Positions 1-64,000 of a stretch of 64,000 nucleotides of DNA are shown here, piece after piece. Position numbers and translations under genes: made by a program. A model generated the notes under the pieces. That model was not told the origin of the DNA. It did not search any database and was given only the letters and a program-made list of their open reading frames with translations. Every line of letters begins with the position of its first letter. The first letter of the stretch is position 1. Location of the stretch: contig JANRKS010000040.1 of assembly GCA_033763315.1 (NCBI GenBank), positions 96,001 through 160,000 on the forward strand. The letters run 5' to 3'. Origin of the DNA: Deltaproteobacteria bacterium. Lineage in GTDB: Bacteria; Myxococcota_A; Polyangia; Fen-1088.

Positions 1-298
1 CCAGCGCCAAGAACACAGGCGCTGCCTTCTGTAAGGCCAACGCCAAGCTGCAGTCCATCAACGCTGGGTACGGCCCTCGCGGCACCAACAACAGTGGCCC
101 CAGCTGTCGATCGACTTGCACAGGCAACGCGATGTTTTGGGATGGCGCCGGTGCTCGCAACGCAACGCCTCCCCGCACGAGCTGCAACACGCAGTCATCC
201 GTCCCGGCATCTACACCTGAAGTCGCAGGCTCGGTTTGCTCAGCACAACTCGCGTGGGCCCAAAGCAACGCCAAGCTTGCGGCAACAAGTCGGGCCAT
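1..298 (-). CDS. Secreted protein, possibly extensin-like C-terminal family; 3' end runs off the window
   Basis: ATG at 298 on the minus strand, open to the window edge: MARLVAASLALLWAHASCAEQ...PALMDCSLALALQKAAPVF. Signal-like N-terminus. The DCxLALAL segment recalls extensin-like proteins. Starts 10 bp after the TPM gene stop. Confidence 0.5.
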   Translation of the reverse strand, partial: MARLVAASLALLWAHASCAEQTEPATSGVDAGTDDCVLQLVRGGVALRAPAPSQNIALPVQVDRQLGPLLLVPRGPYPALMDCSLALALQKAAPVFLAL

Positions 299-308
299 GT
301 GCCGGCAG

Positions 309-908
309 CTAGAGTGAATCGGGAAGAAAGTTCTGCGGTACATTCACGTCGTCGTACGGCACACTCGCGGCGATGCGGTCTATCACCTTACACACCCCAG
401 TGGCCGCTGTCCCTACGCGAATGTGCTGTCGGATGATTTCAACGTCGGCCGCCCAGGCTTCACTTGAGATCAAGGCATTCAACCCACGATCGGCAAGGAT
501 GTGAACGCGCCGTTCAAACGCCGAAAGCAGAACCAACACACCGATGCGACACGGCGTCTCAAACAACGCGTGCTCAGCGAATAGTGTGACCGCGCGCCGG
601 CGCACAGCTTCGATCTCAATGACGTCTGGAATCACCCACCGCCCCACCACTGGCACGTGCAGCAGCCCCCACCACAATGCGGCCAGTGGCAATTGCAGCA
701 GCAACAGCCACACCGTCGCGAGCGTGGGCAAAGCACCATGCAACACCAACGCTGAAGCCAACGTGGCCAAGAACATGGGCAAAGCCAGCCAACGTTCGTA
801 GTCATCGCTGCGTGAAGCCTCACAAAATACGATCTCCACACCGCTGCGTTTCTCCGCGGCGGCAATGGCATCCGTGATCAGTTTGCGCCCCTCTTCGTTC
901 ACCAACAT
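309..908 (-). CDS. TPM-domain membrane protein (LemA operon partner)
   Basis: MLVNEEGRKLITDAIAAAEKRSGVEIV...GVLVLLSAFERRVHILADRG. Start ATG at 908 overlaps the upstream stop codon. The longer 274-aa ORF extension overlaps the neighbouring gene. Confidence 0.85.
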   Translation of the reverse strand: MLVNEEGRKLITDAIAAAEKRSGVEIVFCEASRSDDYERWLALPMFLATLASALVLHGALPTLATVWLLLLQLPLAALWWGLLHVPVVGRWVIPDVIEIEAVRRRAVTLFAEHALFETPCRIGVLVLLSAFERRVHILADRGLNALISSEAWAADVEIIRQHIRVGTAATGVCKVIDRIAASVPYDDVNVPQNFLPDSL

Positions 909-1669
909 CACCAATCTCCTGAAGCACCACCACCGCCGAATCCACCGCCGCCGCCTCCAAAGCCCCCGCCAAGACCACCACCAAACGGACCACCGCCCCG
1001 CCCGCCCCGCCCTGAGGACCAACCGCCCATACCCATGCCCATACCGAACGGAAACCACAAGGAGGATCGCCGCCGCCGGCGGCCCGCTGATAAGAACAGC
1101 AATGCCAGCACAGCAAGCAAAGGAAACAACCACGGCCGCGACGCGCGCGCTTGCGTGGTGTGTTTGCGTGCGGCCCCCGTCGATTCATTCTGTGCGGCCG
1201 CCATCAGGGCATCGAACCCGGCCATCAAGCCACCTGCGTAATCACCGCTGCGAAAGTGCGGTTTCATTTGGTTGTCGATCACCTGCCGCGACACCGCGTC
1301 CGTAATCACACCCTCAAGTCCATACCCGACTTCCACACGAACGCGACGTTCCTGCACAGCCAAAAGCACCAGCAAACCATCGTCGCGTTGCTTGTCACCC
1401 AGCTTCCAAGCGTCCGCCACCTGAATGCTGAACTCTTCAAGCGGTGAGCCGTCCAGGCTCTTGACCGTCAGCAAGGCAAATTGATGGCCCGTACGCTGTT
1501 CATACGCGGCTAGGGTGGATTCAAGCTCCTGTTGCTGTTGCGCCGACAGTACGCCCGCTTGATCTTCCACGCGCCGGCTTAAGGTGGGCACCGGCGCCGC
1601 TTGCGCGATGCCCACCCAGGCAATCACCCCAATGATCGAGAGCCACAAGCGCCCCATGGCGGTCTGCAC
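908..1669 (-). CDS. TPM-domain (YgcG-like) protein with Gly-rich tail
   Basis: Signal peptide, RVEDQAGVLS, RVEVGYGLEG, one TM helix, C-terminal GGGGGFGGGGASGDW. Confidence 0.92.
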   Translation of the reverse strand: MQTAMGRLWLSIIGVIAWVGIAQAAPVPTLSRRVEDQAGVLSAQQQQELESTLAAYEQRTGHQFALLTVKSLDGSPLEEFSIQVADAWKLGDKQRDDGLLVLLAVQERRVRVEVGYGLEGVITDAVSRQVIDNQMKPHFRSGDYAGGLMAGFDALMAAAQNESTGAARKHTTQARASRPWLFPLLAVLALLFLSAGRRRRRSSLWFPFGMGMGMGGWSSGRGGRGGGPFGGGLGGGFGGGGGGFGGGGASGDW

Positions 1670-2248
1670 TTAAAACTTCACTTCAGGGGCGCGCTCGGCA
1701 CCAGGCGTGCTGGCCGTGAAGGTGGCCCGGGCTGATTTACCTCGAATGCGGGCGCCAACGCTGGTGGGCAGCTTCTGCACGTATGCGTTGTAGTCAGCCA
1801 CGTTGGCGATGTAGCGCTGCCGAGCCACAGCGATGCGGTTCTCTGTGCCCTCGAGTTGAGCCATCAGATCGCGGTAGGCAGCGGACACTTTCAGATCAGG
1901 GTAATTCTCAACCGTTGCCAGCAGCCGTGACAAAGCGCCCGAGAGTTTTGCCTGCGCTTCTTCAAAGCGCTTCAGTCGCTCCGGATCGTCAACGATGGAC
2001 GCATCCATTTTGATCGACGTAGCGTTGGCGCGCGCCTCGATCACCCGCGTGAGTGTTTCCTGTTCAAAGTTCGCAGCGCCTTTGACGGTGTTCACCAAAT
2101 TCGGAATCAGATCGGCGCGGCGTTGGTATTGGTTTTCAACCTCCGACCACGAGCCTTTCACCGCCTCATCCTTATCAATCACGCCGTTGTATCCGCAAGC
2201 GCTTGCCGCGCACAGAACAGCCACAGCCATAGCTTTCACAGTTTTCAT
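1670..2248 (-). CDS. lemA: LemA family lipoprotein
   Basis: CGYN lipobox-like start, YQRRADLIPNLV, ENYPDLK, LEGTENRIAVAR. Confidence 0.95.
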   Translation of the reverse strand: MKTVKAMAVAVLCAASACGYNGVIDKDEAVKGSWSEVENQYQRRADLIPNLVNTVKGAANFEQETLTRVIEARANATSIKMDASIVDDPERLKRFEEAQAKLSGALSRLLATVENYPDLKVSAAYRDLMAQLEGTENRIAVARQRYIANVADYNAYVQKLPTSVGARIRGKSARATFTASTPGAERAPEVKF

Positions 2249-2263
2249 AATTTGCCCCACGCT

Positions 2264-2533
2264 TTACGGATTCGACGCAGAGCCACGCCGGATCAAGCGC
2301 AGCAACAGCAACAACACCACGGCCCCAACGAACGCCACGATGATGGTTCCCGCTAACCCTCCGACCGGTACGCCAGCGCCGACCGCGCGAAACAAGAAGC
2401 CGCCGATGAAAGCGCCCACGATGCCCACCACGATGTCGCCCACAACGCCAAAACCACCGCCGACAACCGCTGAAGCCAACCAACCCGCGATCAAACCGAC
2501 GGCCAACCAAAGCAAGAATGTTTCGAGTGTCAT
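2264..2533 (-). CDS. GlsB/YeaQ/YmgE family stress-response membrane protein
   Basis: GLIAGWLA...IVVGIVGAFIGG...AFVGAVVLL; GAGGA RBS before ATG 2533. Confidence 0.92.
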   Translation of the reverse strand: MTLETFLLWLAVGLIAGWLASAVVGGGFGVVGDIVVGIVGAFIGGFLFRAVGAGVPVGGLAGTIIVAFVGAVVLLLLLRLIRRGSASNP

Positions 2534-2556
2534 GTGTTTCCTCGACGGCACCCAAC

Positions 2557-2572
2557 TGCAGACGATGTGCCA
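2557..2572 (-). promoter_or_regulatory. sigma54 (-24/-12) promoter candidate for the GlsB-lemA-TPM operon
   Basis: Minus strand TGGCACATCGTCTGCA matches TGGCAC-N5-YTGCW with exact GG/GC spacing, about 24 nt before the ATG. Confidence 0.65.
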
Positions 2573-2690
2573 TATGGTGGGCGCGCGATTCGTGGCGTTT
2601 GCGCACCGTTAGGTTACGAAGTGGTGCGCGGCGCTTGTCCGCGTTACATGACAGTAGCGTCAGTATGGTCTTACAGAAGACCAATGGTTA

Positions 2691-3003
2691 GTGAACAGCG
2701 TTGACCGCGTGCTTGTGGCGGGCAGCCGCAACGGCTATTCGTGGTCCTATTCGGATCCTGTGAACCAAACGGGCAAGATTCAAGAGATCAGCGCCACCTT
2801 CGATCCAGCAAACTTGTTCGTTTGGACGATCACATCGCCCGCATCGCTGAGCTGCAACGCCGGGTGAACGTCAACACAGGCAGCGGCTCGCTGGTCACAA
2901 AAGCTGTAGCAGCGTGACGCGGCCGAAGGCGACGCTTTCCAACATCACGGATAGCGGCGTGTTCGAGAACGCGGGCAAAGTGCTGCCGCTGTTTGGGGCG
3001 TAA
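2691..3003 (+). pseudogene. Possible frameshifted remnant of a secreted beta-rich protein
   Basis: Three abutting short frames read like protein (VNSVDRVLVAGSRNGYSWSYSDPVNQTGKIQEISATFDPANLFVWTIT / VNVNTGSGSLVT / SCSSVTRPKATLSNITDSGVFENAGKVLPLFGA*) in an otherwise empty gap. Confidence 0.3.
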
Positions 3004-3265
3004 GTGCTGGGAGCGAAGGCCGCGCACGTTTCATCCCCCCCGGGGCGCGAGGCGCCCTCAGTGGATTCGTTTTGGGACACCACCACCACCACCATCGTCG
3101 ACGCCGCTGTGTTAGCCGTGCCCAGGTGCAGACCTCGTAGCGCCAAGCATGGGGCGCACGCCCCAAGGCGCCACCACATTCGGCCTCGCCGGACTCTTTA
3201 GTGGGCGCACACGCCGTAGGTTGGCGGATCCGCACACGCCGTCTACACTGTCGGCCGCCAGCGCC

Positions 3266-4210
3266 ATGTCGTATTGGAATCTGCTTTCGCTCACCCTGCC
3301 TGTCTTCAGCTTGATCGCCATCGGCGTGGGCGTGCGGCGCGTGGGATGGGTCGAAGACGCGGCTGAAGCGAGCCTCATCAGGTTGGTGGTGAACCTTCTG
3401 ATGCCCTGCCTGATCTTCGAGTCCATTGTGGGCAACGCGGCTATGCACACCTTGGGCAACATCCTGCTGCCGCCTTTGGTGGGCTTTTCATTTACGGCCG
3501 TGGGGCTCGGCGTGGCGCTTTATGTGGCCCGACGCTTGCGGTTGGGTGACCGCCCCAGCGAACGCACGTTTGCTCTAACGGCGGGCCTCGCGAACTATGG
3601 TTATCTACCGCTGCCCATCATGGCTGCCATGTTCGGTCCGCAAAGCCAGGGCATTCTGCTGGTGCACAACGTGGGTGTTGAAGGCGCCGTGTGGACCCTG
3701 GGCGTGTTGGTGTTGAGCGGGTTGTCATTGCGGCAAGGCTGGAAGAAGCTGTTGAACCCCGTCGTGTTGACGATGTTCGTCGCCGTGCCTTTGAACCTGT
3801 CAGGCCTGGTCAGCTACGTGCCCACTTTGGCAACCGACATCATTCATGCGCTCGCCCGTTGCATGATTCCCCTGGGTCTGCTGATGACAGGTGTAAACTT
3901 GGCCCAGTACATCCGCGAGCCCAAACTTTTGTTCTCGCCACGCGTGCTTGTGGGCGCTTCGGTGCTCCGACTCGGCGTGCTGCCTTTGCTGATGTTGTGT
4001 GGGGCTCGCTGGTTGCCCTGCCCCATTGAGCTTAAGCGCGTGTTGGTGGTGCAGGCCGCCATGCCCTCGGCCGTGATCCCCATCATCATTGCCCGCCATT
4101 ATGGCGGCGTGCCTTTGACCGCCGTGCAAATCGTGCTCGGCACCACGCTGGTAAGCGTGTTCACGTGCCCCTTGTGGATCAGGGCCGGACTCGTTTGGGT
4201 CGGCATATAG
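3266..4210 (+). CDS. AEC (auxin efflux carrier) family transporter
   Basis: Multi-TM protein; NYGYLPLP, QAAMPSA, LLNP motifs. Probable start MSYWNLL at 3266. Confidence 0.9.
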   Translation: MSYWNLLSLTLPVFSLIAIGVGVRRVGWVEDAAEASLIRLVVNLLMPCLIFESIVGNAAMHTLGNILLPPLVGFSFTAVGLGVALYVARRLRLGDRPSERTFALTAGLANYGYLPLPIMAAMFGPQSQGILLVHNVGVEGAVWTLGVLVLSGLSLRQGWKKLLNPVVLTMFVAVPLNLSGLVSYVPTLATDIIHALARCMIPLGLLMTGVNLAQYIREPKLLFSPRVLVGASVLRLGVLPLLMLCGARWLPCPIELKRVLVVQAAMPSAVIPIIIARHYGGVPLTAVQIVLGTTLVSVFTCPLWIRAGLVWVGI

Positions 4211-4216
4211 CGCGCG

Positions 4217-5209
4217 CTACTTCACGAACGCGATGTCATCGACGTGGATCTCGAACGCGGCGTTGGCGGGCGCAACGAATTCGATGCCCGTCGTTTCCTT
4301 GGGCACAAAAGGTCCAAAGACGGGCGGCCGCAACGTGTCCAGATCGTTGAACGCCACATAATAACGCTTCCACTCCGGGCCCAGCTGCAATTGCCTTCCC
4401 CAATAGTCATCACAATTGACGTCCACCGTGCACACGTCTCCCCAGCGCGCGTTGTTCTTGTCTGAGATCTTCAACCGCACAACCGTCGCCGCAGCTGCGC
4501 GCGCGTAAAATGCGATGCCTTTATAGCGGGTGGCATCATAGAACTGGCGAGGCGACAGCGGGCCTTTGAAATCAAGCGCAACCACCGCGCCCCAAAAAGT
4601 AAAGCCGCTGCCGCTATACACGCTTGATTTTGTGCTGGTGCAACGTGCTTCCAAAGCCGTGGTGACGCTGATGTTGCCCGCTGTGCCGTCTGTGAAGATC
4701 TGAGCAGGTGCCGCGGGTGTGCGGTCGCCCACCGCCACTGTTTCCACCGCCGTGCTCTCGAACGTGGCCAAAACGTCTTCTGCGGGCGGCCCGGCGGCAT
4801 TGCAGTTCATAGGCTCGCCCACAAGTGCAGCCTTGGTGGGTGAAGCCGCGTCCAACTTCGGCGCGGCATCCAACTTGGCAGGGGCATCCATCCTGGGCGC
4901 GGCGTCCAACTTTGCCGCCGTGTCGAGCGATGTCGCATCTTGAGACTGCAACCCAGCGTCAAAACCAGCATCGACATTCTCATTGTTGTTCTCATTGTTA
5001 GGTGGCAACGCTCCTGCCTGCCCACCGCCGCCCGTTGCCTTGCTGCCTGCGGCGCCGCCACGACCACCGCCCCCACCGCTGCCGACAGTGCCGTCCGCAC
5101 CGATCGCCACGTTCTCTTCACGCGTCTGGGGCGCACAGCCAGCATCAAGCAAAGCAATCACGGCGAAACAAACCAACCAAACTTTGTACGTTACGGAAGC
5201 GCGGTTCAC
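4217..5209 (-). CDS. Lipoprotein with low-complexity linker and C-terminal CBM11/CIA30-like carbohydrate-binding domain
   Basis: LLDAGC lipobox-like, Gly-rich and KLDAAP linker, YDATRYKGIAFYAR...WKRYYVAFNDL...FEIHVDDIAF. Start uncertain (GTG at 5209). Confidence 0.7.
   Translation of the reverse strand: MNRASVTYKVWLVCFAVIALLDAGCAPQTREENVAIGADGTVGSGGGGGRGGAAGSKATGGGGQAGALPPNNENNNENVDAGFDAGLQSQDATSLDTAAKLDAAPRMDAPAKLDAAPKLDAASPTKAALVGEPMNCNAAGPPAEDVLATFESTAVETVAVGDRTPAAPAQIFTDGTAGNISVTTALEARCTSTKSSVYSGSGFTFWGAVVALDFKGPLSPRQFYDATRYKGIAFYARAAAATVVRLKISDKNNARWGDVCTVDVNCDDYWGRQLQLGPEWKRYYVAFNDLDTLRPPVFGPFVPKETTGIEFVAPANAAFEIHVDDIAFVK
4845..4940 (-). repeat. Imperfect 18-bp coding tandem repeat ((A/P)KLDAA, about 5 units)
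   Basis: Plus strand tccaacttcggcgcggca tccaacttggcaggggca tccatcctgggcgcggcg tccaactttgccgccgtg. Confidence 0.8.
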
Positions 5210-5288
5210 GCGCTTGACGCTAGCAAGGCCACGGGCACCGGCCCCAACTCTTACATAGACAGGCCGTGAAAGCGCTTGCGCGGCCGAC

Positions 5289-7355
5289 TTATGGCGACAG
5301 TTCTTTGACGAGGCGATCCGCGCCGTAAATCTTCCCAAGCGCGCGCAAGATCGCGATCGACGCCACCGACACAGTTCGATTGGTGGCCGGATCGAAACCG
5401 TAGTCGCCGCCCAACGATTGGATGTTTCCGTCGAACACCAAGCCAATCACCTCGCGTTCGGCCGTGATCACCGGCGAGCCTGAGTTGCCGCCGATGATGT
5501 CGTTGTTGCTGGCGAAGTTCAGCGGCGTTTGCAGATCGAAGGTGCGCTCCACATTGAGCCACGTCTTTGGCAGCGCAAACGGCTCGCGGCCCGTGTGCAA
5601 TTGAAAAGATCCCGCGAACGTTGTTATCGGCTGGACCATCTCATTGCCCTGCACGTAGCCTTTGATGCTGCCGTAGTTAAGGCGAGGTGAAAAGGTGGCG
5701 TCTGGATAGGTTTGTGTGCCTTCCAATACGAACCGCGCCTTAGCGATGCTCTCCGTATTTTGCAGCATCGTGGCGTCCACTTCGGTGTCCCACTCCTTAC
5801 GTACCAAACGCGCTTGCACGTCGATCTTCTGCGCCAGCGCCAGCAATGGATCCGATTTGGCTGCGGCGGCCACAGCGGCGGTTCCACCCTGCCAAAGCTT
5901 GCGCCTCACACCAACATCAGCCAGCCGTGTGCCTTTGACCAACGCCACCGCCAGTTCTTCGGGTGATTGTGGACCTAAGATCTGAACCACAAACGGGTGC
6001 GCTGGCCCAAGCTCTTCGCGCAGCTTCGTAAAGTAATGCGTTAGCAGCAGGGTTTGCACCTGGCTGTATACGGGCGCTTGGCTAAACAAACGCTGCAACA
6101 GCGTAGGCAGCGCCGACTCACGGAATTCTTCCAAGCGTTTTTCATTTGGCACGCCCAGCTCAGTTGTGCCGCGCACCAGTGTGCGGGCGATCTGCATCAA
6201 GTCGGACCGAACGCCGCCGTAGCCTTCGATGAAGAAGAATGATTTGCGAAGTTGCTTTTGCCGTTCAACCGCCTTAGCGATCGCATCCCACGCACCCGCC
6301 GTCGTGCGCCGCAACTGCGGATTCGCCGCCACTTTCGACCGCAAACGTCGTTCATCTGCAAGCTTGGCCGCCACCAGCTGGCCCTGCATCAGCGCGTTCC
6401 ATCGCCCGCGCACGGCTTTGAAACGATTCTCCACGCCAAAGAGAAGATCCTGCGACGTGCGGCGCTCTTCCGCGCCACGGCGGCCGTATTCCGTCAGCAC
6501 CCCCCGCAACTCAGACAACGACATCAACGCTTCGGGCAACGCCACGTCACGCTGGTAAACAAGTTGCGCCCACGTAAGCAGTCGTTCCGTGTTGCCAGGG
6601 TTTCCCGACACAAACGTCAACAAGCCTTCTTTGGGCTCATGACTTGACCAACGAAAATGTTCGGTCGTCACAGCGGGTTTGCCGCCTTCATAGGCACGCA
6701 CGAAGGAAACATCCAGGTCGTAGCGGGGGAAGGTGAAGTTATAGGGATCGCCACCAAAGAATGCAACGGCGTCTTCCGGCGCAAACACCAACCGCACATC
6801 CTCGAACCGCTTATACCTGTGCAGTCGGTATTGCCCGCCATGGTAAAGGCCAACCACTTCGCAGCGCGTTTGCTGGTCGGTTTGGCAAGCCCGTTCAAGC
6901 TCTGCCTGCGCCGCTTTAAGCGCGTCGTGGTAGCGCTCGCCTTGCAACCCTTGCGTGGCTTTGACCACGGCGGCGGTGACGTCGCGGATCTCTTGCAGTT
7001 GGTGCACCTCCATATCGGGGCACCGACGCTCATCGGCTTGTGCCTTCGCGGAAAACCCCATCGCCGCGAGGTCTTGCTCTTTGGTTGAAAGCGCCTGGAT
7101 GCACGTGCGCGCGCAGTGGTGGTTGGTGGCCACGAGGCCGGTGGCGCTTACAAAGCTGCCTGAACAGCCGCCCGCCAAGCGCACCGACGCGTGCATCACG
7201 TGGGCAAGCCAGGCGTCATCAGGCTCGAAGCCGTAAGCGGCTTTCACCTTTGCCTTGGGAAAGTTATCGAACGTCCACATGCCCTCGTCAGCACGCGCCA
7301 ACGTAGCTACAGACAGGCTCAAAACAACAGCACACCAGCCAGCAGAGCGAAACAT
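5289..7355 (-). CDS. S46 family dipeptidyl peptidase
   Basis: ADEGMW N-terminus, GCSGSFVS, TNHHC, DIIGGNSGSPV, GLVFDGN. Confidence 0.95.
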   Translation of the reverse strand: MFRSAGWCAVVLSLSVATLARADEGMWTFDNFPKAKVKAAYGFEPDDAWLAHVMHASVRLAGGCSGSFVSATGLVATNHHCARTCIQALSTKEQDLAAMGFSAKAQADERRCPDMEVHQLQEIRDVTAAVVKATQGLQGERYHDALKAAQAELERACQTDQQTRCEVVGLYHGGQYRLHRYKRFEDVRLVFAPEDAVAFFGGDPYNFTFPRYDLDVSFVRAYEGGKPAVTTEHFRWSSHEPKEGLLTFVSGNPGNTERLLTWAQLVYQRDVALPEALMSLSELRGVLTEYGRRGAEERRTSQDLLFGVENRFKAVRGRWNALMQGQLVAAKLADERRLRSKVAANPQLRRTTAGAWDAIAKAVERQKQLRKSFFFIEGYGGVRSDLMQIARTLVRGTTELGVPNEKRLEEFRESALPTLLQRLFSQAPVYSQVQTLLLTHYFTKLREELGPAHPFVVQILGPQSPEELAVALVKGTRLADVGVRRKLWQGGTAAVAAAAKSDPLLALAQKIDVQARLVRKEWDTEVDATMLQNTESIAKARFVLEGTQTYPDATFSPRLNYGSIKGYVQGNEMVQPITTFAGSFQLHTGREPFALPKTWLNVERTFDLQTPLNFASNNDIIGGNSGSPVITAEREVIGLVFDGNIQSLGGDYGFDPATNRTVSVASIAILRALGKIYGADRLVKELSP

Positions 7356-7389
7356 GCGCGGCAGTGTAGCGGCTTTGTGCCCGTGGCGC

Positions 7390-8391
7390 TCAGCCGCCGC
7401 CGGCGTCGGGCACGGGCGCCAAGGATGCGGGCGGGGTGTAAGGCGCGAAAGCGGCCGCGGAAAGCCGTTCGGCGTTGAACGCGGCCAATTCGTGCGCGGA
7501 ATACGCGTGGGCCGAGCCGTACGGCAGGTTCATGCGTATGAACGAGAGAATCGCCGCGCGCATGGCGCCCGCACCCGACGCCCCCGCGTCGCCTTTGTCC
7601 TCTCGGCATTCATCCCAACGTGCGAACAGCAACTTGCGTCGCTCCGCCGTCGAAAGCGCGGTGTTGCCCCAGATCGCGGCAAGCTCACCCGTCAAAGAAA
7701 ACAGGGCCTGCCGTTCATTCTCTGCCTGCACCTTGAGACGTCGACAAAGCCGCTCCTCACGCGTGGCCTCGGCCAAACGATGCTGCTCATAACGATAGGG
7801 GTTCTCGCCCAGCTTCTTCATCACAGAATCGGTGACATCAAACACGATGCCGGCGCCTGCAATATGGGCGCTGGGATCAACAAAGCTTTCAATGCTGCCA
7901 TCGTCAGCCAGCTTCATCTTCACACCCGAGCGCCCCTCGATCACCTTTGCGTCTTTAGGCCCAGGGCTTCGCTTGATCACGTTGGGAACGCGGTTGGCAA
8001 ACATTTCATTTGGATCCTCGTCGCCCACCGGGGGCCCCACCATCGGCACCCGCGGCGCGGCCCGCAACGTCCACAACCGATCAACCGCCTCGTCCCCACG
8101 CACCGCGGGGGCGGTTTCGATTGTGGCTGGCTCCGAGGCGGGCACGGCACTTGTCCCCCGCACGCCAATGGCCGCGCGCGGCGGCCGGCCGGGCGCGGGC
8201 AACGCCTGCGGAACCTCTTTGAGTTCGGGAGTGGCCGCACGAGGCGTGATCGAGGGAGAGTAAACCACTTCAAGCTCAACGGCCGCGGGCGGATCCTGCA
8301 CAAGCGGATGGCTGCCCTTTCTCAAGAAGAGCACCAAAACGATGTGCACCACCGCGGAGGCCACGGTTGCCGCCCAAATGCGCCTCGACAC
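7390..8391 (-). CDS. Hypothetical membrane-anchored protein (myxobacterial type)
   Basis: N-terminal SAVVH TM (TonB-like anchor), Pro/Ala linker, C-terminal GENPY...ERRKLLFARWDEC. Confidence 0.7.
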   Translation of the reverse strand: MSRRIWAATVASAVVHIVLVLFLRKGSHPLVQDPPAAVELEVVYSPSITPRAATPELKEVPQALPAPGRPPRAAIGVRGTSAVPASEPATIETAPAVRGDEAVDRLWTLRAAPRVPMVGPPVGDEDPNEMFANRVPNVIKRSPGPKDAKVIEGRSGVKMKLADDGSIESFVDPSAHIAGAGIVFDVTDSVMKKLGENPYRYEQHRLAEATREERLCRRLKVQAENERQALFSLTGELAAIWGNTALSTAERRKLLFARWDECREDKGDAGASGAGAMRAAILSFIRMNLPYGSAHAYSAHELAAFNAERLSAAAFAPYTPPASLAPVPDAGGG

Positions 8392-8469
8392 CCGAGGACT
8401 CTAGCGCAGGTCTAGCGTCAGGGGGAAGCCGAGGCGCATGCCTGACTTGAAGCGGCTGCCTATTGTAGG

Positions 8470-8904
8470 ATGCCGCCCATGCCCACCATCAAGCTTGCGC
8501 CGACTCCGGAAGATCACCGGCTTTGTTTCCCCGTGATGAAACAACTGCGCCCACATTTGACGGAGGACGAATTCGTTGAACGCGTGGGCAGGCAGGCCCG
8601 CGAAGGTTACTTGCTGGCATACTTGGAAGATGAGGGTGAAGTTCGCGGGGTCGCCGGCTTTCGTATTTTCGAATGCCTTCACCAGGGGCGATTCCTTTAC
8701 GTCGACGATCTGGTGACGGACGAACGTTCACGGTCGCGCGGCTATGGCGATAAACTGTTTGATTGGCTCGCGGCTAAGGCGCGCGCCGACGGTTGCGAAG
8801 CACTCACCCTAGACTCTGGCGTGCAAAGACACGACGCGCACCGCTTCTACCTGCGTAAGCGCATGCGCATTGCTAGCTACCACTTCTCGCTGCCTCTTTC
8901 ATAA
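8470..8904 (+). CDS. GNAT family N-acetyltransferase
   Basis: LYVDDLVT, RSRGYG acetyl-CoA loop, LDSGVQR..AHRFY. Confidence 0.93.
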   Translation: MPPMPTIKLAPTPEDHRLCFPVMKQLRPHLTEDEFVERVGRQAREGYLLAYLEDEGEVRGVAGFRIFECLHQGRFLYVDDLVTDERSRSRGYGDKLFDWLAAKARADGCEALTLDSGVQRHDAHRFYLRKRMRIASYHFSLPLS

Positions 8905-8933
8905 AGGCCGCGGACGCGGCGTTCCGCTGCCCG

Positions 8934-10268
8934 TTAAGCGATGCCCGGCAACGTGCCGCTGTTGCGGGGACCAATGCCGAAGCTGTTGTCAGACATGCCG
9001 AACAACTGCATGATCGTCACGAACAAACGGTTTGTGGAAGACGTGCCGTTGGCGAAGCTGAGGAATCGATCGGTGCGAATTTTGCCGCCCAAGCTGCCAG
9101 CCAGAATAATGGGGATGCCCATGGTGCTGTGAGACGCGCCATCACCGTATTCGGTGATCCACATGACCAGCGAGTTATCCAACATGGTGCCGTCACCCTC
9201 GGGTACGGCGTTCATAGCGTCAAGAATGTCCTTGAACGCGCTGGCGTACCACGTGAAACCTTTTTGCAGCTCACTGGCAGGCGAGCGTTCGTGCACGCAT
9301 TGATGCCACCCCCCTGGTAAGGAAACGTTGCCCAGCCACGGGAAGCTTTGCGAATCGTAGTTCGTGTCCTGAATTGTGACGATCTGCGCGAAGTTGCAGG
9401 CCATCGCCATCGCGGCGTTCATCGCTTGAGCGCGGTTGACCTTCGAGCCATCGCCCGTTGGTAGCGTGCCAGGCGAGCCACATTTTGCCGCCAATCCACC
9501 TCCCGACGGGATCGGCGTGTTGACGCTTCCCAACTCCTTTTCGAGATCACTCAGACGCTGGGCGTGAATGTCGAGGCGCGTTTGATCCTCTTTGCCCAGT
9601 TGGTTGCGAACGCTCGTGAAGTTCTCCTTCACCAGCGATAGGATGTCTTTGTTCTTGGCGCGCAAACGATCGGCGGCGGTTGCTACAGGAACAGGCGGAG
9701 GTGCGCCACCACCTGTGGCGGGCAACGTCTTGAACAAGCGGTCGAACACCCGCTGAGGGTTGGCCTCGCCGCTGACCGATTGGCCCGGGCCGGAGAACAA
9801 CATCTGGTATTCGCCCACGCCATCGCCGTTGACCTTCAATTCAAGGCTTTTGACGCCCAGCTTTTGCTTCATGTACTGATCAATAGACGGGCCTTTGGCG
9901 GGGCTCCCTTCCCCGTTGGTGAAGTCATTGCATGACAAGATCGAACGCCCCGCCTTGTTGTGGCCGTTGCCACTCATCATGTCGCCGACGACGTTGTCGA
10001 CCGGGTGTAGCAAGTTCAGTTTCGACTTGTACTGATTGAGAGGCGTCAGCACGGGCGGCAAGGCCGCAGGCAACGCAGCACCCGAAGCCACGTTCGGCTT
10101 CCACAGGTTGATCATGTTGCCTTCACCGCTAAAGTAGATCAGCAAGCGCTTGGGGGCGCCCGTTTGCGCAAACGATTTCCCTGCCGTCAATTCAAGCCAG
10201 GGCAAGCCCAACACGGCGCCTGCGGAACCACGGATGAGCGTTCGTCGAGTGATGTTTTTGAAGTGCAT
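8934..10268 (-). CDS. DUF1552 domain protein (Tat-exported)
   Basis: TRRTLIRG twin-arginine signal, LGLPWLE, PSIDQ, NPQRVFDRLF, EGDGTMLDNSLV. Confidence 0.9.
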   Translation of the reverse strand: MHFKNITRRTLIRGSAGAVLGLPWLELTAGKSFAQTGAPKRLLIYFSGEGNMINLWKPNVASGAALPAALPPVLTPLNQYKSKLNLLHPVDNVVGDMMSGNGHNKAGRSILSCNDFTNGEGSPAKGPSIDQYMKQKLGVKSLELKVNGDGVGEYQMLFSGPGQSVSGEANPQRVFDRLFKTLPATGGGAPPPVPVATAADRLRAKNKDILSLVKENFTSVRNQLGKEDQTRLDIHAQRLSDLEKELGSVNTPIPSGGGLAAKCGSPGTLPTGDGSKVNRAQAMNAAMAMACNFAQIVTIQDTNYDSQSFPWLGNVSLPGGWHQCVHERSPASELQKGFTWYASAFKDILDAMNAVPEGDGTMLDNSLVMWITEYGDGASHSTMGIPIILAGSLGGKIRTDRFLSFANGTSSTNRLFVTIMQLFGMSDNSFGIGPRNSGTLPGIA

Positions 10269-10279
10269 TTTGAAACTCC

Positions 10280-11962
10280 TTACTGCACGCGCCGAAAACG
10301 GAACTCATCGGCGGTGACAACCGCCATAACCAGATCGCGCAAGCCTAAGCCAGAATCCGCGAACTTCTTCGCTACCCCTTGGATCGAGCAGCTGTCAGCG
10401 TCGCCGTCGGTCCTCGCATAGCTAAAGCGGAACAGTTGGCGCGACAAACACTCGTGCACCGCGGGGCTCTCAGCCAACCGGCCACCAAGATCGTTGAGCG
10501 AAGTGAACTTGCCCTCAAGCTCCTTCGACGCAGGCTCAACAAACTCACCGCTGGCGTCGATGGCCGAACCATCTTTGGCTTTTTGCCTGAACCGCCCCAG
10601 CTCGTCGAAAGCCTCGAAGCCGAAGCCCAGAGGATCGATCAAGTGGTGGCAGCCGCCACAACGGGGGTTAGCCACACGCACGGTCGATCGCTGCCGTTGG
10701 GTGGCATCCGCAGGCAAGGTAAGGCCCGTTTCAACTGTAAGAGCGTCGTTGGGGGGCGCCGGGAAGGCTTCGCAGGTAAGCTTCGTGCGGACGAACACGC
10801 TGCGGCGAATCGGCGAGGTATCGGTGGAACTGGCCAAACCCGTCAACAAAGCGGGCTGGGTTAACAACCCCGAACGGCCTGTGTAACCACCATTGGCCTT
10901 GATAAAGGCGTCCAAAGTTGGGTTGGCAAACGGCGCGTCTGACGTGAGAAACGTCTTTAAGGTTTTGCCATCGCTCAAGAAGCTGTCAGCCGCGAACTTC
11001 TCGAACTCTGATTGCATCGCTGTGGCAAGTTCAGCGGTATATAACTTGTCGGCCCGTTGACCAGCCGCGGGCAACTTGAAATGCGCCCACTCGCTCACGA
11101 AACGCGCGATGGTGGCACGCGCCTTCGGATCACCCAGCAAACGATCCGCTTGCGCACGAATGTCGTTGGCAGAGTTCAACTTGCCGGCAGCGGCCGCGTC
11201 CAATAACGCGTCGTCTGGAACGGAATCCCATAACAGAAACGACAAACGCGATGCCACTTCATAGCTTGTCAACGCAAGCACTTCGGCGCCCGAGTTGCTT
11301 CCGGCCTCCGTTTGATACGTGAATTCAGGCGAGTTCAAAATCGTTGCCACAACGGCAGCGATGCCGTCCTTGAAGGCGTCGGTGCCCGTGCCGAGTTTGA
11401 AGGCTTTGAGCAAGGTGGCCTTTTCGGAATCAAGCAAAGGCCGACGATAGGCGCGGCGGCCGTAAGTGTCGATGAAGGTTTGGGCACAGGCTTCGTTTGG
11501 CGTTGAAGCACACGGCAACAAAGTTGAAAGCTTATCGACCACCGAAAGCGGAATTGTGATGGCCGCATCATTGAGCTCGCGGGCCACGCCAAGATCAACG
11601 GCGTTGTACCCCGTGTCCGTGGTGAAACCAGACGTTGGCGCGCCCAAGGTTGGAATCGCAAAATCTTTGGGCAACGTGGCCTGGCCCTGAAAAATGTCAC
11701 GGATGGCGTTGCGGTACTGCACTTCCGTGAGCCTGCGCATGGGGACCGCCACCCGGCACGCACCGGGGGGGTTTGGTTCCACAGTGCCGCCACCGCCACC
11801 CGAGTCCCCACCGCCACCACCGCCGCGATCGCCACCAGACTCGCCGCCGGCTTGGCCCACGGAGCCAGTGCAGGCGCCACCCACCAGGGCGAAACCCGCA
11901 AACAGGAAGAACGCCGATCGAAATTCTTTGTGCAACACTTTTGAACCTCCTAGTGCCACCAC
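10280..11962 (-). CDS. DUF1592/1588/1595/1585 multi-domain lipoprotein
   Basis: MRRLTEVQY, RRAYRRPL, ASRLSFLLW..PD, SPIRRSVFVR, CGGCH, DPLGFGFEAFDELGRFR. Confidence 0.9.
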   Translation of the reverse strand: MVALGGSKVLHKEFRSAFFLFAGFALVGGACTGSVGQAGGESGGDRGGGGGGDSGGGGGTVEPNPPGACRVAVPMRRLTEVQYRNAIRDIFQGQATLPKDFAIPTLGAPTSGFTTDTGYNAVDLGVARELNDAAITIPLSVVDKLSTLLPCASTPNEACAQTFIDTYGRRAYRRPLLDSEKATLLKAFKLGTGTDAFKDGIAAVVATILNSPEFTYQTEAGSNSGAEVLALTSYEVASRLSFLLWDSVPDDALLDAAAAGKLNSANDIRAQADRLLGDPKARATIARFVSEWAHFKLPAAGQRADKLYTAELATAMQSEFEKFAADSFLSDGKTLKTFLTSDAPFANPTLDAFIKANGGYTGRSGLLTQPALLTGLASSTDTSPIRRSVFVRTKLTCEAFPAPPNDALTVETGLTLPADATQRQRSTVRVANPRCGGCHHLIDPLGFGFEAFDELGRFRQKAKDGSAIDASGEFVEPASKELEGKFTSLNDLGGRLAESPAVHECLSRQLFRFSYARTDGDADSCSIQGVAKKFADSGLGLRDLVMAVVTADEFRFRRVQ

Positions 11963-12194
11963 CGGTCGTCCCCGGGTGGGGAGCCGCCAAACGAGCCGCT
12001 CCCGTGTTTCGTTACTCTAACGCCCAGTTCCCTGAAGTGAATCACCTGTTCGTTGGATGGAACGTTTTTTGGTACTAAAGCACTAGAAGACCTACCCAAT
12101 CGGCAGCACGGAGCAAATTGCTTAATGGCTTCCAGCGGTATGAGACACGCAGACGCACGTACTCCGCGCGACACTAGAATACCTTCCCATACAA

Positions 12195-12238
12195 AGTTCA
12201 AAGGCGCACCCTGAGCTCAAGTGGCCCGGGGTGCGCCT
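12195..12238 (-). terminator. Probable intrinsic terminator after the protease gene
   Basis: AGGCGCACCC...GGGTGCGCCT stem followed on the minus strand by TTGAACTTT. Confidence 0.6.
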
Positions 12239-12262
12239 CAGCTGCATTGCGTCTGCTCTTGT

Positions 12263-13594
12263 CTACTTCACAGAAAACGACTTATTCGCGAGAGCGGAGA
12301 AATCGGGTGCTTTTTTGGGGTCGCCCTTCGGTGCGGGAGGCGGGGCCAGCACTGTGTCTCCACACGCGACTCCAACCGGCGTGGCCTGACACTGCAAGCC
12401 CAACAAGTCGCAATCGAGCGCCGAGATTCGGCGTGCGCCTTCACCTATGCCTGTGCAACGGGAGGCCACGTTGCCAACGCACGAACCGGCGTCTGTGAGA
12501 TCCTTGCAGGGGTCAGTCCACTTGGCTGACGCTTTGACGTAAGCCAACACTTCCGTGCCGAAGGTGGCGTACACAGTGCCGAAGTCGCAGACGCTCTTTG
12601 ATGAGCCCACGCCACCGGAGACCACACCCCAGGCTTCATAGTTGGCTGTCTTGGCGTTATAGCGAATCAACGGGCTGCCCGAATCGCCGTAGCAAGGTTG
12701 TGCGTCGCCAGGCTGGCCACCGGTCACCGCTTCATACCCGCTCAGCAACAGAGTTGAGTCGTAAATGTAGCGTGCAAAGGCCGTGGGATCGTAGGGAGGA
12801 AAACCTCCGTCATTAATGCCGCCGCCACCATCCACAGCGACGCCTCCATCGGCGACAGAGCCACCGGCATCCGTGGGCGTGGGCATCGGCGGACGCGCAT
12901 CAGACGAATCGAGTGTCCCGCTGTAATAGCCTTGGCTCGTGAACCAAGCGTAGAACTTATCGAAGTTGCCAAACAGCGCCTCGAAGACCCGGCCCTCAAC
13001 CGCTTTCACCGTTTGCGTGCCCACGCGGCGTTGACCAGATTGGCCGGCGTTGTTCATCACGCCATAACCGATGGCCACCATCTTCTGGCCAATCTGCTTT
13101 TCGGTAAGAGTCTTTGGAACCACGGGCGCAATGTCTGTGACGGGTGATTCCAGATGAACCACCGCCACGTCTTGCCCCATACCGACGAAGCCACCGATGT
13201 CGCCCGGGGCTTGATCGTACTCAACGATGGGAATGATGCGCGACGGGGCCGCCGAGTTAGAGCCCACAGCGAAGCCGGCCTTGAGCCCGTAGTACGAGAT
13301 TTGATCCAGGATCTGGGCACAGTGTTTCGCCGTCATCACGCTTTCGGCGCCCACCAAGGATCCACTGCAAAAGGCTTCCGGTGGGCTATACGGCGATCTG
13401 GGATCGTAGGCCACCAAGGCCCCCACAAAATCGAGACGTTTGTCACCCGCGGGAAAACCTCCGATCAACTCTTGCGCTTCGGGGTCATCGGGCGTGGCGG
13501 GCGTTTGAGGGGAAGCGCCATCGCAGCCGAAGCCACTCAATGTTGCGGAGATGGTGAAAATTAAACTCGTACGTCGAAGAATATTGGTTTTCAT
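12263..13594 (-). CDS. Trypsin-like (S1) serine protease, lipoprotein
   Basis: LIGG, CSGSLV, TAKHC, DVAV, CYGDSGSP catalytic triad motifs; Cys-rich C-terminus. Confidence 0.9.
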   Translation of the reverse strand: MKTNILRRTSLIFTISATLSGFGCDGASPQTPATPDDPEAQELIGGFPAGDKRLDFVGALVAYDPRSPYSPPEAFCSGSLVGAESVMTAKHCAQILDQISYYGLKAGFAVGSNSAAPSRIIPIVEYDQAPGDIGGFVGMGQDVAVVHLESPVTDIAPVVPKTLTEKQIGQKMVAIGYGVMNNAGQSGQRRVGTQTVKAVEGRVFEALFGNFDKFYAWFTSQGYYSGTLDSSDARPPMPTPTDAGGSVADGGVAVDGGGGINDGGFPPYDPTAFARYIYDSTLLLSGYEAVTGGQPGDAQPCYGDSGSPLIRYNAKTANYEAWGVVSGGVGSSKSVCDFGTVYATFGTEVLAYVKASAKWTDPCKDLTDAGSCVGNVASRCTGIGEGARRISALDCDLLGLQCQATPVGVACGDTVLAPPPAPKGDPKKAPDFSALANKSFSVK

Positions 13595-13731
13595 AGAAAG
13601 CTCCTCAGTTCACGGACAAATCCCTGACCGGTCTGCGCAGAGGTTGTCGCAGAGAAACTTTCGCCATAGCCCCAGCTGGGTGGCCCTTAGTAACGATGGG
13701 CGCGGACCTTGGATGCCCTATAGTGCCGCGG

Positions 13732-15513
13732 ATGCTCGCTCGTTTTGCCTTCACCGTTGCTGTTGTCGCTGTTGCAGCCTCTGCGTCTTTTGCACAAGTG
13801 GCGCCTCCCTTACCTTTGGATCTGCAGTACGTACCGCTTAGCCACGACGGCTCTTATCTGACCCTGGCACATCTGACAGCCACCGATACACGAAGCGAGG
13901 GGCTCTATCTGCGCAGTGTCAGGGGGGCGACAGATCATCAAAGCATGCTGCTCTTCGAAACTTTGCGAAATGGGGCGGTGGTGCGAACGCGTGAACACGC
14001 GACGGCGCTGGGTGTTCGTTTGCAGGCCGAAGGTGGCGCCGTGGAGCTGGCCTTCGATGGGCCTGGATCCGTGCGTGTGCGATCAAGTGGCGGTCTCAGC
14101 GTGCGCGTGAAGGTTGTATATCTGCGCGACGCGGACGACGCGTGGCGGGCGGCCGCTGATCGGGTGGTGCTGAATGTGGCCTCGAATAAACTGAAGCTGA
14201 TGCTGCAAACGATGCAGGGGCAGATGGAGGTGGTGCGAGGTCAAGCGCCCAAGAGCCTTGGTTTCATCGTTACCCCAGGGGCCGACGATGTTGCGGAGGT
14301 GGCGATCGATGAGTTTCATTCCACGTGGCGTGCGCCCGCCGCCCGGCCATCGTTCGAGCGATTGGGGCCCGCCATCGCCGACAAGCTTTCGGCCTGGCGC
14401 AGGCAGCTGCCGCGCGCACCAATAGATCTTGAGGCGGGCGCTCGGATGGCGTCGTTCATCTTGTGGTCGAACCGCGTGGGCCCACGGTTGCTATTGTCTC
14501 GCAAGGCGATCTTCTCAACCAAGAATACCTTGATCGGCGATTGGGGCTGGGATCACGCTTTTCATGCGCTGGCGTTGGCCGCCGAAGCGCCCGACGCTGC
14601 GTGGGATGAACTGATGGTGGTCCTCGAAGCGCAAGATGAATATGGCGCCATCCCCGATCGTCTCAACGATACCGTTCGCACCTTCGACTTCACCAAGCCG
14701 CCTGTTCAGGGCTGGGCGCTTCGGCGGATGATGAAAGACAATCCCCAGGCCTTCATCAAGCCAGCCCGCACGAAGGAGGTCTACGTGCGGCTGGTGCAGC
14801 AAGCGCAATGGTGGTTGAGCCGCGATGACGATCACGATGGTTTGCCACAGTACGAGCACGGCAATGATTCAGGCTGGGACAATGCCTCGCCTTTCGTGTT
14901 GGGCGTGCCTTTGGAATCGCCTGACTTAGCCTCCTATTTGGCGGTGAAAATGGATGTTCTGGCCGATCTGGCGGGACGTCTGGGTAAGCAGGCGGAAGCG
15001 CGTGAATGGAAGCAACGGTCAACGGCGCTAATCGAGAAGATGCTGTCCGCGTTCTGGCGAGCGGATCGCTTCGTGGCCACACTTTCGGGCACCGACCGCT
15101 TCATCGCCAGCGATTCGCTGCTGTTGTGGGTGCCGCTGATCTTGGGCAACAGGCTCCCCGCAGCCGTTCGCTCCAGCTTGCTCAACACGATCACTAAGTT
15201 CGTCACCGCGCAAGGGCTGGCCACCGAGTGGCCGCAGAGCCCGCTCTATGAACCCGACGGTTATTGGCGGGGCCCCGTATGGGGTCCTTCCACGCTGCTT
15301 ATCGTTGATGGCCTCTTGGCGTCGGGCGCGCGCGATTTAGCGTTGCAGGTGGCGCGTGCCTATTGCCGAACGCTTCAGTCAACGTCGATGCCCGAAAACT
15401 ATGATGCGCTGACGGGGCAGCCGCGCAAAGACACGGCGTTCAGCTGGACCGCAGCAGCCTACTTGGTACTCGCAGGGGAGTTAGCGACTGGGCCGCAAGA
15501 CGTCCGCAGATGA
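13732..15513 (+). CDS. Exported (alpha/alpha)6 glycoside hydrolase, GH63/MGH1-like
   Basis: Signal peptide, WGWDHAF, TKPPVQGW, NDSGWDNA, YWRGPVW, PENYD, FSWTAA. Confidence 0.85.
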   Translation: MLARFAFTVAVVAVAASASFAQVAPPLPLDLQYVPLSHDGSYLTLAHLTATDTRSEGLYLRSVRGATDHQSMLLFETLRNGAVVRTREHATALGVRLQAEGGAVELAFDGPGSVRVRSSGGLSVRVKVVYLRDADDAWRAAADRVVLNVASNKLKLMLQTMQGQMEVVRGQAPKSLGFIVTPGADDVAEVAIDEFHSTWRAPAARPSFERLGPAIADKLSAWRRQLPRAPIDLEAGARMASFILWSNRVGPRLLLSRKAIFSTKNTLIGDWGWDHAFHALALAAEAPDAAWDELMVVLEAQDEYGAIPDRLNDTVRTFDFTKPPVQGWALRRMMKDNPQAFIKPARTKEVYVRLVQQAQWWLSRDDDHDGLPQYEHGNDSGWDNASPFVLGVPLESPDLASYLAVKMDVLADLAGRLGKQAEAREWKQRSTALIEKMLSAFWRADRFVATLSGTDRFIASDSLLLWVPLILGNRLPAAVRSSLLNTITKFVTAQGLATEWPQSPLYEPDGYWRGPVWGPSTLLIVDGLLASGARDLALQVARAYCRTLQSTSMPENYDALTGQPRKDTAFSWTAAAYLVLAGELATGPQDVRR

Positions 15514-15602
15514 TCGATTTGGTTTCGCTCACGCATCATCAGCAAGCCCTTCTTACGTGACCGTCTCAAACACCACCGGCACGTTCGCACTTTGAAGGCC
15601 GC

Positions 15603-16907
15603 TTAGTAATTGAACTGCACCTGCACCCGGGTCAGTTGGCCATCTTGCTTCGTGTAAGGGTACTTATCGCTCGTGCGGCTTGAGACGGCGTAGGCCAACG
15701 TCAATTCAACGGCACTGTACGGTTGCCACTCAATGCCCGTCTCCCATTCTCTCACGCTATACCGAGGCGCGTTCGGTTCGAACTTCTTGCCACCTTCATA
15801 GTAGGTGCCGCGGCTGTAGGGCGTGATGCTCTGGCCGTCGGCCGTGTCGAGCTTGTACATCAGCTGCGCGTAGCCACCGTGCAACGGTCGGTTGCGGATG
15901 ATGGTGGTTTGGTTTTTTCCAAGCGCTGGTCCCTCGCCAAAGTTCCATTCAGCCTGAAAACCAAACGGCTGCGGGTACACAGTCAAGCTGCCCGCCGCGC
16001 GCCAGTCTTGGTAGGTGTTATCGGTTTGGGTTGAGGTGATGGTTGTGCCGCCGGATGGTTGTGCCAAGGCAATCGTGTATTTGCCCATGTAGCCCCCAAC
16101 GCCCACTTCAACGAATTGCTTGCCGAACAGGAAGGGGTAAGTCACGCGAGCCACTTTGTGCAGGTTGTCGTTGCGCTCGGGCCGGTTCGCATTCTGACCA
16201 TTGAACACACCCGCCGCCAAAACACCGTAATCGCCAGAGCCTTTGAGGCCTGAATCCACCAGGTGCTTAAAGCGTTTGCGAATCTCTTCCGGAGCCCAAT
16301 AGAAGAACACCCCAATGTCGCGTTCATCTTTGACGGCGCTGTTGATGGCGTCATTGCGGTCTAAAGCCAGACGGTTGCTGCTGCTCTGCATGTTCTCAAA
16401 ACCGTACGGCACCTTCGACTGGCCCACACGGAATCGAAATTCCTTCTTCTTGTCTAAGCTGACGTCGGCGTACCAATCGCGAAGGATGGCCACGTGAAGC
16501 TGCTCGCCTATGGTTGAAGCAAAGTCAGGCTGCAAGTAAACGAATACATGTTCGTGTACGTCGCCCTGAATGATCAAGCGTGCGCGACGCAAAGCAAAGC
16601 CGTTGCCCTTACCAATGCTGCGGTCGCCTTGTGTATTGATGAGAGCGTCGTTTTCGTCAAAGCTGGGCAAGCGGTTGTAGCGCAGCTGGGTGTAGCCGCG
16701 GATTCTCAATAGTTCGTACCAATGTTTCTTGGCCGGAGCGGCCGCAGGTGCCACCACCTCAAGTGCGGCCGGCGCAGCCGCCACAGGGCCGCTGGGGGCT
16801 GGGGCGGTGGGCAGTGGCACGGGGGCTTCGGTTTGCGCTTCGGCAAGGGCGCAGCATGCCACCGTGGCCACAAAAGCAACAATTTGGAGAGATTTTCGTA
16901 ACAACAT
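15603..16907 (-). CDS. OprO/OprP family phosphate-selective porin
   Basis: Signal peptide, LRRARL, GQSKVPYGFEN, DERDIG, C-terminal VQVQFNY; Pho-box-like site upstream. Confidence 0.85.
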   Translation of the reverse strand: MLLRKSLQIVAFVATVACCALAEAQTEAPVPLPTAPAPSGPVAAAPAALEVVAPAAAPAKKHWYELLRIRGYTQLRYNRLPSFDENDALINTQGDRSIGKGNGFALRRARLIIQGDVHEHVFVYLQPDFASTIGEQLHVAILRDWYADVSLDKKKEFRFRVGQSKVPYGFENMQSSSNRLALDRNDAINSAVKDERDIGVFFYWAPEEIRKRFKHLVDSGLKGSGDYGVLAAGVFNGQNANRPERNDNLHKVARVTYPFLFGKQFVEVGVGGYMGKYTIALAQPSGGTTITSTQTDNTYQDWRAAGSLTVYPQPFGFQAEWNFGEGPALGKNQTTIIRNRPLHGGYAQLMYKLDTADGQSITPYSRGTYYEGGKKFEPNAPRYSVREWETGIEWQPYSAVELTLAYAVSSRTSDKYPYTKQDGQLTRVQVQFNY

Positions 16908-16937
16908 GGTGAATGGCCGCGGATACTAGGGGCCATT

Positions 16938-16966
16938 TATGACAATTCGGTGACAACGCCGTAACG
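16938..16966 (-). promoter_or_regulatory. Pho-box-like site (three half-sites at 11-bp period)
   Basis: Minus strand cGTTACggcgttGTCACcgaattGTCATa, about 30 nt upstream of the porin start. Confidence 0.65.
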
Positions 16967-17024
16967 ATCATGAACGCGGGCGCCGCCTTGAATTCGCGGC
17001 TTCACAGCCGCAATCGGACAAAAG

Positions 17025-18971
17025 TTAACGCAGTAGCAATTGCAGTGCCGTCGTGGCCGTGGCCACGCCCTCGGCGATGCGTTCAAGTTGGACCCGCGTG
17101 GGAACGTCGCCCGCCAGTGCGGTTCGTTCAACCAAGGCCAAACGCCGCGCAAGTACGCGCGCGCCGATCATGCGCGCGTGCCCCTTCAAGTCATGCGCAA
17201 CCGCGGCCACATGATTTGAATCACCGAGCTCAGCTTGCTCTTGCAACTTGCGCAGCGATTGTGTCATCGCTGCGCAAACGCGCGGACCGAAAGTTTGCAA
17301 CAGGCTTGCGCCGCCCACGCTGGCGCTTTGCTTAAGGTCGTTGATTACCTTCGCATCTAGCACCGGCTTAGGCTTCTTTCGCGCGGACCGCACGCGCCGC
17401 GGCTGCGATTGGAGCAACAAGCGCTTTAGATCCGTCAAGCGCACGGGCTTGCCCAAGAAACCATCCATGCCGGCGTTCGAACAAGCTTGCCGATCTTCGG
17501 CCAGGACGTTGGCCGTCATCGCGTAGATGCGGGGCTGGCCGAGCGCACTTTGCCGAAGCTTCGTTGTTGTTTGTAGACCGTCCATGTCGGGCATCCGCAG
17601 ATCCATGAGCAACAGGTCGTAAGGCACTCGCTTTGCCATCTGCACCGCGGTGCGACCATTGGCAGCCACGTCGCTTGGAAAACCTAAGTGCCGAAGCATG
17701 GCCTGAGCCAATTCACGCGCCTCCGCATTGTCGTCCACAACAAGAATGCGGAGCTTCGGTTGATGCGCCGGTGGCTCCGGCTCGTAGGTGGGAGCCGGCG
17801 GCCTTGCTTGGCTTGCCCGCGCTTGAACAAACGGGACAACGGCCACGAAGCACGCCCCCTTGGGCTTTTTGCGGAATGTGAGCGAGCCGCCCATCGCCGT
17901 GGCCAGCTTGTGGCTAATCGCCAGGCCCAAGCCGCTGCCGCCGTAGCGCCGCGTGGTTGAAGCGTCGCCTTGCGAAAATGGCTCAAACAAACGCCTCGCG
18001 GCCTTGGCGTCGATGCCTATGCCGGTGTCAGATACCGCAAACGTGACATGTACACGCTGGCCCTCGCCCACGCGCGCGCGAACGTCTACGGTCACCGCAC
18101 CTCGTTCGGTGAATTTGACGGCGTTGTTTACCAAATTGGCAAGGATCTGTTGCACTCGATAGCTGTCACCGACCACAGAAAGCCGAGCCGAACGCGCCAA
18201 CTTCACATCTAAGGCTAGGCGCTTCTCTTTTGCTTTCGGTTTGATCGCTTCCACCACCGCCTGCACAACATCGACCACATCGAAACGGTGTCGCTCCAAT
18301 TGCGGCGTCACAGCTTGCAGTGATGAGAAATTCAAGATGTCATCAACGATCTTCAGCAGCATCTCGTTCTGCTGGCTCAAGATCTTAAGATAGCGTCGTT
18401 GTTCCGACGTCAGCTCCGTGCGCTCAATAAGTTGGGCATAACCCGAGATGCATTGGATAGGCGATCGTATCTCGTGGCTCATCGTGGCCAAAAAATCGCT
18501 TTTGGCGCGGTCAGCTTCTTCAGCGCGGGTCTTTGCTTGCCGAAGATCATCTTCGGCGCGCTTTCGCGCATCAACATCGCGGACGCTCGTGCGATACCCC
18601 TGCCATGTGCCGTCCGCGGCATACAAGGATTGCCACGAGATGGCGCCCCAGCGCGTCCCCCCATCCTTGCGCAGAATGCGGAACTCTAAATCATTGCCGC
18701 TTTGCCGCTGGGCAGCGCTTTGCAGCGCCTTGCGCACACGCGGGCGGTCGTCCTTATACACGAGGCGCAAAGGATAGTTGCGCATCGATAAGCACGCATG
18801 AACATCGAACCCTGTCATGCGCTCGACGGCGGGATTGATCCACCGCGTGACCCCCTGCGGGTCAACCCAGCTTTCCCAGTCGTACGTGTAATCGGCGATG
18901 GCGCGGAACAGCGCTGTTAGTTGTGGATCGGCAAACGCCCCCTGCGAGCTCACGATCGATTTCGGCATCAC
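17025..18971 (-). CDS. PAS-HisKA-HATPase-REC-Hpt hybrid histidine kinase
   Basis: MSHEIRSP H-box, NLVNNAVKFT, DTGIG, GSGLGL, DLRMPDMDG, AHDLKG Hpt motif. Confidence 0.95.
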   Translation of the reverse strand: MMPKSIVSSQGAFADPQLTALFRAIADYTYDWESWVDPQGVTRWINPAVERMTGFDVHACLSMRNYPLRLVYKDDRPRVRKALQSAAQRQSGNDLEFRILRKDGGTRWGAISWQSLYAADGTWQGYRTSVRDVDARKRAEDDLRQAKTRAEEADRAKSDFLATMSHEIRSPIQCISGYAQLIERTELTSEQRRYLKILSQQNEMLLKIVDDILNFSSLQAVTPQLERHRFDVVDVVQAVVEAIKPKAKEKRLALDVKLARSARLSVVGDSYRVQQILANLVNNAVKFTERGAVTVDVRARVGEGQRVHVTFAVSDTGIGIDAKAARRLFEPFSQGDASTTRRYGGSGLGLAISHKLATAMGGSLTFRKKPKGACFVAVVPFVQARASQARPPAPTYEPEPPAHQPKLRILVVDDNAEARELAQAMLRHLGFPSDVAANGRTAVQMAKRVPYDLLLMDLRMPDMDGLQTTTKLRQSALGQPRIYAMTANVLAEDRQACSNAGMDGFLGKPVRLTDLKRLLLQSQPRRVRSARKKPKPVLDAKVINDLKQSASVGGASLLQTFGPRVCAAMTQSLRKLQEQAELGDSNHVAAVAHDLKGHARMIGARVLARRLALVERTALAGDVPTRVQLERIAEGVATATTALQLLLR

Positions 18972-18980
18972 CCCACCAGA

Positions 18981-19607
18981 TTAAAGCCACCCGCGTTCTA
19001 TGGCATGCCTCGTGACGTCCGCGGCGTTGCTGGCCCCTAGCTTCTTCATCACATGCAAACGATGGTTGCCTACCGTCTTGACGCTCAACTGCAGCTCAGA
19101 AGCAATCGCCTTGCTGCTTTTGCCCCGAGCGATCATCATCGCGACCTGCTTCTCGCGCACCGTGAGCTCATCCCCGGCGGGCCCATGAGTTGTCAAGCGC
19201 AGCAACCGCAGCGACGTTGGGCAATAGTAGGCGCCCCCACGAGCCACAGTTTCTACGGCCGTCTGCAGGTCCGCCAACGACACACCCTTCATAACGATGC
19301 CGTGAACGCCAAGCTGTGACGCTTGTTGCGTAACCTCCAAACGCTCACTCGCCGTTAGCACCAACACGCGTGTGTGAGGCAGTTTGTTTTTCAAGCGCGC
19401 CACGACGTCTAGGCCACTGCCATCGGGCAGCACCACATCCACAACCAACAACGCTGGGGCGAGTGCAGGCAGTTCTGCGACGGCCGCCGCAGCCGTCGAG
19501 AACTCACCAACGATCTGTGCGCCCAGCTTGGTGACAAGGATCTGGGCCAGCATCTCGCGGAAGATCGTCTGATCGTCCACAAGGGCTATGCGTAGAGGTG
19601 CGGGCAA
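18981..19607 (-). CDS. NarL/LuxR family response regulator
   Basis: LVDDQ, VDVVLPDGSG, LTVREKQV...SVKTVGNHR HTH. Start uncertain (TTG at 19607). Confidence 0.92.
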   Translation of the reverse strand: MPAPLRIALVDDQTIFREMLAQILVTKLGAQIVGEFSTAAAAVAELPALAPALLVVDVVLPDGSGLDVVARLKNKLPHTRVLVLTASERLEVTQQASQLGVHGIVMKGVSLADLQTAVETVARGGAYYCPTSLRLLRLTTHGPAGDELTVREKQVAMMIARGKSSKAIASELQLSVKTVGNHRLHVMKKLGASNAADVTRHAIERGWL

Positions 19608-19634
19608 AGGTGAATCCGAGGAAATGAAAGCTTC

Positions 19635-19673
19635 TAGGGTACAAAACCCGGCCGACCTGGGGTGTATTCCCCA
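19635..19673. promoter_or_regulatory. Two palindromic boxes in the divergent promoter region
   Basis: TAGGGTACAAAACCCG (19635-19650) and TGGGGTGTATTCCCCA (19658-19673). Confidence 0.4.
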
Positions 19674-19725
19674 TACCGACCGCAGGGCGTCACCGTCAGA
19701 GTTTACTGAAACCAAGGAGGATCAT

Positions 19726-20133
19726 ATGAACACTCTCAAAGTCGCTGTCCTGACGCTGGCCCTACCCCTTTTGGGCGCGAACACCGCCGCCGCCGCGATG
19801 ACCTGCGGTACAAGCGACGCCCTCCAAGGCGTTACCCACGTGAAACCCCTACAGGAAACCTTTAACGTCGGCAAGGCGGAGCTCACTCGTCGCGCGGGCG
19901 CGCGGCTTTTCATTCCTGCCGAGGCTGGAATGTCGGTGCCATACTTGCAGCGCCAGCTGAACTGCCGCGTGCAAACGGCCGGTGGCGGGCAAAACGATCC
20001 GTTGTCCGTACCGAAGGTCAAAGCCACCGTCTCCGCGGCTGGTGAATACTTTGTTGTTGATCTGCGGGCGTCCACATTGGCCGATGCAAAAGAAGTGCAA
20101 CGCCGGTCAGAGCTGTTGTTGCAGGGCAAGTGA
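19726..20133 (+). CDS. Small secreted hypothetical protein
   Basis: AAGGAGG RBS, MNTLKVAVLTLALPLLGANTAAA signal peptide, two Cys. Confidence 0.8.
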   Translation: MNTLKVAVLTLALPLLGANTAAAAMTCGTSDALQGVTHVKPLQETFNVGKAELTRRAGARLFIPAEAGMSVPYLQRQLNCRVQTAGGGQNDPLSVPKVKATVSAAGEYFVVDLRASTLADAKEVQRRSELLLQGK

Positions 20134-20144
20134 GGTAGCGCTGG

Positions 20145-21059
20145 TCACATCCTGTCATCGGTGCCGTCATCTGATGCGGTTCCGATGATGGGATTGGCGC
20201 TTGTGGGCAACATGGCGGCCTCGATGGGCCGCATGTCATTGTCGAAGCCTCGGAAGGCAACGGTGCGTGCCCCACGCAGCTGAGCGAGATCGTAAAGCTG
20301 GTTGTAGGCCGTAAACACGGCGGGGATCTGACGCAAGCGTTCCAACGCTCGTCCTACAGCCAGCAAGTATTGTGATTTGGCCTCTGCAACGAGCGTGGCC
20401 ACACGTTTGGAAGTCTCGGCCTCCAACGCCGCAGCATCCAAGCGCCCCTTTTCGACAACAACCGCGCGGGCTCGTTCCAAGCGCGTGGCCACTGTGCCGA
20501 AGACTTGACGTGAAACCTCTGGCAAGAGCGACACGTGGCGGATGAACACGCGTTCCACTTTCACGCCCCAACGCAACGTTTCACCAGATACGTCTCGCTC
20601 CAGCAGAGCCCCAAGTTCGCTGCGATCGTCAAGGATCTGTTGAAAGTCGCGGCTCCCGAGAATCGACATCGCCGCGTGAACCACCAAGTTTTGCGTGGCC
20701 TGATCCCAGTCTTCCACCGCGAACAACGCCTTCTCAGCGTCCACCACGCGGACCTCAACCCACAAATCCGCCACCACCGTCGTTCCGCGCGCATCGTTGA
20801 TGTGCAGGTCGTGGATAATGCGAAAATCCAAGGCCCGCGATACGTGATGCACCTTCACCCACGGCAACCATTTGCCCGGCAGCACGTGCAGCCCAGGTTT
20901 TTCTAGCTTGGCGACGATTCTGCCAAAGCTCGTGACCAAAGCCACGTGCTCATCTTCGACAGCCACACCGAAGCCCCGGGCGATACGACCCAAAACAGAC
21001 AAGCCAGCGGCACCCGCGGCCGCCCCGCCAAACAACATCAACCAATCCTGGGCGTTCAC
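20145..21059 (-). CDS. SPFH/band-7 domain protein
   Basis: N-terminal TM, LVTSFGR...KPGLH, WGVKVERVFI, coiled-coil tail. Start overlaps the upstream stop (GTGA). Confidence 0.9.
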   Translation of the reverse strand: MNAQDWLMLFGGAAAGAAGLSVLGRIARGFGVAVEDEHVALVTSFGRIVAKLEKPGLHVLPGKWLPWVKVHHVSRALDFRIIHDLHINDARGTTVVADLWVEVRVVDAEKALFAVEDWDQATQNLVVHAAMSILGSRDFQQILDDRSELGALLERDVSGETLRWGVKVERVFIRHVSLLPEVSRQVFGTVATRLERARAVVVEKGRLDAAALEAETSKRVATLVAEAKSQYLLAVGRALERLRQIPAVFTAYNQLYDLAQLRGARTVAFRGFDNDMRPIEAAMLPTSANPIIGTASDDGTDDRM

Positions 21060-21934
21060 AGCGTTTTTCCTTCGTTTAGGTACATGGTGCGTGACTCAGA
21101 AAGCACCTCGGCCTTCCTGCGTTCAACGTAATCGCGCAGCACTCCGGCTTCGTGCAGAACTGCCAGATTTCGCCCCAGCTCCTGTATTTCATTCTCAACC
21201 GCCGCAGCTTTGGCGCGGGCAATCTCCACGCCGCGGTTGGCGGCCATCAGCTTCTGCGCGCATTCACCTTCCGCACGAAACCGCAAGCCATCCGCTTCGG
21301 CCCGCGCGCTCATGACGGCATTCAAAGCGTCAGCCATCTCTTCGGGAGGATGGATGTCGGTGATGTCCACGGCCTCGAAGTGCACGCCGTACCGATCGCC
21401 CAGTTCAGCCTTGGCGAAGTCACCGATGCGTTTGTTAAGCAGTTGCCGATCTCGACGCACCAGACCGAACGATCCGCCCACATCGTCTTCAATCGTTGTG
21501 ATGTCGGTGGTGTGAGGAGGCGATTTCACGTTCGCAATCTCGTTGCGCAGGAGGCTCGAAAACAAGCCCGCCACGTGTTCCTTGCGATGGACAAGCCCGA
21601 ACAGATACTTCGCGATGCCGTCGCGTTGAGGAGCGTAGCGAAGCATTGACTGGAGACGAATCACCGTTCCGTCGGCCAACATCATCGGTTCTGCGCCGTG
21701 TTGACCGCCCAAGGTCACGAGCTGTTCACGCAGCGAAACCACACGCACCTCGTCGAATGACCATTTGAGGTGAGCGCCAGGACCAAACAGCCGTAGGCTG
21801 CCGTCAGGATTGTGCAACGCTGCCCCAAAACGCAGCACGACCGCGGCGCAGCCTTCTTCCACCCGAAAGCCGCAATCCTTCGCCATCCAAGCCACAAACA
21901 AGCCAACACCCAGCACGATCCCTAAGATAAACAT
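21056..21934 (-). CDS. SPFH/band-7 domain protein
   Basis: N-terminal TM, AVVLRFG...GPGAH, YGVHFEAVDITDIHPP, Ala/Glu coiled coil. Confidence 0.9.
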   Translation of the reverse strand: MFILGIVLGVGLFVAWMAKDCGFRVEEGCAAVVLRFGAALHNPDGSLRLFGPGAHLKWSFDEVRVVSLREQLVTLGGQHGAEPMMLADGTVIRLQSMLRYAPQRDGIAKYLFGLVHRKEHVAGLFSSLLRNEIANVKSPPHTTDITTIEDDVGGSFGLVRRDRQLLNKRIGDFAKAELGDRYGVHFEAVDITDIHPPEEMADALNAVMSARAEADGLRFRAEGECAQKLMAANRGVEIARAKAAAVENEIQELGRNLAVLHEAGVLRDYVERRKAEVLSESRTMYLNEGKTL

Positions 21935-21958
21935 TCTCGTCGATCCTTTCGCAGACGG

Positions 21959-24085
21959 TCAAAAACGTTCGACAGACGCGCGCGCCCACGCCTCGCCCCA
22001 AACCGGCGGTTCGTCAATGGCGGTGGTTAACCGTGGCGTGGTGTGGCCCGCTTGCACCATGCGTCGATAAGCCGCCGCCAGGCCTCGATTCACATCAACC
22101 ACGTCTTCGTTGAAATGTTGATGTGCCATCGTCACGGGCGGCAAGGCATCAGCTTTCGCCTGTGTGTCTATGATGCTTCCGTGAGGCACAAAACGATTGT
22201 CCGGGACCTCAACACCCACGACGACGGCCCCAATGCCTATGGAACAATGGCTGCCCACAACAGCGTCGTGCACAACCGCTTTGAACCCAATGAAAGTGTC
22301 GTCGCCCACATACGAAGGCCCATGAACAAGCGCATCGTGGGCCATAGAAACATTGCGGCCCACGTACACAGCCCAGCGTTCGCCGCCGACGATCACGTGC
22401 TTCTGCTTCAAGGCGTGAATCACCACGCCGTCTTGAATGTTTGAATTGGGCCCAATGAAGAAGGGGGCGCCCTCATCGGCACGGACCGAACTGCCCGCGG
22501 CCACGTGAACGTTATCGCTCAAGATCACTTGCCCAATGACTGTGGCTTGTGGATGTACGAAGGCGGTTGCAGGAATGAAGGGCTGGCTCCTTACGTGCGC
22601 GATCCACTCGCTGGCGCTGCCGGTGGTGTCCGCTCGCAGTTTGCGCGCACCCGCACGCTCAACAGGAAGCACCGCCCTGATGCCGGGAGGGTGAGGTGAA
22701 GTCATCGCCTCTAGGGCAGCTTTGGCGTCCTTGCGGTGGAACAGCAGATAGTCGAGCGCGGAAATCACGAGGCCTGCCACGAGGCCCAGCATCAGATGAC
22801 CCGTGACGGTGCCAGCGGCGGTGACCAAGAAGGCCAAGGCCTGCAGCTTCGCCGTTCGCACCAAGTGAACCAGGGTGGGCACATCCACCAGCCGCACACC
22901 GATGACGCACAGAAGGCCCGCCAGAGCCGCCAGTGGCACCCGTGCGATCAGCGAACCCATCAGTAAAACCGCGGCGCCCAAGAACACCGCGTGCAACATG
23001 GTGGCCACCTTGGTGCGAGCACCGCTCTGCACGTTCACGCCACTGCGAACAACAACACCGGAAACGGGCATCCCCGTAAACAGCCCTGAAGCAATGTTCG
23101 CCAACCCCTGTCCTAGCAACTCCAAACTCGGGTGGTGAGGGCGGATTACGTTCTTACCTTGCATGCGGTCCACCGCGCGCGCGGCAAGCAGCGACTCTGC
23201 GGACGCCAGAAAAGCGATAGGCAAAGTTGCCGTGATCAATTCAACGAGGCGCTCCGTGGGAACCAGCGGAAAGCGAAACGGTGGTAGTGAAGACGGCACA
23301 TCGCCCACGCGCGTGATGTCCCACCCGACGTAGTTCGCGATGAAGGTGACAAGGCCAGCGCCTACGATTGCCGCCGGAAAGCGTTTCCATCGCGACGTTC
23401 CAACGATCAACAAGGCCACCGCGAGGCCCGATACCACCGCCAGCCATTCAACTTTGTGCAACCAGTCTGGCTTGTGCAGCATCATCGCCAGCTCATAGAC
23501 GCGGTAGTCGAAACCCAGCAGTTCAGGAATTTGCTGGTCCAGCAGTTTGATGCCAACGCCCGTCGTGAACCCTGCGAGCACACTCTCAGGGACGTGCTTC
23601 ATCACGTGACCTGCGCGTGTGAACGCGAGCAAGAGCTGGAACGCCCCCACCATCACAGCCGCCAAAGCGACGCCCACCGGACCAAAACGCAAGGCCACGA
23701 CAGCCACGATGGATGACAACGCGGCCGCGGGGCCCGTGACCTGCAAAGGTGCGCCGCCCACGAATCCGGCCACGAAGCCGCCGATCGCCCCCGCCACTAA
23801 ACCGGCGGCGGGTGGCAAACCGCTGGCCACCGCCAACGCAAGATTAAGCGGCAAGGCCACGGCGGCCACCGTCAGTCCCGCCAAGACGTCTTGGGGTAGA
23901 CTTTTTTGCGCCACCACGTCTGCGAAAGAACCGGTGAAAGACCGATACATCGATCGCCAATCTTGGTACAGCGGCTCCCAGATCGTTCGCTCTTTCAGAA
24001 CCGGCCCTCGGCTAACCCGCCGGGGTTGAACAGGCGGATGATGACCCCGGGTCGCCTTGGGTGTATCGGTCGAACTTGGAATCAC
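21959..24085 (-). CDS. SulP/SLC26 anion transporter fused to a C-terminal CcmM/Cam-like gamma-carbonic anhydrase
   Basis: DVLAGLTVAAVALPL, GPAAAL, GFTTGVG, ELLGQGLAN, SGART SulP motifs; then VRADEG...NIQDGVVIHAL...AHDALVHGP hexapeptide beta-helix. No STAS domain visible. Confidence 0.92.
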   Translation of the reverse strand: MIPSSTDTPKATRGHHPPVQPRRVSRGPVLKERTIWEPLYQDWRSMYRSFTGSFADVVAQKSLPQDVLAGLTVAAVALPLNLALAVASGLPPAAGLVAGAIGGFVAGFVGGAPLQVTGPAAALSSIVAVVALRFGPVGVALAAVMVGAFQLLLAFTRAGHVMKHVPESVLAGFTTGVGIKLLDQQIPELLGFDYRVYELAMMLHKPDWLHKVEWLAVVSGLAVALLIVGTSRWKRFPAAIVGAGLVTFIANYVGWDITRVGDVPSSLPPFRFPLVPTERLVELITATLPIAFLASAESLLAARAVDRMQGKNVIRPHHPSLELLGQGLANIASGLFTGMPVSGVVVRSGVNVQSGARTKVATMLHAVFLGAAVLLMGSLIARVPLAALAGLLCVIGVRLVDVPTLVHLVRTAKLQALAFLVTAAGTVTGHLMLGLVAGLVISALDYLLFHRKDAKAALEAMTSPHPPGIRAVLPVERAGARKLRADTTGSASEWIAHVRSQPFIPATAFVHPQATVIGQVILSDNVHVAAGSSVRADEGAPFFIGPNSNIQDGVVIHALKQKHVIVGGERWAVYVGRNVSMAHDALVHGPSYVGDDTFIGFKAVVHDAVVGSHCSIGIGAVVVGVEVPDNRFVPHGSIIDTQAKADALPPVTMAHQHFNEDVVDVNRGLAAAYRRMVQAGHTTPRLTTAIDEPPVWGEAWARASVERF

Positions 24086-24179
24086 GGTCGCCGCAGCTTA
24101 TGCGGGTAGAGAGCAAATTACCAGCGTTCCTCTCGCGCCTTTTAAGAACAGTCCACGCGACACCCGGCCCAAGGCCGAA

Positions 24180-24216
24180 TAAGGCAAAGGGCGCAGCACC
24201 TATGTGCCGCGCCCTT
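24180..24216 (-). terminator. Probable intrinsic terminator after the Cys-rich gene
   Basis: Minus strand AAGGGCGCGGCAC-ATAG-GTGCTGCGCCCTT followed by TGCCTTATT. Confidence 0.6.
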
Positions 24217-24237
24217 ACTTTTCAAAGCATCGTCTTC

Positions 24238-25656
24238 CTATCGGCAGGTTTGCGTGACGTTAGCCGCATCGGATCCAACGCAGCCCACGTTGGCCAACCA
24301 CGAACAGGTTCTGTACGTGCCCTTTTGCCCGCATTGCGGCACCTTGGTGATCCATCCCGAGCGGAATGAGCACAACAACCTCGACGCGGCACCAACGCAG
24401 GTGGCAGACGCCAACGATGAATCGAACGGCTCCTCCACTTTGTTGCAGTTGTAATCGAACGAGCCCGAGCCCACCAAACAGAGGTTCAAATTATTGGGGC
24501 AGTAGGCAGTCGGGAAAAACGCGGTTTGAGCGGGGTTGGCGGAAGCCGCGCGCGGACCACAATCGATCGTATCCACAGCCACGGGCTTGGTGCGCGTGTA
24601 ACCCGCGGGGCAAACACCGCTCGCCGTGATGGCACCTGTCACCGATGAGGCGTAGCCGTCCTTGTCGGTGTCAACGTAGCATTCGCAAGACGGCGCCACA
24701 GTGTCCGACGTAGCGGTCGAACAATCGTTGTCCTTGCCGTCTTTGCACTCAAACGCGCCCGGGAAGACAGCCGGATCCGCGTCGTTGCAGTCAACGTTGC
24801 ACGCCTTTCCGTCTTTATCGCCGTCGCCATAACTGCAGGCGCCCGTGGCGGGATCGCACATGCCCGACATTGTGCAAGTCGCCGCCGTACACACCACCGC
24901 CGTACCGGCAGCACACTTGTGCGTGTTGGTGTCGCAAGTCTCGTCGCCGTTGCACTTGTTGCCGTCGTTGCAGTCGGCGCTGGCAGCACAAGTGAATTTA
25001 CATTCACGGGTGCAACCGTCGTCATCATTGGCGTTGCCGTCGTCGCACTGTTCACCGGCATCCACCGCACTGTTGCCACAGCTGGCGGTCACGCATGCGT
25101 TGTTGCTGCACTTGCCTGCGGCACCACCTGGCAACATGCACGCTGAGCCCGCGGTCGCTGGGGTGCCGGCTTTACAAACGGGTTTCAGAGGCATCGTCTT
25201 GTCGCAAGTCTCAACGCCTGTGCAAGCATTGCCATCGCTGCAATCAGAATCTGCCTTGCAATCAAACCGACAGGATGAGCAGCCATCGCCAGTAACTTCG
25301 TTGCCGTCTTCGCAGTCTTCGCCTTGAGCCACGTCAACGTAGCCATCGCCGCAGCTGGAAGCGACACAGATCTTCTGCAAACACACACTGCCAGCGGCAC
25401 ACACGGTGCCATCGGCCTTGTCCGTGCATTCGACTTCAAGGATGGCGTCTTGCTGTGTGTCCCCTGAAGCTAGAGCGTCACTGCCGCTGTCCAACAAGGT
25501 GACCGTGCCATCAGTGGTGGACCCGTCAGGAGAAACAGCGCCATCAACATTGTTATCGTCGTCCGAGCCACAGGCGCCTATGACGAAAAGGCTGAGGACT
25601 GCAAGACCGCTTAAACCTAAAGGCAACCAAGTTTGTCGACTGCTTGACGTACGCAT
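24238..25656 (-). CDS. Myxobacterial cysteine-rich repeat lipoprotein
   Basis: GGAGG RBS, IGACG lipobox, CGDG..EDCEDGN..GDGC repeats, DCNDADPAVFPGA metal-binding-type repeat. Confidence 0.88.
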   Translation of the reverse strand: MRTSSSRQTWLPLGLSGLAVLSLFVIGACGSDDDNNVDGAVSPDGSTTDGTVTLLDSGSDALASGDTQQDAILEVECTDKADGTVCAAGSVCLQKICVASSCGDGYVDVAQGEDCEDGNEVTGDGCSSCRFDCKADSDCSDGNACTGVETCDKTMPLKPVCKAGTPATAGSACMLPGGAAGKCSNNACVTASCGNSAVDAGEQCDDGNANDDDGCTRECKFTCAASADCNDGNKCNGDETCDTNTHKCAAGTAVVCTAATCTMSGMCDPATGACSYGDGDKDGKACNVDCNDADPAVFPGAFECKDGKDNDCSTATSDTVAPSCECYVDTDKDGYASSVTGAITASGVCPAGYTRTKPVAVDTIDCGPRAASANPAQTAFFPTAYCPNNLNLCLVGSGSFDYNCNKVEEPFDSSLASATCVGAASRLLCSFRSGWITKVPQCGQKGTYRTCSWLANVGCVGSDAANVTQTCR

Positions 25657-25837
25657 CGTTCCTCCACAACAGAAGTTAGGGCCTGACCGGCGCCGAAATT
25701 TGGCGCGCCTCATCGTACGCTCAGAATGGCCATCAATAAAGCGGATGGATGCGAAAGAGCGGCACACGTACACGCACATCGCCCACAAGGCAAGGCTTCA
25801 GTCGCCCGAGACTGCCCACGGCCGGGTGAAACGTTCT

Positions 25838-26062
25838 TTAGTGTTTCGCCGAAGGAGGCGCCCCTTGGGGGCGCGTCCTCGGCTCCAGCGCGTTGTGATG
25901 AATGCTGCCGTAGGGGTATGTGGTTTTGAGCGCCTGCATCCTGCGGTTGAAGCCCGTGATCATGCGGCGAGGCGTGGGCGGCTCGCCCGTCGCGATAGAA
26001 AACACCAACATCCCCAGCAGCACCAAAGCAACCACTCCACCCAACAATAAGATAACCAACAT
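25838..26062 (-). CDS. Small single-TM hypothetical protein
   Basis: MLVILLLGGVVALVLLGMLVFSIATG hydrophobic start; fills an intergenic gap. Confidence 0.45.
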   Translation of the reverse strand: MLVILLLGGVVALVLLGMLVFSIATGEPPTPRRMITGFNRRMQALKTTYPYGSIHHNALEPRTRPQGAPPSAKH

Positions 26063-26213
26063 AACGCCATCCTTTTCCCCGCGGATACCCAGCCCCACCG
26101 TAACCACGCGCGGACGCTGGTTACGGCACTCCACCGCCAACGGTAACAATGAGAGCCGCCAAAGCTAAGCCGGAGCTAAGCTTCGCACTCTCAACCGCTC
26201 ACTGGAGCAAACC

Positions 26214-27908
26214 CTAGACCACCGTCACAGGCGCGAGCGCTTGCAGCCGCTCCCAAGCGCGCGCCAACACCGACTGCAGATCATCAAGTGAGAACGGCTT
26301 GCTGAGAAAATCGTTCATGCCTGCGTCAATGCAGGCTTGCCGATCTTCGCTGCGCGCGTTCGCAGTCAAGGCCACAACTTGCGTGGGCCGCGATTGACCT
26401 TCACGTTGGCGCAAAAGCCTGGTGGCCTGCATGCCATCAAGAACCGGCATCTGCACATCCATGAACACAACGTCGTAGGATTGCGCCTCCAAAGCACGCA
26501 AGGCTGCGGCGCCATCGTCGACGGCACGCGACGAATGCCCAAGCTTTTCCAAAAACAGCATCGCCAGGCGTTGGTTCACCGCATTGTCTTCCGCCACCAG
26601 GACGCGCAGCGGTGGTAAGACCAGCGCGCCCACCCCTGGGTTGGTTGCGGTGGCCATCAGCTTTGGCACGGTGGCGGCCGCAAAGCTGAACCGGAACGTG
26701 GCACCTTGGCCAAGCGCGCTTTGCACGCTGATGTCGCCGCCCATGCGCCTCGCCAGCTGCTGGGCGATCGCCAGCCCCAAACCCGAGCCACCGAAGCGAC
26801 GCGTGGTTGAGCTATCGGCTTGAACGAATGGCTCGAAGATCACGGCCTGTTTCTCGATCGCAATGCCGACGCCCGTATCCCTCACAGTGATCACAAGTCC
26901 AGCGGCCTCTGTGAACGCGCGCACGCTCACGCTTCCAACCACCGTGAATTTCAGGGCATTGCCGATGAGATTCGAAATCACCTGGCGCACGCGCAACGGG
27001 TCGCCCAAAACGGTCGAAGGCACGTCAGCGCTGACATCAAGGCTCAAATTGATTCCGCGACGAATGGCATCGGGTTTGAACAGCGACAGCACATTTCCCA
27101 GTTCTTCAGTCGGTGAAAACGCCACACTTTCAAGTTCGAGCTGCCCTGATTCGATGCGGGACGCGTCCAGAAGATCGTTGAGGATGCGAAGTAGGTAGGA
27201 GCCAGACTGCTTGATGGTTTGTAGGTACTCCCGAACTGTCGCCGAGGTGGGCTCCATCAAGGCCAACTCAGTCATGCCCAGCACACCGTTCATGGGCGTT
27301 CGAATTTCATGGCTGATGTTGGCGAGAAATTGCGCTTTCGCCGACAAAGCCGCCACCGCGGCTTCACGGCTACGCTCCAAGGCACACATAGCGTCCGCGC
27401 GAACGATCGCCGATGCCACGTGCGCACCCAGCAGCTCAAGCAAGGCGATGTCTTCCTCAGAGAACGGAAGAGGCTGCAACCGCGAGGCGCCCAGGGCCCC
27501 CACGATCGTATCACCTGCGCGCAAAGGAACAGACACGGTGGCATGCAGGCCCATGTGCCGCAGAGGCTGAAGAATTGGCTCCGTGCAATCGGGATCCTGC
27601 AGATTGTTGACGAGCAAAATTTCTCCCCGCACGATCACGCGCTCGATGATTGGGTTTGAAGCGGGCGACGCGCGTTTCACAAAAACGTCGCGCGCGTCAC
27701 CCCTGACCACCCGCAGCACCAAGTCCTCGCCTTCCAAAGTGCCCACGGTCGCGCGATCTGCCAACAGGAGGGCTAAAATCGCCTCGGCCACGTGGGGCAG
27801 CATCTCGTCGATCGAGCTCGCACGACTGATCCGAACCCCAAAATCATTCAAGAGTCGCAGGGACTCATTCGTGGTGCGCAATTCGCCTTGTGGCGGGGCC
27901 GGGGGCAT
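26214..27908 (-). CDS. GAF-HisKA-HATPase-REC hybrid histidine kinase
   Basis: GAF (SVPLRAGDTIVGAL), SHEIRTPMNG, NALKFT, GSGLGL, EDNAVNQ, DVQMPVLDG. Confidence 0.95.
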   Translation of the reverse strand: MPPAPPQGELRTTNESLRLLNDFGVRISRASSIDEMLPHVAEAILALLLADRATVGTLEGEDLVLRVVRGDARDVFVKRASPASNPIIERVIVRGEILLVNNLQDPDCTEPILQPLRHMGLHATVSVPLRAGDTIVGALGASRLQPLPFSEEDIALLELLGAHVASAIVRADAMCALERSREAAVAALSAKAQFLANISHEIRTPMNGVLGMTELALMEPTSATVREYLQTIKQSGSYLLRILNDLLDASRIESGQLELESVAFSPTEELGNVLSLFKPDAIRRGINLSLDVSADVPSTVLGDPLRVRQVISNLIGNALKFTVVGSVSVRAFTEAAGLVITVRDTGVGIAIEKQAVIFEPFVQADSSTTRRFGGSGLGLAIAQQLARRMGGDISVQSALGQGATFRFSFAAATVPKLMATATNPGVGALVLPPLRVLVAEDNAVNQRLAMLFLEKLGHSSRAVDDGAAALRALEAQSYDVVFMDVQMPVLDGMQATRLLRQREGQSRPTQVVALTANARSEDRQACIDAGMNDFLSKPFSLDDLQSVLARAWERLQALAPVTVV

Positions 27909-27983
27909 GCCCGACGACGATAACCCAGAATCTGCGTACTTAAAACATGTGGCGCGCCCATCGCGTCCGCTTATGCTGCGGCC

Positions 27984-29405
27984 ATGTTCACGCGCAAGCG
28001 TATGTATTCGCCCGTCGTGGGCCGTCCCATTGGCCTGACTTCACATGCCCCGCGGTGTTTGCAAGGAGCGTTTTGGCTAGGCATGGTCGTCTTCGTTTTT
28101 ACGCAGGTCCCTGCCGCTCGGGCGCAGACGGTCTGCCCTCCTGCAAGCAGCGACGCTTTTGCGTTTGCTTCCACGCAAAAACAAACGACCAGTTTGCAAT
28201 TGGAGCCACAGGGTCAAAACAGTCATCGCCTGCGCTGGCCGCAGGTGCCTGCCCTCACAGACAGTGGTCTGTTGTTCTTGAACCTTCGAAGCGAAGGCAC
28301 ATCAGCCCCGATGGTGCGGCTGACCCACGCGCAAACCACGTCCGTGCAGACCCTGAATCCCGGCGCGGCAGGCACGAGGGCCATCAACGTGTCCGCCTTT
28401 GCAGGTCTACAAGCGAACGATGAGATCGCCATCACGCTGACGAACGCCACGCTCACGTCTTCATCGGCAACTCTCATTGTGTTTGCCAACAGGCTGCCAC
28501 TGACGCGGCCCCTTCTGGTGGTGGCGCCTCACCCTGATGATGCCGAAATCGCGGCGTTTGGGCTTTATGCCGATCGCAAGACCACCGTTGTGACCGTCAC
28601 AGCGGGCAACGCCGGTGAATTTAACTACTGCCAAACCGAACCTGATCCCGCCGCGCATTACCGCTTGAAAGGCGAACTGCGAGCCATCGACAGCGTCACC
28701 GTGCCTTGGCAAGGCGGCGTCTCCGTGTTTCGTGCGTTCAACCTCGGCTATTTCGACGGCCGGCTCAAAGCAATGTTCGACGCACCGAAAGAGCCCGCCA
28801 AAGAGCTCTTCGTTGACAACGACGATGTGTGGCCGTATCGACGCATGAACCAAGCGGCCTTATTGCCGATCGCGAGGCGTAAAGCCACATGGAGCAACCT
28901 GGTCGCTGATTTGCGTGCCGTGTTGCGCAAGGTGCGGCCCGCGATTGTGGTGGCGCCCGATCCGCGCCTCGATCATCACAAGGATCACCAGATGACGACG
29001 GTGGCGCTGTGGCAAGCGCTACAGGCGACGAATTCGCGCCCCGTGATCCTGCTTTACAGCAACCACGCCGAGGCGGATCGTTTTCCGTGGGGTGGAAGCG
29101 GTGAAGATATGCCGCCCGTGCCTTGGTGTGGTCCACCTTTACAGGCGCTTGGGTTTTACGCGCATCCGTTGGATGCGGCCTTGCGAAAGCGCAAGCTGTT
29201 GGCGCTGGAATCGATGCACGACTTGCGGTTGCCGCCCGCGGGACAATACGATTTTCACGCCGCGGCTGATGACCGCTGCCAAACACGCCCCGGCCTTCCG
29301 TTGGCAGAAGACACGTACCTGCGTCGAGCGGTGCGAACGCACGAAGTTTTTCTCACCACTGACAAGCCAGGCTTGCAGGCTTTGGTGCAAGGGTTCCTTC
29401 AGTGA
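27984..29405 (+). CDS. PIG-L/LmbE family de-N-acetylase, probably exported
   Basis: APHPDDAE and DHHKDH metal-binding motifs; signal-like segment ending PAARAQ. True start may be further downstream. Confidence 0.85.
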   Translation: MFTRKRMYSPVVGRPIGLTSHAPRCLQGAFWLGMVVFVFTQVPAARAQTVCPPASSDAFAFASTQKQTTSLQLEPQGQNSHRLRWPQVPALTDSGLLFLNLRSEGTSAPMVRLTHAQTTSVQTLNPGAAGTRAINVSAFAGLQANDEIAITLTNATLTSSSATLIVFANRLPLTRPLLVVAPHPDDAEIAAFGLYADRKTTVVTVTAGNAGEFNYCQTEPDPAAHYRLKGELRAIDSVTVPWQGGVSVFRAFNLGYFDGRLKAMFDAPKEPAKELFVDNDDVWPYRRMNQAALLPIARRKATWSNLVADLRAVLRKVRPAIVVAPDPRLDHHKDHQMTTVALWQALQATNSRPVILLYSNHAEADRFPWGGSGEDMPPVPWCGPPLQALGFYAHPLDAALRKRKLLALESMHDLRLPPAGQYDFHAAADDRCQTRPGLPLAEDTYLRRAVRTHEVFLTTDKPGLQALVQGFLQ

Positions 29406-31615
29406 ACAAGCTGAAGTCGGCGTGGCCCCGGCTCGTTGCTGGCGTGGTCTTCTGCGGCTTGCTCACCGTTTTGGTGGCCATCACCAGCGTCACCGGCCGG
29501 GTGGCCGCCGCTTGGTATCGCCCCCCGGCCAACGCATCTCGAGCGCTGTGGTTTGCAGCCGCCTTGTGGCGCGACGTCGGCAGTGCCATGCCGGTCGCGG
29601 CCCTGCTCACCACCGTGTTGTTGATTCCCGTGCTGCTTGCCAACCGGCGGAACAGGATTCCCACGCGTGGCCTCGCGCTGGTGGCCATTGTTGCAGCGGC
29701 CACGATTTGGATCTCCGCGATCAGTTTCTGTGAATATTGGATCCAGCGCGGCTCCTTACCCGTGTGGCACGAGTTCATGGGGGGCATGGACGCGGCGTTC
29801 TTAAAGAGCGCGCTCGCCAATTTTCGGTACCCCCGGTATGTTTGGCCCGCGATCGTGGCGTGGCCGCTCATCGGCCTAACGATCCTGGCGGCCTTGCGTT
29901 GGGCAGCGCGCCGCGTGGCGGCGTTTCACAACGGCGGCTTCGTTGTGGGGTTCATGGCTTCGGCCGCATTGCTGTTCTTTTTCACGCACCCCGCACACAG
30001 CCCACCGCTGCCGTTGCCCAAAGCGCTGGTCGAAGCCGAAGGCGTCACGGATCCGTTCGGGCGCTTCTTCGGTAGCGCTTGGGCTGTGCTCACGGGTCAT
30101 TCCAGCGAGCCCAAGCAAATTCTGATCGAGGCGCAGATACCAGCGAACCTGCAGCCCGAAGGCGCTTCGCTGTTGGGATTGGGCTTTCATCCTTCTTCAG
30201 GCAGTTGCGCGCCACATCCGTTTTCGTCGCCGCTTGACCAAGCACCCTTGCCGGCCGTGAACGCGGCCCTGCAAGCGATCTCGCGTGAGCTGTTCACCAA
30301 CAACATCGGCAAGGATCTGTTGGTGTTTCACATTTCGCTCGAAAGCTTTCGGGGCGATGATATGGAAGCACTCAACCCTCGTGCACCGGCCGGGATCGCG
30401 CCGTTCTTCAACGGCCTTTATGCGCAAGCGGCCGCGGGCCAGGGCGGCGTGGTGGCTTCGCACAGCTTTTGGCAAGGCGGCGTGCGCACCTCGCAAGGCA
30501 TGTCGGCGTTCACGTGCGGCTTGGGGGCCTTGCCTTATGGCGTAAGCCTCGTTCGTGATCTCGGCCCTGTGCCTTTGCGTTGCCTATCAGATGTGCTTAC
30601 GGACGCGGGGTTTGGGCACACGTTCGTCTATGGTTCGCACCCTTCGTTCGATGGCATGTCGCCGTTTCTGCGTTACCACGGTTTCAGCAACTTCGTAACG
30701 CAAGACGAACTGCCAAAGCGGCTGCCGCTTGGTGAGTGGGACGCCGTATCCGATCTTGCCCTTTTCGATGAGGCCCTGCGCTTCGTGGAGCGGCAACCGC
30801 GAGCGCCTCTGTTCACACTGATGATGAGCCTCTCGAACCATTCGCCCTTCACGCCGCCGCAGGATTTGCCGCCGGTGATCAGGCCGCGGGTGAAGGCCGC
30901 GTTGGCCGCGAAGCCAAACCACGCGCGCCCCGAAGACGTTTCACGGCTTACCACGTACTCATACGCCGACTTCGCGTTGGCCGCGTTCTTCGAGAAGCTC
31001 TACGCCCATCATTTGGCCGAGCGCTCAATCGTGATCGTGCACGCCGATCACGCCACGGGTGAGCGTTACGTGTGGTCGCCCAAGCTCGGCCCCGAGTCGG
31101 AGACCGCCGAAGCCACCGCGCGCATTCCTTTTGCGATGGTGTTTCCGCCGCCGCTTGTGGCACGCGCCGCGCACCCAGTCGTGCTCACAGAACAAATTCG
31201 GCAAGCCAATGCACAAATCAATCTGGCGCCCACTTCACTCAACGATGTTCCACGTTGGGTGCTTGATTTGTTGTCGGCTCATCCAGGCCTTGCGCAGTTA
31301 GAACAGCCCTGGCGGTGGCACACGTTGGGAGGAATGACGTCGAGCACCTTGTTCGTCCCGCCGGCAGCGCACCCCGCACGGATCTATGGCATCAGCGGCA
31401 TCAATCAGTTGTTTTGGCTAAACGAGCGCGGCCAATTCATGAGTCCCGTGGAAGACGTTATGGCGGTCACCACGCAAGCCGAGGTGTTCGCTGCCACGCG
31501 GCCCCTATTTCCAGCGGCAGCGTTGTGGTCGGAGTTTCTGAAGGGCTACGCCAAGACCTGCCCTGACGAACGCCACATCCGCCGCATAGGAGCGCCCGCG
31601 AACGGCACCAAATGA
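29402..31615 (+). CDS. LTA synthase/MdoB-like membrane phosphotransferase (alkaline phosphatase superfamily)
   Basis: About 5 N-terminal TMs, SLESF, RTSQG catalytic Thr, SNHSPF, ADH. GTGA overlap with the PIG-L gene. Confidence 0.8.
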   Translation: MNKLKSAWPRLVAGVVFCGLLTVLVAITSVTGRVAAAWYRPPANASRALWFAAALWRDVGSAMPVAALLTTVLLIPVLLANRRNRIPTRGLALVAIVAAATIWISAISFCEYWIQRGSLPVWHEFMGGMDAAFLKSALANFRYPRYVWPAIVAWPLIGLTILAALRWAARRVAAFHNGGFVVGFMASAALLFFFTHPAHSPPLPLPKALVEAEGVTDPFGRFFGSAWAVLTGHSSEPKQILIEAQIPANLQPEGASLLGLGFHPSSGSCAPHPFSSPLDQAPLPAVNAALQAISRELFTNNIGKDLLVFHISLESFRGDDMEALNPRAPAGIAPFFNGLYAQAAAGQGGVVASHSFWQGGVRTSQGMSAFTCGLGALPYGVSLVRDLGPVPLRCLSDVLTDAGFGHTFVYGSHPSFDGMSPFLRYHGFSNFVTQDELPKRLPLGEWDAVSDLALFDEALRFVERQPRAPLFTLMMSLSNHSPFTPPQDLPPVIRPRVKAALAAKPNHARPEDVSRLTTYSYADFALAAFFEKLYAHHLAERSIVIVHADHATGERYVWSPKLGPESETAEATARIPFAMVFPPPLVARAAHPVVLTEQIRQANAQINLAPTSLNDVPRWVLDLLSAHPGLAQLEQPWRWHTLGGMTSSTLFVPPAAHPARIYGISGINQLFWLNERGQFMSPVEDVMAVTTQAEVFAATRPLFPAAALWSEFLKGYAKTCPDERHIRRIGAPANGTK

Positions 31616-31760
31616 ACCGCCGTTTGTTTCCGGAAAGCGGCCCCGCGGTGAGTTTTGCGCTGACATTCATAGCGCCCAAGGCGCTGAGAGGCGGTAAGTG
31701 GTTCTCGCTTGCCCGCCTGCTAGAGTGCGCCCGTTGGAACACCCGCCAAGATCACCACGC

Positions 31761-34700
31761 ATGACGCATCCCCGCCGCCACGTGAGCCGCCTTCTACCCC
31801 TTTACATTGCTTTGGTGTTGGCCGTGGTCAGCTCCGCGCGCGCGGCCGGTGGGCAACACCCAGACGCCGGTCCCGTGTGCGGCAATGAGTTGCGCCAACT
31901 CGAGGCCAAAGAGCAAAGCCTGCAAATCTGTTTGCGGCAACGCGCGGAGGTCGAACGCGGGGTGGCCGATTGTTCTGAGGACTTGGCCAAAGCGCAGCGC
32001 CAAACGCGCAACACGGCCGCTTTGCTTGAATCCACGAAAGATGAACGCGACGCCTTGTGCACAGCTTCGGGGGCTTTGGTGGCGTCGGTGCTCGACGCGC
32101 GCACGCCCCTGCCCGATCTCGGCAGTTGCACGTCGGAGGCGGCCGCGAATGGCCTGGAGCAACTGATTCATAGTTGGAACGAATCAAAGCTCGCGCTTTC
32201 GCAATTTGCCGGCTGGTCGTCCGGCGAAAGCGATTCGTTGCCGCGCGCGCCTGCTTTGGGCGTGGGAGCGTCGCCCGTTGTGCGACGCATTTTGGGTGGC
32301 GGACGCATCGATCCCCCCCTGCCCTACCGCCGTTTGTTGATCGAGGCCGTACGCCTCGTGGCGCCCAAACATTTGCGGCGCTTGCGCGCGGCAGGCAGCG
32401 CCACATTGGATGCGTGGTTTACGTCTTCGGCTGAACTTGAAGCGGCGTTTTTGACAGAGGCGCAGGCGGTGCTCGCCGCACGCGGCACGGGGCTCGGCCC
32501 AAGGCAAGCCGCGGCTTTGCGGTTTGTACAAAGCTTTCAGGATTTGGTGGGATGCGAAACGCACGCGTGGTTGCGCGAATGTCCGCGCGCCCGTCGTTTG
32601 CAGGCGTTTCTCGAAAGCAGCGCGCCTCTTATCGTGCGGCAACGCCTGCAGGAGATCTGGGTGCAGCCTTGCGCTGAAGTGCGCTCGAAGGTTGTGTTGT
32701 CATGGCTGCGTGAGCTCCCGTCGTCGCAAGTGTCCACCGGCGAAGCGGATTGGGATCAGATTATACAAACCGCGTACGACAAACTCGTGTCGTGCTACCT
32801 CGCCACCAATGGCCACGAACAGAAGTTTGCCGGTTGGTTTGCCGAGCGCCTGCCACAAGCGCATGTGCTCACAACCACGGGCCTGCATGATGTGGATGCC
32901 TTGCGCGCCAAGTGGGTGTCGACCAGCGCCGAAGCGGCCTGCCTTGAAACTGTGAACGCGCTACGCACATTGCAAACGCCCACGCGCTGCGCGTTGCCGG
33001 AGATGGTGGCCGAACCACTGCGGCGTTGGTTTGGTCGCGCGTCCACCGCGGCAGCGGGCGCGGATGGAACTGTGGCGCAGGCCTGCGCTCACTACGTTCG
33101 TGCCTTGTGGGACGGCAACGAAGCACGCGTGCTTGGTTCATACCCTGGCCCGCCCACAGCGGCGGCCTTGGTGCGCGTGGATCGCGAAACAGCGTTTCGC
33201 CCCATCAAGAGTTTGCGCGTGTTGTGCGACACCCGCGTGGGCGCCCCGCAGGAGTTTGTAAACGACATGCGCCGCGTGGGGGCCGTGGCTCGCGCCGCCG
33301 GCGAAGATCTCACCGAGATGCCTTGGCGTTTAAGCAACGAGGCCGAGGCCCCTGAAGAAGCCGCACGTTATCAGCAGGCATCTTCCATCGTGTCGTGGGT
33401 CGCGCGGCGCGTGCGTGGTGAAGAGCCGTGCGACGCTTTGGGCTTGGGCGCTCAAACGTGCAAGGCCTGTGAACAGGATGGTCAAAACAGCCGCTACGAT
33501 TGCGGCCTCTTGGCGTCGCTCACCGCCCGATGGTCTCGCTTTAACAACATCACGTTCGGCTTGGGCGGCCTCTTGTTGGCGCTCATCGTTCTGCTGGTGT
33601 GGAGCTTACGTTTGGCGCGCGCGTGGGCCGCGTACGGTCCTTGGCGGCGCGAACTGCGCGGCCACCTCGAAAGCATGGGACTGCCAGTGGCGCCCGACGC
33701 GCGCCGCTTGTTGTGGCCATCGCGTATGGGCACGTTGTTGGTGAACTTGCCACCCGGGCCCGCGTGGGAACGCTGGGGCACAGCCGCCGTCATCACTCGT
33801 GCCGAAAAAGGCGCTGCGGTCAGCTCACGCGATGTCACACGCGCCGCTTTGAGCGCCCGTTCGCAAGGCGCAGAGCTGGCGATGTTGTGCCATCAGGAAG
33901 GCGCCGCCCCCGATTTATCGGCGGTGCGCGCGATCTTGGATTGGGCGGCACGCGGGCCGCACAAGGCGATGCAGATCTTGCCCATCTCCGTCGAGCGCTT
34001 GCGCTGGATCCGCACGCCCGAAGATCTTTTGGATCTGATCGAGCAAACATCCTTGCGCGGCAACCCCTTCGAGGTGCGCGGGCGTCTCGTGTCTTCGAGC
34101 CAATTTTTCAACCGTGAACGTTTGGTTTCAGGCTTGATCTCGGCGTGCGAGGCTGGCCATTGGACCATCGTCACGGGCTTGCGCCGGTTCGGCAAATCAT
34201 CGTTGGCGCTGGAGGTCGCGCGACGTTTGCAAGGCGCTTATGCCTACGTTGACTTGGCCGGCTTTCACCATGAAGTGTCGTCGTCAAGCGACGCGTCTCG
34301 CGTGGCCGACGGCATCTTACGATACGTGTGCGAGCAATTCCACGGCTCGGCCCAGAAGGTTCATCAGGCCACGGATCTTCCGCCCGTTCCACAAACCGGC
34401 GACTCACTTGACGCCGGTGCCCTTTCGGTGTGGATGCGCGACATGGTCAGCGCATGCCGCAAAGCCAGCGGTGGCCGTCCTGTCACGTTGCTCTTAATCC
34501 TTGATGAGGTGGAACAAGCGATAGGCGTGGGCCCGCAGCGCATCGCAAACGCGCTGGACGTGGTGTCGGTGTTGGTGGGCCGTTTGCGTGCGGTTCTGAA
34601 CAACGCGCAGTTGTCCCAAGGCGGCGACAAAGTGGGCGTATTGTTCTGCAGCGCCTTGCACCCGTTGTTGTGGGCGCCCCTCTCAACGCTCTCGAACCAA

Positions 34701-35339
34701 TCGTTATTGGGTGCTTTTCCCAGCGTGTTTGTGCCACGTCTACCGCAAGAAGCCGCGCAGGCGATGATGCGTGGTCTGGGCGCGCGCCAAGGCGTTCGCT
34801 TCACGGACGCGGCGTTGGACTTGATCATCCGCGAAGCGCAAGGCATTCCGATCTTGGTGCGCCGCATGGGCTCTGCCGTCTTGGAGCTCTACGATCCCGA
34901 ACGCGCGCGGCAAGGCAGTTTGGGCGCCGTGGAAATCGGCATCGAAGGCGCCAGCGCCGCGGTTCGTCGCGAAGAAGAAGATGGAGCGCCGCTGCGCGTG
35001 TGGGTGGAATCGGAGATTGGCGATGCGCACAACCCCGCCGGCGTGTTGTTGCGGGCCTTAGCCGTGGCGGGGCGCATGCCGGTGGAGGATTTGCGCCGCA
35101 CCGCCGCGCAAGTCACGAAGGAACAGTTCGTCGATTCGGGCATTGCCGCCTTGTTGAGCCCCGAAGAAACCGCACGCCGCGCGGCCGAAGCCGCTGGATA
35201 CATCGTGCGCATGTTGGGCGAAATTGGCATCCTTGTACCCGAAGGCGACGAGACACAACCCGAGGCTTATTCGTTTCCCGAGTCCTTGGTTCGCCGCATT
35301 TTAGCCACGCCTCGACGCGATTCGCTGATGGGATTTTGA
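31761..35339 (+). CDS. Single-pass membrane protein: Cys-rich extracytoplasmic region plus cytoplasmic STAND-like ATPase
   Basis: Signal peptide, coiled coil, TM at about 33549-33608, NPFEVRG..FFNRE, Walker A GLRRFGKSS, Walker B LLILDEVE, GIPILVR. Confidence 0.8.
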   Translation: MTHPRRHVSRLLPLYIALVLAVVSSARAAGGQHPDAGPVCGNELRQLEAKEQSLQICLRQRAEVERGVADCSEDLAKAQRQTRNTAALLESTKDERDALCTASGALVASVLDARTPLPDLGSCTSEAAANGLEQLIHSWNESKLALSQFAGWSSGESDSLPRAPALGVGASPVVRRILGGGRIDPPLPYRRLLIEAVRLVAPKHLRRLRAAGSATLDAWFTSSAELEAAFLTEAQAVLAARGTGLGPRQAAALRFVQSFQDLVGCETHAWLRECPRARRLQAFLESSAPLIVRQRLQEIWVQPCAEVRSKVVLSWLRELPSSQVSTGEADWDQIIQTAYDKLVSCYLATNGHEQKFAGWFAERLPQAHVLTTTGLHDVDALRAKWVSTSAEAACLETVNALRTLQTPTRCALPEMVAEPLRRWFGRASTAAAGADGTVAQACAHYVRALWDGNEARVLGSYPGPPTAAALVRVDRETAFRPIKSLRVLCDTRVGAPQEFVNDMRRVGAVARAAGEDLTEMPWRLSNEAEAPEEAARYQQASSIVSWVARRVRGEEPCDALGLGAQTCKACEQDGQNSRYDCGLLASLTARWSRFNNITFGLGGLLLALIVLLVWSLRLARAWAAYGPWRRELRGHLESMGLPVAPDARRLLWPSRMGTLLVNLPPGPAWERWGTAAVITRAEKGAAVSSRDVTRAALSARSQGAELAMLCHQEGAAPDLSAVRAILDWAARGPHKAMQILPISVERLRWIRTPEDLLDLIEQTSLRGNPFEVRGRLVSSSQFFNRERLVSGLISACEAGHWTIVTGLRRFGKSSLALEVARRLQGAYAYVDLAGFHHEVSSSSDASRVADGILRYVCEQFHGSAQKVHQATDLPPVPQTGDSLDAGALSVWMRDMVSACRKASGGRPVTLLLILDEVEQAIGVGPQRIANALDVVSVLVGRLRAVLNNAQLSQGGDKVGVLFCSALHPLLWAPLSTLSNQSLLGAFPSVFVPRLPQEAAQAMMRGLGARQGVRFTDAALDLIIREAQGIPILVRRMGSAVLELYDPERARQGSLGAVEIGIEGASAAVRREEEDGAPLRVWVESEIGDAHNPAGVLLRALAVAGRMPVEDLRRTAAQVTKEQFVDSGIAALLSPEETARRAAEAAGYIVRMLGEIGILVPEGDETQPEAYSFPESLVRRILATPRRDSLMGF

Positions 35340-35344
35340 TCGCC

Positions 35345-36469
35345 ATGCAATACACAACACAAAGCTTGGCAGCCAACGATCCCCGCTGGGTCGATCGACA
35401 ACCCGGTGTGGCCGAGATTGAACGCATGTTCCCTTCGCCCGTGGCTGAGGGCAAAGGCCGCAAAGCGGTCGAGGGTGGGGTGTCGGTGGTCGCGGGCCCA
35501 GGCATGGGCAAAACCAGTTTGCTCGCGCAACTGGCCGCGAAGCTGCATCGCGATCGACGACTCATCACAGCACAGATCACAATTCCGGATGTCGGCTCAT
35601 ATGCGGACGAAGCGGGTTTCTACGCCTTCTTAGGCGAGATCGTCTTGCGGACGCGGCAATCACTTCTGCAAGCCATGCAAGGCATCACACCGCCGGCCGC
35701 ACAAGACGCTTCGTACAACGAAATCCACGCCGCTTTGCAACTTGAGCCTTCGTGGGATGTGCCTGAAACCCAGGCCATGACACCACGGGGCTTCGAACGT
35801 TTCATCGCCACGCTGGCGCAAGCCGCCTTGCACACGCCTGGTATTTGCTTGTTGTTCGATGACGTTGATAAAGTGGCGACGGCGCCTTGGAAGGGGCCGT
35901 TCATTTCGGCCCTCCGTTTCGTGTTCCAGGCCTCGTCCGGCATCACGCCCATCTACGCCCTGTGGACGCTGTTCGGCGATGAATCGCTGCCGGGCTCAAA
36001 CTATTTTCGCAACGTCACCCGTCCGGTGTTTCTTGAACCGCTATCGGCCGATGCATCAACACCGGGCTCGCGTTTCGAGCTGGTCGCTGTCGGCTTTCCC
36101 GAATTGGTGCCTAGCACACGCCTCGCCATCTCGCGTTTGGTCGGTGGGCACCCGCTGTTGTTGCAAAAGTTCTTGGCCGATCTGGCTCAACGTGTGCCTG
36201 ACGTCGACGCGCGCGCACAGCTGGGGCCGGAACACTTGGCAGCGGCCCTGGGCCCTGATGCGGTGGCAGAGCAACAGCAGCTCGTGGCAACGTTGCTGTC
36301 GATGTCAGCGCGCCTTGGCACCGCCTTGGCCGATCTTGAAGGCAAGGGCTTGCCTTACGCCAGTTTGCCGCGCGGTTTGGTGGCCTCGGGTTTTGTCGAC
36401 AAAGACGACGAGGGCTTCGCAACACTCATAGAGCGCGCGCGCGAGGTGCTGTTGCCGGGCACGCCTTAA
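35345..36469 (+). CDS. AAA_35-like/STAND P-loop ATPase
   Basis: YTTQSLAANDPRWVDR, Walker A GPGMGKTS, Walker B LLFDDVD, GGHPLL. ATG is 5 bp after the upstream stop. Confidence 0.8.
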   Translation: MQYTTQSLAANDPRWVDRQPGVAEIERMFPSPVAEGKGRKAVEGGVSVVAGPGMGKTSLLAQLAAKLHRDRRLITAQITIPDVGSYADEAGFYAFLGEIVLRTRQSLLQAMQGITPPAAQDASYNEIHAALQLEPSWDVPETQAMTPRGFERFIATLAQAALHTPGICLLFDDVDKVATAPWKGPFISALRFVFQASSGITPIYALWTLFGDESLPGSNYFRNVTRPVFLEPLSADASTPGSRFELVAVGFPELVPSTRLAISRLVGGHPLLLQKFLADLAQRVPDVDARAQLGPEHLAAALGPDAVAEQQQLVATLLSMSARLGTALADLEGKGLPYASLPRGLVASGFVDKDDEGFATLIERAREVLLPGTP

Positions 36470-37764
36470 CGCGTACCCCACTTTTCTTCGCGAACCGTGA
36501 TGATGGCGTACGGCAAGATCCAGGTCAGGCCGAGAAACGAAAACAGCGCATAGACGGCGCCCCACAGGAACCGCAGACCCTTTTGCGCGCGCAAGTAGTA
36601 AAGCGAAGCGAGGGCCGCCATCACAGCCCCGGCGGTCAGGCCCGCTGCCAACTGGGCCGGCCGGCGCAGCACGGCGCCCGGCAAAGCCACCAAACCCACG
36701 AACACGTAAATCAAGCGGAAGCTGCTGGTGAAAAACCCAAGGATCGGAAACAGGCGGTTGCCGGGACGGTATTTCGTGAACATGAACTTCGCGAAGGAGA
36801 AGCCTTCCACGACGTAGCTGCGATCCCATCGCGTCAACATGCGCGTGAGCTGCTTATAAGTTTGCGGCACCAACGTCCACACCACGGCGTTACGCTGGTA
36901 AACGGTTTCGTAACCGGCCTTCAAAACGATGTTCGTCAGTGCCTGATCTTCGCCATGGCCCACCGGGCGACCCAAGAACGATTGGTTTACCCATTCGTCC
37001 ATGTGCGGCAAGATCACCGCGCGGCGAAACGCCGAAAGCGCGCCAGGGCAAACGAACACAGCGCCGAAGGTCGACTGAGCGGCCCGCGACAGATCGAAGC
37101 TCAGTGTGAATTGAACGTCCAACATGCGGCCAATCAGGTATTGCGCGTTTAGCACCCGCACCCAACCAGCCACACCCGCCACGCGTGGGTTGGCAAACGG
37201 GGCCGCCAAGGCACGCAGCGTGTGAGGCTCTATCTCGCTGTCTGAATCGATCGTAATCACGATGTCACCACGCGCGCTCTCGAAGCCTGTACGCAGGGCC
37301 GCGCGCTTGCCTTGGTTGCCGCGGAACCGAATCAGCCGCACCACTTTCGGATAGATCTTGCGCAGCTTTTCCATGTGGAAAAACGTGTCGTCCCTAGAGC
37401 CGTCGTCCACCACAAGAATTTCAAGCTTGTCGTGAGGGTAATCGGCCTTCGCCACCGAGCGGATGCTTTGTTCAACCATCGGGCCTTCGTTGTAGGCGGG
37501 GATGATCACGGTCAGGATAGGCAGCTCCTCGTCAGGTGGCAGGGCCACGGGCCTGTATCTGAGCCACAGCGTGGTCACAAAGCACAGATGCAGGAATTCA
37601 AGCGTCACCAGGATCAAGATCGGAGACGACAAGAGCAACCGCGCTAGGCCAGCGGCACCCAGGTGCACGTTGGGCAAAAACACCAAGGCCAGCCCCAAGG
37701 CGGCCCCAAGCAACGGACACAACCCCAACAGGCGCTTGGGCAGGGGTTCAACGGGTTCCAACAT
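36466..37764 (-). CDS. Processive GT2 glycosyltransferase (hyaluronan synthase/NodC-like)
   Basis: IPAYNE, DDGS, GKR, DSDS, CPGALSAFR, GEDQ, MLTRW at the QxxRW position; flanking TMs. Confidence 0.9.
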   Translation of the reverse strand: MLEPVEPLPKRLLGLCPLLGAALGLALVFLPNVHLGAAGLARLLLSSPILILVTLEFLHLCFVTTLWLRYRPVALPPDEELPILTVIIPAYNEGPMVEQSIRSVAKADYPHDKLEILVVDDGSRDDTFFHMEKLRKIYPKVVRLIRFRGNQGKRAALRTGFESARGDIVITIDSDSEIEPHTLRALAAPFANPRVAGVAGWVRVLNAQYLIGRMLDVQFTLSFDLSRAAQSTFGAVFVCPGALSAFRRAVILPHMDEWVNQSFLGRPVGHGEDQALTNIVLKAGYETVYQRNAVVWTLVPQTYKQLTRMLTRWDRSYVVEGFSFAKFMFTKYRPGNRLFPILGFFTSSFRLIYVFVGLVALPGAVLRRPAQLAAGLTAGAVMAALASLYYLRAQKGLRFLWGAVYALFSFLGLTWILPYAIITVREEKWGTR

Positions 37765-37875
37765 ACGGCATGCATACAACGAACACGGCCACGTGCGTGA
37801 GAAACCATGCACTTTTGCGGTCCCGCAGCCCGCCGCGTCGCGGGTGCACAGCCAGCGGCCCGGCGGGGCACGGGG

Positions 37876-39822
37876 TCAGTTGGGTGTCACGGCAAACGTC
37901 TGTGGGAACGAAACATACGTCTTGCCCGCCAGGGTTAACTGCGCTGTCAAGGCATGAACACCTTGGCTGAGGTCTGCATAACGGAACACGAGCGGCGCAT
38001 CGCCAGGCATGAAGGTGTGAACCAAGTTGGCAAAGTCGTAAATCTCGATTTTGCTCCAGGCCGCCATACTTGGCAGAACGCGCACCACAGCGTCGCGCGC
38101 CTCACCCACCTTCGCGTCATAGATCGGCGTGATGTGCACGGCACGCCTGTATGAACCATAAGCGGCCGCAACGTACGCGGTGGCCTTGTCGAGCAGCCAG
38201 CCTGTTTTGGAGGCATCGCCTGTAAAGCCCGCCGCGGGGAAGATCTGCGCCATCGTGGAGGGTTTTTGTTTGTCGGCGTCGTCGCCGCTTAAGGTCTGCA
38301 CCAAGAACGCTTTGTTTTCATCCACCGGCAACAACGGCAAAGCGCCTTGCGGGCTGCGCGCTTGCAGAGCGCGCGCGAAGAACGGCAGATAAAGCGCGTA
38401 TGACCCAAGTTCAAGGTGGCTGAACCGCTCCTTGGCAAAGAAGGCCTGGTGTGCGCCTTGCCCACGGGTGCTTTCGAGCGATTGCACCAAATCACTGACT
38501 GCAACGAGATCAACCGAATCACCGCACGTAAAGATGCTCGGAATGGCGCGGGCGGCGCCAGCAGACACTTGCGCTGGCATCGCGTATGCGTCCGCCACGA
38601 AGGCCACAACGCGCGACGCAAACTGGTTCGCAAACCGCGTGGCCCACACCGATCCGGCGGAAAAGCCATAAACCACGATCGGCACCGTGTTGAGCTCGGG
38701 GTGGTTGGACGCGTTGGCCAACTGTCGCAGACCCGCTTCAACCAGCGTTGGCGATTGATTCGTCACGTGTGCCAACACGGCCAAGTCATAAGCCCGGGCA
38801 AAGTTTGCAAGGTATTCCCGCGCGTCCCACACGCCGTTGGAATCGCCACAACATCCTGGAGATTCGATATAGATGCCTTTGACCTTTTGCACGCCAGGAG
38901 GGATCCACACATGCACGGGATCGCTGGTTGAAAACGTCATCGCCGGCTCTTTGGGCGGATCGCCGGCCACGCGCCTGATCTGAAAGTCGTCGATCACCAG
39001 CGGGGCGGAGCGATCCGCGTAGCCGCCAAAGGCAATTTCGCCCGAGGTTTTCGTCAACACAAACTCGGCGTCGCCACGCAGGACCAATCGATCTCGATCG
39101 TAGGCGCTTGCCACCGCCCGCACAACGCCAGGCCGTGCCAACGTCAGCGTCACGCGGAACTCGTAAAAGCGCTCGTCATTGATCATGGGCGTCAACGTCA
39201 CCAACGACTTTGGCTCAGGTTGCATGGCCAGCAGAGCACGGCTGCTTTCCAAATCACTGCCCTGCGCGAAAACAAACCCGTCATTGCCGGTTTCGCTCCA
39301 ATTGAATGTGATGCGTGGCGCTTGTTTGCGACCGCTTTGCGGAAAGAACGCGATCCATGCCTTTGGAAGAACGCTGGGGGCCAGGGCGGGCGACGGCACG
39401 ATCGGGGTGCTGTTGGATTGCACCCGCATCGAAACCACCAAAGGTCCGGATGCGAGATCGAAAGAATCGCTGGGCGTGCCATCAGGTGTGGAATCAACGA
39501 TCGCCGTGTGTTGGGTGAACGACTTCACTTGCAGCGCACCATCGGCAACGGTCAGGTGTGTTGTCGGTTCATCCACAACCACCTTTTTAAGATCGGTGGG
39601 CGAGTCGAACGTCAGATGCACGAGCACAGTGGGATCGGGCGGCGGCCCCTTGTCGGGAACATACGCGTCTTCGGCGGACGCATCTGCCGCCGGCCCTGGC
39701 GAGCCACCTCCATCACCGCCCGTGCCTCCGTCCACACCAGAGCCACCGCTGGCGCCCTCATCACCAGCACCTGAACAGGCGCTAAGCAAAGCGCAAACCA
39801 GCAGACAGCGGCTTTTCGTCAT
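37876..39822 (-). CDS. Lipoprotein with beta-sandwich region and alpha/beta-hydrolase domain
   Basis: LSAC lipobox, ELNTVPIVVYGFSAGS nucleophile elbow. Confidence 0.7.
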   Translation of the reverse strand: MTKSRCLLVCALLSACSGAGDEGASGGSGVDGGTGGDGGGSPGPAADASAEDAYVPDKGPPPDPTVLVHLTFDSPTDLKKVVVDEPTTHLTVADGALQVKSFTQHTAIVDSTPDGTPSDSFDLASGPLVVSMRVQSNSTPIVPSPALAPSVLPKAWIAFFPQSGRKQAPRITFNWSETGNDGFVFAQGSDLESSRALLAMQPEPKSLVTLTPMINDERFYEFRVTLTLARPGVVRAVASAYDRDRLVLRGDAEFVLTKTSGEIAFGGYADRSAPLVIDDFQIRRVAGDPPKEPAMTFSTSDPVHVWIPPGVQKVKGIYIESPGCCGDSNGVWDAREYLANFARAYDLAVLAHVTNQSPTLVEAGLRQLANASNHPELNTVPIVVYGFSAGSVWATRFANQFASRVVAFVADAYAMPAQVSAGAARAIPSIFTCGDSVDLVAVSDLVQSLESTRGQGAHQAFFAKERFSHLELGSYALYLPFFARALQARSPQGALPLLPVDENKAFLVQTLSGDDADKQKPSTMAQIFPAAGFTGDASKTGWLLDKATAYVAAAYGSYRRAVHITPIYDAKVGEARDAVVRVLPSMAAWSKIEIYDFANLVHTFMPGDAPLVFRYADLSQGVHALTAQLTLAGKTYVSFPQTFAVTPN

Positions 39823-39831
39823 GGTTCACCT

Positions 39832-41001
39832 TTACTTCGTGATGGTGGAACCAGAGACCTGTGGTGCGCCTTTGGCCTTCACGAATATGCCGGGATAGCC
39901 TTCGGTGTCGAAGCCTTTGTTGGGGTTGCCCGTCAACACGGAATCCTTGATGATCAGTGAGCCCGTGCTGTTGTTGCTGACAAAGAAGATGGCGCCGCCG
40001 CCTTCGTTGGCGCTGTTGTCGTGGATGGCAACGCCACACAGTGAAAGCGTAAATTCATTGCCGTCGTTGTAGATTGCCCCGCCATTGCCGCCACCCAAGT
40101 TGCCCGACGGCGGCGGTTCCATGCCGATGGCCTGGTTGTGGGAAAAAGCGCTATTGATCACCGTGAACGACACGCCCAACCCGCTGATGCCCCCACCGTT
40201 TGAACAAACATTCCCAAGTTTGTTGCCTGCTTTGTCTTCCCCTCCAAACGTGCTGTTGACGAAGTACGCGGGTTTGCCTTGAAACTGTGATTGCACGCGC
40301 ACGGCACCGCCGCCCAAATCGGGCGCGGCATCGATGCATATGTTGCGAAAGAAGCGTGAGTTCAAAATCTTCAGCCGTCCCCCCCGCACGAACACGGCAC
40401 CGCCACTTGGTTCGGGCTGTTGCCCCTTCGCGTTGCCATCGATGAACGTGAGGTTCTGCAGCGTCAGCTGCGGTGAATCCTGATCTTGGCAGTGATCGGT
40501 TGTGTACTTTTGCGCGGGGTCGCAGGTGTTTTGATACAGAATCCGCACCTTGCCACCACCACTCAAGGTGATCTTGGACCCACCATCGATAACGATCTTG
40601 GGGCCTGTGTCGTTCACGATCTTTGCAGTGCGATCCAGCACAATGGTCTTGGGCTCAGGCCCGCACGAAAACGTGATCACGCCCCCTTTGGCCACGGCAT
40701 TCACGAACGCCTCAGAGGTGCAGCTTTGCGGCGTGCCATCGCCCACCACCGTCCGCGGGTTGCTTACGTTTTCGAGCGCCGCTTCGCTGGGCACCGCACA
40801 CTTACCTGCAGGGTTACCCGCCGCAGGACCATCTTGGGCCGCATTCGTGGAGCCGCCGATCCCGATAGAGCCACCGGATGAGTTTACGGCCGATCCGGCC
40901 ATGCCCCCCGTCATGGCCATACCGCCAGCCTTGTCATCTGACGAAGAGCCACCGCAAGCCCCCCACGCCACCGCAGCCGCAAGCAAACACCAAGATTTCA
41001 T
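39832..41001 (-). CDS. Lipoprotein with GGAI/FxxN beta-helix (pectin-lyase-like) repeats
   Basis: WGAC lipobox, GGVITFSCG, repeated GGAV/GGAI and FxxN motifs. Confidence 0.8.
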   Translation of the reverse strand: MKSWCLLAAAVAWGACGGSSSDDKAGGMAMTGGMAGSAVNSSGGSIGIGGSTNAAQDGPAAGNPAGKCAVPSEAALENVSNPRTVVGDGTPQSCTSEAFVNAVAKGGVITFSCGPEPKTIVLDRTAKIVNDTGPKIVIDGGSKITLSGGGKVRILYQNTCDPAQKYTTDHCQDQDSPQLTLQNLTFIDGNAKGQQPEPSGGAVFVRGGRLKILNSRFFRNICIDAAPDLGGGAVRVQSQFQGKPAYFVNSTFGGEDKAGNKLGNVCSNGGGISGLGVSFTVINSAFSHNQAIGMEPPPSGNLGGGNGGAIYNDGNEFTLSLCGVAIHDNSANEGGGAIFFVSNNSTGSLIIKDSVLTGNPNKGFDTEGYPGIFVKAKGAPQVSGSTITK

Positions 41002-41033
41002 GCACTCAAAATACACGAAGTCGCACGGGCGCT

Positions 41034-42437
41034 CTAGACAAAGGCCTTGGGTTGGCCCGTGGCTTCGATGACCGACATCCACAGATCGTCGGTGGGATCC
41101 ACGCGCTTTTGGCTACGCGTCGCCAACTCCATGGGCACATGCACAAAACGGCCATGCCATCGGCCGATGAGCATTTCCGTGTTGCCCGCCATCGCGGCAT
41201 GAACGGCGTTGCGCGCCATATTCCAGCAGAACACGCTGTCCGAAGGTGAAGCAGGCACGCTTCTGATTGTGTAGCTGGGATCAATGTACTTCAAGGTGAC
41301 CTCGCGTCCCGCACTCTTGAAGTGGTTGGTGATGCGATCCCGCAGAAACACGCCCACGTCCTTAAGACGCGCGTTGCCGCTTTTGTCTGACAACTCGGAA
41401 CGTTCCGCATCCGCGATTAGCTCTTGCGCCGCCCCTTCGGCCACAACCACCACAGCGTGGCCTTGCCGATCCAGAACACGCTCAAGGCAGCGATAGACCC
41501 CGCGTTCACCCTCCAGATGCGCTGGCACTTCCGGAATCAACACCAGATCCACATCAGTGCTGGCCAGGGCCGCATAGCAAGCCACGAAGCCCGAGTGGCG
41601 GCCCATCAGCTTCACGAGACCAATGCCGTTGCGGGCACCCGTGGCCTCCACGCGCGCGGCGCGAATCACTTCAACGGCCGCCGAGAACGCGCTTTCAAAC
41701 CCGAAGCTGCGATCGATGAAGTGGATGTCGTTGTCGATGGTCTTCGGCACGCCCACAACGGCGATTGCGGCGCCCCGACGGGCGATCTCCGCGGTCAGCT
41801 GCATGGCCCCGCGGATCGTCCCATCGCCACCCACCACGAACAGAACATTGATGCCCCACGCCTGAAGGTTGTCGACGACTTCGCTCGGGTTCTGCGACCC
41901 ACGCGACGATCCCAAAATCGTACCGCCTTCATGGTGGATGTGCGCCACCGATTGCGGTGTCAGATGCAAAGGCGCCTGCCCCAACCGCGAGACCATGCCT
42001 TCGTACCCGTATCGAAAGCCCATGATGTGGCGCACGCCATAGCCGCCGGCCATCTCAAGCACCAGCCCCCGAACCACGTTGTTGAGGCCAGGACACAAAC
42101 CGCCACACGTGACAATCCCACAGCGAACCGTCCGCGGATCAAAGAAGATCTTGTTGCGGGGGCCCGCCAATTCGAACGCGGGCAAATCTGCCAGGGCGTG
42201 CGCCCCCACCTGCGACAACACGTCATTGACCAGCACTTTGTCGGCCTCGCCCACGTAGTGCATCGCGGTCTCTCCCAGATGAGTGGCCACCGGCGAGGCG
42301 AAGTTGCATTTGCCTAAGTCTTTGATGGCGACGTCGGCGCGTGTGATCCGCCCCGCCAAACCGGGGGGACCTTGCACCTTCACCACATCCGGAACCGTTA
42401 ACGAAGAGGGCGATGAAGCCGGGCCATCAGAAGGCAT
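41034..42437 (-). CDS. pfkA: ATP-dependent 6-phosphofructokinase (group X type)
   Basis: TCGGLCPGLN, GGTILGSSRG, GGDGT, PKTIDND, MGRHSG, KYIDPSY. Confidence 0.93.
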   Translation of the reverse strand: MPSDGPASSPSSLTVPDVVKVQGPPGLAGRITRADVAIKDLGKCNFASPVATHLGETAMHYVGEADKVLVNDVLSQVGAHALADLPAFELAGPRNKIFFDPRTVRCGIVTCGGLCPGLNNVVRGLVLEMAGGYGVRHIMGFRYGYEGMVSRLGQAPLHLTPQSVAHIHHEGGTILGSSRGSQNPSEVVDNLQAWGINVLFVVGGDGTIRGAMQLTAEIARRGAAIAVVGVPKTIDNDIHFIDRSFGFESAFSAAVEVIRAARVEATGARNGIGLVKLMGRHSGFVACYAALASTDVDLVLIPEVPAHLEGERGVYRCLERVLDRQGHAVVVVAEGAAQELIADAERSELSDKSGNARLKDVGVFLRDRITNHFKSAGREVTLKYIDPSYTIRSVPASPSDSVFCWNMARNAVHAAMAGNTEMLIGRWHGRFVHVPMELATRSQKRVDPTDDLWMSVIEATGQPKAFV

Positions 42438-42530
42438 GTGCCTCAGAGCCTAAGCGCGCTTCGTTTCCAATGGCTTTCGGCGCCGGAAACATGGCGTAAC
42501 GAATCGCCACACAGGCGCAATGCGCCCGGC

Positions 42531-43811
42531 CTAAAGCTGCGGCCGAAACCAGTTTGCCAGCCACTCTGAGATCTTTTCGCCGGTGCCACGTTGGCGCCAG
42601 TCCGCAAGGGAATAATCATCGGCGTTGGCTTTGTCGCGTTCGAACTGCGCTTCGTTCTCGGCAGCGAAACCGGCGTCGAAAACGTTCAGGTTGGCTTCGT
42701 CGTTCAAACGAAACGATCGGTTGTCAAAATTTGTTGAACCCACCGAGGTCCATGCGCGATCGACGATGAAGATCTTACAGTGCAACATCGTGGGCTTGTA
42801 TCTGAAGATCTTCACCCCAGCGGCCAGCAAGGGTCCCCAATGAGCGCGCGAGGCGTGGCTGACCACCGTTTGGTCCGTATGATCTCCGGGCACAATGATT
42901 TGCACGTCCACGCCGCGTTTTCGTGCGGCCACCAGCATCCGCACCGAGAGATCGTCCGGCACGAAATAGGCATTCTCCATGTGAATGCTTTTGCGCGCAG
43001 CCGCGATCGCCAACAAATACATCAAGCGCATGCTATCGCTGCCCTCACGCGCTGAACTGCGAAACACTTGCGCGAATTGATTGGCGGGCTGCACCTCGAG
43101 CGACGGGAAATAATCATCGCCGTGCAACACGTGGCCACGCGTTCGAATCCAATTGTCCATAAACGCCGCCTGCAGCTGCGCGACCACGGGCCCCTCAATC
43201 TGGAAATGCGTGTCACGCCAGTGTTGGGGATCCTGCGCATGCCCATCCCACAGATCGGCGATGCCCACACCACCCGTAAAGCCCACGCGCCCATCAATGA
43301 TCAAGAGCTTTCGATGGGTGCGGTTGTTCATGCGGACCAGGGTGTACCAACGCAAAGGCCGGTAATAGCTGACCGACACGCCAGAGCTGCGCATGGATTC
43401 GATCAGCGACCGATCCATCTTGGCCGCACCCACCCAATCCACAAGCACCGAAGTCTTCACCCCCGCGCGGGCTCGCTCACCGAGGGCGTCGGAGAACCGT
43501 TTGCCGATGTCACCCGACCAGTAGATGTAGGTTTCGAAGTTGATGGAACGCTTGGCTCCCGCAATGGCGTTCAACATCGCCGGAAAGATTTGTTCGCCGT
43601 TGATCAGCGGCAAAACCTTGTTGCCCGGTGTCAACGACCGGCCCAACAGGGATCCCATCGTCCGCGCAAACTGTGGATCTTCGATGCCGTAGCGCGATTC
43701 GATCTCGTCTTCGATGCGGTTCTCGCCAGAGCTCAAAGCAAGGGACAAGAATGCCGTCGTGCCTCCCAACATCAGCCCCACCGCCAACCGCTTCCATCCG
43801 CGCCTCGTCAT
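42531..43811 (-). CDS. cls: Cardiolipin synthase (phospholipase D family)
   Basis: Two HKD motifs: HRKLLIID and HCKIFIVD; GSTNFDNRS. Confidence 0.9.
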   Translation of the reverse strand: MTRRGWKRLAVGLMLGGTTAFLSLALSSGENRIEDEIESRYGIEDPQFARTMGSLLGRSLTPGNKVLPLINGEQIFPAMLNAIAGAKRSINFETYIYWSGDIGKRFSDALGERARAGVKTSVLVDWVGAAKMDRSLIESMRSSGVSVSYYRPLRWYTLVRMNNRTHRKLLIIDGRVGFTGGVGIADLWDGHAQDPQHWRDTHFQIEGPVVAQLQAAFMDNWIRTRGHVLHGDDYFPSLEVQPANQFAQVFRSSAREGSDSMRLMYLLAIAAARKSIHMENAYFVPDDLSVRMLVAARKRGVDVQIIVPGDHTDQTVVSHASRAHWGPLLAAGVKIFRYKPTMLHCKIFIVDRAWTSVGSTNFDNRSFRLNDEANLNVFDAGFAAENEAQFERDKANADDYSLADWRQRGTGEKISEWLANWFRPQL

Positions 43812-43928
43812 TTCACACTCTTATCTAGCTTGCGTGCCAATACCGCGCACTTCCTGCAGCAACTTTCCCAAAGAACGCACCTTCGGTGCATTTAGAAGCA
43901 TGGACTGTGCCTTTTTGCTTGTTTTTCG

Positions 43929-43944
43929 TGGCATATGTGTTGCT
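43929..43944 (+). promoter_or_regulatory. sigma54 promoter candidate
   Basis: TGGCATATGTGTTGCT with exact -24/-12 spacing upstream of the two small genes. Confidence 0.6.
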
Positions 43945-43956
43945 GACTATCAACTT

Positions 43957-44280
43957 ATGTCGCCCACTTCGGAGATGATCCGGATCGCCTTGCTGTGTTT
44001 GGTCGCCGGCGTGTCATTACCCCTGCTCGTGCAGTTGTTCTTGACATTGCGTTCGCTGCAGAAGGTGATCGTGATGTTCGATAAGCGCCTCGACCCGGCG
44101 CTGCGCGACCTGTCCCATGCGATCGAAGGTCTGCGCAAAGCAGAGCCGTCAAACGCGGCCTCGGTGATTGGCGCGGCCGCCTTACCAGCGCTGCTTGCCG
44201 CGTTCAATGCATGGAAAACGCACATGGCCGAGCGTGCCTCGGCCGAATCAACAACACCCACCAAGGATCCGACACCATGA
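43957..44280 (+). CDS. Small membrane/coiled-coil protein
   Basis: N-terminal TM then amphipathic helix; ATGA overlap with the YtxH-like gene. Confidence 0.65.
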   Translation: MSPTSEMIRIALLCLVAGVSLPLLVQLFLTLRSLQKVIVMFDKRLDPALRDLSHAIEGLRKAEPSNAASVIGAAALPALLAAFNAWKTHMAERASAESTTPTKDPTP

Positions 44281-44525
44281 AAGACGAGCGCGTTGTTTAT
44301 CAAGGCTTCACTTTTGGCCACGTCATGCTCGCGCTTTTAGGCGGCGCCGCCGCGGGCGCCGCGGCGGCGTACCTCACAGCGCCGCGGGCGGGCGCCGCCA
44401 CGCGACGCCGCCTGGCGGGCATCGCCGACAACGTTTCAGATACAGCGATGCGCGTCCCAGAGGCGCTGCAAAAAGCGACCCAGGCGGCAAAGGAAGCGTT
44501 CTTAGAAGCGCTGGAGAACGGCTGA
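44277..44525 (+). CDS. YtxH-like protein
   Basis: LLGGAAAGAAAAYLTAPRAGAATRRRL signature. Confidence 0.85.
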   Translation: MKDERVVYQGFTFGHVMLALLGGAAAGAAAAYLTAPRAGAATRRRLAGIADNVSDTAMRVPEALQKATQAAKEAFLEALENG

Positions 44526-44543
44526 GCTGCGCTTCTTGAAGCG

Positions 44544-45125
44544 CTACTGCGTCAAGGCGCGCTCGCTCTGACGGCGTGCCGCCGCAGCCTGCTCCTCCAG
44601 CTGTTCTTTTGATCCAGTCTGCAGCGCCGCGATAATCGTCCTCGCAAACGCCGGCAAATCGCTCGGCCGTCTCGACGTGATAAGAGCGCCATCTTCCACA
44701 ACCTCCTCATCAAGCCAGTGGGCCCCCGCGTTCTGCAGATCTGTTTTGACTGACGGCCAAGACGTCATCCTTCGGCCCTTCACCTCGCCGGCCTCAATCA
44801 ACAGCTGAGGCCCGTGGCATACGGCGGCTACAATCTTCCCCGCTTGGCAAAACGCGCGCACAAAATCCACAGTGGGTTGGTGAACGCGCAAGTGGTCAGG
44901 CGAGTACCCACCAGGGATCACAAGCGCGTCGAACTCGTTGACGTTGTGGCCTGCCACGGCGTCGTCTACCTTCACCGTTTCCTTTTTGTGATAGCCCTTA
45001 AGCTCCGCGTTTCGTTCTAGCCCCAGCACGGTAACTTTGTGCCCCGCCTTCTTGATCTCGTCGTAAGGAACACGGAATTCAGAGTCTTCAAAGTCACCCG
45101 CCAAAACGAATGCAACGTTCGCCAT
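44544..45125 (-). CDS. PfpI/DJ-1 family (type 1 glutamine amidotransferase-like) protein
   Basis: FEDSE, IPGGYSPDHLR, AVCHGPQLL, ITSRRPSDL. Confidence 0.93.
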   Translation of the reverse strand: MANVAFVLAGDFEDSEFRVPYDEIKKAGHKVTVLGLERNAELKGYHKKETVKVDDAVAGHNVNEFDALVIPGGYSPDHLRVHQPTVDFVRAFCQAGKIVAAVCHGPQLLIEAGEVKGRRMTSWPSVKTDLQNAGAHWLDEEVVEDGALITSRRPSDLPAFARTIIAALQTGSKEQLEEQAAAARRQSERALTQ

Positions 45126-45140
45126 ACACACCTAACCTTT

Positions 45141-46934
45141 CTAATCAGGTATTCGGTGCAAGGCAGGGGCCACCGCAGGCAGATCGACATAAGACGCACA
45201 TTGTCGCGGCCCGCTTCTCCGCCGGATAACCCGAGGGCTCTGCGACCACAGCGGCGTGGGGCCGCCCAAGTAGAAGCCTTGCGCTCGATCATAGCCGCGA
45301 GCGTTGGCACTGCACAGTTGTTCCTCTGATTCGATGCCTTCCGCCACGCAGGCGATGGTCAACGCATGGGCCAACAACGGCACGAAGGTCGCCAGCACCC
45401 GGCGCTGCCCTTCCATGACCTGAACGTCCTTGGGGGCCACCTTCACCACGTCGGGCAGCACGTCGCTTAGAAACCGTAACGAACCGCCCGCTTGACCGAA
45501 GTTGCTGATGGCCAAGCGAAAGCCTGCACCCTTTATGTTGGCGCACACCGCCTTGCCGCGTTCGATGTCGCTAAGCAGGTCGGATTCCGCGAGCTCAATT
45601 TCAACGCGGCTTAACTCGACGCCCAAGGCCTGCCCGGCGCGGGCGACGCGCATCAAGCATCCCTTTTCGCTCAAATCATCCACACACATGTTTAACGAAA
45701 GGCCCACACCGTCCAGCCCGCTAGCGCTCCATTTCGACAAATGGCGCAGGCCTTCACAGAACACCCATTCACTCAACTCTTTGCCCAATCGGGTGCCGCG
45801 CAACGCGGGTAAAAATCCCCCCGGCGCCAGCACGGTCCCGTCATTTCGGCGCCAACGGAGCAACGCCTCGAACCCTATAAGGGCGTTCGAATTCAAATCA
45901 AATTGCGGCTGAAAATAAAGCGCGAACTCATCACGGCGAAGCGCCTCTTGCACGTCTGTCCGAACCGAAGCCAACGATTCAAGCACCAACGTTCGTGGAT
46001 CGTCAAACCGAAATGTGTTGCGCCCCGCACGCTTGGCGGCATACATGGCTCGATCGGCGGCGTTCAGGATGCTTTCCATTGAATCGCCGCTAAACGGGAA
46101 TACAGCGATGCCAACACTGGCACCCACGTTGACCAAGTTCCCGTTCGCCATGATGGGCAGGCCGATGTTCGCCACAATCCGCCGCGCTGTTTCGCCCGTG
46201 GACTCAGGGGATTCGATGCCCTCAAGCAGCACGGCGAACTCATCTCCACCCAAGCGCGCCACCGTATCGTATTCACGCACTTGTGCGCGCAGCCGGCGCC
46301 CCACTTCCACAAGGGCCAGGTCACCGGCGTGATGGCCAACGTGATCATTGATCGGCTTGAAGCCATCCAGATCCACAAACAGAACGGCGAACATCTCATT
46401 GTGGCGGCGCGCCCGAGCCAGCGACTGTGTGACCTTGGCCGCGAACTGCGCACGATTCACCAAACCGGTCAGGCTGTCCATGCGGGACATATCCTCAAGC
46501 TGCTGTTCCAGTCGTTTACGTTCGAGCGCTGCGTGCACTGCACGCACAAGCTGGTGAAAACGCATTGTGCTTTTGTCGAGAAAGTCTTGGGCGCCCAGGC
46601 GAATCGCGTGTAGCGCTGTGACTTCATCTTCACTCTCTGCCAACACAACGATGGCGCTGCTGGGGGACGCTTCACGCACATGCTTTACCGATTCAAGGCC
46701 AAGCGAATCGCCCAGATCCAACAAAACGAGCGTGGGTGGTTGCGCAGCGATGTGTTCAAGCGCTTCGTTGTAGACATCGAAACACAGCACCTCGGCCACG
46801 TCGTTCATTCGGGCCAAGTGAAGACGCAACACAGCCAGGTTGCCATTGCCTGCCTCCACCACGACGAGGCGCGCAATGCCCTCGCCGGCCCCAAACGGCG
46901 CCTGCTTGACCTCTGTGCACTGGCTTGTTGCCAT
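45141..46934 (-). CDS. REC-GGDEF-EAL protein with degenerate EAL domain
   Basis: REYD I-site then GGDEF; EAL present but DDFGTG replaced by SNFGQA. Confidence 0.9.
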   Translation of the reverse strand: MATSQCTEVKQAPFGAGEGIARLVVVEAGNGNLAVLRLHLARMNDVAEVLCFDVYNEALEHIAAQPPTLVLLDLGDSLGLESVKHVREASPSSAIVVLAESEDEVTALHAIRLGAQDFLDKSTMRFHQLVRAVHAALERKRLEQQLEDMSRMDSLTGLVNRAQFAAKVTQSLARARRHNEMFAVLFVDLDGFKPINDHVGHHAGDLALVEVGRRLRAQVREYDTVARLGGDEFAVLLEGIESPESTGETARRIVANIGLPIMANGNLVNVGASVGIAVFPFSGDSMESILNAADRAMYAAKRAGRNTFRFDDPRTLVLESLASVRTDVQEALRRDEFALYFQPQFDLNSNALIGFEALLRWRRNDGTVLAPGGFLPALRGTRLGKELSEWVFCEGLRHLSKWSASGLDGVGLSLNMCVDDLSEKGCLMRVARAGQALGVELSRVEIELAESDLLSDIERGKAVCANIKGAGFRLAISNFGQAGGSLRFLSDVLPDVVKVAPKDVQVMEGQRRVLATFVPLLAHALTIACVAEGIESEEQLCSANARGYDRAQGFYLGGPTPLWSQSPRVIRRRSGPRQCASYVDLPAVAPALHRIPD

Positions 46935-47174
46935 AAGGGCATTCTCGGCGGAAAAGAGCCTAACTTAACTATCAGACCCCAACGCCAGGATTGCCTCGCG
47001 TAACCCGTACGCCACGCCACAAATTGCTTTCGAAAGAACACTGTTTTCAGGATGTTACGCGGATAACACGCGGTGTCTCCGGCGCGCGCAGCAAACGCCT
47101 CGCGTCTTTCCTATTCTCTCGCTCTTCTAGCCCTCCTTTGTTATGGTGAAGCCGCAAGGGCAACGGGGGGGACC

Positions 47175-48353
47175 ATGGTGGCAGTCACAACGGTGTTGTT
47201 GATCGACGACAACGATCTCGTTCGACAGGCGTTCCGCAGAATCCTTCAACTGGCGGGGTTCGCTGTATTAGAGGCCGACGGCGGCGAGACGGGGCTCGAA
47301 CTGTTTCGCGAAGCCTCGCCGGCGGCGGTCCTCGTGGATTTGCGCATGCCGGGTCTTGATGGGCTGGAAGTTCTATCGCGCCTCTCACAAGAGGCACCGG
47401 AGACGCCTGTGATCGTTGTTTCCGGAGAGGGATCGATGTCCGACGCTTTGGCCGCCCTGCGGTTCGGCGCGTGGGACTATGTTACTAAGCCGTTGCTGCA
47501 ATCAGAGATTTTGGCGCAAACGGTGACGCGTGCGCTCGATAAGGCCCGGTTGCTGAAGGAGAACCGCGAACATCGCGCGCGGCTTGAGGTGTTAAATGAT
47601 CAACTTACCAAGGCCCTCGACGAGATTCGCAGCGATCAGGAAGCGGGCCGGCGTTTGCAGCACCAGCTGCTGCCTCCCGATCAACAGCGCATGGGTCACT
47701 GGAAGTTCAGCCGGCGCATCTTTCCGTCGCGGGCTCTAAGTGGTGACTTCGTTGACTATTTCAAACTTGGCGAAGGATACGCTGGGCTTTACCTTACCGA
47801 TGTGGCTGGTCATGGCGCGGCTTCAGCGTTTGTGACCGCTATGATAGTGGCGTTGGTTGCAAAATATCGTGAAGCTTATGCTTCGGGTTTAAGCGACCTT
47901 ATCTTGGAGCCAGAGCGGTTCTTGGAACAACTGAACCGCGATTTGTTTGGCCGCGGTCTAGACAAGCACGCCACCATGTTTTACGCCGTGGTGGAGTTAA
48001 AAAGTGACGTGATGGTGTACGCGAACGCGGGGCAGTATCCATTTCCTGCTTTGTTCGGGCGGCGCTACCCGCGTTTTTTGGAGGTTCCCGGGCGCCCCCT
48101 AGGGCTTTTTCCTGACGCGCGTTACACCCGTGGTGAACTGTCGCTGGCGCAGGTTGACCGCTTGGTGGTTGTGTCTGACGGCATGTTGTCCACCACCACT
48201 CAGCAAACCAGCACCCAAAGGTTGGATATGTTGCTGAAGCTGGGAGCCTCCGCGAACGATGTGGATGCGTTGGCACTGGCTTTGGGCACCGGGGAAGGAC
48301 ATCCCTGTGAAGATGACGTCACGCTTTTGTTTGTAGAAAGGAGCGCAGTTTAA
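47175..48353 (+). CDS. REC-PP2C (SpoIIE-like) phosphatase response regulator
   Basis: DLRMPGLDG, SGDFVDY, DVAGHG, SDG, EDDVT. Confidence 0.92.
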   Translation: MVAVTTVLLIDDNDLVRQAFRRILQLAGFAVLEADGGETGLELFREASPAAVLVDLRMPGLDGLEVLSRLSQEAPETPVIVVSGEGSMSDALAALRFGAWDYVTKPLLQSEILAQTVTRALDKARLLKENREHRARLEVLNDQLTKALDEIRSDQEAGRRLQHQLLPPDQQRMGHWKFSRRIFPSRALSGDFVDYFKLGEGYAGLYLTDVAGHGAASAFVTAMIVALVAKYREAYASGLSDLILEPERFLEQLNRDLFGRGLDKHATMFYAVVELKSDVMVYANAGQYPFPALFGRRYPRFLEVPGRPLGLFPDARYTRGELSLAQVDRLVVVSDGMLSTTTQQTSTQRLDMLLKLGASANDVDALALALGTGEGHPCEDDVTLLFVERSAV

Positions 48354-48857
48354 ATGCCAATGGGACGCGTGCTTTATTCACAAGATGGCGGCCTGCATAC
48401 ACTGCGGTACGTGGGCGAAATCAAATACCCCATTGCCCCTTCCATAGACAAATTCGTTAAAACGTTGATTCAGAACAACGCGATCGACGACCTGGTGGTG
48501 GATTTGACCGAAACCGATTCCATCGACAGCACGAATTTGGGGGAGCTCGCGCGGATTGCGCTGCGGCTGCGGGAACAGGGGCGCCGCAAGCCAGTGATCG
48601 TGTCGCCGCAAACCTCGATCAATCACCTTTTGCGCAGCATGGCGCTCGATGAGGTCTTCGAGTTAACCGTGCAAGTCCAACCGTTTGATGGCGACGACAT
48701 CCCCACCGACGTGGAGACGACGCGCGAGGAGTTGGCCGCCGTGATGTTGGAATCGCACAAGAGCCTTGCGCAAATGGGCGAAGCCAACCGCCAAAAGTTT
48801 TGCGACGTGATTGCGTTGTTGGAAAAGGACGCCAACAAGCCACGCGGCCACAGCTAG
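48354..48857 (+). CDS. STAS-domain anti-sigma factor antagonist
   Basis: VDLTETDSIDSTNLG phospho-Ser motif; directly follows the PP2C gene. Confidence 0.9.
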   Translation: MPMGRVLYSQDGGLHTLRYVGEIKYPIAPSIDKFVKTLIQNNAIDDLVVDLTETDSIDSTNLGELARIALRLREQGRRKPVIVSPQTSINHLLRSMALDEVFELTVQVQPFDGDDIPTDVETTREELAAVMLESHKSLAQMGEANRQKFCDVIALLEKDANKPRGHS

Positions 48858-48858
48858 G

Positions 48859-49788
48859 TCACGAATCCAATAAGCCGAACTGCCGCTTGTAGCGCGCAAA
48901 ACAGCGTTCACCCGCGCGTAAACGCATCAACGCGCCCTCGGCCAGCGCGCGCGCCACGTGTGGATCGCCTGCGACCAGGGGACGCAGCACTTCGCGATTC
49001 CAGGAAAGCGAGTGCTGCACATCCAAAGTGGCGTGCAACGCAAAATACTTCCGTGCCACCGGCTCAACTTGCAAACGCTTGAGCCCTGCATTCACCAACG
49101 CCGCCCGCCCAGGCGCGGTCAACTCGATCACGCCCAGCGCACCCACGCTATGAAAAGCAAATCGCCGGTTGCACGCAAACGCGGCCATCAGGTTGCTCAG
49201 CGCGAGCGCCTCCCATACCACCTGGGAGGCGGGCAGCTTCACATCCAAGGCCCGCGCCAATTTTTCAAGCAGAGGTCCATGCATGGCCATCTGGTGCCCC
49301 TGCCCCATCTCATCCCAAAAATTGCGCGCCATCTCCAACTTCACCATGGGTGGCATCTTCACTTGCGTGAGCGCCAACAAATCCTCGAAGCCAGCTTCGC
49401 CGGCCACCTCTTGCCCCAAAAACCAACGTATCTGTTCAAGCGATGCGTGCTCCGCCAGCCAGGGGAACAACGGATCGTTTTGCCCGGGGCCTATTCGCTT
49501 TAGCTCCTCGAACCAAGCGACGAACGCATCCGGATGCGTGGGCGCCGCTGCGGCTCCTGCGGCCACCGACATGCGTTCTCGTTCCAAAAAGGCCGCTTCT
49601 TCGCGGCGTAGATGAAGCTCACGTGCCACATCCAAGGAGGTTTCTGCGCGGCTTGGCAAACAGGGCCGCAAGCGAAACTCGTTGAGTTCTTGCAACGCCT
49701 GCTGTAACGCCTGCGTAGCATCATGGGGGAGCAAAGGCTCGGGACGGTGATTTAAGTTCGCGGATAGCAGCATCGCGACCGTGAACAT
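48859..49788 (-). CDS. Heme-oxygenase-like diiron (iron-containing redox) enzyme
   Basis: NFWDEMG..MHGP, IELTAP, YFALHATLDVQH E/H ligand pattern. Start at 49788 or 49773. Confidence 0.88.
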   Translation of the reverse strand: MFTVAMLLSANLNHRPEPLLPHDATQALQQALQELNEFRLRPCLPSRAETSLDVARELHLRREEAAFLERERMSVAAGAAAAPTHPDAFVAWFEELKRIGPGQNDPLFPWLAEHASLEQIRWFLGQEVAGEAGFEDLLALTQVKMPPMVKLEMARNFWDEMGQGHQMAMHGPLLEKLARALDVKLPASQVVWEALALSNLMAAFACNRRFAFHSVGALGVIELTAPGRAALVNAGLKRLQVEPVARKYFALHATLDVQHSLSWNREVLRPLVAGDPHVARALAEGALMRLRAGERCFARYKRQFGLLDS

Positions 49789-49869
49789 CAAACGCTGTGC
49801 CAAGTCCTCGCGAAGCGGTCGTCTTTCGGGCCACGCCCCCCTGCCACTTCGTTTGGTAAGATAGAATCC

Positions 49870-51174
49870 ATGCGCGTGTTGGGCGTTGGCGACTCTTGCG
49901 ATCTGGGCGACCTCTATGTTCGTTTGCAGGCGCAAGGGCATCAGGTGCGCGTGCGCTTAAATGATCCGGATTCTAAGGACGTCTTTACGGGCTTGCTGGA
50001 ACACAGCCACGCGTCTTGGGCCGACGACCTCGCGTGGGTGGGCAAACGCGATGGCGGTGGCGTCCTGCTGTTTGAGGGGGTTGGGCAAGGGGAACGGCAG
50101 TCACAACTGCGGCGCGACGGCTACCTCGTGGTCGGCGGCAGCGCTTGGGCCGATCGCCTGGAGATCGACCGCGCGCACGGGCAAGCGATGCTGCGCAAGC
50201 TAGGCTTGCCAATCGCGCATCATCACGAGTTCCATAACTTCGACGCCGCCATCGAGCTCGTGCGCAAGACGCGCAAGCGTTATGTGCTGAAGTTCAGTGG
50301 TTCTGGTTTCTCTTCCACGCGTAGCTACGTTGGGTGTTTGCCCGATGGCAGCGACATGGTGGCCAGGCTCACGCAACAACGCAACCATTGGACGCTGTCC
50401 GAGGCACCACACATCGTACTTATGGAGCATCTGCAGGGCGTTGAGGTGGGCGTGGGCGCGTGGTTCAACGGGCACGAGTTCGTGCGGCCCGCAAACATCG
50501 ACTGGGAACACAAACGCTTCTTTGCAGGCGATCTCGGTGAGCTCACCGGTGAGATGGGCACTGTGGTCTCCTATCGCCACGCCGATAAGTTGTTTCAAGC
50601 CACGCTTGCGGGCATCGAGCCGTACCTGCGCGAGATGCATCACGTGGGATACATCAACTTAAACATGATCGTGAACGAGGCGGGCACGTGGCCACTTGAA
50701 TTCACATGTCGTTTTGGCTACCCAGGCTTTGCCGTTTTGAGCGCACTGCACGCGGAGCCATGGGACGCCACGCTCTTGCGCTTATTACACAGGCACACGC
50801 CGGTGCTGCCCACACACCCCGGCTTTGCCGTGGGCGTTGTGCTAACCGTGCCACCGTTTCCCTATCCTGATGGATACGAACGGTTGTCCAAGGGCATGCC
50901 GATTTGCTTTGCAAGCGATCTCAACGACGAAGACCGCACGTTCTTGCACTACGGCGAAGTCGCGCAAGCCCACGGCCAACTCGTGACCGCTGGGCAAATC
51001 GGCTACATCATGGTGGTGACGGGCCGGGGGGAAACCATCCAGGACGCCCAAAATGCCGCGTACGCGCTCGTGCGAAAAGTGGCCATCCCCAACGTTCGCT
51101 ATCGAACGGACATCGGCACGCGGCTGATAAACAGCGATTACCAAAATTTGCAAGCGCTTGGTTGGTTGCCTTAA
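49870..51174 (+). CDS. PurD-like ATP-grasp ligase (non-canonical)
   Basis: LEIDRAHG, YVLK, EHKRFFAGDLGELTGEMG, LEFTCRFGYP, RYRTDIG. Lacks the GSGGREH N-terminal motif of PurD. Confidence 0.85.
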   Translation: MRVLGVGDSCDLGDLYVRLQAQGHQVRVRLNDPDSKDVFTGLLEHSHASWADDLAWVGKRDGGGVLLFEGVGQGERQSQLRRDGYLVVGGSAWADRLEIDRAHGQAMLRKLGLPIAHHHEFHNFDAAIELVRKTRKRYVLKFSGSGFSSTRSYVGCLPDGSDMVARLTQQRNHWTLSEAPHIVLMEHLQGVEVGVGAWFNGHEFVRPANIDWEHKRFFAGDLGELTGEMGTVVSYRHADKLFQATLAGIEPYLREMHHVGYINLNMIVNEAGTWPLEFTCRFGYPGFAVLSALHAEPWDATLLRLLHRHTPVLPTHPGFAVGVVLTVPPFPYPDGYERLSKGMPICFASDLNDEDRTFLHYGEVAQAHGQLVTAGQIGYIMVVTGRGETIQDAQNAAYALVRKVAIPNVRYRTDIGTRLINSDYQNLQALGWLP

Positions 51175-51184
51175 CGGAGCCGAT

Positions 51185-52087
51185 TCACCCCACGGTGGCC
51201 GTCAACCACACCACAGCGATGCGTTCCGCGCCTGCATAGATCGGACGTGACAACTCCTCCCCAAACACATCGGGATCGAGCTCTTCGTAACTCGACACCA
51301 CGCCGGGCCGCGCGAGCAGTGGCTGCAGGCCCCGCCACAACGTGTCTTCGCCGTTGACCATGGTCGCGCCGGTGTACAAACATAGACGGCCGCCGAGTGG
51401 CAGGCGTTCAAGCGATTGACCCACGATTTTGAGTGCCAACGCTTCACCGAAAGATCCGCCGCCGTCGCGATACGTACGACGGCGTTCGTCACGCAAATAG
51501 GGCGGGTTGCAAATCACGCAATCGATGGGGCCTTTGATTTGTGCGAGCCCGTCGCTCTGCACGAACTCCACGTTTTCGACCTCCGCCAAAGCAGCGTTGA
51601 CCCGCGCGAAGGCCAACGCCTTCGTGGAGATGTCGGAGAGCACCAAAGCTTGACCCGGTTTGACGGCCACGATGCCGCCTGCCCCGGTGCCGCAGCCCAC
51701 ATCCACCAAGCGCCCTCGGCCCGTATCCGCACGTTCAAGCGCACGACAAAAGCGATACGTGTCTGGGCCTAAAAATACGGCGTCCACGTCGTGCGTGGGA
51801 TAGGACGAATGCGCAAATAGATAGGGCCCCAAAGACGAAAAGCGGACTCCACTGCGCAGGCCTTGCGGTGTTTCAAGCAAAGCCCCCGCCGCTGCAAGCG
51901 ACGAGACGATGCCCACCGGCAAGAGCTCTTTGGCGAACGGGCGGTTCCATCCAAACACGTCTCGCAGCGTTTGCGCCACCGGCGTGGCCCGCGCATTCAC
52001 CCGCTTGTGCGTTTCCGGGGTGACCGTAACAAACTGATAACGCTCTTGCCTAAGCCATCGCCCCACCTCCACCAACGCTTGTTCCAT
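51185..52087 (-). CDS. Class I SAM-dependent methyltransferase (HemK-like, NPPY)
   Basis: TVTPETH, VFLGPDTYRF, DVGCGTGAG, NPPY, ELDPDVFGEEL. Confidence 0.9.
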   Translation of the reverse strand: MEQALVEVGRWLRQERYQFVTVTPETHKRVNARATPVAQTLRDVFGWNRPFAKELLPVGIVSSLAAAGALLETPQGLRSGVRFSSLGPYLFAHSSYPTHDVDAVFLGPDTYRFCRALERADTGRGRLVDVGCGTGAGGIVAVKPGQALVLSDISTKALAFARVNAALAEVENVEFVQSDGLAQIKGPIDCVICNPPYLRDERRRTYRDGGGSFGEALALKIVGQSLERLPLGGRLCLYTGATMVNGEDTLWRGLQPLLARPGVVSSYEELDPDVFGEELSRPIYAGAERIAVVWLTATVG

Positions 52088-52141
52088 GCCAACAAATTAC
52101 CTCAAGTGGCGCGTGCAAGCTTTAGGCGATATGCCACTTTC

Positions 52142-52852
52142 ATGCGAATCACATCTCCTGCTCTTCGTTTGCTCGCCTTGCTTACGCTTCCCGCCTGCGC
52201 CCACGGCATGCACCACGGCCCGAGCGAAGGCCCCACCATCACGGCGTCCGGCGACGGCAAAGCCTCAGGCGCTCCCGACCAAGCGTTGATCGTTGTGGCG
52301 GCACTTGCCGAAAGCAAAGACGCCAGCACCGCCGCTGGGGAAAGCGCCCGCGTGGCCACGCAGATCATCGAAGCCGCCAAAGCCATCGTCGGTGGCCAGG
52401 GGTCTGTAAGAACGACGGCCTACAGCTTGAACCCTGTGTACGACTTCATTGATGGCAAACAATCGATGCGGGCGTACCAAGCGCGCAACGCCATCACTGT
52501 GGAACTGTGGGCCACGAAGGATGTGGGCGCTGTGATCGATGGGGCGGTGAAAGCCGGCGCCCTGGAAGTTTCGTCGATCACGTTCGGCGTGCGCGACAAC
52601 GCAAAGCTGCGACAAGCGGCGATCGCGCAGGCGTCGCAAGCGGCGATGCGCGAAGCCACCGCTGCCGCACAAGCTTTGGGTCTGCGCGTGGGCAAAGTGC
52701 GCACGATTGCCGTTGGCTCTTCGTCGGGCGTGGTGCCCATGCCGATGGCAAAGTTCGCGCGCGCCGACATGGCCCAAAGCGCCACACCTGTGGAAGCGGG
52801 CGCTGTTGATGTCACGGCCTCAGTGTCGATCGAGGCGCATCTCGAAAAATAG
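52142..52852 (+). CDS. SIMPL (DUF541/YggE) domain lipoprotein
   Basis: LPAC lipobox, ITASGDG..APD, YSLNPVY, EAGAVDVTASV. Confidence 0.9.
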   Translation: MRITSPALRLLALLTLPACAHGMHHGPSEGPTITASGDGKASGAPDQALIVVAALAESKDASTAAGESARVATQIIEAAKAIVGGQGSVRTTAYSLNPVYDFIDGKQSMRAYQARNAITVELWATKDVGAVIDGAVKAGALEVSSITFGVRDNAKLRQAAIAQASQAAMREATAAAQALGLRVGKVRTIAVGSSSGVVPMPMAKFARADMAQSATPVEAGAVDVTASVSIEAHLEK

Positions 52853-52860
52853 GGGCGTTG

Positions 52861-53934
52861 TTACTGTGGCGCCGTGTAACCACGCCACGCCCACACGAGC
52901 GTGTCAGCCATAGTCAGATCAAACACGCGGTCGTCGCAATGTTTCGATTCTAGGCTGAACACGTAACGGTAATGATAGCCCGCCGCCTGCAATGCGGCGG
53001 CGGTGCGCTCGTTGGCCATCGGCCAGTTGTGGTGTTTCTCCTCGGGCGAGGTGGCGCCCAGATCGTGTTCAGACGCATGCACAAACACACGCAGTGGTTT
53101 GCGAGGCGTCGTCTCGATGAGCTTGCCGCCCGAGTGATATTCCCACGCCCCCAGGGGATACGTGGCCTCTTCCGGAGCGTCATCGTCCTGTTGATCCACC
53201 AGCGTGGCTGAGTAGGCAATCACGCGGCGAAAGAGATCAGGGCGAAACCAAGCCATCGATAAGGCCGCCGCGCCGCCTGAGCTGCAGCCAAAGGCGCCGC
53301 GCCCCCACGGATCGTCTGTAAGAGCGAACTTGGGGTAGGCCGCGCGGATCTCAGGATTCGCAAGCACCGCGGGCACAACTTCGTCGTTGATGAAGTTGGC
53401 AAGACGCGGCGACATCGTGTCGTATTCTAAGCCGCGTTCACTGCCCTTGCTGTCCGATCCGCCGTTGGCCACGGCGATCAACACAAGCGCGGGCAACCTG
53501 CGGTTCGGATCTTTTGATGTCGAAAGGTTATCGACGGCGCGGCTCATACGTCCCAAGGGGCCGGGCCCATCGTGCACGATCAAGAAAGGCGCGCGCGTGC
53601 CATCTTTGTACGTGGCTGGCACATAAACAAAGATCTTGCGGCTAAACGGGTGCTGGTGCTCTGGTTTCAAAGTCAGATCTTCGCCGCGGAAGATGTGGCT
53701 GTCGCGTGACTCCATCGTGAATTCAAACCGCTGGCCCTGCGGTGCACCCTTATCGGTTAGATCGGGATCGATCGGGAAATCGGGTCCCACCTTAAAGTTG
53801 CCGTCGCCCAGGCTGCTCACATCCGCCATGGCGGGCGGCGGCGTGGGTGCAGGCGCGGCGGAAATGACAGCGGCGTCTTGGTGCCGGCACGCACCCAGGG
53901 CCAAGGCAATGCAGAACAGTATTGAGTTTTTCAT
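52861..53934 (-). CDS. Putative esterase (Fes-like alpha/beta hydrolase), lipoprotein
   Basis: LGAC lipobox, VYVPATY, ERGLEYD, GCSSGG nucleophile motif. Confidence 0.85.
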   Translation of the reverse strand: MKNSILFCIALALGACRHQDAAVISAAPAPTPPPAMADVSSLGDGNFKVGPDFPIDPDLTDKGAPQGQRFEFTMESRDSHIFRGEDLTLKPEHQHPFSRKIFVYVPATYKDGTRAPFLIVHDGPGPLGRMSRAVDNLSTSKDPNRRLPALVLIAVANGGSDSKGSERGLEYDTMSPRLANFINDEVVPAVLANPEIRAAYPKFALTDDPWGRGAFGCSSGGAAALSMAWFRPDLFRRVIAYSATLVDQQDDDAPEEATYPLGAWEYHSGGKLIETTPRKPLRVFVHASEHDLGATSPEEKHHNWPMANERTAAALQAAGYHYRYVFSLESKHCDDRVFDLTMADTLVWAWRGYTAPQ

Positions 53935-53945
53935 AAGCTCACTGG

Positions 53946-55616
53946 CTAACGTAAAGCGCGGCGCAAGACCTTGCCCACAGGCGTTTTCGGCAATTCTTTG
54001 CGAAATTCGACGAACTTCGGAACTTTATATCCGGCGAGGCTTTCGCGGCAAAACTCGATCAAGGCCTGTTCGGTCAGGCTCTCATCCTTCTTGACCACCA
54101 CAACTTTGACCACTTCACCTGATTTCTCATCGGGTACGCCAATCGCTCCGACCTCAAGCACGCCCGGGTGCTTGGCAACCACCTCTTCCACCTCGTTTGG
54201 ATAAACGTTGAAGCCCGACACGAGGATCATGTCTTTTTTGCGGTCAACAATGCGGAAGAAACCGTCAGGCTCCATAACCGCAATGTCGCCTGTGTAGAGC
54301 CAGCCGTCGTGCATCACCTTGGCTGTTTCATCGTCGCGCTTCCAATATCCCTTCATCACCTGAGGCCCCGAAACAACAAGTTCACCGGGTTGCCCTTGCA
54401 CGGCCGGTTGGCCTTCTTCGTTCACCAACCGTATATCGGTGCTCGGGAACGGCAAGCCGATGGTGCCGATCCGATCGGTTCCATCCACCGGGTTGCAACA
54501 CACAACCGGAGAGGCTTCCGTGAGGCCAAAGCCTTCGATGATGGTGGACTTTGTAAGCTGCTTCCAACGTTCAGCCACAGGGCGCTGCAAAGCCATCGCG
54601 CCCGCCACGGTGATTTTCACTTGCTTGAAATCAATTTCGCCAAAGCCCGGCTGGTTCATCAAAGCGTTCAGCAGCGTGCTGACGGCGGTCAACACGGTGA
54701 AGCGCTCCTTTTGCAGCAATTTCACAAACGCAGGAAAATCGCGAGGGTTGGTGACCAAAATGTTCTTGGCGCCATAGCGCATGAACAACAAGCAGTTCAC
54801 CGTCAAGGAAAACACGTGGTAAAGCGGCAGCGGTGTTACCACGATCTCTTCGCCTTCCACAAAGCGCGGCGCCATCCAAGCGGCCGATTGCTCCATGTTG
54901 GCGATCACGTTGCGATGGCTCAACATCGCGCCCTTGGCAACACCCGTGGTGCCTCCTGTGTATTGCAAGAACGCCAAATCCTCGGCATCCATCGCCACGT
55001 CGGGCATCGGTTCATGCGACGCACCTTTGGATAAGGCGTCGCGAAACTGAATCGAACCTTCGATCGCAAACGGGGGCACCAGCTTCTTCACGTACTTGAC
55101 CGCAGCGTTGATCAACACCCGTTTGACGGTGGGGAACAAGTCGCCCAGCTCCGTCACGATCACCTTCGGTGGCACGCCACCTTCACCCAAGGCCGGCAGC
55201 ACGTCCTGCAGGTTGCGGGCGAAGTTCGCCATGATGACAACTGCCTTGACGCCCGCGTCTTTATACTGATGCTCCATCTCCCGGGCTGTGTAGAGCGGGT
55301 TTGTGTTGACCACCACAAGCCCAGCGCGCAAGGCGCCGAACAGCGCCACCGGGTACTGCAGGATGTTTGGCATCTGCAAGCCGATGCGATCACCTTTGGC
55401 CAGGCCCAAGTCTTTGCGCAAATACGCGGCAAACTGAGCGCTTAGTTCATCGACCTGTTTGAACGTCAACGTGACGCCCATGTTGGTGAAGCACGGGCGC
55501 TCAGCGAAACGTTCGCACGTTTGTTTCACCACTTCCGGAATCGAGCGATAGCGGCCGGGATCGATGTCCGTAGGCACACCTTTGGGGTAACTCTTGTGCC
55601 AAACACGAGGTTCCAT
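53946..55616 (-). CDS. fadD: Long-chain fatty-acid--CoA ligase
   Basis: YTGGTTGVAKG, EGFGLTE, TGD, DRKKDMILVSGFNVYP, PKTPVGK. Confidence 0.95.
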   Translation of the reverse strand: MEPRVWHKSYPKGVPTDIDPGRYRSIPEVVKQTCERFAERPCFTNMGVTLTFKQVDELSAQFAAYLRKDLGLAKGDRIGLQMPNILQYPVALFGALRAGLVVVNTNPLYTAREMEHQYKDAGVKAVVIMANFARNLQDVLPALGEGGVPPKVIVTELGDLFPTVKRVLINAAVKYVKKLVPPFAIEGSIQFRDALSKGASHEPMPDVAMDAEDLAFLQYTGGTTGVAKGAMLSHRNVIANMEQSAAWMAPRFVEGEEIVVTPLPLYHVFSLTVNCLLFMRYGAKNILVTNPRDFPAFVKLLQKERFTVLTAVSTLLNALMNQPGFGEIDFKQVKITVAGAMALQRPVAERWKQLTKSTIIEGFGLTEASPVVCCNPVDGTDRIGTIGLPFPSTDIRLVNEEGQPAVQGQPGELVVSGPQVMKGYWKRDDETAKVMHDGWLYTGDIAVMEPDGFFRIVDRKKDMILVSGFNVYPNEVEEVVAKHPGVLEVGAIGVPDEKSGEVVKVVVVKKDESLTEQALIEFCRESLAGYKVPKFVEFRKELPKTPVGKVLRRALR

Positions 55617-55738
55617 CGGCACAGTATCGCCGGGATGCGGCACGAACGCATCTGGAAATTTTTTAAGCGACGCCGGCGGTTGCCTCGACCGGCGAAGATC
55701 GACTCACGGCGAGCGTGGCCGGCACGGGCACGCTCGCG

Positions 55739-58700
55739 CTAAACAGCGACCCGAGTCGAGGCCGAACCATCCACGTCGCGCAAAAGCTCGAAGAGCCTGC
55801 GGTGGTCGGGGATCTGCAGAAAGGAGGCGGCGAGGGTCGGGTCGTCGATGTCGTGGGCTTGCGCTTGAACACGCTGGGCAACGGCCACCAGAATGTCTCG
55901 CGCGGCCGCATTTTGACCGCTCGCCAGCAGCGCCTCCACGTGCACCAAGCGCAAGAACACTTCGCGCTCCTCAGGCGCGACGCCGTCATCATCGATCAGG
56001 CGCCGGGCTTGATCAGCCAACTGTAAACCGGCGGGCACGTTGTTTTGCATCAGTTCCGCCTTGGCGGCCAACGCCAGCGCATAAGGCCGAATGGGCAGCA
56101 CCAGTTTTGGATCGGCAATGAATGGTTGCACGAACGGCCAGGCATCTTTCGGCTGGCCCCTAAGCAGCGCCAAATGCGCTTTATAGAGCCCCACGCTCAG
56201 CGCCAACCAGTTTACGCCGCGGCCGGCAAAGCGTTGTCCCGCGCGCTCCAACATCGTTGCGGCCTCATCCAAGTGGCCTTCGGCCATATGAATGACGGCG
56301 GCGTTGCCTTCTGCCAAACCCTCGAATAGATCCGAGCGCAAGCGACGCGCACTCGCGATTCCCTCACTTACGTATCGCTTGGCTTCGGCGTAACTTCCGC
56401 AGTCGCTCATCATGTTCAACATGAGAATGCGGGGGTCCATTTTCGAGACCTCATCGTCGAGAGGGGCGACCTGCTCAAAGCATCGTTTGTAGCAACGCAG
56501 GGCCTTGCCGAGTCGCCCCATACGACGTTCGTAGGAGCCGCGGACCGCCAATAGGCGCGAGCGCGTGATGGGGTGAAGCCGTTCCGCATTTTCACGTTCC
56601 GCTTCAACCAGCAGCGCTTCGGCCCGATCGCAAAGCCCCACGCCCAGCAGGCCTCCTGCAATGGACGAAAGCGCCAACGTGCGGTCATCCACCGCCGCGG
56701 TATCGTAAGCTTGGGTTGTCAAAACACATTCGGCCAACCACAGCAGGTTTTCGGCGTCAGTGGACTCCCCGAAGATCCAGGCCGCACATTCAATGGCGCC
56801 ATACCAATCCGGTGAGCCCGAACGCAGAAAATTCATTGCCTCTTGCACGGGCGCCTGGCCCTCGGTCATTCGCCCCAGCCACCGCAAAGCCTTGGCCTCA
56901 AGCAAGCGCAGCCGCCCGCGCTGCATTGCCTCGGGTTTGAAGTCGAAAGCGCGGGTGGCAAATGAAACCGCGCCTTCCAGATCGCCCGCCGAAAAGGCTT
57001 GCACCGCCGCCGCCTCTGCCAGTGCACACGATCGCGGGGCATCAACCGCACGGCTCGCGTGCTCGAACAACAAGGACGGCGCCACATCTTCCAGCTCTTC
57101 AAGCCAACGCCCCGCCAAGCGGTGGCCCAACACCCGATCGCCGTCGGTCAAGGATTGATAAGCGGCCTCGCGCGTGAGCTCGTGCCAAAAACGAAACGAG
57201 GCGCCCGATTCAGCCAAAAGAATTTCTTCTTTCACCAAAAAGCCGAGCCAGCGATCCACTTCTACGGCGTCGTCCTCTCCCAGTAAGGGCAACAACGCAT
57301 CCCGCACAAACGTTCGGCCGTACACACTGGCGGCGCGCAAGATACGCCGGGCCGGCGGCGGTAGATCGTCAAGCCGCGCCTGCACCGTGCCGAGAACGGC
57401 CTCAGGAATCTTCGACCTGCCCCGCCGGCGCAGCGTTCGCGACAGTTCTTCAATGAAAAACGGGTTGCCTTCGGCGCGCTCCGCAACCCATTCCACGGCC
57501 GGAGCGGCGTCCGCCGGCAAGAGTTCCCGAATCAGAACCGTGGCGTCGCCGCTGCTCAATGGCAGCAGCGACCGCGTTTGCAAACCCCGCTCTTCCCACA
57601 TGCGTGGGTACGCTTGCCACAACGCCGGCCGCGCCAGAACAAGCACAAAACAGGCGCATGCACCCATGTGCGCGAACGCCCCCTCAAGGAGCTTCACTGA
57701 AGCGGCATCGGCCCACTGAAGATCATCGAGCAACAACACCAAGGGCAAACGCAGGCTGGCGATCTTGAACGCATCACCCAAGGCCAAGGCCGTTTGTTCC
57801 GCCATCACACGCGGGTCATTGCGCGAGGAGCGCAAAATCGATTCGGATTCCATCGTTGGCGCGGCGCCCACAAGCTCCGCCAAATACGTCACCGCCAAAG
57901 ATTTGCCGTCGTCGGGTTGTCCCGCTTGGAGGAACGTCTGCACAATCTCCCGGCGCAAACGGCGGGGCGTATCCTCGGCGATGCCAAGGCCGGCCATGGC
58001 CAGCTGACGTGCAAGACCAAACGGACGCGCCGTTTGCAACGAGTCGCCCTGTGCACGCCACAAACGATGCCGGTGGTGGTGGTGCCGCAGGTGCGAAAAC
58101 CATTCACTCGCCAAGCGGGTCTTTCCGACGCCCGCCTCTGCGATGTAAGCCACAAGTTTGGGAGGCTTGTTCGCGGCGAGCTCGGTAAAGTCACGTTCGA
58201 GCTGCTCAATATCGGCGTCGCGTCCAATGAACACACGTTCGGTGGAATTGACGATGATGGGCAAAGGTGTGGCATAGCTGTCGTCAACCAGCAACCACGC
58301 GTTGTTGTGGTTTCGCAGGGCGAAGCTGCGCGCCACCAGTGGCGCCATCTCTTCATCAACCGCCACATCTCCCGCGCAAAGTGCGGCCAGGCGCGCGCTG
58401 GTTTCATCAAGCAACTTGCCCAACGGCAGGCCTTGCCGCACCACCGCCTTCCCTAGCGCAATCGCCGTCATGGCCTCTGGCTTTTGTCGGCGCACCGCCA
58501 ACGCGCAACGAGCCGCCTTCGCCGCCAACTCGGAAGCGGTTACCTTTCCACTGCACGTCACAAGCAAGGTGCCGTCCAACAAAACGTTCGCCTGCGCGTC
58601 CAACTGGCCGAACGCGTCCAAGAGCGCCTTGGGCAACGCCGGCACACCAATCAGAATCTCCCGCGTTTCCCCCACAGCCGGCATGCTTGACGTGGACTGC

Positions 58701-59620
58701 GTCACACTGCGCGTGAACTTTGACATCAGAACGACGACCGCTCGTTGTTCGTCCATCGACAAGGAATCACCGAAGGCCAACAGCTCGCCGCTGGCGCTCG
58801 AAGAAAGCCCGGAGAACGAAGCGAGCAACACTTCCGCGTTGGCGGGTCTTTCCGCTGGTCGCTTTTCCAGCATGCGGTTGATTTGCTTTTCCAGCGCTGG
58901 CGATACCTCGGGACAAAGGATGTGAATGGGCAACGGCACATCGACGCATACCTTGGCGAGAACCGCCAAGGCCGTGTCGCCCGCAAACGGGGCCACGCCA
59001 CACAAACATTCGTAAAGCACCGAGCCGAGCGCAAAGAGATCCGAACGACCATCAATTTCCGGCAACCCCCGCGCCTGCTCCGGCGACATATAAAGCGGCG
59101 TGCCCACCGCGAAACGCTGCGCGTCTTTCGTCGGTTCAAGCACGCGCTTGGCCACGCCAAAATCCAGCACTTTGACTTTTGCGATGTCGCGATCGCAAAG
59201 GAAGATGTTGGCCGGTTTTAGATCGCGGTGAACGAGCCCCCGACCGTGTGCCACGTGCAAGGCGCGCAACACTTGTTGGGCCAGCAAGGTGACCTCCTCG
59301 TTGCTGAGCCGACGCCCGTGAAGAAAGCTTTCGAGATCGCAGCCCGTCAACCATTCCATTGCAAGGTAGGGCTCGCCCGAGCCGGCCAGGCCATGGTCAA
59401 CGTAGCCAACGACGTTGGGGTGGCGCAGCTCCGCGAGCGCTTCCACCTCGCGCAAGAACAACGTGGTGGCGTTGCTGTGATCGGTCTTCAAGACCTTCAC
59501 GGCCACAACCCGTCCGGTGTGTGTGTCAAGCGCACGCCACACGTTGCCCATGCCACCTTGGCCCACTCGCTCTTGCAAGTAAAACCGGCCTCGGAGCATG
59601 GTCCCCACGGGAACTTCCAC
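55739..59620 (-). CDS. Ser/Thr kinase with degenerate cyclase-like region, AAA ATPase and TPR-like C-terminus
   Basis: GQGGMG, VAVK, HRDLKPAN, DFG, YMSPE; EAGVGKT, LDDLQWAD, GNPFFIEE. Start probably GTG 59620 rather than 59731. Confidence 0.92.
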   Translation of the reverse strand: MEVPVGTMLRGRFYLQERVGQGGMGNVWRALDTHTGRVVAVKVLKTDHSNATTLFLREVEALAELRHPNVVGYVDHGLAGSGEPYLAMEWLTGCDLESFLHGRRLSNEEVTLLAQQVLRALHVAHGRGLVHRDLKPANIFLCDRDIAKVKVLDFGVAKRVLEPTKDAQRFAVGTPLYMSPEQARGLPEIDGRSDLFALGSVLYECLCGVAPFAGDTALAVLAKVCVDVPLPIHILCPEVSPALEKQINRMLEKRPAERPANAEVLLASFSGLSSSASGELLAFGDSLSMDEQRAVVVLMSKFTRSVTQSTSSMPAVGETREILIGVPALPKALLDAFGQLDAQANVLLDGTLLVTCSGKVTASELAAKAARCALAVRRQKPEAMTAIALGKAVVRQGLPLGKLLDETSARLAALCAGDVAVDEEMAPLVARSFALRNHNNAWLLVDDSYATPLPIIVNSTERVFIGRDADIEQLERDFTELAANKPPKLVAYIAEAGVGKTRLASEWFSHLRHHHHRHRLWRAQGDSLQTARPFGLARQLAMAGLGIAEDTPRRLRREIVQTFLQAGQPDDGKSLAVTYLAELVGAAPTMESESILRSSRNDPRVMAEQTALALGDAFKIASLRLPLVLLLDDLQWADAASVKLLEGAFAHMGACACFVLVLARPALWQAYPRMWEERGLQTRSLLPLSSGDATVLIRELLPADAAPAVEWVAERAEGNPFFIEELSRTLRRRGRSKIPEAVLGTVQARLDDLPPPARRILRAASVYGRTFVRDALLPLLGEDDAVEVDRWLGFLVKEEILLAESGASFRFWHELTREAAYQSLTDGDRVLGHRLAGRWLEELEDVAPSLLFEHASRAVDAPRSCALAEAAAVQAFSAGDLEGAVSFATRAFDFKPEAMQRGRLRLLEAKALRWLGRMTEGQAPVQEAMNFLRSGSPDWYGAIECAAWIFGESTDAENLLWLAECVLTTQAYDTAAVDDRTLALSSIAGGLLGVGLCDRAEALLVEAERENAERLHPITRSRLLAVRGSYERRMGRLGKALRCYKRCFEQVAPLDDEVSKMDPRILMLNMMSDCGSYAEAKRYVSEGIASARRLRSDLFEGLAEGNAAVIHMAEGHLDEAATMLERAGQRFAGRGVNWLALSVGLYKAHLALLRGQPKDAWPFVQPFIADPKLVLPIRPYALALAAKAELMQNNVPAGLQLADQARRLIDDDGVAPEEREVFLRLVHVEALLASGQNAAARDILVAVAQRVQAQAHDIDDPTLAASFLQIPDHRRLFELLRDVDGSASTRVAV

Positions 59621-59668
59621 GGCGAAAAACTCGGTGGTTCTGCGGACTTTCTTGAATGCCGTGAAACC

Positions 59669-59708
59669 TGTTGTGCCCCACACAACACTTGTTGTGCGGC
59701 AGGCGACA
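59669..59708 (+). promoter_or_regulatory. Tandem palindromic upstream boxes (TGTYG-N9-CRACA x2)
   Basis: TGTTG-tgccccaca-CAACA ct TGTTG-tgcggcagg-CGACA; same arrangement at 61221-61260. Confidence 0.7.
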
Positions 59709-59761
59709 GGCCTCCAGGCCCGCCGAAGCAAATTCGCAAGCGATATTCAGGACACGCGGGT

Positions 59762-59777
59762 TGGTCTGGCTCTTGCT
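59762..59777 (+). promoter_or_regulatory. sigma54 promoter candidate
   Basis: TGGTCTGGCTCTTGCT with exact GG/GC spacing; matching site upstream of the paralog. Confidence 0.65.
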
Positions 59778-59818
59778 GAAGGGTTTGAAGCCGTCTTTGC
59801 GCGGCAAGGAGACCCAGG

Positions 59819-61141
59819 ATGAGGAACGAGGCGTTCGTGTTGCTCGGGTTTGCGTTTTTAGGTGCCTGTGGGCAAGACGACCAAGATGGTTTCTTGAATG
59901 CGCCCACCGCCCAAGGCGTAACGTCAACCAACGGGTTGGCGACGGTCAATGGGTTGGCCACCGTCAACGGTCTCGTGGCCACCAACGGCTTGGCCACCGT
60001 CAACGGTCTGGCGACGGTCAATGGTTTGGCCACGGTCAATGGTCTGGCCACGGTCAATGGTTTGATGACCAGCACGGCAGGTCGCGCCACTGTGGAGTAC
60101 CTGGTCAAGTGTGCGCTTGGCAGTGGCGATTACATCGACAAGCAAGACAATGTTGGCGCCTGGCATCGCTTCTATGGCGCCCTTGGCGTGGGCACCGCGT
60201 GGAAGGCCGGCGCGTGCGACCTTGACTGCCAACAGCGTATCACCTCGTGCATGTTGGCCCACATCAACAGCACCGGCAACCGTGTGCCAATCTTCGTCAA
60301 CGCCGACCCCGTGAAGATGCCATCGATTGGCATGAGCATGGCGTTCCAGTCGGGCAGCGACGCCATCGTCCAAGAAGGCGTTTTCTTCGGCAATATCTTG
60401 GCCTCTAACCCGCCCACCGCGTACTACGTCAAAGGCGACGGGTTCAAAGCCAGCATCGCGGGCCGCTTGGGCGCAAGCACAAGCACCCCCTACAAGGCGT
60501 GGGACGGATACCGGGCGGACACGGGCACCTACAGCAACGGTGTCGCGGATGGGCTGTGTATGGGCAAAACGATGTCAGACGGTGAGCACTACGATTACGC
60601 CTCGTGCGGCAAAGCCGACTTTGCCGGCGACGTGTTCCACACCTATTGGCCCAACGTGATCTCAACGTACGTCAACAGCAACTACAACGGACTCACAACG
60701 CAGAATTTTGCCCCCATCACCTTCACCTTCAACGCCGAGGCCGTGCGTAATGTCACGAACAGCAAAGCCGACGTGTGGACGACCAGCAGCAACTTCGAGT
60801 TCAAAAACACGGTCGGCTTGTATTCAACGGGCCGATTGGCCATCGCGAATGTGGCTGGCGGGCGGCGCCTTTGCGCCAACGGATACAACGAGCACATTGT
60901 CATCACGAAGAATTCAGGCGAACGGTTCTCGTTGTCGTCGCTAAAAGTGGGCTTCCTCAACAGCACATCGTCGATCACCGTGCGCGGCTACTCTAAGGGT
61001 TCGAGCGTGGTCCGCTCCGTTTCTTTGCCAGTTACGTCACAGGCGGGGTCAACTTTGACCACCAACTGGGACGGCTTGCTCAAGGTTGAAATCAAGGCCT
61101 CGCAAGGCACCTGCATTGATGACGTCATCGTGAAGAGTTAA
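59819..61141 (+). CDS. Lipoprotein with 8x NGLxxx repeats (paralog 1)
   Basis: LGAC lipobox, NGLATV repeats, EYLVKCAL, CDLDCQQRITSCMLAHIN, QEGVFFGNI. Confidence 0.88.
   Translation: MRNEAFVLLGFAFLGACGQDDQDGFLNAPTAQGVTSTNGLATVNGLATVNGLVATNGLATVNGLATVNGLATVNGLATVNGLMTSTAGRATVEYLVKCALGSGDYIDKQDNVGAWHRFYGALGVGTAWKAGACDLDCQQRITSCMLAHINSTGNRVPIFVNADPVKMPSIGMSMAFQSGSDAIVQEGVFFGNILASNPPTAYYVKGDGFKASIAGRLGASTSTPYKAWDGYRADTGTYSNGVADGLCMGKTMSDGEHYDYASCGKADFAGDVFHTYWPNVISTYVNSNYNGLTTQNFAPITFTFNAEAVRNVTNSKADVWTTSSNFEFKNTVGLYSTGRLAIANVAGGRRLCANGYNEHIVITKNSGERFSLSSLKVGFLNSTSSITVRGYSKGSSVVRSVSLPVTSQAGSTLTTNWDGLLKVEIKASQGTCIDDVIVKS
59930..60064 (+). repeat. 18-bp coding tandem repeat, 8 NGL units
   Basis: aacgggttggcgacggtc aatgggttggccaccgtc ... 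with synonymous variation. Confidence 0.9.
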
Positions 61142-61166
61142 TAAGCAGCCCACACGTTTGCTGCTT

Positions 61167-61203
61167 GAGGCCACGGTTTACGCCGTGGCCTCTTTGCTTT
61201 TTC
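61167..61203 (+). terminator. Intrinsic terminator between the paralogs
   Basis: GAGGCCACGG-tttacg-CCGTGGCCTC followed by TTTGCTTTTT. Confidence 0.8.
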
Positions 61204-61220
61204 AGCGCCCAGTTTTTAAG

Positions 61221-61260
61221 TGTTGCGGCCCACACAACAGCTGTCGCGCGGTAGGCGACA
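61221..61260 (+). promoter_or_regulatory. Tandem palindromic upstream boxes (TGTYG-N9-CRACA x2)
   Basis: TGTTG-cggcccaca-CAACA gc TGTCG-cgcggtagg-CGACA. Confidence 0.7.
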
Positions 61261-61312
61261 CAACATGCGCTTCCGGTGGCGTAAACCCCAACAAAATCAA
61301 CCCCTGGGGCCT

Positions 61313-61328
61313 TGGCCCACCTCTTGCT
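61313..61328 (+). promoter_or_regulatory. sigma54 promoter candidate
   Basis: TGGCCCACCTCTTGCT with exact -24/-12 spacing. Confidence 0.7.
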
Positions 61329-61369
61329 GGACATAGATGAGGCTGCGTTCGTGCGGCCAGGAGGACCGG

Positions 61370-62695
61370 ATGCGTAATCAGGTGTTCGTGCTGTTAGCGA
61401 TGTCAACCTTGAGTGCCTGTGGCAATGAGGCGAACGAGGACTTGGCATTGATGGGTGCGCCGACGAGCCACGCCCTCCTCTCCGAAAACGGTTTGGTTGC
61501 CGTCAATGGGCTTACATCCACCAACGGCCTCACATCCACCAACGGCCTCGCAAGCACCAACGGGCTGGCCACGACCAACGGGCTCGCCACCACGAACGGC
61601 CTCGCCACCACGAACGGCCTCATGACGACGACCGAAGGCCGCGTCACCGTTGAATACATCGTGAGGTGTGCCTTGGCCGCGGGCGACTACCTCGACAAGC
61701 AAGACAACTACGGCCGCTCTTACCGCTTCTTGGGCCAGATCGGCGTGGCGCCCGCATGGAAGACGGGATCGTGCGGAACCACCTGCCAGCAAAAAGTGAC
61801 AGCGTGCCTGCTGGCGCACATCAACAGCACCGGCAACCGTGTGCCAATCTTCATCAACGCTGATCCCGACAAAATGCCATCCATCGGCATGACGATGGCC
61901 TACCAATCGGGCAGTGACGCCGTGATTCAAGAGGGCGTGTTCTTTGGCAACATCGTTGCCGCCAACCCTCCAGCCGCCTACTACGTCAAAGGTGACGGCT
62001 TCAAGGCCAGCATCGCCGGCCGCCTCGGCGCCAGCTCCACAACGCCTTACCAGCCATGGAGTGGTTACCGGCCTGATTCGTCCTTGTTCTATTCAGGCAA
62101 TGCCGATCCACTGTGCATGGCCCGCGTGATGGATGACGGCGAACACTACGACTACAAAGACTGCGGCGCCTCTTCCGCTCCCTACGCGCCCTTTCAAAGC
62201 ACGTGGCAGAACGTGATCAGCACCTACGTGAACCGCAACTACAACAGCATCGTTTCACAAGACTTTGTGACACGCACCTTCACGTTCGACGCCGAGCCGA
62301 CCCGTTATGTCACCAACAGCAAAGCGGACGTTTGGACAACGGCCCACAACTTCGAGTTCAAGAACACGGTTTTCGTCTACTCAACGGGCAAGCTAGCCGT
62401 GCAAGACGTCAACTCCGGCCGACGATTGTGTGCAAGTGGCTGGGGCGAGCACATCGTCATCACGAAGAACACCGGCGAACCCTTCTCTTTGGCGTCCCTC
62501 AAGCTCGGCTACCACGGGGCTGGAACCACTCTCACGATTCGCGGATACGCCAAAGGCAGCACTGTGGTGCGCTCAACGACCCTCACCAGTTCGGCGAGTG
62601 GCACCTCCGTTGCCCCGGGTTGGAACGGCCTGCTTAAGGTCGAGATCAAGGGGCCGCAAGGCGTGTGCATCGACGACTTGGTCGTCAAGACCTAG
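61370..62695 (+). CDS. Lipoprotein with 8x NGLxxx repeats (paralog 2)
   Basis: AGGAGG RBS, LSAC lipobox, long stretches identical to paralog 1 (LAHINSTGNRVPIF, YYVKGDGFKASIAGRLGAS, VTNSKADVWTT). Confidence 0.9.
   Translation: MRNQVFVLLAMSTLSACGNEANEDLALMGAPTSHALLSENGLVAVNGLTSTNGLTSTNGLASTNGLATTNGLATTNGLATTNGLMTTTEGRVTVEYIVRCALAAGDYLDKQDNYGRSYRFLGQIGVAPAWKTGSCGTTCQQKVTACLLAHINSTGNRVPIFINADPDKMPSIGMTMAYQSGSDAVIQEGVFFGNIVAANPPAAYYVKGDGFKASIAGRLGASSTTPYQPWSGYRPDSSLFYSGNADPLCMARVMDDGEHYDYKDCGASSAPYAPFQSTWQNVISTYVNRNYNSIVSQDFVTRTFTFDAEPTRYVTNSKADVWTTAHNFEFKNTVFVYSTGKLAVQDVNSGRRLCASGWGEHIVITKNTGEPFSLASLKLGYHGAGTTLTIRGYAKGSTVVRSTTLTSSASGTSVAPGWNGLLKVEIKGPQGVCIDDLVVKT
61487..61621 (+). repeat. 18-bp coding tandem repeat, 8 NGL units
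   Basis: NGLVAV NGLTST NGLTST NGLAST NGLATT x3 NGL. Confidence 0.9.
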
Positions 62696-62860
62696 ACCGT
62701 GCGTCCGGCTGGCCACGTCTGATGGCCTCCCCCCTAGCCGCGGCGCCCTAAATGCCGTATCACACGGGTGGGGAGAGGCCTCGCATTACGCTTGCGGAGC
62801 CTTGGCACCCAGGGGCATCATGGATGACCACCCCTCGTGATTCCAAGGACTTAACGCACA

Positions 62861-63850
62861 ATGCCAGACATGAACATCATCCAAGCCGTCAACGACTGCC
62901 TGCGTTTGGAGATGCGTCGCGATCCTAAAGTTGTGGTTTTGGGCGAAGACGTGGGGCGCTTCGGAGGCGTCTTTCGCGCCACCACCGGCTTATTTGATGA
63001 GTTCGGCCCCGAACGTTGCATGGACACGCCGCTGGCCGAGGCGGGCATCATCGGCAGCGCCATCGGCATGGCTTTGTACGGCATGCGCCCCGTGGCTGAG
63101 ATCCAGTTCGCAGATTTCATCTACCCCGCGTTCGATCAGATCGTGAACGAGCTGGCAAAGATGCGGTACCGCAGCGGCGGCGAATACCCGGCCCCCGTCA
63201 TCATTCGCACACCCGCGGGCGGCGGCATCCGTGGCGGCCATTACCACAGCCAATCACCCGAGGCCTTGTTCATCCACGTCGCGGGTCTTCAGGTGGTGTA
63301 TCCCTCAAACCCGATCGACGCCAAAGGTTTGCTCGCGTCAGCCATTCGCGGGCAAGATCCGGTGATCTTCTTTGAACCCAAGCGCGTGTATCGTGCGTCG
63401 CGTGGTGACGTGCCTGAGGGGGAATACTTGATCCCCATCGGCAAAGCCAAAGTGGTCAGATCCGTACCCGCGCGTTCAGCGAACTCGGTGACGATCTTGG
63501 CCTGGGGCGCGATGGTGCACACGGCGCTTGAGGCGGCCACGCAAGGAGAAGAAGAAGGCTTCGAGATGGAAGTCGTGGATTTGCGCACGTTGTTGCCCTA
63601 CGACATCGAAACCATTTTGGATTCCGTGAAAAAAACGGGCCGCGTGGTGATCGTGCACGAAGCACAACGCACCTGCGGCTTCGGCGCGGAGCTGGCCGCC
63701 ACCATTCAAGAAAAGGCGATGCTGCATCTGGAGGCGCCCATCTTGCGCGTGACCGGATTCGACACGCCCTTCCCTTACACCTTGGAAAACGAATACCTAC
63801 CCGACGCCAACCGCATCTTGGATGCGGTGGAGCGCACCATCAATTTCTAA
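62861..63850 (+). CDS. 2-oxoacid dehydrogenase E1 beta subunit (branched-chain/pyruvate type)
   Basis: GEDVGRFGGVFR, DTPLAE, EIQFADF, GGHYHSQSPE, FEPK, GFDTPFP. Confidence 0.95.
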   Translation: MPDMNIIQAVNDCLRLEMRRDPKVVVLGEDVGRFGGVFRATTGLFDEFGPERCMDTPLAEAGIIGSAIGMALYGMRPVAEIQFADFIYPAFDQIVNELAKMRYRSGGEYPAPVIIRTPAGGGIRGGHYHSQSPEALFIHVAGLQVVYPSNPIDAKGLLASAIRGQDPVIFFEPKRVYRASRGDVPEGEYLIPIGKAKVVRSVPARSANSVTILAWGAMVHTALEAATQGEEEGFEMEVVDLRTLLPYDIETILDSVKKTGRVVIVHEAQRTCGFGAELAATIQEKAMLHLEAPILRVTGFDTPFPYTLENEYLPDANRILDAVERTINF

Positions 63851-63886
63851 CCGACGCGCGATCGATATCGATTCTCTGGAGCGATA

Positions 63887-64000
63887 ATGGCCTACGAGTT
63901 CAAGCTGCCTGACATTGGCGAAGGCGTGGTTGAGGGAGAGATCGTGCGCTGGCTGGTCAACGAAGGCGACGAGCTTTCGCAAGATCAGCCCATGGTGGAA
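63887..64000 (+). CDS. Dihydrolipoamide acyltransferase E2, lipoyl domain (partial)
   Basis: MAYEFKLPDIGEGVVEGEIVRWLVNEGD...PMVE, running off the window. Confidence 0.9.
   Translation, partial: MAYEFKLPDIGEGVVEGEIVRWLVNEGDELSQDQPMVE

Follow-up and report, generated by a model that had tools for sequence, protein, structure and literature searches.

Three open reading frames (ORFs) lie side by side on the minus strand of the window, that is, the whole stretch of 64,000 nucleotides analyzed here (Table 1). The first encodes a SulP/SLC26-type carrier that lacks a STAS domain and ends in a gamma-carbonic anhydrase (CA) domain, and the second and third encode two SPFH proteins, termed SPFH_A and SPFH_B. 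The coordinates were recovered in the ORF listing of the window, as were both junctions of the operon reported in the preliminary description: genes 1 and 2 are separated by 24 nt (21935–21958), and genes 2 and 3 share 4 nt (21056–21059). A terminator-like hairpin, which folds at −26.5 kcal/mol (z −5.1) and precedes UUUGCCUUAUU, sets genes 1–3 apart as their own transcription unit, and the co-oriented SPFH_A and SPFH_B genes are probably translationally coupled. A search for RNA runs containing the locus returned none, which says nothing about its expression. The public gene call of the fusion protein starts at Met46 (position 23950) and gives 663 aa (P0003), but relatives in several loci align in tblastn from query residues 2–5 onward, which makes the longer product from the GTG start plausible.

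Table 1. Features of the locus (positions in the window).
Feature	Position	Strand	Basis and remarks
Gene 1, STAS-less SulP transporter/gamma-CA fusion	21959..24085	-	ORF, Pfam, NCBIfam, AF2 model, Foldseek; 708 aa from GTG
N-terminal cytoplasmic extension (predicted), residues 1-45, with RRVSRG	23951..24085	-	tblastn to relatives; similar stretch in P0036, P0047
SulP/SLC26 membrane domain, residues 65-450, complete 14-helix core	22736..23893	-	Pfam profile, AF2 + Foldseek superposition, hydropathy
Linker in place of STAS, residues 451-497	22595..22735	-	AF2 pLDDT, conserved columns, STAS absence
Cam/CcmM-type gamma-CA domain, residues about 498-680	22046..22594	-	Alignments to 3kwc and Cam, conservation, rmsd
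Disordered C-terminal tail (predicted), residues 681-708	21962..22045	-	Tail conservation, AF2 pLDDT
Gene 2, SPFH_A, HflC-like, N-terminal membrane anchor	21056..21934	-	292 aa; Band_7 65.3 bits; profile vs PDB
Gene 3, SPFH_B, stomatin/QmcA/HflK-like	20145..21059	-	304 aa; Band_7 57.4 bits; profile vs PDB; AF2; Foldseek
Terminator-like hairpin just past the upstream gene's stop codon	24189..24214	-	Sequence reading; RNA fold

Domain architecture of the three proteins

The Pfam Sulfate_transp profile aligned to residues 65–422 of the gene 1 protein over practically its full length (E = 7.3e-65, profile positions 3–380 of 380). In Foldseek, the AF2 model superimposed over 390 columns on the transmembrane domain of SLC26Dg (5iof) with a TM-score by target of 0.83; for BicA (6ki1), the score was 0.82 at 27% identity, and the membrane domains of these two proteins gave TM-scores by target of 0.82–0.84. 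Hydropathy places the end of the hydrophobic core near residue 450, where it is followed by HRKDAK; in the SLC26 fold, the chain leaves the membrane domain on the cytoplasmic side. No Pfam match to STAS was obtained in the gene 1 protein, nor was STAS present in six relatives drawn from the phylum sample, and PF01740 occurred in none of the 120 homologues listed, 118 of which carried PF00916. A Hexapep/LbH match was found instead at the C-terminus (residues 572–640), so that the architecture originally described, a SulP membrane domain that ends in a beta-helix domain rather than in STAS, was borne out. The connecting linker is mostly of low confidence (pLDDT <50 at model residues 435–454) and contains conserved columns at G468, R470, A471, R481, and W494 in 67 orthologues.

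The C-terminal domain matched the NCBIfam models of the CcmM N-domain (E = 4.6e-58) and Cam (7.6e-56), and aligned with the solved structures of CcmM209 (3kwc, 1.7e-49; 47% identity, rmsd 0.9 Å) and Cam (1qrg, 1.4e-47; 46% identity, rmsd 1.2 Å). All of the motifs on which the assignment to the gamma class had been based were located, namely RADEG (535–539), NIQD (549–552), and the histidines of IHAL (His557), AHD (His583), and VHGP (His588). The latter three are the predicted zinc ligands, and R535, D537, E538, N549, Q551, D552, and N666 occupy further catalytic positions; the equivalents of Cam R59, D61, E62, N73, Q75, D76, H81, H117, H122, and N202 are invariant in the 67 orthologues, and RADEG and NIQDG..IHALK are retained in relatives of 30–40% G+C. 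At the position of the proton shuttle Glu84 of Cam, the fusion protein has Lys560, as do at least 90% of the orthologues, and Asp or Glu replaces Cam Tyr200 in the orthologues; these substitutions suggest that the catalytic rate may differ from that of Cam. Neither residue is found in CcmM209 either, which has Gln and Gly instead and is called ‘active’ in the title of its PDB entry. In a maximum-likelihood (ML) tree, the SulP-linked domains did not fall within CcmM but formed a clade of their own (UFBoot 99/SH-aLRT 97) that was distinct from the CcmM clade (100/99), and Pfam detected no RbcS-like repeats in the gene 1 protein; the term ‘CcmM-like’ is therefore appropriate only in the sense of membership in the Cam/CcmM subclass. 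Pfam likewise gave no match to PF00484 (Pro_CA, beta class) in this protein. The tail after the CA domain (pLDDT <50 at model residues 643–663) closes with a conserved W..W....(D/E)RF-COOH, in which the final F is found in 65 and the penultimate R in 60 of the 67 orthologues.

Both downstream genes scored well above the Pfam cut-off for Band_7/SPFH (23.6 bits; Table 1). In profile searches against the PDB, SPFH_A matched HflC (7vhp_G, E = 9e-15), whereas SPFH_B matched stomatin (5.6e-19), QmcA (3.3e-15), and HflK (3.3e-10), and the NCBIfam scores for HflK/HflC were far under the cut-offs (29 vs 427, 23 vs 134, and 29.5 vs 159); by these profile matches, SPFH_A is HflC-like and SPFH_B stomatin-like, and the two are very divergent paralogues. 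The AF2 model of SPFH_B (pLDDT 86) comprises an anchor helix, the SPFH domain, and a helix of 64 residues; in Foldseek it retrieved stomatin, HflK/C, prohibitin, QmcA, and erlin over their full length, which points to a cup-forming build. The flank preceding the anchor is net positive in 0/67 SPFH_A and 7/67 SPFH_B sequences, with approximately 2 and 1.4 Lys/Arg, respectively, after the anchor. By the positive-inside rule alone, the SPFH domains would face the cytoplasm, on the same side as the CA domain.

Co-inheritance of the gene triplet

A survey of gene neighborhoods revealed that the triplet recurs with the same genes, order, and strand in all 74 loci that hold all three genes, indicating that it is not a chance arrangement. 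Of 80 genome loci, 78 have SPFH_A directly downstream of the fusion gene and the other two stop no more than 40 nt from it, while SPFH_B is present in 74, the remaining six ending before SPFH_B is reached; in our own gene calls, the 4-nt overlap between the SPFH genes occurs in 59 of the 74. A further 22 STAS-less fusions on metagenome contigs, some of which may duplicate organisms already represented among the genome loci, all carry SPFH_A. The operon is kept from 30% to 74% G+C, and conservation does not extend to other flanking genes, among which the best cluster reaches 12/81 loci. In a sample of 401 genomes from the phylum, SPFH_B orthologues (47–60% identity) were found in exactly the nine genomes with a fusion-type CA, on the same contig, and in none of the seven with a stand-alone Cam-type CA; the only other match was a paralogue at 29% identity. 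Four gamma-CA/SulP arrangements that do bear STAS have no SPFH pair within at least 2.9 kb downstream. The three genes are thus strictly and exclusively co-inherited, with the SPFH pair as a dedicated partner of the fusion, as had been supposed.

At 90.85% completeness, neither BMC shell genes nor carboxysome or form I RuBisCO genes were found in the genome, and its sole RuBisCO-family match is an OiaX-like RuBisCO-like protein adjoining an OiaK-like kinase; the lack of carboxysome genes noted for the window extends in this way to the genome.

Relationship to known systems

The fusion shares the 14-helix SLC26 fold with BicA, the cyanobacterial SulP bicarbonate transporter, which retains STAS, is not joined to an enzyme, and operates in a cell that avoids CA activity in the cytosol. 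[quoted passage not shown] In mammals, the bicarbonate transport metabolon is a non-covalent and debated association of carbonic anhydrase II with AE1 or SLC26A6. There, too, CA is held at the cytoplasmic face of a bicarbonate carrier, but the enzyme is an alpha-class monomer, whereas an enzyme of the gamma class, whose members are trimers, is covalently fused here. The Rv3273 type is a SulP–beta-CA fusion, and such fusions, or can-sulP gene pairs, are reportedly covered by Felce & Saier 2004. SulP genes are also linked to beta-CA genes as can2-sulP in A. ferrooxidans (excerpts of PMC6458275) and as an operon of beta-CA3 and SulP in M. capsulatus (excerpts of PMC11423575), consistent with the earlier remark that known SulP–CA fusions are of the beta class. 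These systems resemble the present one in the cytoplasmic CA, in the absence of STAS from that SulP clade (PMC6458275, in part), and in a function that is a proposal in both cases, bicarbonate transport with CO2 interconversion in either direction; they differ in the class of the CA (Pro_CA as opposed to Cam/CcmM-type gamma), and the consulted portions of PMC6458275 and PMC11423575 mention no SPFH genes.

The SPFH pair has the anchor, SPFH domain, and long helix of the cups formed by HflK/C–FtsH, QmcA–YbbJ, and stomatin, and its adjacent, overlapping genes recall the heteromeric hflK–hflC pair. In HflK/C, the orientation is not cytoplasmic and is therefore opposite to that predicted for SPFH_A and SPFH_B, which also lie far under the HflK/HflC equivalog cut-offs. 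The operon has no NfeD or protease partner. The presumed client is a membrane transporter, as in stomatin-type cups, but it is genetically fixed here, the pair occurring only beside the fusion in the 401-genome sample. SPFH assemblies in the PDB include 7vhp, 8z5g, 9oh9, and 9zd2, the last with aquaporin-1 as a bound client; stomatin is described as forming 16-mers (PMC13724742, in part) and as modulating the bicarbonate exchanger AE1 (PMC5383999, in part).

Proposed function and alternative explanations

A literature search found no paper on a SulP/gamma-CA fusion with an SPFH pair. We consider it fairly probable that the triplet specifies a transporter of bicarbonate that is coupled to its interconversion with CO2 and organized by a dedicated, cytoplasm-facing SPFH assembly; myxobacteria and predatory bacteria related to them would then possess an uncharacterized machine for handling bicarbonate. 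The three proteins would act as one membrane machine, in which the carrier moves bicarbonate and a catalytically competent CA, replacing STAS through a flexible linker of approximately 45 residues, interconverts bicarbonate and CO2 at the cytoplasmic mouth. In such a hard-wired ‘bicarbonate transport metabolon’, the slow uncatalyzed reaction would not limit flux. SPFH_A and SPFH_B, produced in coupled amounts, would form a heteromeric cup or ring that contacts the transporter and confines it to its own membrane patch, in keeping with the predicted build of SPFH_B. The fusion would assemble at least as a trimer, because gamma-CA active sites require one. The known symmetries speak against this reading, since solved SulP structures are dimers and gamma-CAs are trimers, as do the possible change in catalytic rate and the presence in the genome of a beta-CA and a CamH-type gamma-CA, which makes the need for a third, tethered enzyme less than self-evident. 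Within this reading, uptake followed by immediate dehydration, supplying inorganic carbon or consuming protons, is slightly favored, and the opposite direction, in which metabolic CO2 is hydrated and then exported as bicarbonate for pH homeostasis, has almost an even chance; both estimates draw on precedent only, namely BicA and the induction of can2-sulP by low CO2 in Acidithiobacillus.

Bicarbonate is not singled out by the residues of the anion site, which also counts against the proposed machine. Arg347 of TM10, in VVRSGVN, is common to SULTR4;1, prestin, and other SLC26A proteins, unlike BicA, and Glu297 of TM8 is shared with SLC26Dg where BicA has Asp; the NCBIfam scores for BicA (147 vs 880) and DauA (202 vs 614) are far below the cut-offs, and the fusion gene is the sole Sulfate_transp gene found in a search of the genome, so that sulfate or other anions may depend on it as well. 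The carrier might therefore exchange another anion, such as sulfate, chloride, or oxalate, while the CA would only form or remove the bicarbonate counter-ion at the cytoplasmic mouth, as in Cl−/HCO3− exchange of the SLC26A3/A6 type, and the purpose of the machine would then be uptake or extrusion of that anion. We regard this as rather unlikely: the conserved neighborhood contains no pointer to the metabolism of sulfur or another anion, and the repeated, independent linkage of SulP to two CA classes (PMC6458275, in part) is most simply explained by bicarbonate itself. Bicarbonate would still be transported, so this alternative refines the bicarbonate reading rather than opposing it.

Two further alternatives reassign the partners of the carrier. 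The kinship of SPFH_A with HflC, and the HflK match of SPFH_B, would suit a quality-control or turnover gate of the HflK/C–FtsH kind that governs how a protease reaches the fusion protein, or an assembly chaperone, with catalysis and flux unaffected, and joining a membrane domain to a trimeric soluble domain could require assisted assembly. Given that no protease gene is conserved beside the operon, that the predicted orientation is opposite to that of HflK/C, and that the equivalog scores are low, such a role seems improbable, although it is compatible and partly overlaps with an SPFH-organized bicarbonate machine. It is very improbable that the beta-helix domain is a non-enzymatic trimerization or regulatory module substituting for STAS in cytoplasmic assembly, comparable to inactive CcmM domains or to the gamma-CA-like subunits of complex I, as might be argued from the non-conservation of Cam Glu84 and Tyr200 and from the reuse of gamma-CA folds as scaffolds in CcmM and mitochondrial complex I (the PDB matches include 7ar7 and 7o4z). 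Against this stand the invariance, across the 67 orthologues, of all three zinc histidines together with seven other catalytic residues and the persistence of the RADEG and NIQDG..IHALK motifs even at low G+C, which are difficult to account for unless catalysis is under selection.

Organization and conservation of the operon

Three ORFs on the minus strand were found exactly at the positions reported in the preliminary description, and that observation is thus confirmed (see the table below). Gene 1 encodes a fusion of a SulP/SLC26 (TC 2.A.53) membrane domain with a gamma-carbonic anhydrase (CA) domain, gene 2 the HflC-like protein SPFH_A, and gene 3 the stomatin-like protein SPFH_B; a gap of 24 nt separates genes 1 and 2, and genes 2 and 3 overlap by 4 nt. 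In the public gene call, gene 1 starts at Met46 and encodes 663 aa (P0003), but the alignments of relatives reach residues 2–5 of the longer frame in several loci, which makes the GTG start plausible.

Features of the window discussed in the text (window positions)
Feature	Position	Strand	Description
Gene 1, fusion	21959..24085	-	ORF, 708 aa from GTG
Gene 2, SPFH_A	21056..21934	-	ORF, 292 aa
Gene 3, SPFH_B	20145..21059	-	ORF, 304 aa
Lys560 codon of gene 1	about 22406-22408		Position of Cam Glu84
C-terminal tail of gene 1	21962-22045		Residues 681-708
Gene upstream of the operon	24238-25788		Cys-rich, DUF4215/MopE-type metal-binding motifs
Hairpin	24189-24214		-26.5 kcal/mol, z -5.1, U-rich tail
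Two-component genes downstream	18981-19715, 17025-18971		
Partner-switching pair	47073-48857		Response-regulator-SpoIIE phosphatase gene, then stand-alone STAS-domain gene
DUF gene pair	8934-11962		DUF1552 (HXXSHH) gene adjacent to DUF1592/DUF1588/DUF1595/DUF1585 gene

The gene upstream of the operon, whose product is secreted- or lipoprotein-like, ends at position 24238, with a strong hairpin behind it; the operon therefore appears to be its own transcription unit. A scan for sigma-70-like promoters returned one site against 0.9 expected by chance, and no promoter was assigned. No Rfam family was found in the region 19400-24600. Two DNA metagenome runs contain small shares of the locus (0.14 and 0.05), and no RNA run is listed for it. 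Neither the upstream Cys-rich gene nor the two-component genes downstream are conserved beside the operon. The Cys-rich gene has a paralogue with 50% identity on contig C5, as well as weaker repeats on contigs C3, C11, C32, and C40.

A degenerate-pattern scan with one genome per species identified 155 genomes containing a relative, of which the best 80 loci were kept. The titles of these loci include Archangium, Cystobacter fuscus, Labilithrix luteola, Polyangiaceae, Sandaracinaceae, Myxococcaceae, and one Bacteriovoracaceae MAG, and cultured carriers of the operon include C. fuscus, Archangium violaceum, and L. luteola. Among these best loci, SPFH_A lies directly downstream of the fusion in 78 of 80, the two exceptions (L045 and L051) ending less than 40 nt past the fusion gene, and SPFH_B follows in 74, the remaining six ending before SPFH_B; strand and order are identical in all 74 loci with the three genes. 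With start codons of our own choosing, the median gap between the fusion and SPFH_A is 12.5 nt (n = 78), and the 4-nt overlap between SPFH_A and SPFH_B recurs in 59 of 74 loci. No other conserved flanking gene was found, the best cluster covering 12 of 81 loci at mixed positions. Metagenome contigs yielded 22 further STAS-less fusions, some of which may duplicate organisms already represented among the genome loci; all 22 are accompanied by SPFH_A and 21 by SPFH_B, the last contig ending first. The G+C content of the operon-bearing contigs ranges from 30%, 39%, and 40% (L107, L078, and L100, respectively) up to 74%.

The transporter and carbonic anhydrase domains of the fusion

The Pfam Sulfate_transp domain covers residues 65-422 of gene 1 (219.6 bits, cut-off 23.2; E 7.3e-65; profile positions 3-380 of 380), and gene 1 is the only Sulfate_transp gene found in the window's genome. 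No match to the STAS domain (PF01740) was found in gene 1, in six relatives, or in any of the 120 homologues listed. According to hydropathy, the hydrophobic core stops near residue 450 and is followed by HRKDAK. Because the C-terminus of the SulP/SLC26 membrane domain is cytoplasmic, as known for the family, the fused enzyme is expected on the cytoplasmic side. An AF2 model built with 25 homologues (mean pLDDT 77) could be overlaid on the SLC26Dg membrane domain (5iof; 390 columns) with a TM-score by target of 0.83 and on BicA (6ki1) with one of 0.82, indicating that the 14-helix (7+7) SLC26 core is complete. Gene 1 missed by a wide margin the NCBIfam equivalog cut-offs for BicA (147 against 880), DauA (202 against 614), and TIGR00815 (199 against 380). 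The residues of the anion site are mixed and favor no particular substrate: the TM10 motif VVRSGVN shares its Arg with SULTR and prestin, and TM8 shares a Glu with SLC26Dg.

The CA domain occupies residues about 498-680 and matches the NCBIfam models of the CcmM N-domain (E 4.6e-58) and of Cam, the gamma-CA of Methanosarcina thermophila (E 7.6e-56); among solved structures, it matches the CcmM N-domain CcmM209 (E 1.7e-49) and Cam (E 1.4e-47). No match to the beta-class Pro_CA domain (PF00484) was found in gene 1. In the AF2 model, which superposes on CcmM209 (3kwc) with an rmsd of 0.9 Å over 174 columns and on Cam (3otm/1qrm) with 1.2 Å, the domain adopts a left-handed beta-helix followed by a C-terminal helix. 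Cam numbering was transferred to gene 1 via sequence alignment, and conservation was scored in an alignment of 67 orthologues, namely the window and 66 genome loci. The catalytic residues R59, D61, E62, N73, Q75, D76, and N202 of Cam correspond to R535, D537, E538, N549, Q551, D552, and N666 of gene 1, and the Zn ligands H81, H117, and H122 correspond to H557, H583, and H588; all ten are invariant in the 67 orthologues, which points to an active enzyme. The proton shuttle of Cam, Glu84 in its acidic loop, gives way to Lys (Lys560 in gene 1) in 90% or more of the 67 orthologues, and the loop is shorter, as in CcmM; in relatives that bear a STAS domain, this position is Lys in P0140 and P0275 and Glu in P0133. 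The position of Cam Tyr200 is Asp664 in gene 1. In CcmM209, the PDB title of which reads “oxidized, active,” Gln and Gly are found at the positions of Glu84 and Tyr200, respectively; the lack of these two residues is thus no argument against catalysis.

Beyond the CA C-terminal helix lies a tail of predicted disorder (pLDDT below 50) that ends in W..W....(D/E)RF-COOH, in which two conserved Trp precede a penultimate Arg (60 of 67 orthologues) and a terminal Phe (65 of 67). Among low-G+C relatives, an -RF-type tail is present in L078 (DRF) and L100 (KF) and absent in L107 and L114. At a guess, this tail might be a docking motif for a partner.

A maximum-likelihood tree (IQ-TREE) was built from 119 CA domains, comprising 118 of the 161 proteins considered (123 rows covering query positions 25-180, minus five cluster-mates or fragments) and the CamH-type protein of the genome as outgroup. 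All SulP-linked CA domains form one clade of 21 rows (UFBoot 99/SH-aLRT 97, the bootstrap being not fully settled), and CcmM-like proteins form a separate clade of 12 rows (100/99). Within the SulP-linked clade, the STAS-bearing P0140/P0275 (100/99) and P0133 lie outside a group of 15 STAS-less rows (92/77). With the rooting assumed, this topology fits an order in which a SulP-STAS-gamma-CA fusion would have arisen first and the STAS domain would have been lost later. P0122, P0123, and P0126 (about 820 aa) consist of Cam-type gamma-CA-like stretches repeated five or six times in tandem, with no other Pfam domain.

The similarity to the CcmM N-domain raises the question of whether gene 1 is a remnant of CcmM or of a carboxysome. 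In CcmM, the gamma-CA domain is followed by RbcS-like repeats and the gene belongs to a carboxysome gene set, whereas gene 1 has neither these repeats nor shell genes elsewhere in its genome: no match to the RbcS-like (SSUL, PF00101) repeats was found in gene 1, while CcmM-like representatives have four or five, and no BMC shell gene was found in the window's genome (7.63 Mb, 90.85% complete). Gene 1 scored 197 with the NCBIfam CcmM model against a cut-off of 550. The single RuBisCO-family gene of the genome scores best as an OiaX-like decarboxylase and lies beside an OiaK-like kinase. On these grounds, together with the separate position of CcmM in the tree, a CcmM or carboxysome remnant was rejected, and CBB autotrophy was rejected on the basis of the OiaX-like match. 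The term “CcmM-like” in the preliminary description was therefore wrong in its specific sense, as the CA domain belongs to a clade of its own and is devoid of RbcS-like repeats. At contig C9:42421-45129 of the same genome, the OiaX-type 3-oxo-isoapionate-4-phosphate decarboxylase model scored 490 bits, below its cut-off of 700, and the neighbors are the OiaK-like kinase and an inositol-dehydrogenase-like gene; to judge from its gene content, this locus looks like a sugar-acid pathway and not like carbon fixation. The other CAs of the genome are one beta-CA (the sole Pro_CA gene, on contig C35) and one CamH-type gamma-CA.

The SPFH pair and its association with the STAS-less fusion

SPFH_A and SPFH_B scored 65.3 and 57.4 bits, respectively, with the Pfam Band_7/SPFH model (cut-off 23.6), and hydropathy indicates a single N-terminal hydrophobic anchor in each. 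The two proteins are homologous over their full length, with 21% identity and an hhalign probability of 96.7%. In profile comparisons, SPFH_A is closest to HflC (E 9e-15) and SPFH_B to stomatin (5.6e-19), followed by QmcA (3.3e-15) and HflK (3.3e-10). In the AF2 model of SPFH_B (pLDDT 86), the SPFH domain lies between the anchor helix and a helix of 64 residues (180-243), after which comes a second helix; the Foldseek matches of this model are full-length stomatin, HflK/C, prohibitin, QmcA, and erlin, in entries titled complexes, cages, or oligomers. An assignment to HflK/C proper was rejected, because the scores are far under the NCBIfam equivalog cut-offs (29 against 427 and 23 against 134 for the HflC models, and 29.5 against 159 for the HflK model).

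Ahead of the anchor, a net positive charge is seen in none of 67 SPFH_A proteins and in 7 of 67 SPFH_B proteins, and a net negative charge in 30 of the latter; after the anchor, about 2 (SPFH_A) and 1.4 (SPFH_B) Lys/Arg residues are found. By the positive-inside rule, the SPFH domains would be cytoplasmic, on the same side as the enzyme. The SPFH domains of HflK/C, which partner with FtsH, are periplasmic, and the orientation predicted for SPFH_A and SPFH_B is thus opposite. A further difference concerns the stomatin/QmcA-NfeD operons, in which an NfeD-family partner gene is adjacent: the ORFs on either side of the triplet match no Pfam family, and no fourth gene is conserved in 81 loci. A complex prediction for SPFH_A, SPFH_B, and residues 452-708 of gene 1 (67-row alignments), in which controls were not folded, gave no answer (score 0.00 in both runs) and weighs neither for nor against binding.

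Longer, fused forms of SPFH_A (512-2000 aa) were not found at E <= 1e-20 among the 7997 sequences scored, which is weak evidence. In one Polyangiales MAG (L036, about 8100-9800), the SPFH_A frame runs into SPFH_B to give 563 aa; this is probably an assembly frameshift rather than a natural fusion, the near-twin L034 having two normal genes. The window's genome also contains a second, unrelated pair of adjacent SPFH genes (L084; contig C17:138498-140443) with no NCBIfam name, at 28% identity to SPFH_A and 24% to SPFH_B. The neighbors on its two sides encode a multihaem cytochrome of the NapC/NirT type and a 455-aa protein that begins with a twin-arginine-like sequence.

The exclusivity of the association was analyzed in 401 genomes sampled evenly across the phylum of the window. 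At E <= 1e-20, 16 of these genomes contain a match to the CA domain. Nine matches show 61-68% identity (100% in the window's own genome) and lie in frames of 683-856 aa in eight cases and of 260 aa in one; the other seven show 47-53% identity and lie in frames of 223-350 aa, corresponding to stand-alone enzymes. The combination of Sulfate_transp and hexapeptide domains without STAS was confirmed in six of the nine fusion-type genomes. Orthologues of SPFH_B (47-60% identity, E <= 1e-72) were found in each of these nine genomes and in no others, always next to the CA match on its contig, and the sole other SPFH_B match in the 401 genomes is a paralogue with 29% identity.

Four arrangements that retain STAS were observed in metagenomes: a single 852-aa SulP-STAS-CA protein (L091), a SulP-STAS gene followed by a CA gene (L115), a CA gene ahead of a SulP-STAS gene (L099), and a CA gene between two SulP-STAS genes (L092). 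No SPFH pair was found beside any of the four in at least 2.9 kb downstream. Taken with the survey of the triplet, these arrangements indicate that STAS loss and the SPFH pair co-occur in every case examined, in lineages that are related and do not represent independent events. Separately, the window contains a partner-switching pair with a stand-alone STAS-domain gene, about 25 kb from the STAS-less transporter.

Proposed mechanism and relation to known systems

To our knowledge, inorganic carbon and pH handling in non-autotrophic bacteria is poorly known beyond soluble CAs, and the roles of bacterial SPFH (stomatin/HflK/C-like) assemblies are known for very few clients. Linkages of SulP proteins with beta-class CAs are described in two earlier reports (PMC6458275, PMC11423575). 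The papers that our literature search retrieved are cyanobacterial CCM reviews and beta-class cases only, and among them is no report of a gamma-CA-SulP fusion or of an SPFH link. The described SulP-CA fusions carry a C-terminal beta-class Pro_CA domain, whereas the enzyme of gene 1 is of the gamma class; the system can be placed with the known SulP-CA fusions, here with a gamma-class enzyme, without STAS, and with an obligate SPFH pair. The repeated linkage of SulP with CAs of two unrelated classes, beta in the literature and gamma here, points to bicarbonate as the transported ion.

Gene 1 would accordingly encode a bicarbonate carrier whose own enzyme interconverts bicarbonate and CO2 where the carrier opens to the cytoplasm, and genes 2 and 3 would form a dedicated heteromeric SPFH assembly at the same membrane face as the enzyme. 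The outline proposed in the preliminary description, a transport-and-conversion unit for bicarbonate and CO2 organized by an SPFH scaffold, is thus retained without the specific likeness to CcmM. In the uptake direction, bicarbonate would enter and then be dehydrated, supplying inorganic carbon or consuming protons; in the export direction, metabolic CO2 would be hydrated and bicarbonate would leave by the membrane potential, acidifying the cytoplasm. Precedent would tip the balance slightly toward uptake.

The active site of gamma-CAs is built from two adjacent subunits of a trimer, so that the fusion would have to form at least a trimer, whereas SulP carriers are dimers in solved structures. 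The title of PDB entry 8zzv describes an SLC26Dg dimer, and the joining of such a dimeric carrier to an enzyme that needs a trimer poses a structural puzzle. One may speculate that the two symmetries are reconciled by dropping STAS and adding a bounding cup. A more elaborate reading, which we consider improbable, is that SPFH_A and SPFH_B form a closed cytoplasmic cup enclosing the transporter and the CA trimer, that is, a membrane-attached, protein-walled nano-chamber in which bicarbonate would be confined and CO2 would pass freely. If so, the system would provide vectorial CO2/bicarbonate conversion in a heterotroph independently of carboxysomes. The cup would stand in for the STAS domain that was lost and would cap the assembly, which would otherwise tend to be open-ended when a carrier prone to dimerise is joined to an enzyme that must trimerise. 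The pair would then represent the first case in bacteria of an SPFH assembly whose client is identifiable and fixed genetically and whose chemical purpose is defined.

The reading as a bicarbonate carrier with a tethered enzyme and an SPFH assembly has partial parallels. Stomatin forms a 16-mer cup on the cytosolic leaflet and associates with solute carriers (PMC13724742), and it is reported to modulate the bicarbonate exchanger AE1 (PMC5383999); PDB entry 9zd2 shows aquaporin-1 bound to stomatin. These cases are analogies to the triplet and not homologous systems. The covalent tie between transporter and gamma-CA is a direct test case of the “transport metabolon” idea that avoids the ambiguity of weak non-covalent binding, and the SPFH pair, found only beside the fusion in every case examined at 30-74% G+C, has a putative client that is fixed by the genome and thus offers a ready-made scaffold and client to structural and genetic studies.

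Elsewhere in the window, an adjacent pair of DUF1552 and DUF1592/DUF1588/DUF1595/DUF1585 genes was observed; such pairs are typical of Planctomycetes-type genomes.

Follow-up and report, generated by a model that had tools for sequence, protein, structure and literature searches.

The PgaABCD system for synthase-dependent poly-GlcNAc and the NodC/NodB system for chitooligosaccharides combine a membrane family-2 glycosyltransferase (GT2), PgaC or NodC, with a de-N-acetylase of the CE4 type. In PgaABCD the de-N-acetylase is the exported PgaB, and the gene for the inner-membrane partner, the small two-TM protein PgaD, is directly coupled to the synthase gene. Wzc, a PCP-2a polysaccharide co-polymerase, also occurs in a polysaccharide-gene setting, and in it a membrane anchor connects helices in the periplasm with an oligomerising P-loop domain in the cytosol; it crosses the membrane with two TM helices, its kinase domain is a MinD-like tyrosine kinase, and it is a component of Wzx/Wzy pathways. 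The locus described here was found in a 64,000-nt stretch of Myxococcota DNA, referred to as the window. It resembles PgaABCD in having a membrane GT2 related to PgaC/NodC, an exported lipoprotein-type de-N-acetylase and an inner-membrane partner gene (gene A) directly coupled to that of the synthase. The deacetylase, however, is of the PIG-L/LmbE rather than the CE4 type, no PgaA-like porin was seen in the cluster, and the partner is a 1192-aa ATPase receptor of soil myxobacteria. Unlike Wzc, A has one TM helix preceded by a signal peptide, a STAND/Orc-like ATPase and a synthase-type GT2 alongside. The proposed glycan-synthase module with such a membrane-spanning partner is not known from earlier descriptions.

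The ATPase of A has its closest counterparts in soluble proteins. In MalT and IniR, STAND ATPases that respond to sugars, the P-loop NTPase leads into a helical lid bearing a GxP motif and a winged helix, as in A. IniR, of mycobacteria, is presented as a sugar-responsive, SSO1545-like signal-transduction ATPase which governs envelope genes in response to trehalose and whose ATPase domain was modelled on SSO1545, the top structural match of A (PMC5760070). MalT and IniR, however, have helical repeats at the C-terminus as their sensor, together with a LuxR-type HTH, and work at promoters, whereas A has neither repeat sensor nor HTH and the domain that may sense is on the far side of the membrane, outside the cell. 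The PF01637 'archaeal ATPase' proteins SSO1545 (2fna) and PABY2304 (2qen) are the best fold matches, and the DUF1703 AAA+/restriction-endonuclease-like family shares an RRFGKS-type Walker A motif with A and also pairs an ATPase with a restriction-endonuclease-like domain (PMC1913061). These soluble proteins lack the signal peptide, ectodomain and TM segment of A, and the order of domains differs, with the α/β domain ahead of the ATPase in A.

Gene A (31761..35339; all features are on the + strand unless stated) begins with an ATG at 31761 and ends with the stop codon at 35337–35339. An upstream GTG at 31698 would add 21 codons; the homologues begin near the ATG. The gene is single-copy and at least 266 full-length homologues, labelled Myxococcota and sharing 40–74% identity, form an uncharacterised family, in which A is kept full-length at 40–50% identity across deep clades. 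The domain order is signal peptide, ectodomain, TM helix, cytosolic α/β domain, STAND/Orc-like ATPase and winged helix. Hydropathy analysis revealed two hydrophobic segments, residues 7–30, ending in ARA/AG, and residues 594–624. The first belongs to a signal peptide (residues 1–30; 31761..31850) with a basic n-region and a hydrophobic core. The second contains the single TM helix (approximately residues 597–616; 33549..33608), which lies within a helix spanning residues 579–638 in the AF2 model (pLDDT 85.7). An N-terminal hydrophobic 12-mer is present in 108 of 118 homologues and the mid-protein TM segment in 112. The K/R bias across the TM segment is weak (median of 4 before and 5 after in the 118 homologues), so the assignment of a type-I topology is based on the signal peptide, the single TM segment and the requirement of the ATPase for cytosolic ATP. 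Together these support a receptor-like protein with a periplasmic ectodomain and a cytosolic ATPase. The open reading frame, hydropathy and AF2 model thus bear out the architecture and receptor-like topology which an earlier note had read from the sequence.

The periplasmic part of A starts with a long, coiled-coil-like helix of 72 residues (residues 40–111; 31878..32093), for which the only PDB sequence matches are of the tropomyosin/GCN4 type (E 0.005). It is followed by a Cys-rich ectodomain (residues 112–575; 32094..33485), which is all-helical to approximately residue 572 in the AF2 model. Seventeen cysteines are in the ectodomain and five in the cytosolic half; 13 of the ectodomain cysteines are invariant among 113 A sequences and three more are conserved at 90%. 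The earlier note recognised no family in the ectodomain, and the searches agree: there was no Pfam or NCBIfam match, and none at E ≤ 1e-3 in a fold search of the PDB, where the sole hints were low-probability helical scaffolds (14-3-3, Nup85, Exo70 and VPS35). Median identity to the homologues is 33% for the ectodomain and 24% for the coil, and the cytosolic half is much better conserved.

On the cytosolic side, a juxtamembrane α/β domain (residues 640–763; 33678..34049) is modelled with strands and helices. Its best PDB fold matches are weak (RPB5 N-domain, E 6.4e-3; AspBHI) and it is tentatively assigned as restriction-endonuclease-like; conservation among the homologues revealed no D...(D/E)xK triad and no nuclease or DNA-binding signature. 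The adjoining segment (residues 764–786; 34050..34118), SLRGNPFEVRGR...QFFNRE, is the most conserved part of A, with a median identity of 83% compared to 56% for the ATPase. It is also predicted to be disordered (pLDDT below 50 for residues 767–782), and is therefore a candidate for binding a partner or a neighbouring protomer.

The P-loop ATPase and winged helix (34119..35336) begin at approximately residue 783 in the AF2 model. The Walker A (GLRRFGKSSL, G806–L815), Walker B (LILDE; D915 and E916) and GxP lid (G1028/P1030) motifs, noted previously as intact, are invariant or at least 90% conserved in the 113 sequences. Pfam gave only sub-threshold matches to ATPase_2 and AAA_16 (19.6 bits against a cut-off of 33.2 for PF01637). 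The fold matches are 2fna (E 4e-8, TM-score 0.53 on the target) and 2qen (1.5e-6, 0.57), together with Orc1/Cdc6 (2qby and 2v1u, bound to origin DNA) and CED-4. The profile matches, model and fold matches support the assignment, also made in the earlier note, of a STAND/Orc-like ATPase without a repeat sensor.

The constant genomic partner of A is a NodC/PgaC-like GT2, resembling chitin synthases and with TM segments (36466..37812, − strand; probable start Met17, at 37764), identified with Pfam and NCBIfam. NCBIfam matches it to NodC over the full length (4.1e-50) and to PgaC/IcaA (1.4e-37), in both cases below the equivalog cut-off (170.9 against 550 bits). Its motifs are EDQ and M-x-x-RW, compared to EDR and Q(Q/R)xRW in NodC and chitin synthases, and mutation of residues in the latter motifs inactivates NodC (PMC4132801). 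An orthologue with 52–83% identity adjoins A in 65 of 80 loci. In eight of the other 15 the available sequence ends less than 3 kb beyond A, and in five of these (L024, L030, L071, L077 and L081) less than 600 bp beyond it. Where the GT2 was not within 8 kb of A, a single orthologue (53–56% identity) was found elsewhere in all five genomes checked. In a sample of 61 genomes from one family, 11 contain A; each of these 11, and no other, also has the GT2 orthologue (E ≤ 1e-143), while three further genomes hold only a GT2 paralogue of 40–41% identity. Among 61 relatives of the window's genome, A and a GT2 of 82–83% identity occur only in three genomes of the window's own genus. The two genes are co-directional in 37 loci and convergent in 23, and the linkage thus outlasts rearrangement of gene orientation. 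The A stop and GT2 start overlap by 4 nt in 18 of the 37 co-directional loci, suggesting that both proteins are made in roughly similar amounts.

Upstream of A are genes for two further glycan-modifying enzymes. The first encodes a PIG-L/LmbE-family de-N-acetylase (Pfam PIG-L; 27984..29405) with a signal-peptide-like N-terminus. It was found in 16 of 80 A loci using the protein of the window as query and in 33 of 80 using that of locus L016, and the homologues have lipoprotein-type signal peptides. In a genome without A, a GT2 relative of 42% identity also adjoins a PIG-L gene. The second (29402..31615; 30 of 80 loci) encodes a sulfatase-superfamily membrane protein (Pfam Sulfatase) with five N-terminal TM segments, which is weakly similar to LtaS/OpgB transferases (NCBIfam, approximately 5e-5). 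No outer-membrane export component or c-di-GMP receptor was recognised in the cluster. The distribution of the module is patchy: it was found in 11 of the 61 genomes of the one family and, in a phylum sample where only two candidates per genome were scored, in one of 401 genomes, and of the 61 relatives compared with the window's genome only those of one genus have it. Accessory or conflict functions are also compatible with a distribution of this kind.

Gene B (35345..36469) has its ATG 5 bp after the end of A at 35339, as previously noted, and encodes a soluble 374-aa NTPase with a GGHP lid motif and no hydrophobic segment. The AAA_35-like N-terminus ascribed to it has to be corrected: the AAA_35 match is marginal (E 0.044; score 13 against a cut-off of 27 bits) and covers residues 262–283, and the significant Pfam match is to AAA_16 (5.5e-8). 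The proposed pairing of A and B stands in so far as the two co-occur in five of 80 A loci and in both congeners of the window's genome, and contigs of matching length recur among the homologues of A and of B; it does not stand as a functional unit, since B occurs in a single clade of the A tree and is absent from the other 75 loci.

We propose, as a tentative reading with a little less than an even chance of being right, that A acts as transmembrane nucleotide-switch subunit in a module which makes and modifies an exported N-acetylglucosamine-containing glycan, with B as a clade-specific auxiliary NTPase. The module would comprise the inner-membrane GT2, the exported lipoprotein-type PIG-L de-N-acetylase, A and, often, the periplasm-facing LtaS/OpgB-like transferase. 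The periplasmic part of A would consist of a disulfide-stabilised helical domain with the long coiled coil, and its cytoplasmic part would be a STAND/Orc-like nucleotide switch. The state of the periplasm, be it the growing glycan or how far this has been modified, or else a cue from the envelope or from contact, would be relayed through the single TM helix to set the ADP/ATP state of the ATPase and hence its oligomerisation, a mechanism proposed by analogy with MalT and IniR. The assembled cytosolic module would then switch on or organise the synthase, probably by way of the 764–786 motif and the juxtamembrane α/β domain. Outside-in sensing, as suggested in the earlier note, may occur, but its output would be control of the synthase and not an immune response.

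The same genomic coupling of A to the GT2 would be expected if A were an energised structural co-polymerase or export scaffold, Wzc-like and not a sensor, in which the P-loop domain drives ring oligomerisation, the helical ectodomain and coiled coil steer the polymer and offer docking sites to the deacetylase and transferase, and ATP turnover serves assembly or export rather than signalling. The 72-residue helix, the all-helical ectodomain with its scaffold-like fold hints and the export of the modifying enzymes to the compartment of the ectodomain are consistent with this. The fast evolution of the ectodomain and coil, however, is no less compatible with a sensor that faces a ligand, the ATPase belongs with the STAND/Orc switches and not with the MinD/BY-kinase type, and the cluster revealed no outer-membrane partner; a scaffold is considered unlikely. 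It is more doubtful still that A is a membrane-tethered regulator of glycan-gene transcription with a periplasmic signal input, comparable to ToxR or MalT, which would bind DNA through its Orc1/Cdc6-like ATPase, winged helix and restriction-endonuclease-like domain. STAND-type regulators such as IniR and MalT exist (PMC5760070), Orc1/Cdc6 on origin DNA is among the top fold matches and a winged helix is terminal in A. The α/β domain weakly resembles restriction-endonuclease-fold proteins, and PF01637-like ATPases are fused to such domains, the DUF1703 motif RPRRFGKS being close to GLRRFGKSS of A (PMC1913061). A winged helix, however, is integral to every STAND/Orc nucleotide-binding module and alone is no sign of DNA binding, Pfam detected no HTH family in A, the α/β domain is without a conserved nuclease or DNA-binding signature, and the 4-nt overlap is more readily understood if A and the GT2 are subunits of one complex than if A regulates the GT2 gene.

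The earlier note read A and B as an outside-in sensing module. In a conflict or defence role of this kind, the ectodomain would detect phage, kin or contact and STAND oligomerisation would activate an effector, either the restriction-endonuclease-like domain or one recruited by B. The receptor-like topology with a STAND-like switch and the patchy distribution agree with this. Beyond its own family, B next matches AAA_35/nSTAND1-type NTPases fused to TIR, SIR2, EAD2 and EAD7+CHAT (E 3e-11 to 1e-6), a class of protein described for conflict systems (PMC7159879). A membrane-embedded P-loop NTPase of the YobI family, Tmn, is known as a defence protein (PMC13001434). Unlike Tmn, A has a large exported ectodomain and a glycan-gene context. 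Its best PADLOC match (E 0.0016) is a 44-residue P-loop stretch; that of B (0.00099) is also a short P-loop stretch, and both are noise. Eight of nine neighbours gave no PADLOC match and the ninth a generic PLD match to DrmC. A was unmatched in plasmids and phages, has no conserved nuclease triad, and is a single-copy gene kept full-length over deep clades and co-inherited with the glycosyltransferase; B lacks an effector domain and is missing from most A loci. A defence module is therefore judged very improbable. The gene that travels with A is a NodC/PgaC-like GT2, accompanied by exported glycan-modifying enzymes, a context which favours a role in controlling a surface sugar polymer over one in immunity.

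If A is the switch subunit of a glycan synthase, B would be a later, clade-specific addition, an effector-less AAA_35/nSTAND1-like NTPase which probably tunes the switch of A. Its family is tiny, with 42 clusters, and a search of 1.84 billion sequences gave 16 representatives at E ≤ 1e-30; the catalytic residues are degenerate in some members. Pfam identified no effector or adaptor domain in B, a further difference from the AAA_35/nSTAND1 conflict NTPases. B has been inserted between A and the GT2 gene in one clade only, and the gene order is always A-B-GT2 in the loci examined where B occurs.

Gene A (31761-35339, plus strand) lies in an open reading frame spanning 31698-35339, and translation from the ATG at 31761 gives a protein of 1192 aa, in agreement with the length of about 1190 aa estimated in the earlier note. 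Kyte-Doolittle analysis revealed two hydrophobic segments, residues 7-30, which are arranged like the n-, h- and c-regions of a signal peptide with ARA/AG at the end, and residues 594-624. Among 118 homologues of 1100-1260 aa the N-terminal hydrophobic stretch is present in 108 and the mid-protein transmembrane (TM) segment in 112. As the Lys/Arg bias across the TM segment is weak (median of 4 residues before and 5 after), the N-out/C-in topology that had been proposed from the sequence rests on the signal peptide and single TM segment, the distribution of the cysteines (17 in the ectodomain and 5 in the cytosolic part) and the need of the ATPase for cytosolic ATP, and on these grounds it is upheld. 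Thirteen of the ectodomain cysteines are invariant among 113 sequences and three more are conserved in at least 90%. The ectodomain, previously described as belonging to no recognised family, had no match in Pfam, the PDB sequences or the PDB folds and no usable match in the ESM Atlas, so that this description holds. The profile of the whole protein matched only coiled coils of the tropomyosin type among the PDB sequences.

The AlphaFold2 model of A (113 sequences, mean pLDDT 85.7, pTM 0.47) begins with a 72-residue helix (residues 40-111) and an all-helical domain that extends to about residue 572. A long helix holding the TM segment (579-638) leads to an alpha/beta domain of four strands (640-763), which a linker modelled with low confidence (767-782) connects to a P-loop ATPase; this is followed by helices and a winged-helix-like domain at 1090-1185, directly after which the protein ends. 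Walker A (G806-L815, GLRRFGKSSL) and Walker B (D915 E916) are invariant in the 113 sequences, and G1028 and P1030 of the GxP lid are conserved in at least 90%. The GxP motif is a hallmark of the STAND ATPases. The protein thus has the P-loop NTPase with Walker A of the form GxxxxGK[ST] and Walker B of the form hhhhD[DE], and the helical lid with GxP followed by a winged helix, by which STAND proteins are recognised. When the whole model was compared with the PDB using Foldseek, the top matches were the archaeal ATPases SSO1545 (2fna, E 4e-8) and PABY2304 (2qen), followed by Orc1/Cdc6, CED-4 and the plant resistosome NLRs (NRC). No Pfam repeat family of the kind found in cytosolic sensors (TPR, WD40, LRR etc.) was detected, and together with the motifs and fold matches this bears out the earlier reading of a STAND-like ATPase without a repeat sensor. 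The Pfam scores of the window protein are below threshold (ATPase_2, 19.6 bits with a cut-off of 33.2; AAA_16, 19.3 with a cut-off of 32.6), and there was no NCBIfam match; for many homologues PF13191 is given as a precomputed match. Walker A has the RRFGKS form also in the DUF1703 family, in which, according to a passage of PMC1913061, a PF01637-like AAA+ module is linked to a restriction-endonuclease-like domain.

Residues 38-770 were also modelled separately (64 sequences, pLDDT 87.8), and this model had no PDB fold match at E<=1e-3. The RPB5 N-domain, which has a restriction-endonuclease-like fold, was the best match but a weak one (E 6.4e-3, TM-score on target 0.36); AspBHI was found lower, at rank 45, with E above 1e-3. 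Both matches, for which the matched query range was not printed, are attributed to the alpha/beta domain, because this is the sole non-helical part of the modelled query. The only polar residues of 640-763 conserved in at least 90% are R655, H711, R723, R746, D755 and E761. Among these the catalytic residues of a PD-(D/E)xK nuclease are absent, as neither a D...(D/E)xK pattern nor any lysine is conserved and ExK does not occur, and the domain is therefore not called a nuclease. In the ESM Atlas, residues 636-790 matched only unnamed clusters with scores <=0.90. Median identity to the window protein is very uneven along A, rising from 24% in the coiled coil and 33% in the ectodomain to 49% in the alpha/beta domain, 56% in the ATPase and 83% in the linker at 764-786, which is predicted to be disordered, a pattern typical of a short binding motif.

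At least 266 relatives of A were found at E<=0.001 (7995 candidates scored). The 120 listed are 1020-1334 aa long, with 40-74% identity and 83-100% query coverage, and are labelled 'hypothetical' or 'ATP-binding protein'; the few of those listed that carry names bear the labels Pendulispora, Labilithrix, Polyangiaceae or Myxococcales. A scan of one genome per species gave 80 A loci with labels that are myxobacterial or generic, and in a sample of the phylum, with only two candidates scored per genome, A was present in 1 of 401 genomes. A search for shorter proteins gave 55 matches, none of which looked like a distinct soluble or split version of the cytosolic module; nearly all are fragments of the same family with at least 50% identity (the weakest has 38%), many of them on contigs of a few kb. 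In one genome of the window's genus (loci L004 and L005, G001:C11) the copy of A changes frame near residue 1017 and was matched as two pieces, 27-1017 and 1018-1192, owing either to a frameshift or to a mistake in the assembly.

The most conserved neighbour of A is a gene for a family-2 glycosyltransferase (GT2; 36466-37812, minus strand). When the neighbours in the window were searched against the 80 A loci with tblastn, GT2 was found in 65 (52-83% identity), the sulfatase-like gene (29402-31615, plus strand) in 30 and the PIG-L de-N-acetylase gene (27984-29405, plus strand) in 16, or in 33 when the PIG-L protein of locus L016 was the query. Eight of the 15 A loci without GT2 have less than 3 kb of sequence downstream of A, and in five of these (L024, L030, L071, L077 and L081) it is less than 600 bp. 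For five A loci with an 8 kb flank but no GT2, one orthologue was present elsewhere in the genome in every case. In a 61-genome sample of the family of one carrier, the 11 genomes that contain A are precisely those that contain a GT2 orthologue (E<=1e-143, 52-55% identity); three further genomes of the sample have only a paralogue of 40-41% identity. Among 61 relatives of the window genome, A and a GT2 of 82-83% identity are present only in the three genomes of its genus. The A-GT2 linkage has outlasted rearrangement: the two genes are co-directional in 37 loci, with the GT2 start overlapping the A stop by 4 nt in 18 of them, and convergent in 23.

The best NCBIfam matches of GT2, which has TM segments, are NodC (4.1e-50, aligned over profile positions 44-394 of 395) and PgaC/IcaA (1.4e-37), both far below the equivalog cut-offs (170.9 bits against 550 and 129.6 against 422.3, respectively). 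The D (DDGSRDD), DxD (DSD), ED and RW motifs are invariant in 60 sequences of the family. The motifs of NodC and the chitin synthases, as they appear in an excerpt of PMC4132801, are D, DxD, EDR and Q(Q/R)xRW, whereas the GT2 family has EDQ in place of EDR and M in place of the first Q (M-x-x-RW). Because of these replacements the enzyme is called only NodC/PgaC-like, and no product is assigned. Its C-terminal tail is nearly invariant among the window protein and orthologues from L006 to L085, with the form RDERWGTR (REEKWGTR in the window, 36469-36492; REEGWGTR in L006).

The PIG-L protein of the window has an N-terminus resembling a signal peptide, and in four PIG-L proteins encoded at other loci the signal peptide is of the lipobox type; de-N-acetylation is therefore likely to take place outside the cytoplasm. 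The lipoprotein PgaB de-N-acetylates PNAG outside the cytoplasm. In the sulfatase-superfamily protein, which is weakly similar to LtaS/OpgB, the N-terminal part contains five TM segments. Like the Pga, Bcs, Alg and Pel systems, the cluster pairs an inner-membrane GT2 with exported modifying enzymes, the combination by which synthase-dependent exopolysaccharide systems are recognised. Neither an outer-membrane porin/TPR exporter nor a c-di-GMP receptor was found among the neighbours in the window or the conserved neighbours in the related loci by Pfam, with which divergent forms may be missed. In a genome without A (L088, G042:C26, 7037-9656, minus strand) a PIG-L lipoprotein gene directly precedes a GT2 relative of 42% identity, which suggests that GT2 and PIG-L are an older core pair that some lineages later extended with A. 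In 25 of the 80 loci the A/GT2 module has a further conserved neighbour (L016, 14471-16396, minus strand; L010, 6094-7905, plus strand), a protein of some 600-640 aa that contains 12-13 hydrophobic segments, has no match in Pfam and may be another membrane component of the glycan pathway.

Gene B begins at the ATG at 35345, 5 bp past the A stop, and ends at 36469 (374 aa), as previously noted; the protein has no hydrophobic segment according to Kyte-Doolittle analysis. It matches AAA_16 at residues 40-182 (33.9 bits with a cut-off of 32.6, E 5.5e-8). The AAA_35-like N-terminus described in the earlier note was not recovered, as AAA_35 scores 13 bits (cut-off 27, E 0.044) and only at residues 262-283, although AAA_35 matches are present in the distant relatives of B. 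The family is small, with 42 clusters of 41-85% identity; of 1.84 billion representatives searched, 16 match at E<=1e-30. Pairing with A elsewhere, a check proposed in the earlier note, is confirmed in part: B lies between A and GT2 wherever the context is visible (L006, L007, L012, L015, L079 and both congeners), and several B matches are on contigs of the same lengths as those of the closest A matches, but B is found in only 5 of the 80 A loci. In a midpoint-rooted FastTree phylogeny of 63 full-length A sequences and the window protein, the loci that carry B group in a single clade, within which L059, a locus lacking B, is nested. Descent of B as a recent duplicate of the A ATPase was rejected, as BLASTP gave no match and the next-best relatives are outside the A family; hhalign aligned B 55-288 with A 798-1040 collinearly but weakly (E 6.8e-4, probability 27%). 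Against the PDB sequences the B profile gave nothing beyond P-loop noise (E>=0.078). Of the 42 family members, 9 have arginine in place of the Walker A lysine and 4 have N, A or G in place of the second Walker B acid; the window copy is intact.

The first reading of A and B was that of an outside-in conflict or defence module detecting contact, kin or phage. The patchy distribution of A would be in keeping with this, as would the relatives that the B profile finds beyond its own family among the 1.84 billion representatives, AAA_35/nSTAND1-type NTPases fused to TIR, SIR2, EAD2 or EAD7+CHAT, although B itself carries no such domain. Set against these points, the PADLOC check suggested in the earlier note did not support a defence role. 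In PADLOC-DB 2.0, A matched only PDC-S01 (E 0.0016, 44 residues, P-loop noise) and B only GajB (about 1e-3, 19 residues, P-loop alone), and eight of nine neighbours had no match, the exception being a two-HKD PLD-family protein (42531-43811, minus strand; PLDc_2 7e-41) whose weak match to DrmC (2.6e-10) is probably generic PLD similarity. In addition, searches of 72,556 plasmids and 50,697 phage records gave no match to A, which is single-copy and co-inherited with a glycosyltransferase. With both sides weighed, a defence role is retained as very improbable.

We tentatively favour, though as somewhat less likely than not, a mechanism proposed by analogy with MalT and IniR (for the latter, PMC5760070), in which the periplasmic domain of A would sense a glycan or envelope cue. 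This cue would determine which nucleotide state the cytosolic switch adopts and thereby its oligomerisation, and the switch in turn would activate or organise GT2 via the juxtamembrane domain and the invariant motif at 764-786. In a more far-reaching and less probable version, A would be the first STAND-type switch to act across a membrane, a type-I receptor that uses its disulfide-rich periplasmic domain to read the state of a GlcNAc-based exported glycan (or a surface or contact cue) and directly gates the NodC/PgaC-like synthase by ATP-dependent oligomerisation in the cytosol. Together with the lipoprotein PIG-L and the LtaS-like transferase, these proteins would constitute an unrecognised synthase-dependent glycan system of the Myxococcota. 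That A is instead an energised scaffold or co-polymerase appears unlikely, and a membrane-tethered DNA-binding regulator is more doubtful still.

If A gates the synthase, an ATPase receptor would stand where the Pga, Bcs, Alg and Pel systems have c-di-GMP receptors. The known roles of STAND/Orc-like ATPases are those of soluble switches in immunity, cell death and transcription; in the A family such a switch is preceded by a signal peptide, a large exported domain and one TM segment and is inherited with a polysaccharide-synthase-like enzyme, which suggests a new way of coupling the exterior of a Gram-negative cell to glycan synthesis. The modules themselves, the STAND/Orc-like ATPase and the NodC-like GT2, are already known, and it is the topology and the partnership that are undescribed: the published full texts searched describe neither the A family nor a STAND-like transmembrane protein as the partner of a GT2 synthase. 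GT2 with an exported PIG-L deacetylase and an LtaS-like transferase would likewise be an undescribed GlcNAc-glycan gene set. Surface polysaccharides of the Myxococcota are central to motility, development and predation. Cultivable carriers of A exist, namely Labilithrix luteola DSM 27648 (locus L016) and Pendulispora species (names as in the sources), and the hypothesis is therefore directly testable.

Other features were observed around the cluster. Beyond GT2, the minus strand has ORFs of 648 aa (37876-39822) and 416 aa (39832-41082) with lipoprotein-like N-termini, which had no match in Pfam, NCBIfam or PADLOC and none by tblastn in the 80 related loci; the 648-aa protein, considered as a possible counterpart of the 641-aa membrane protein encoded after GT2 in L016, has no similarity to it. 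A promoter and terminator scan of 27500-40500 gave fewer sites than shuffled sequence. Just upstream of the cluster, also on the minus strand, are genes for a Cys-rich repeat protein with the DUF4215/MopE motif (24238-25788) and a GAF-HisKA-HATPase-receiver hybrid kinase (26214-27908); hybrid-kinase-like matches of low identity (25-36%) are present in 8 of the 80 related loci.
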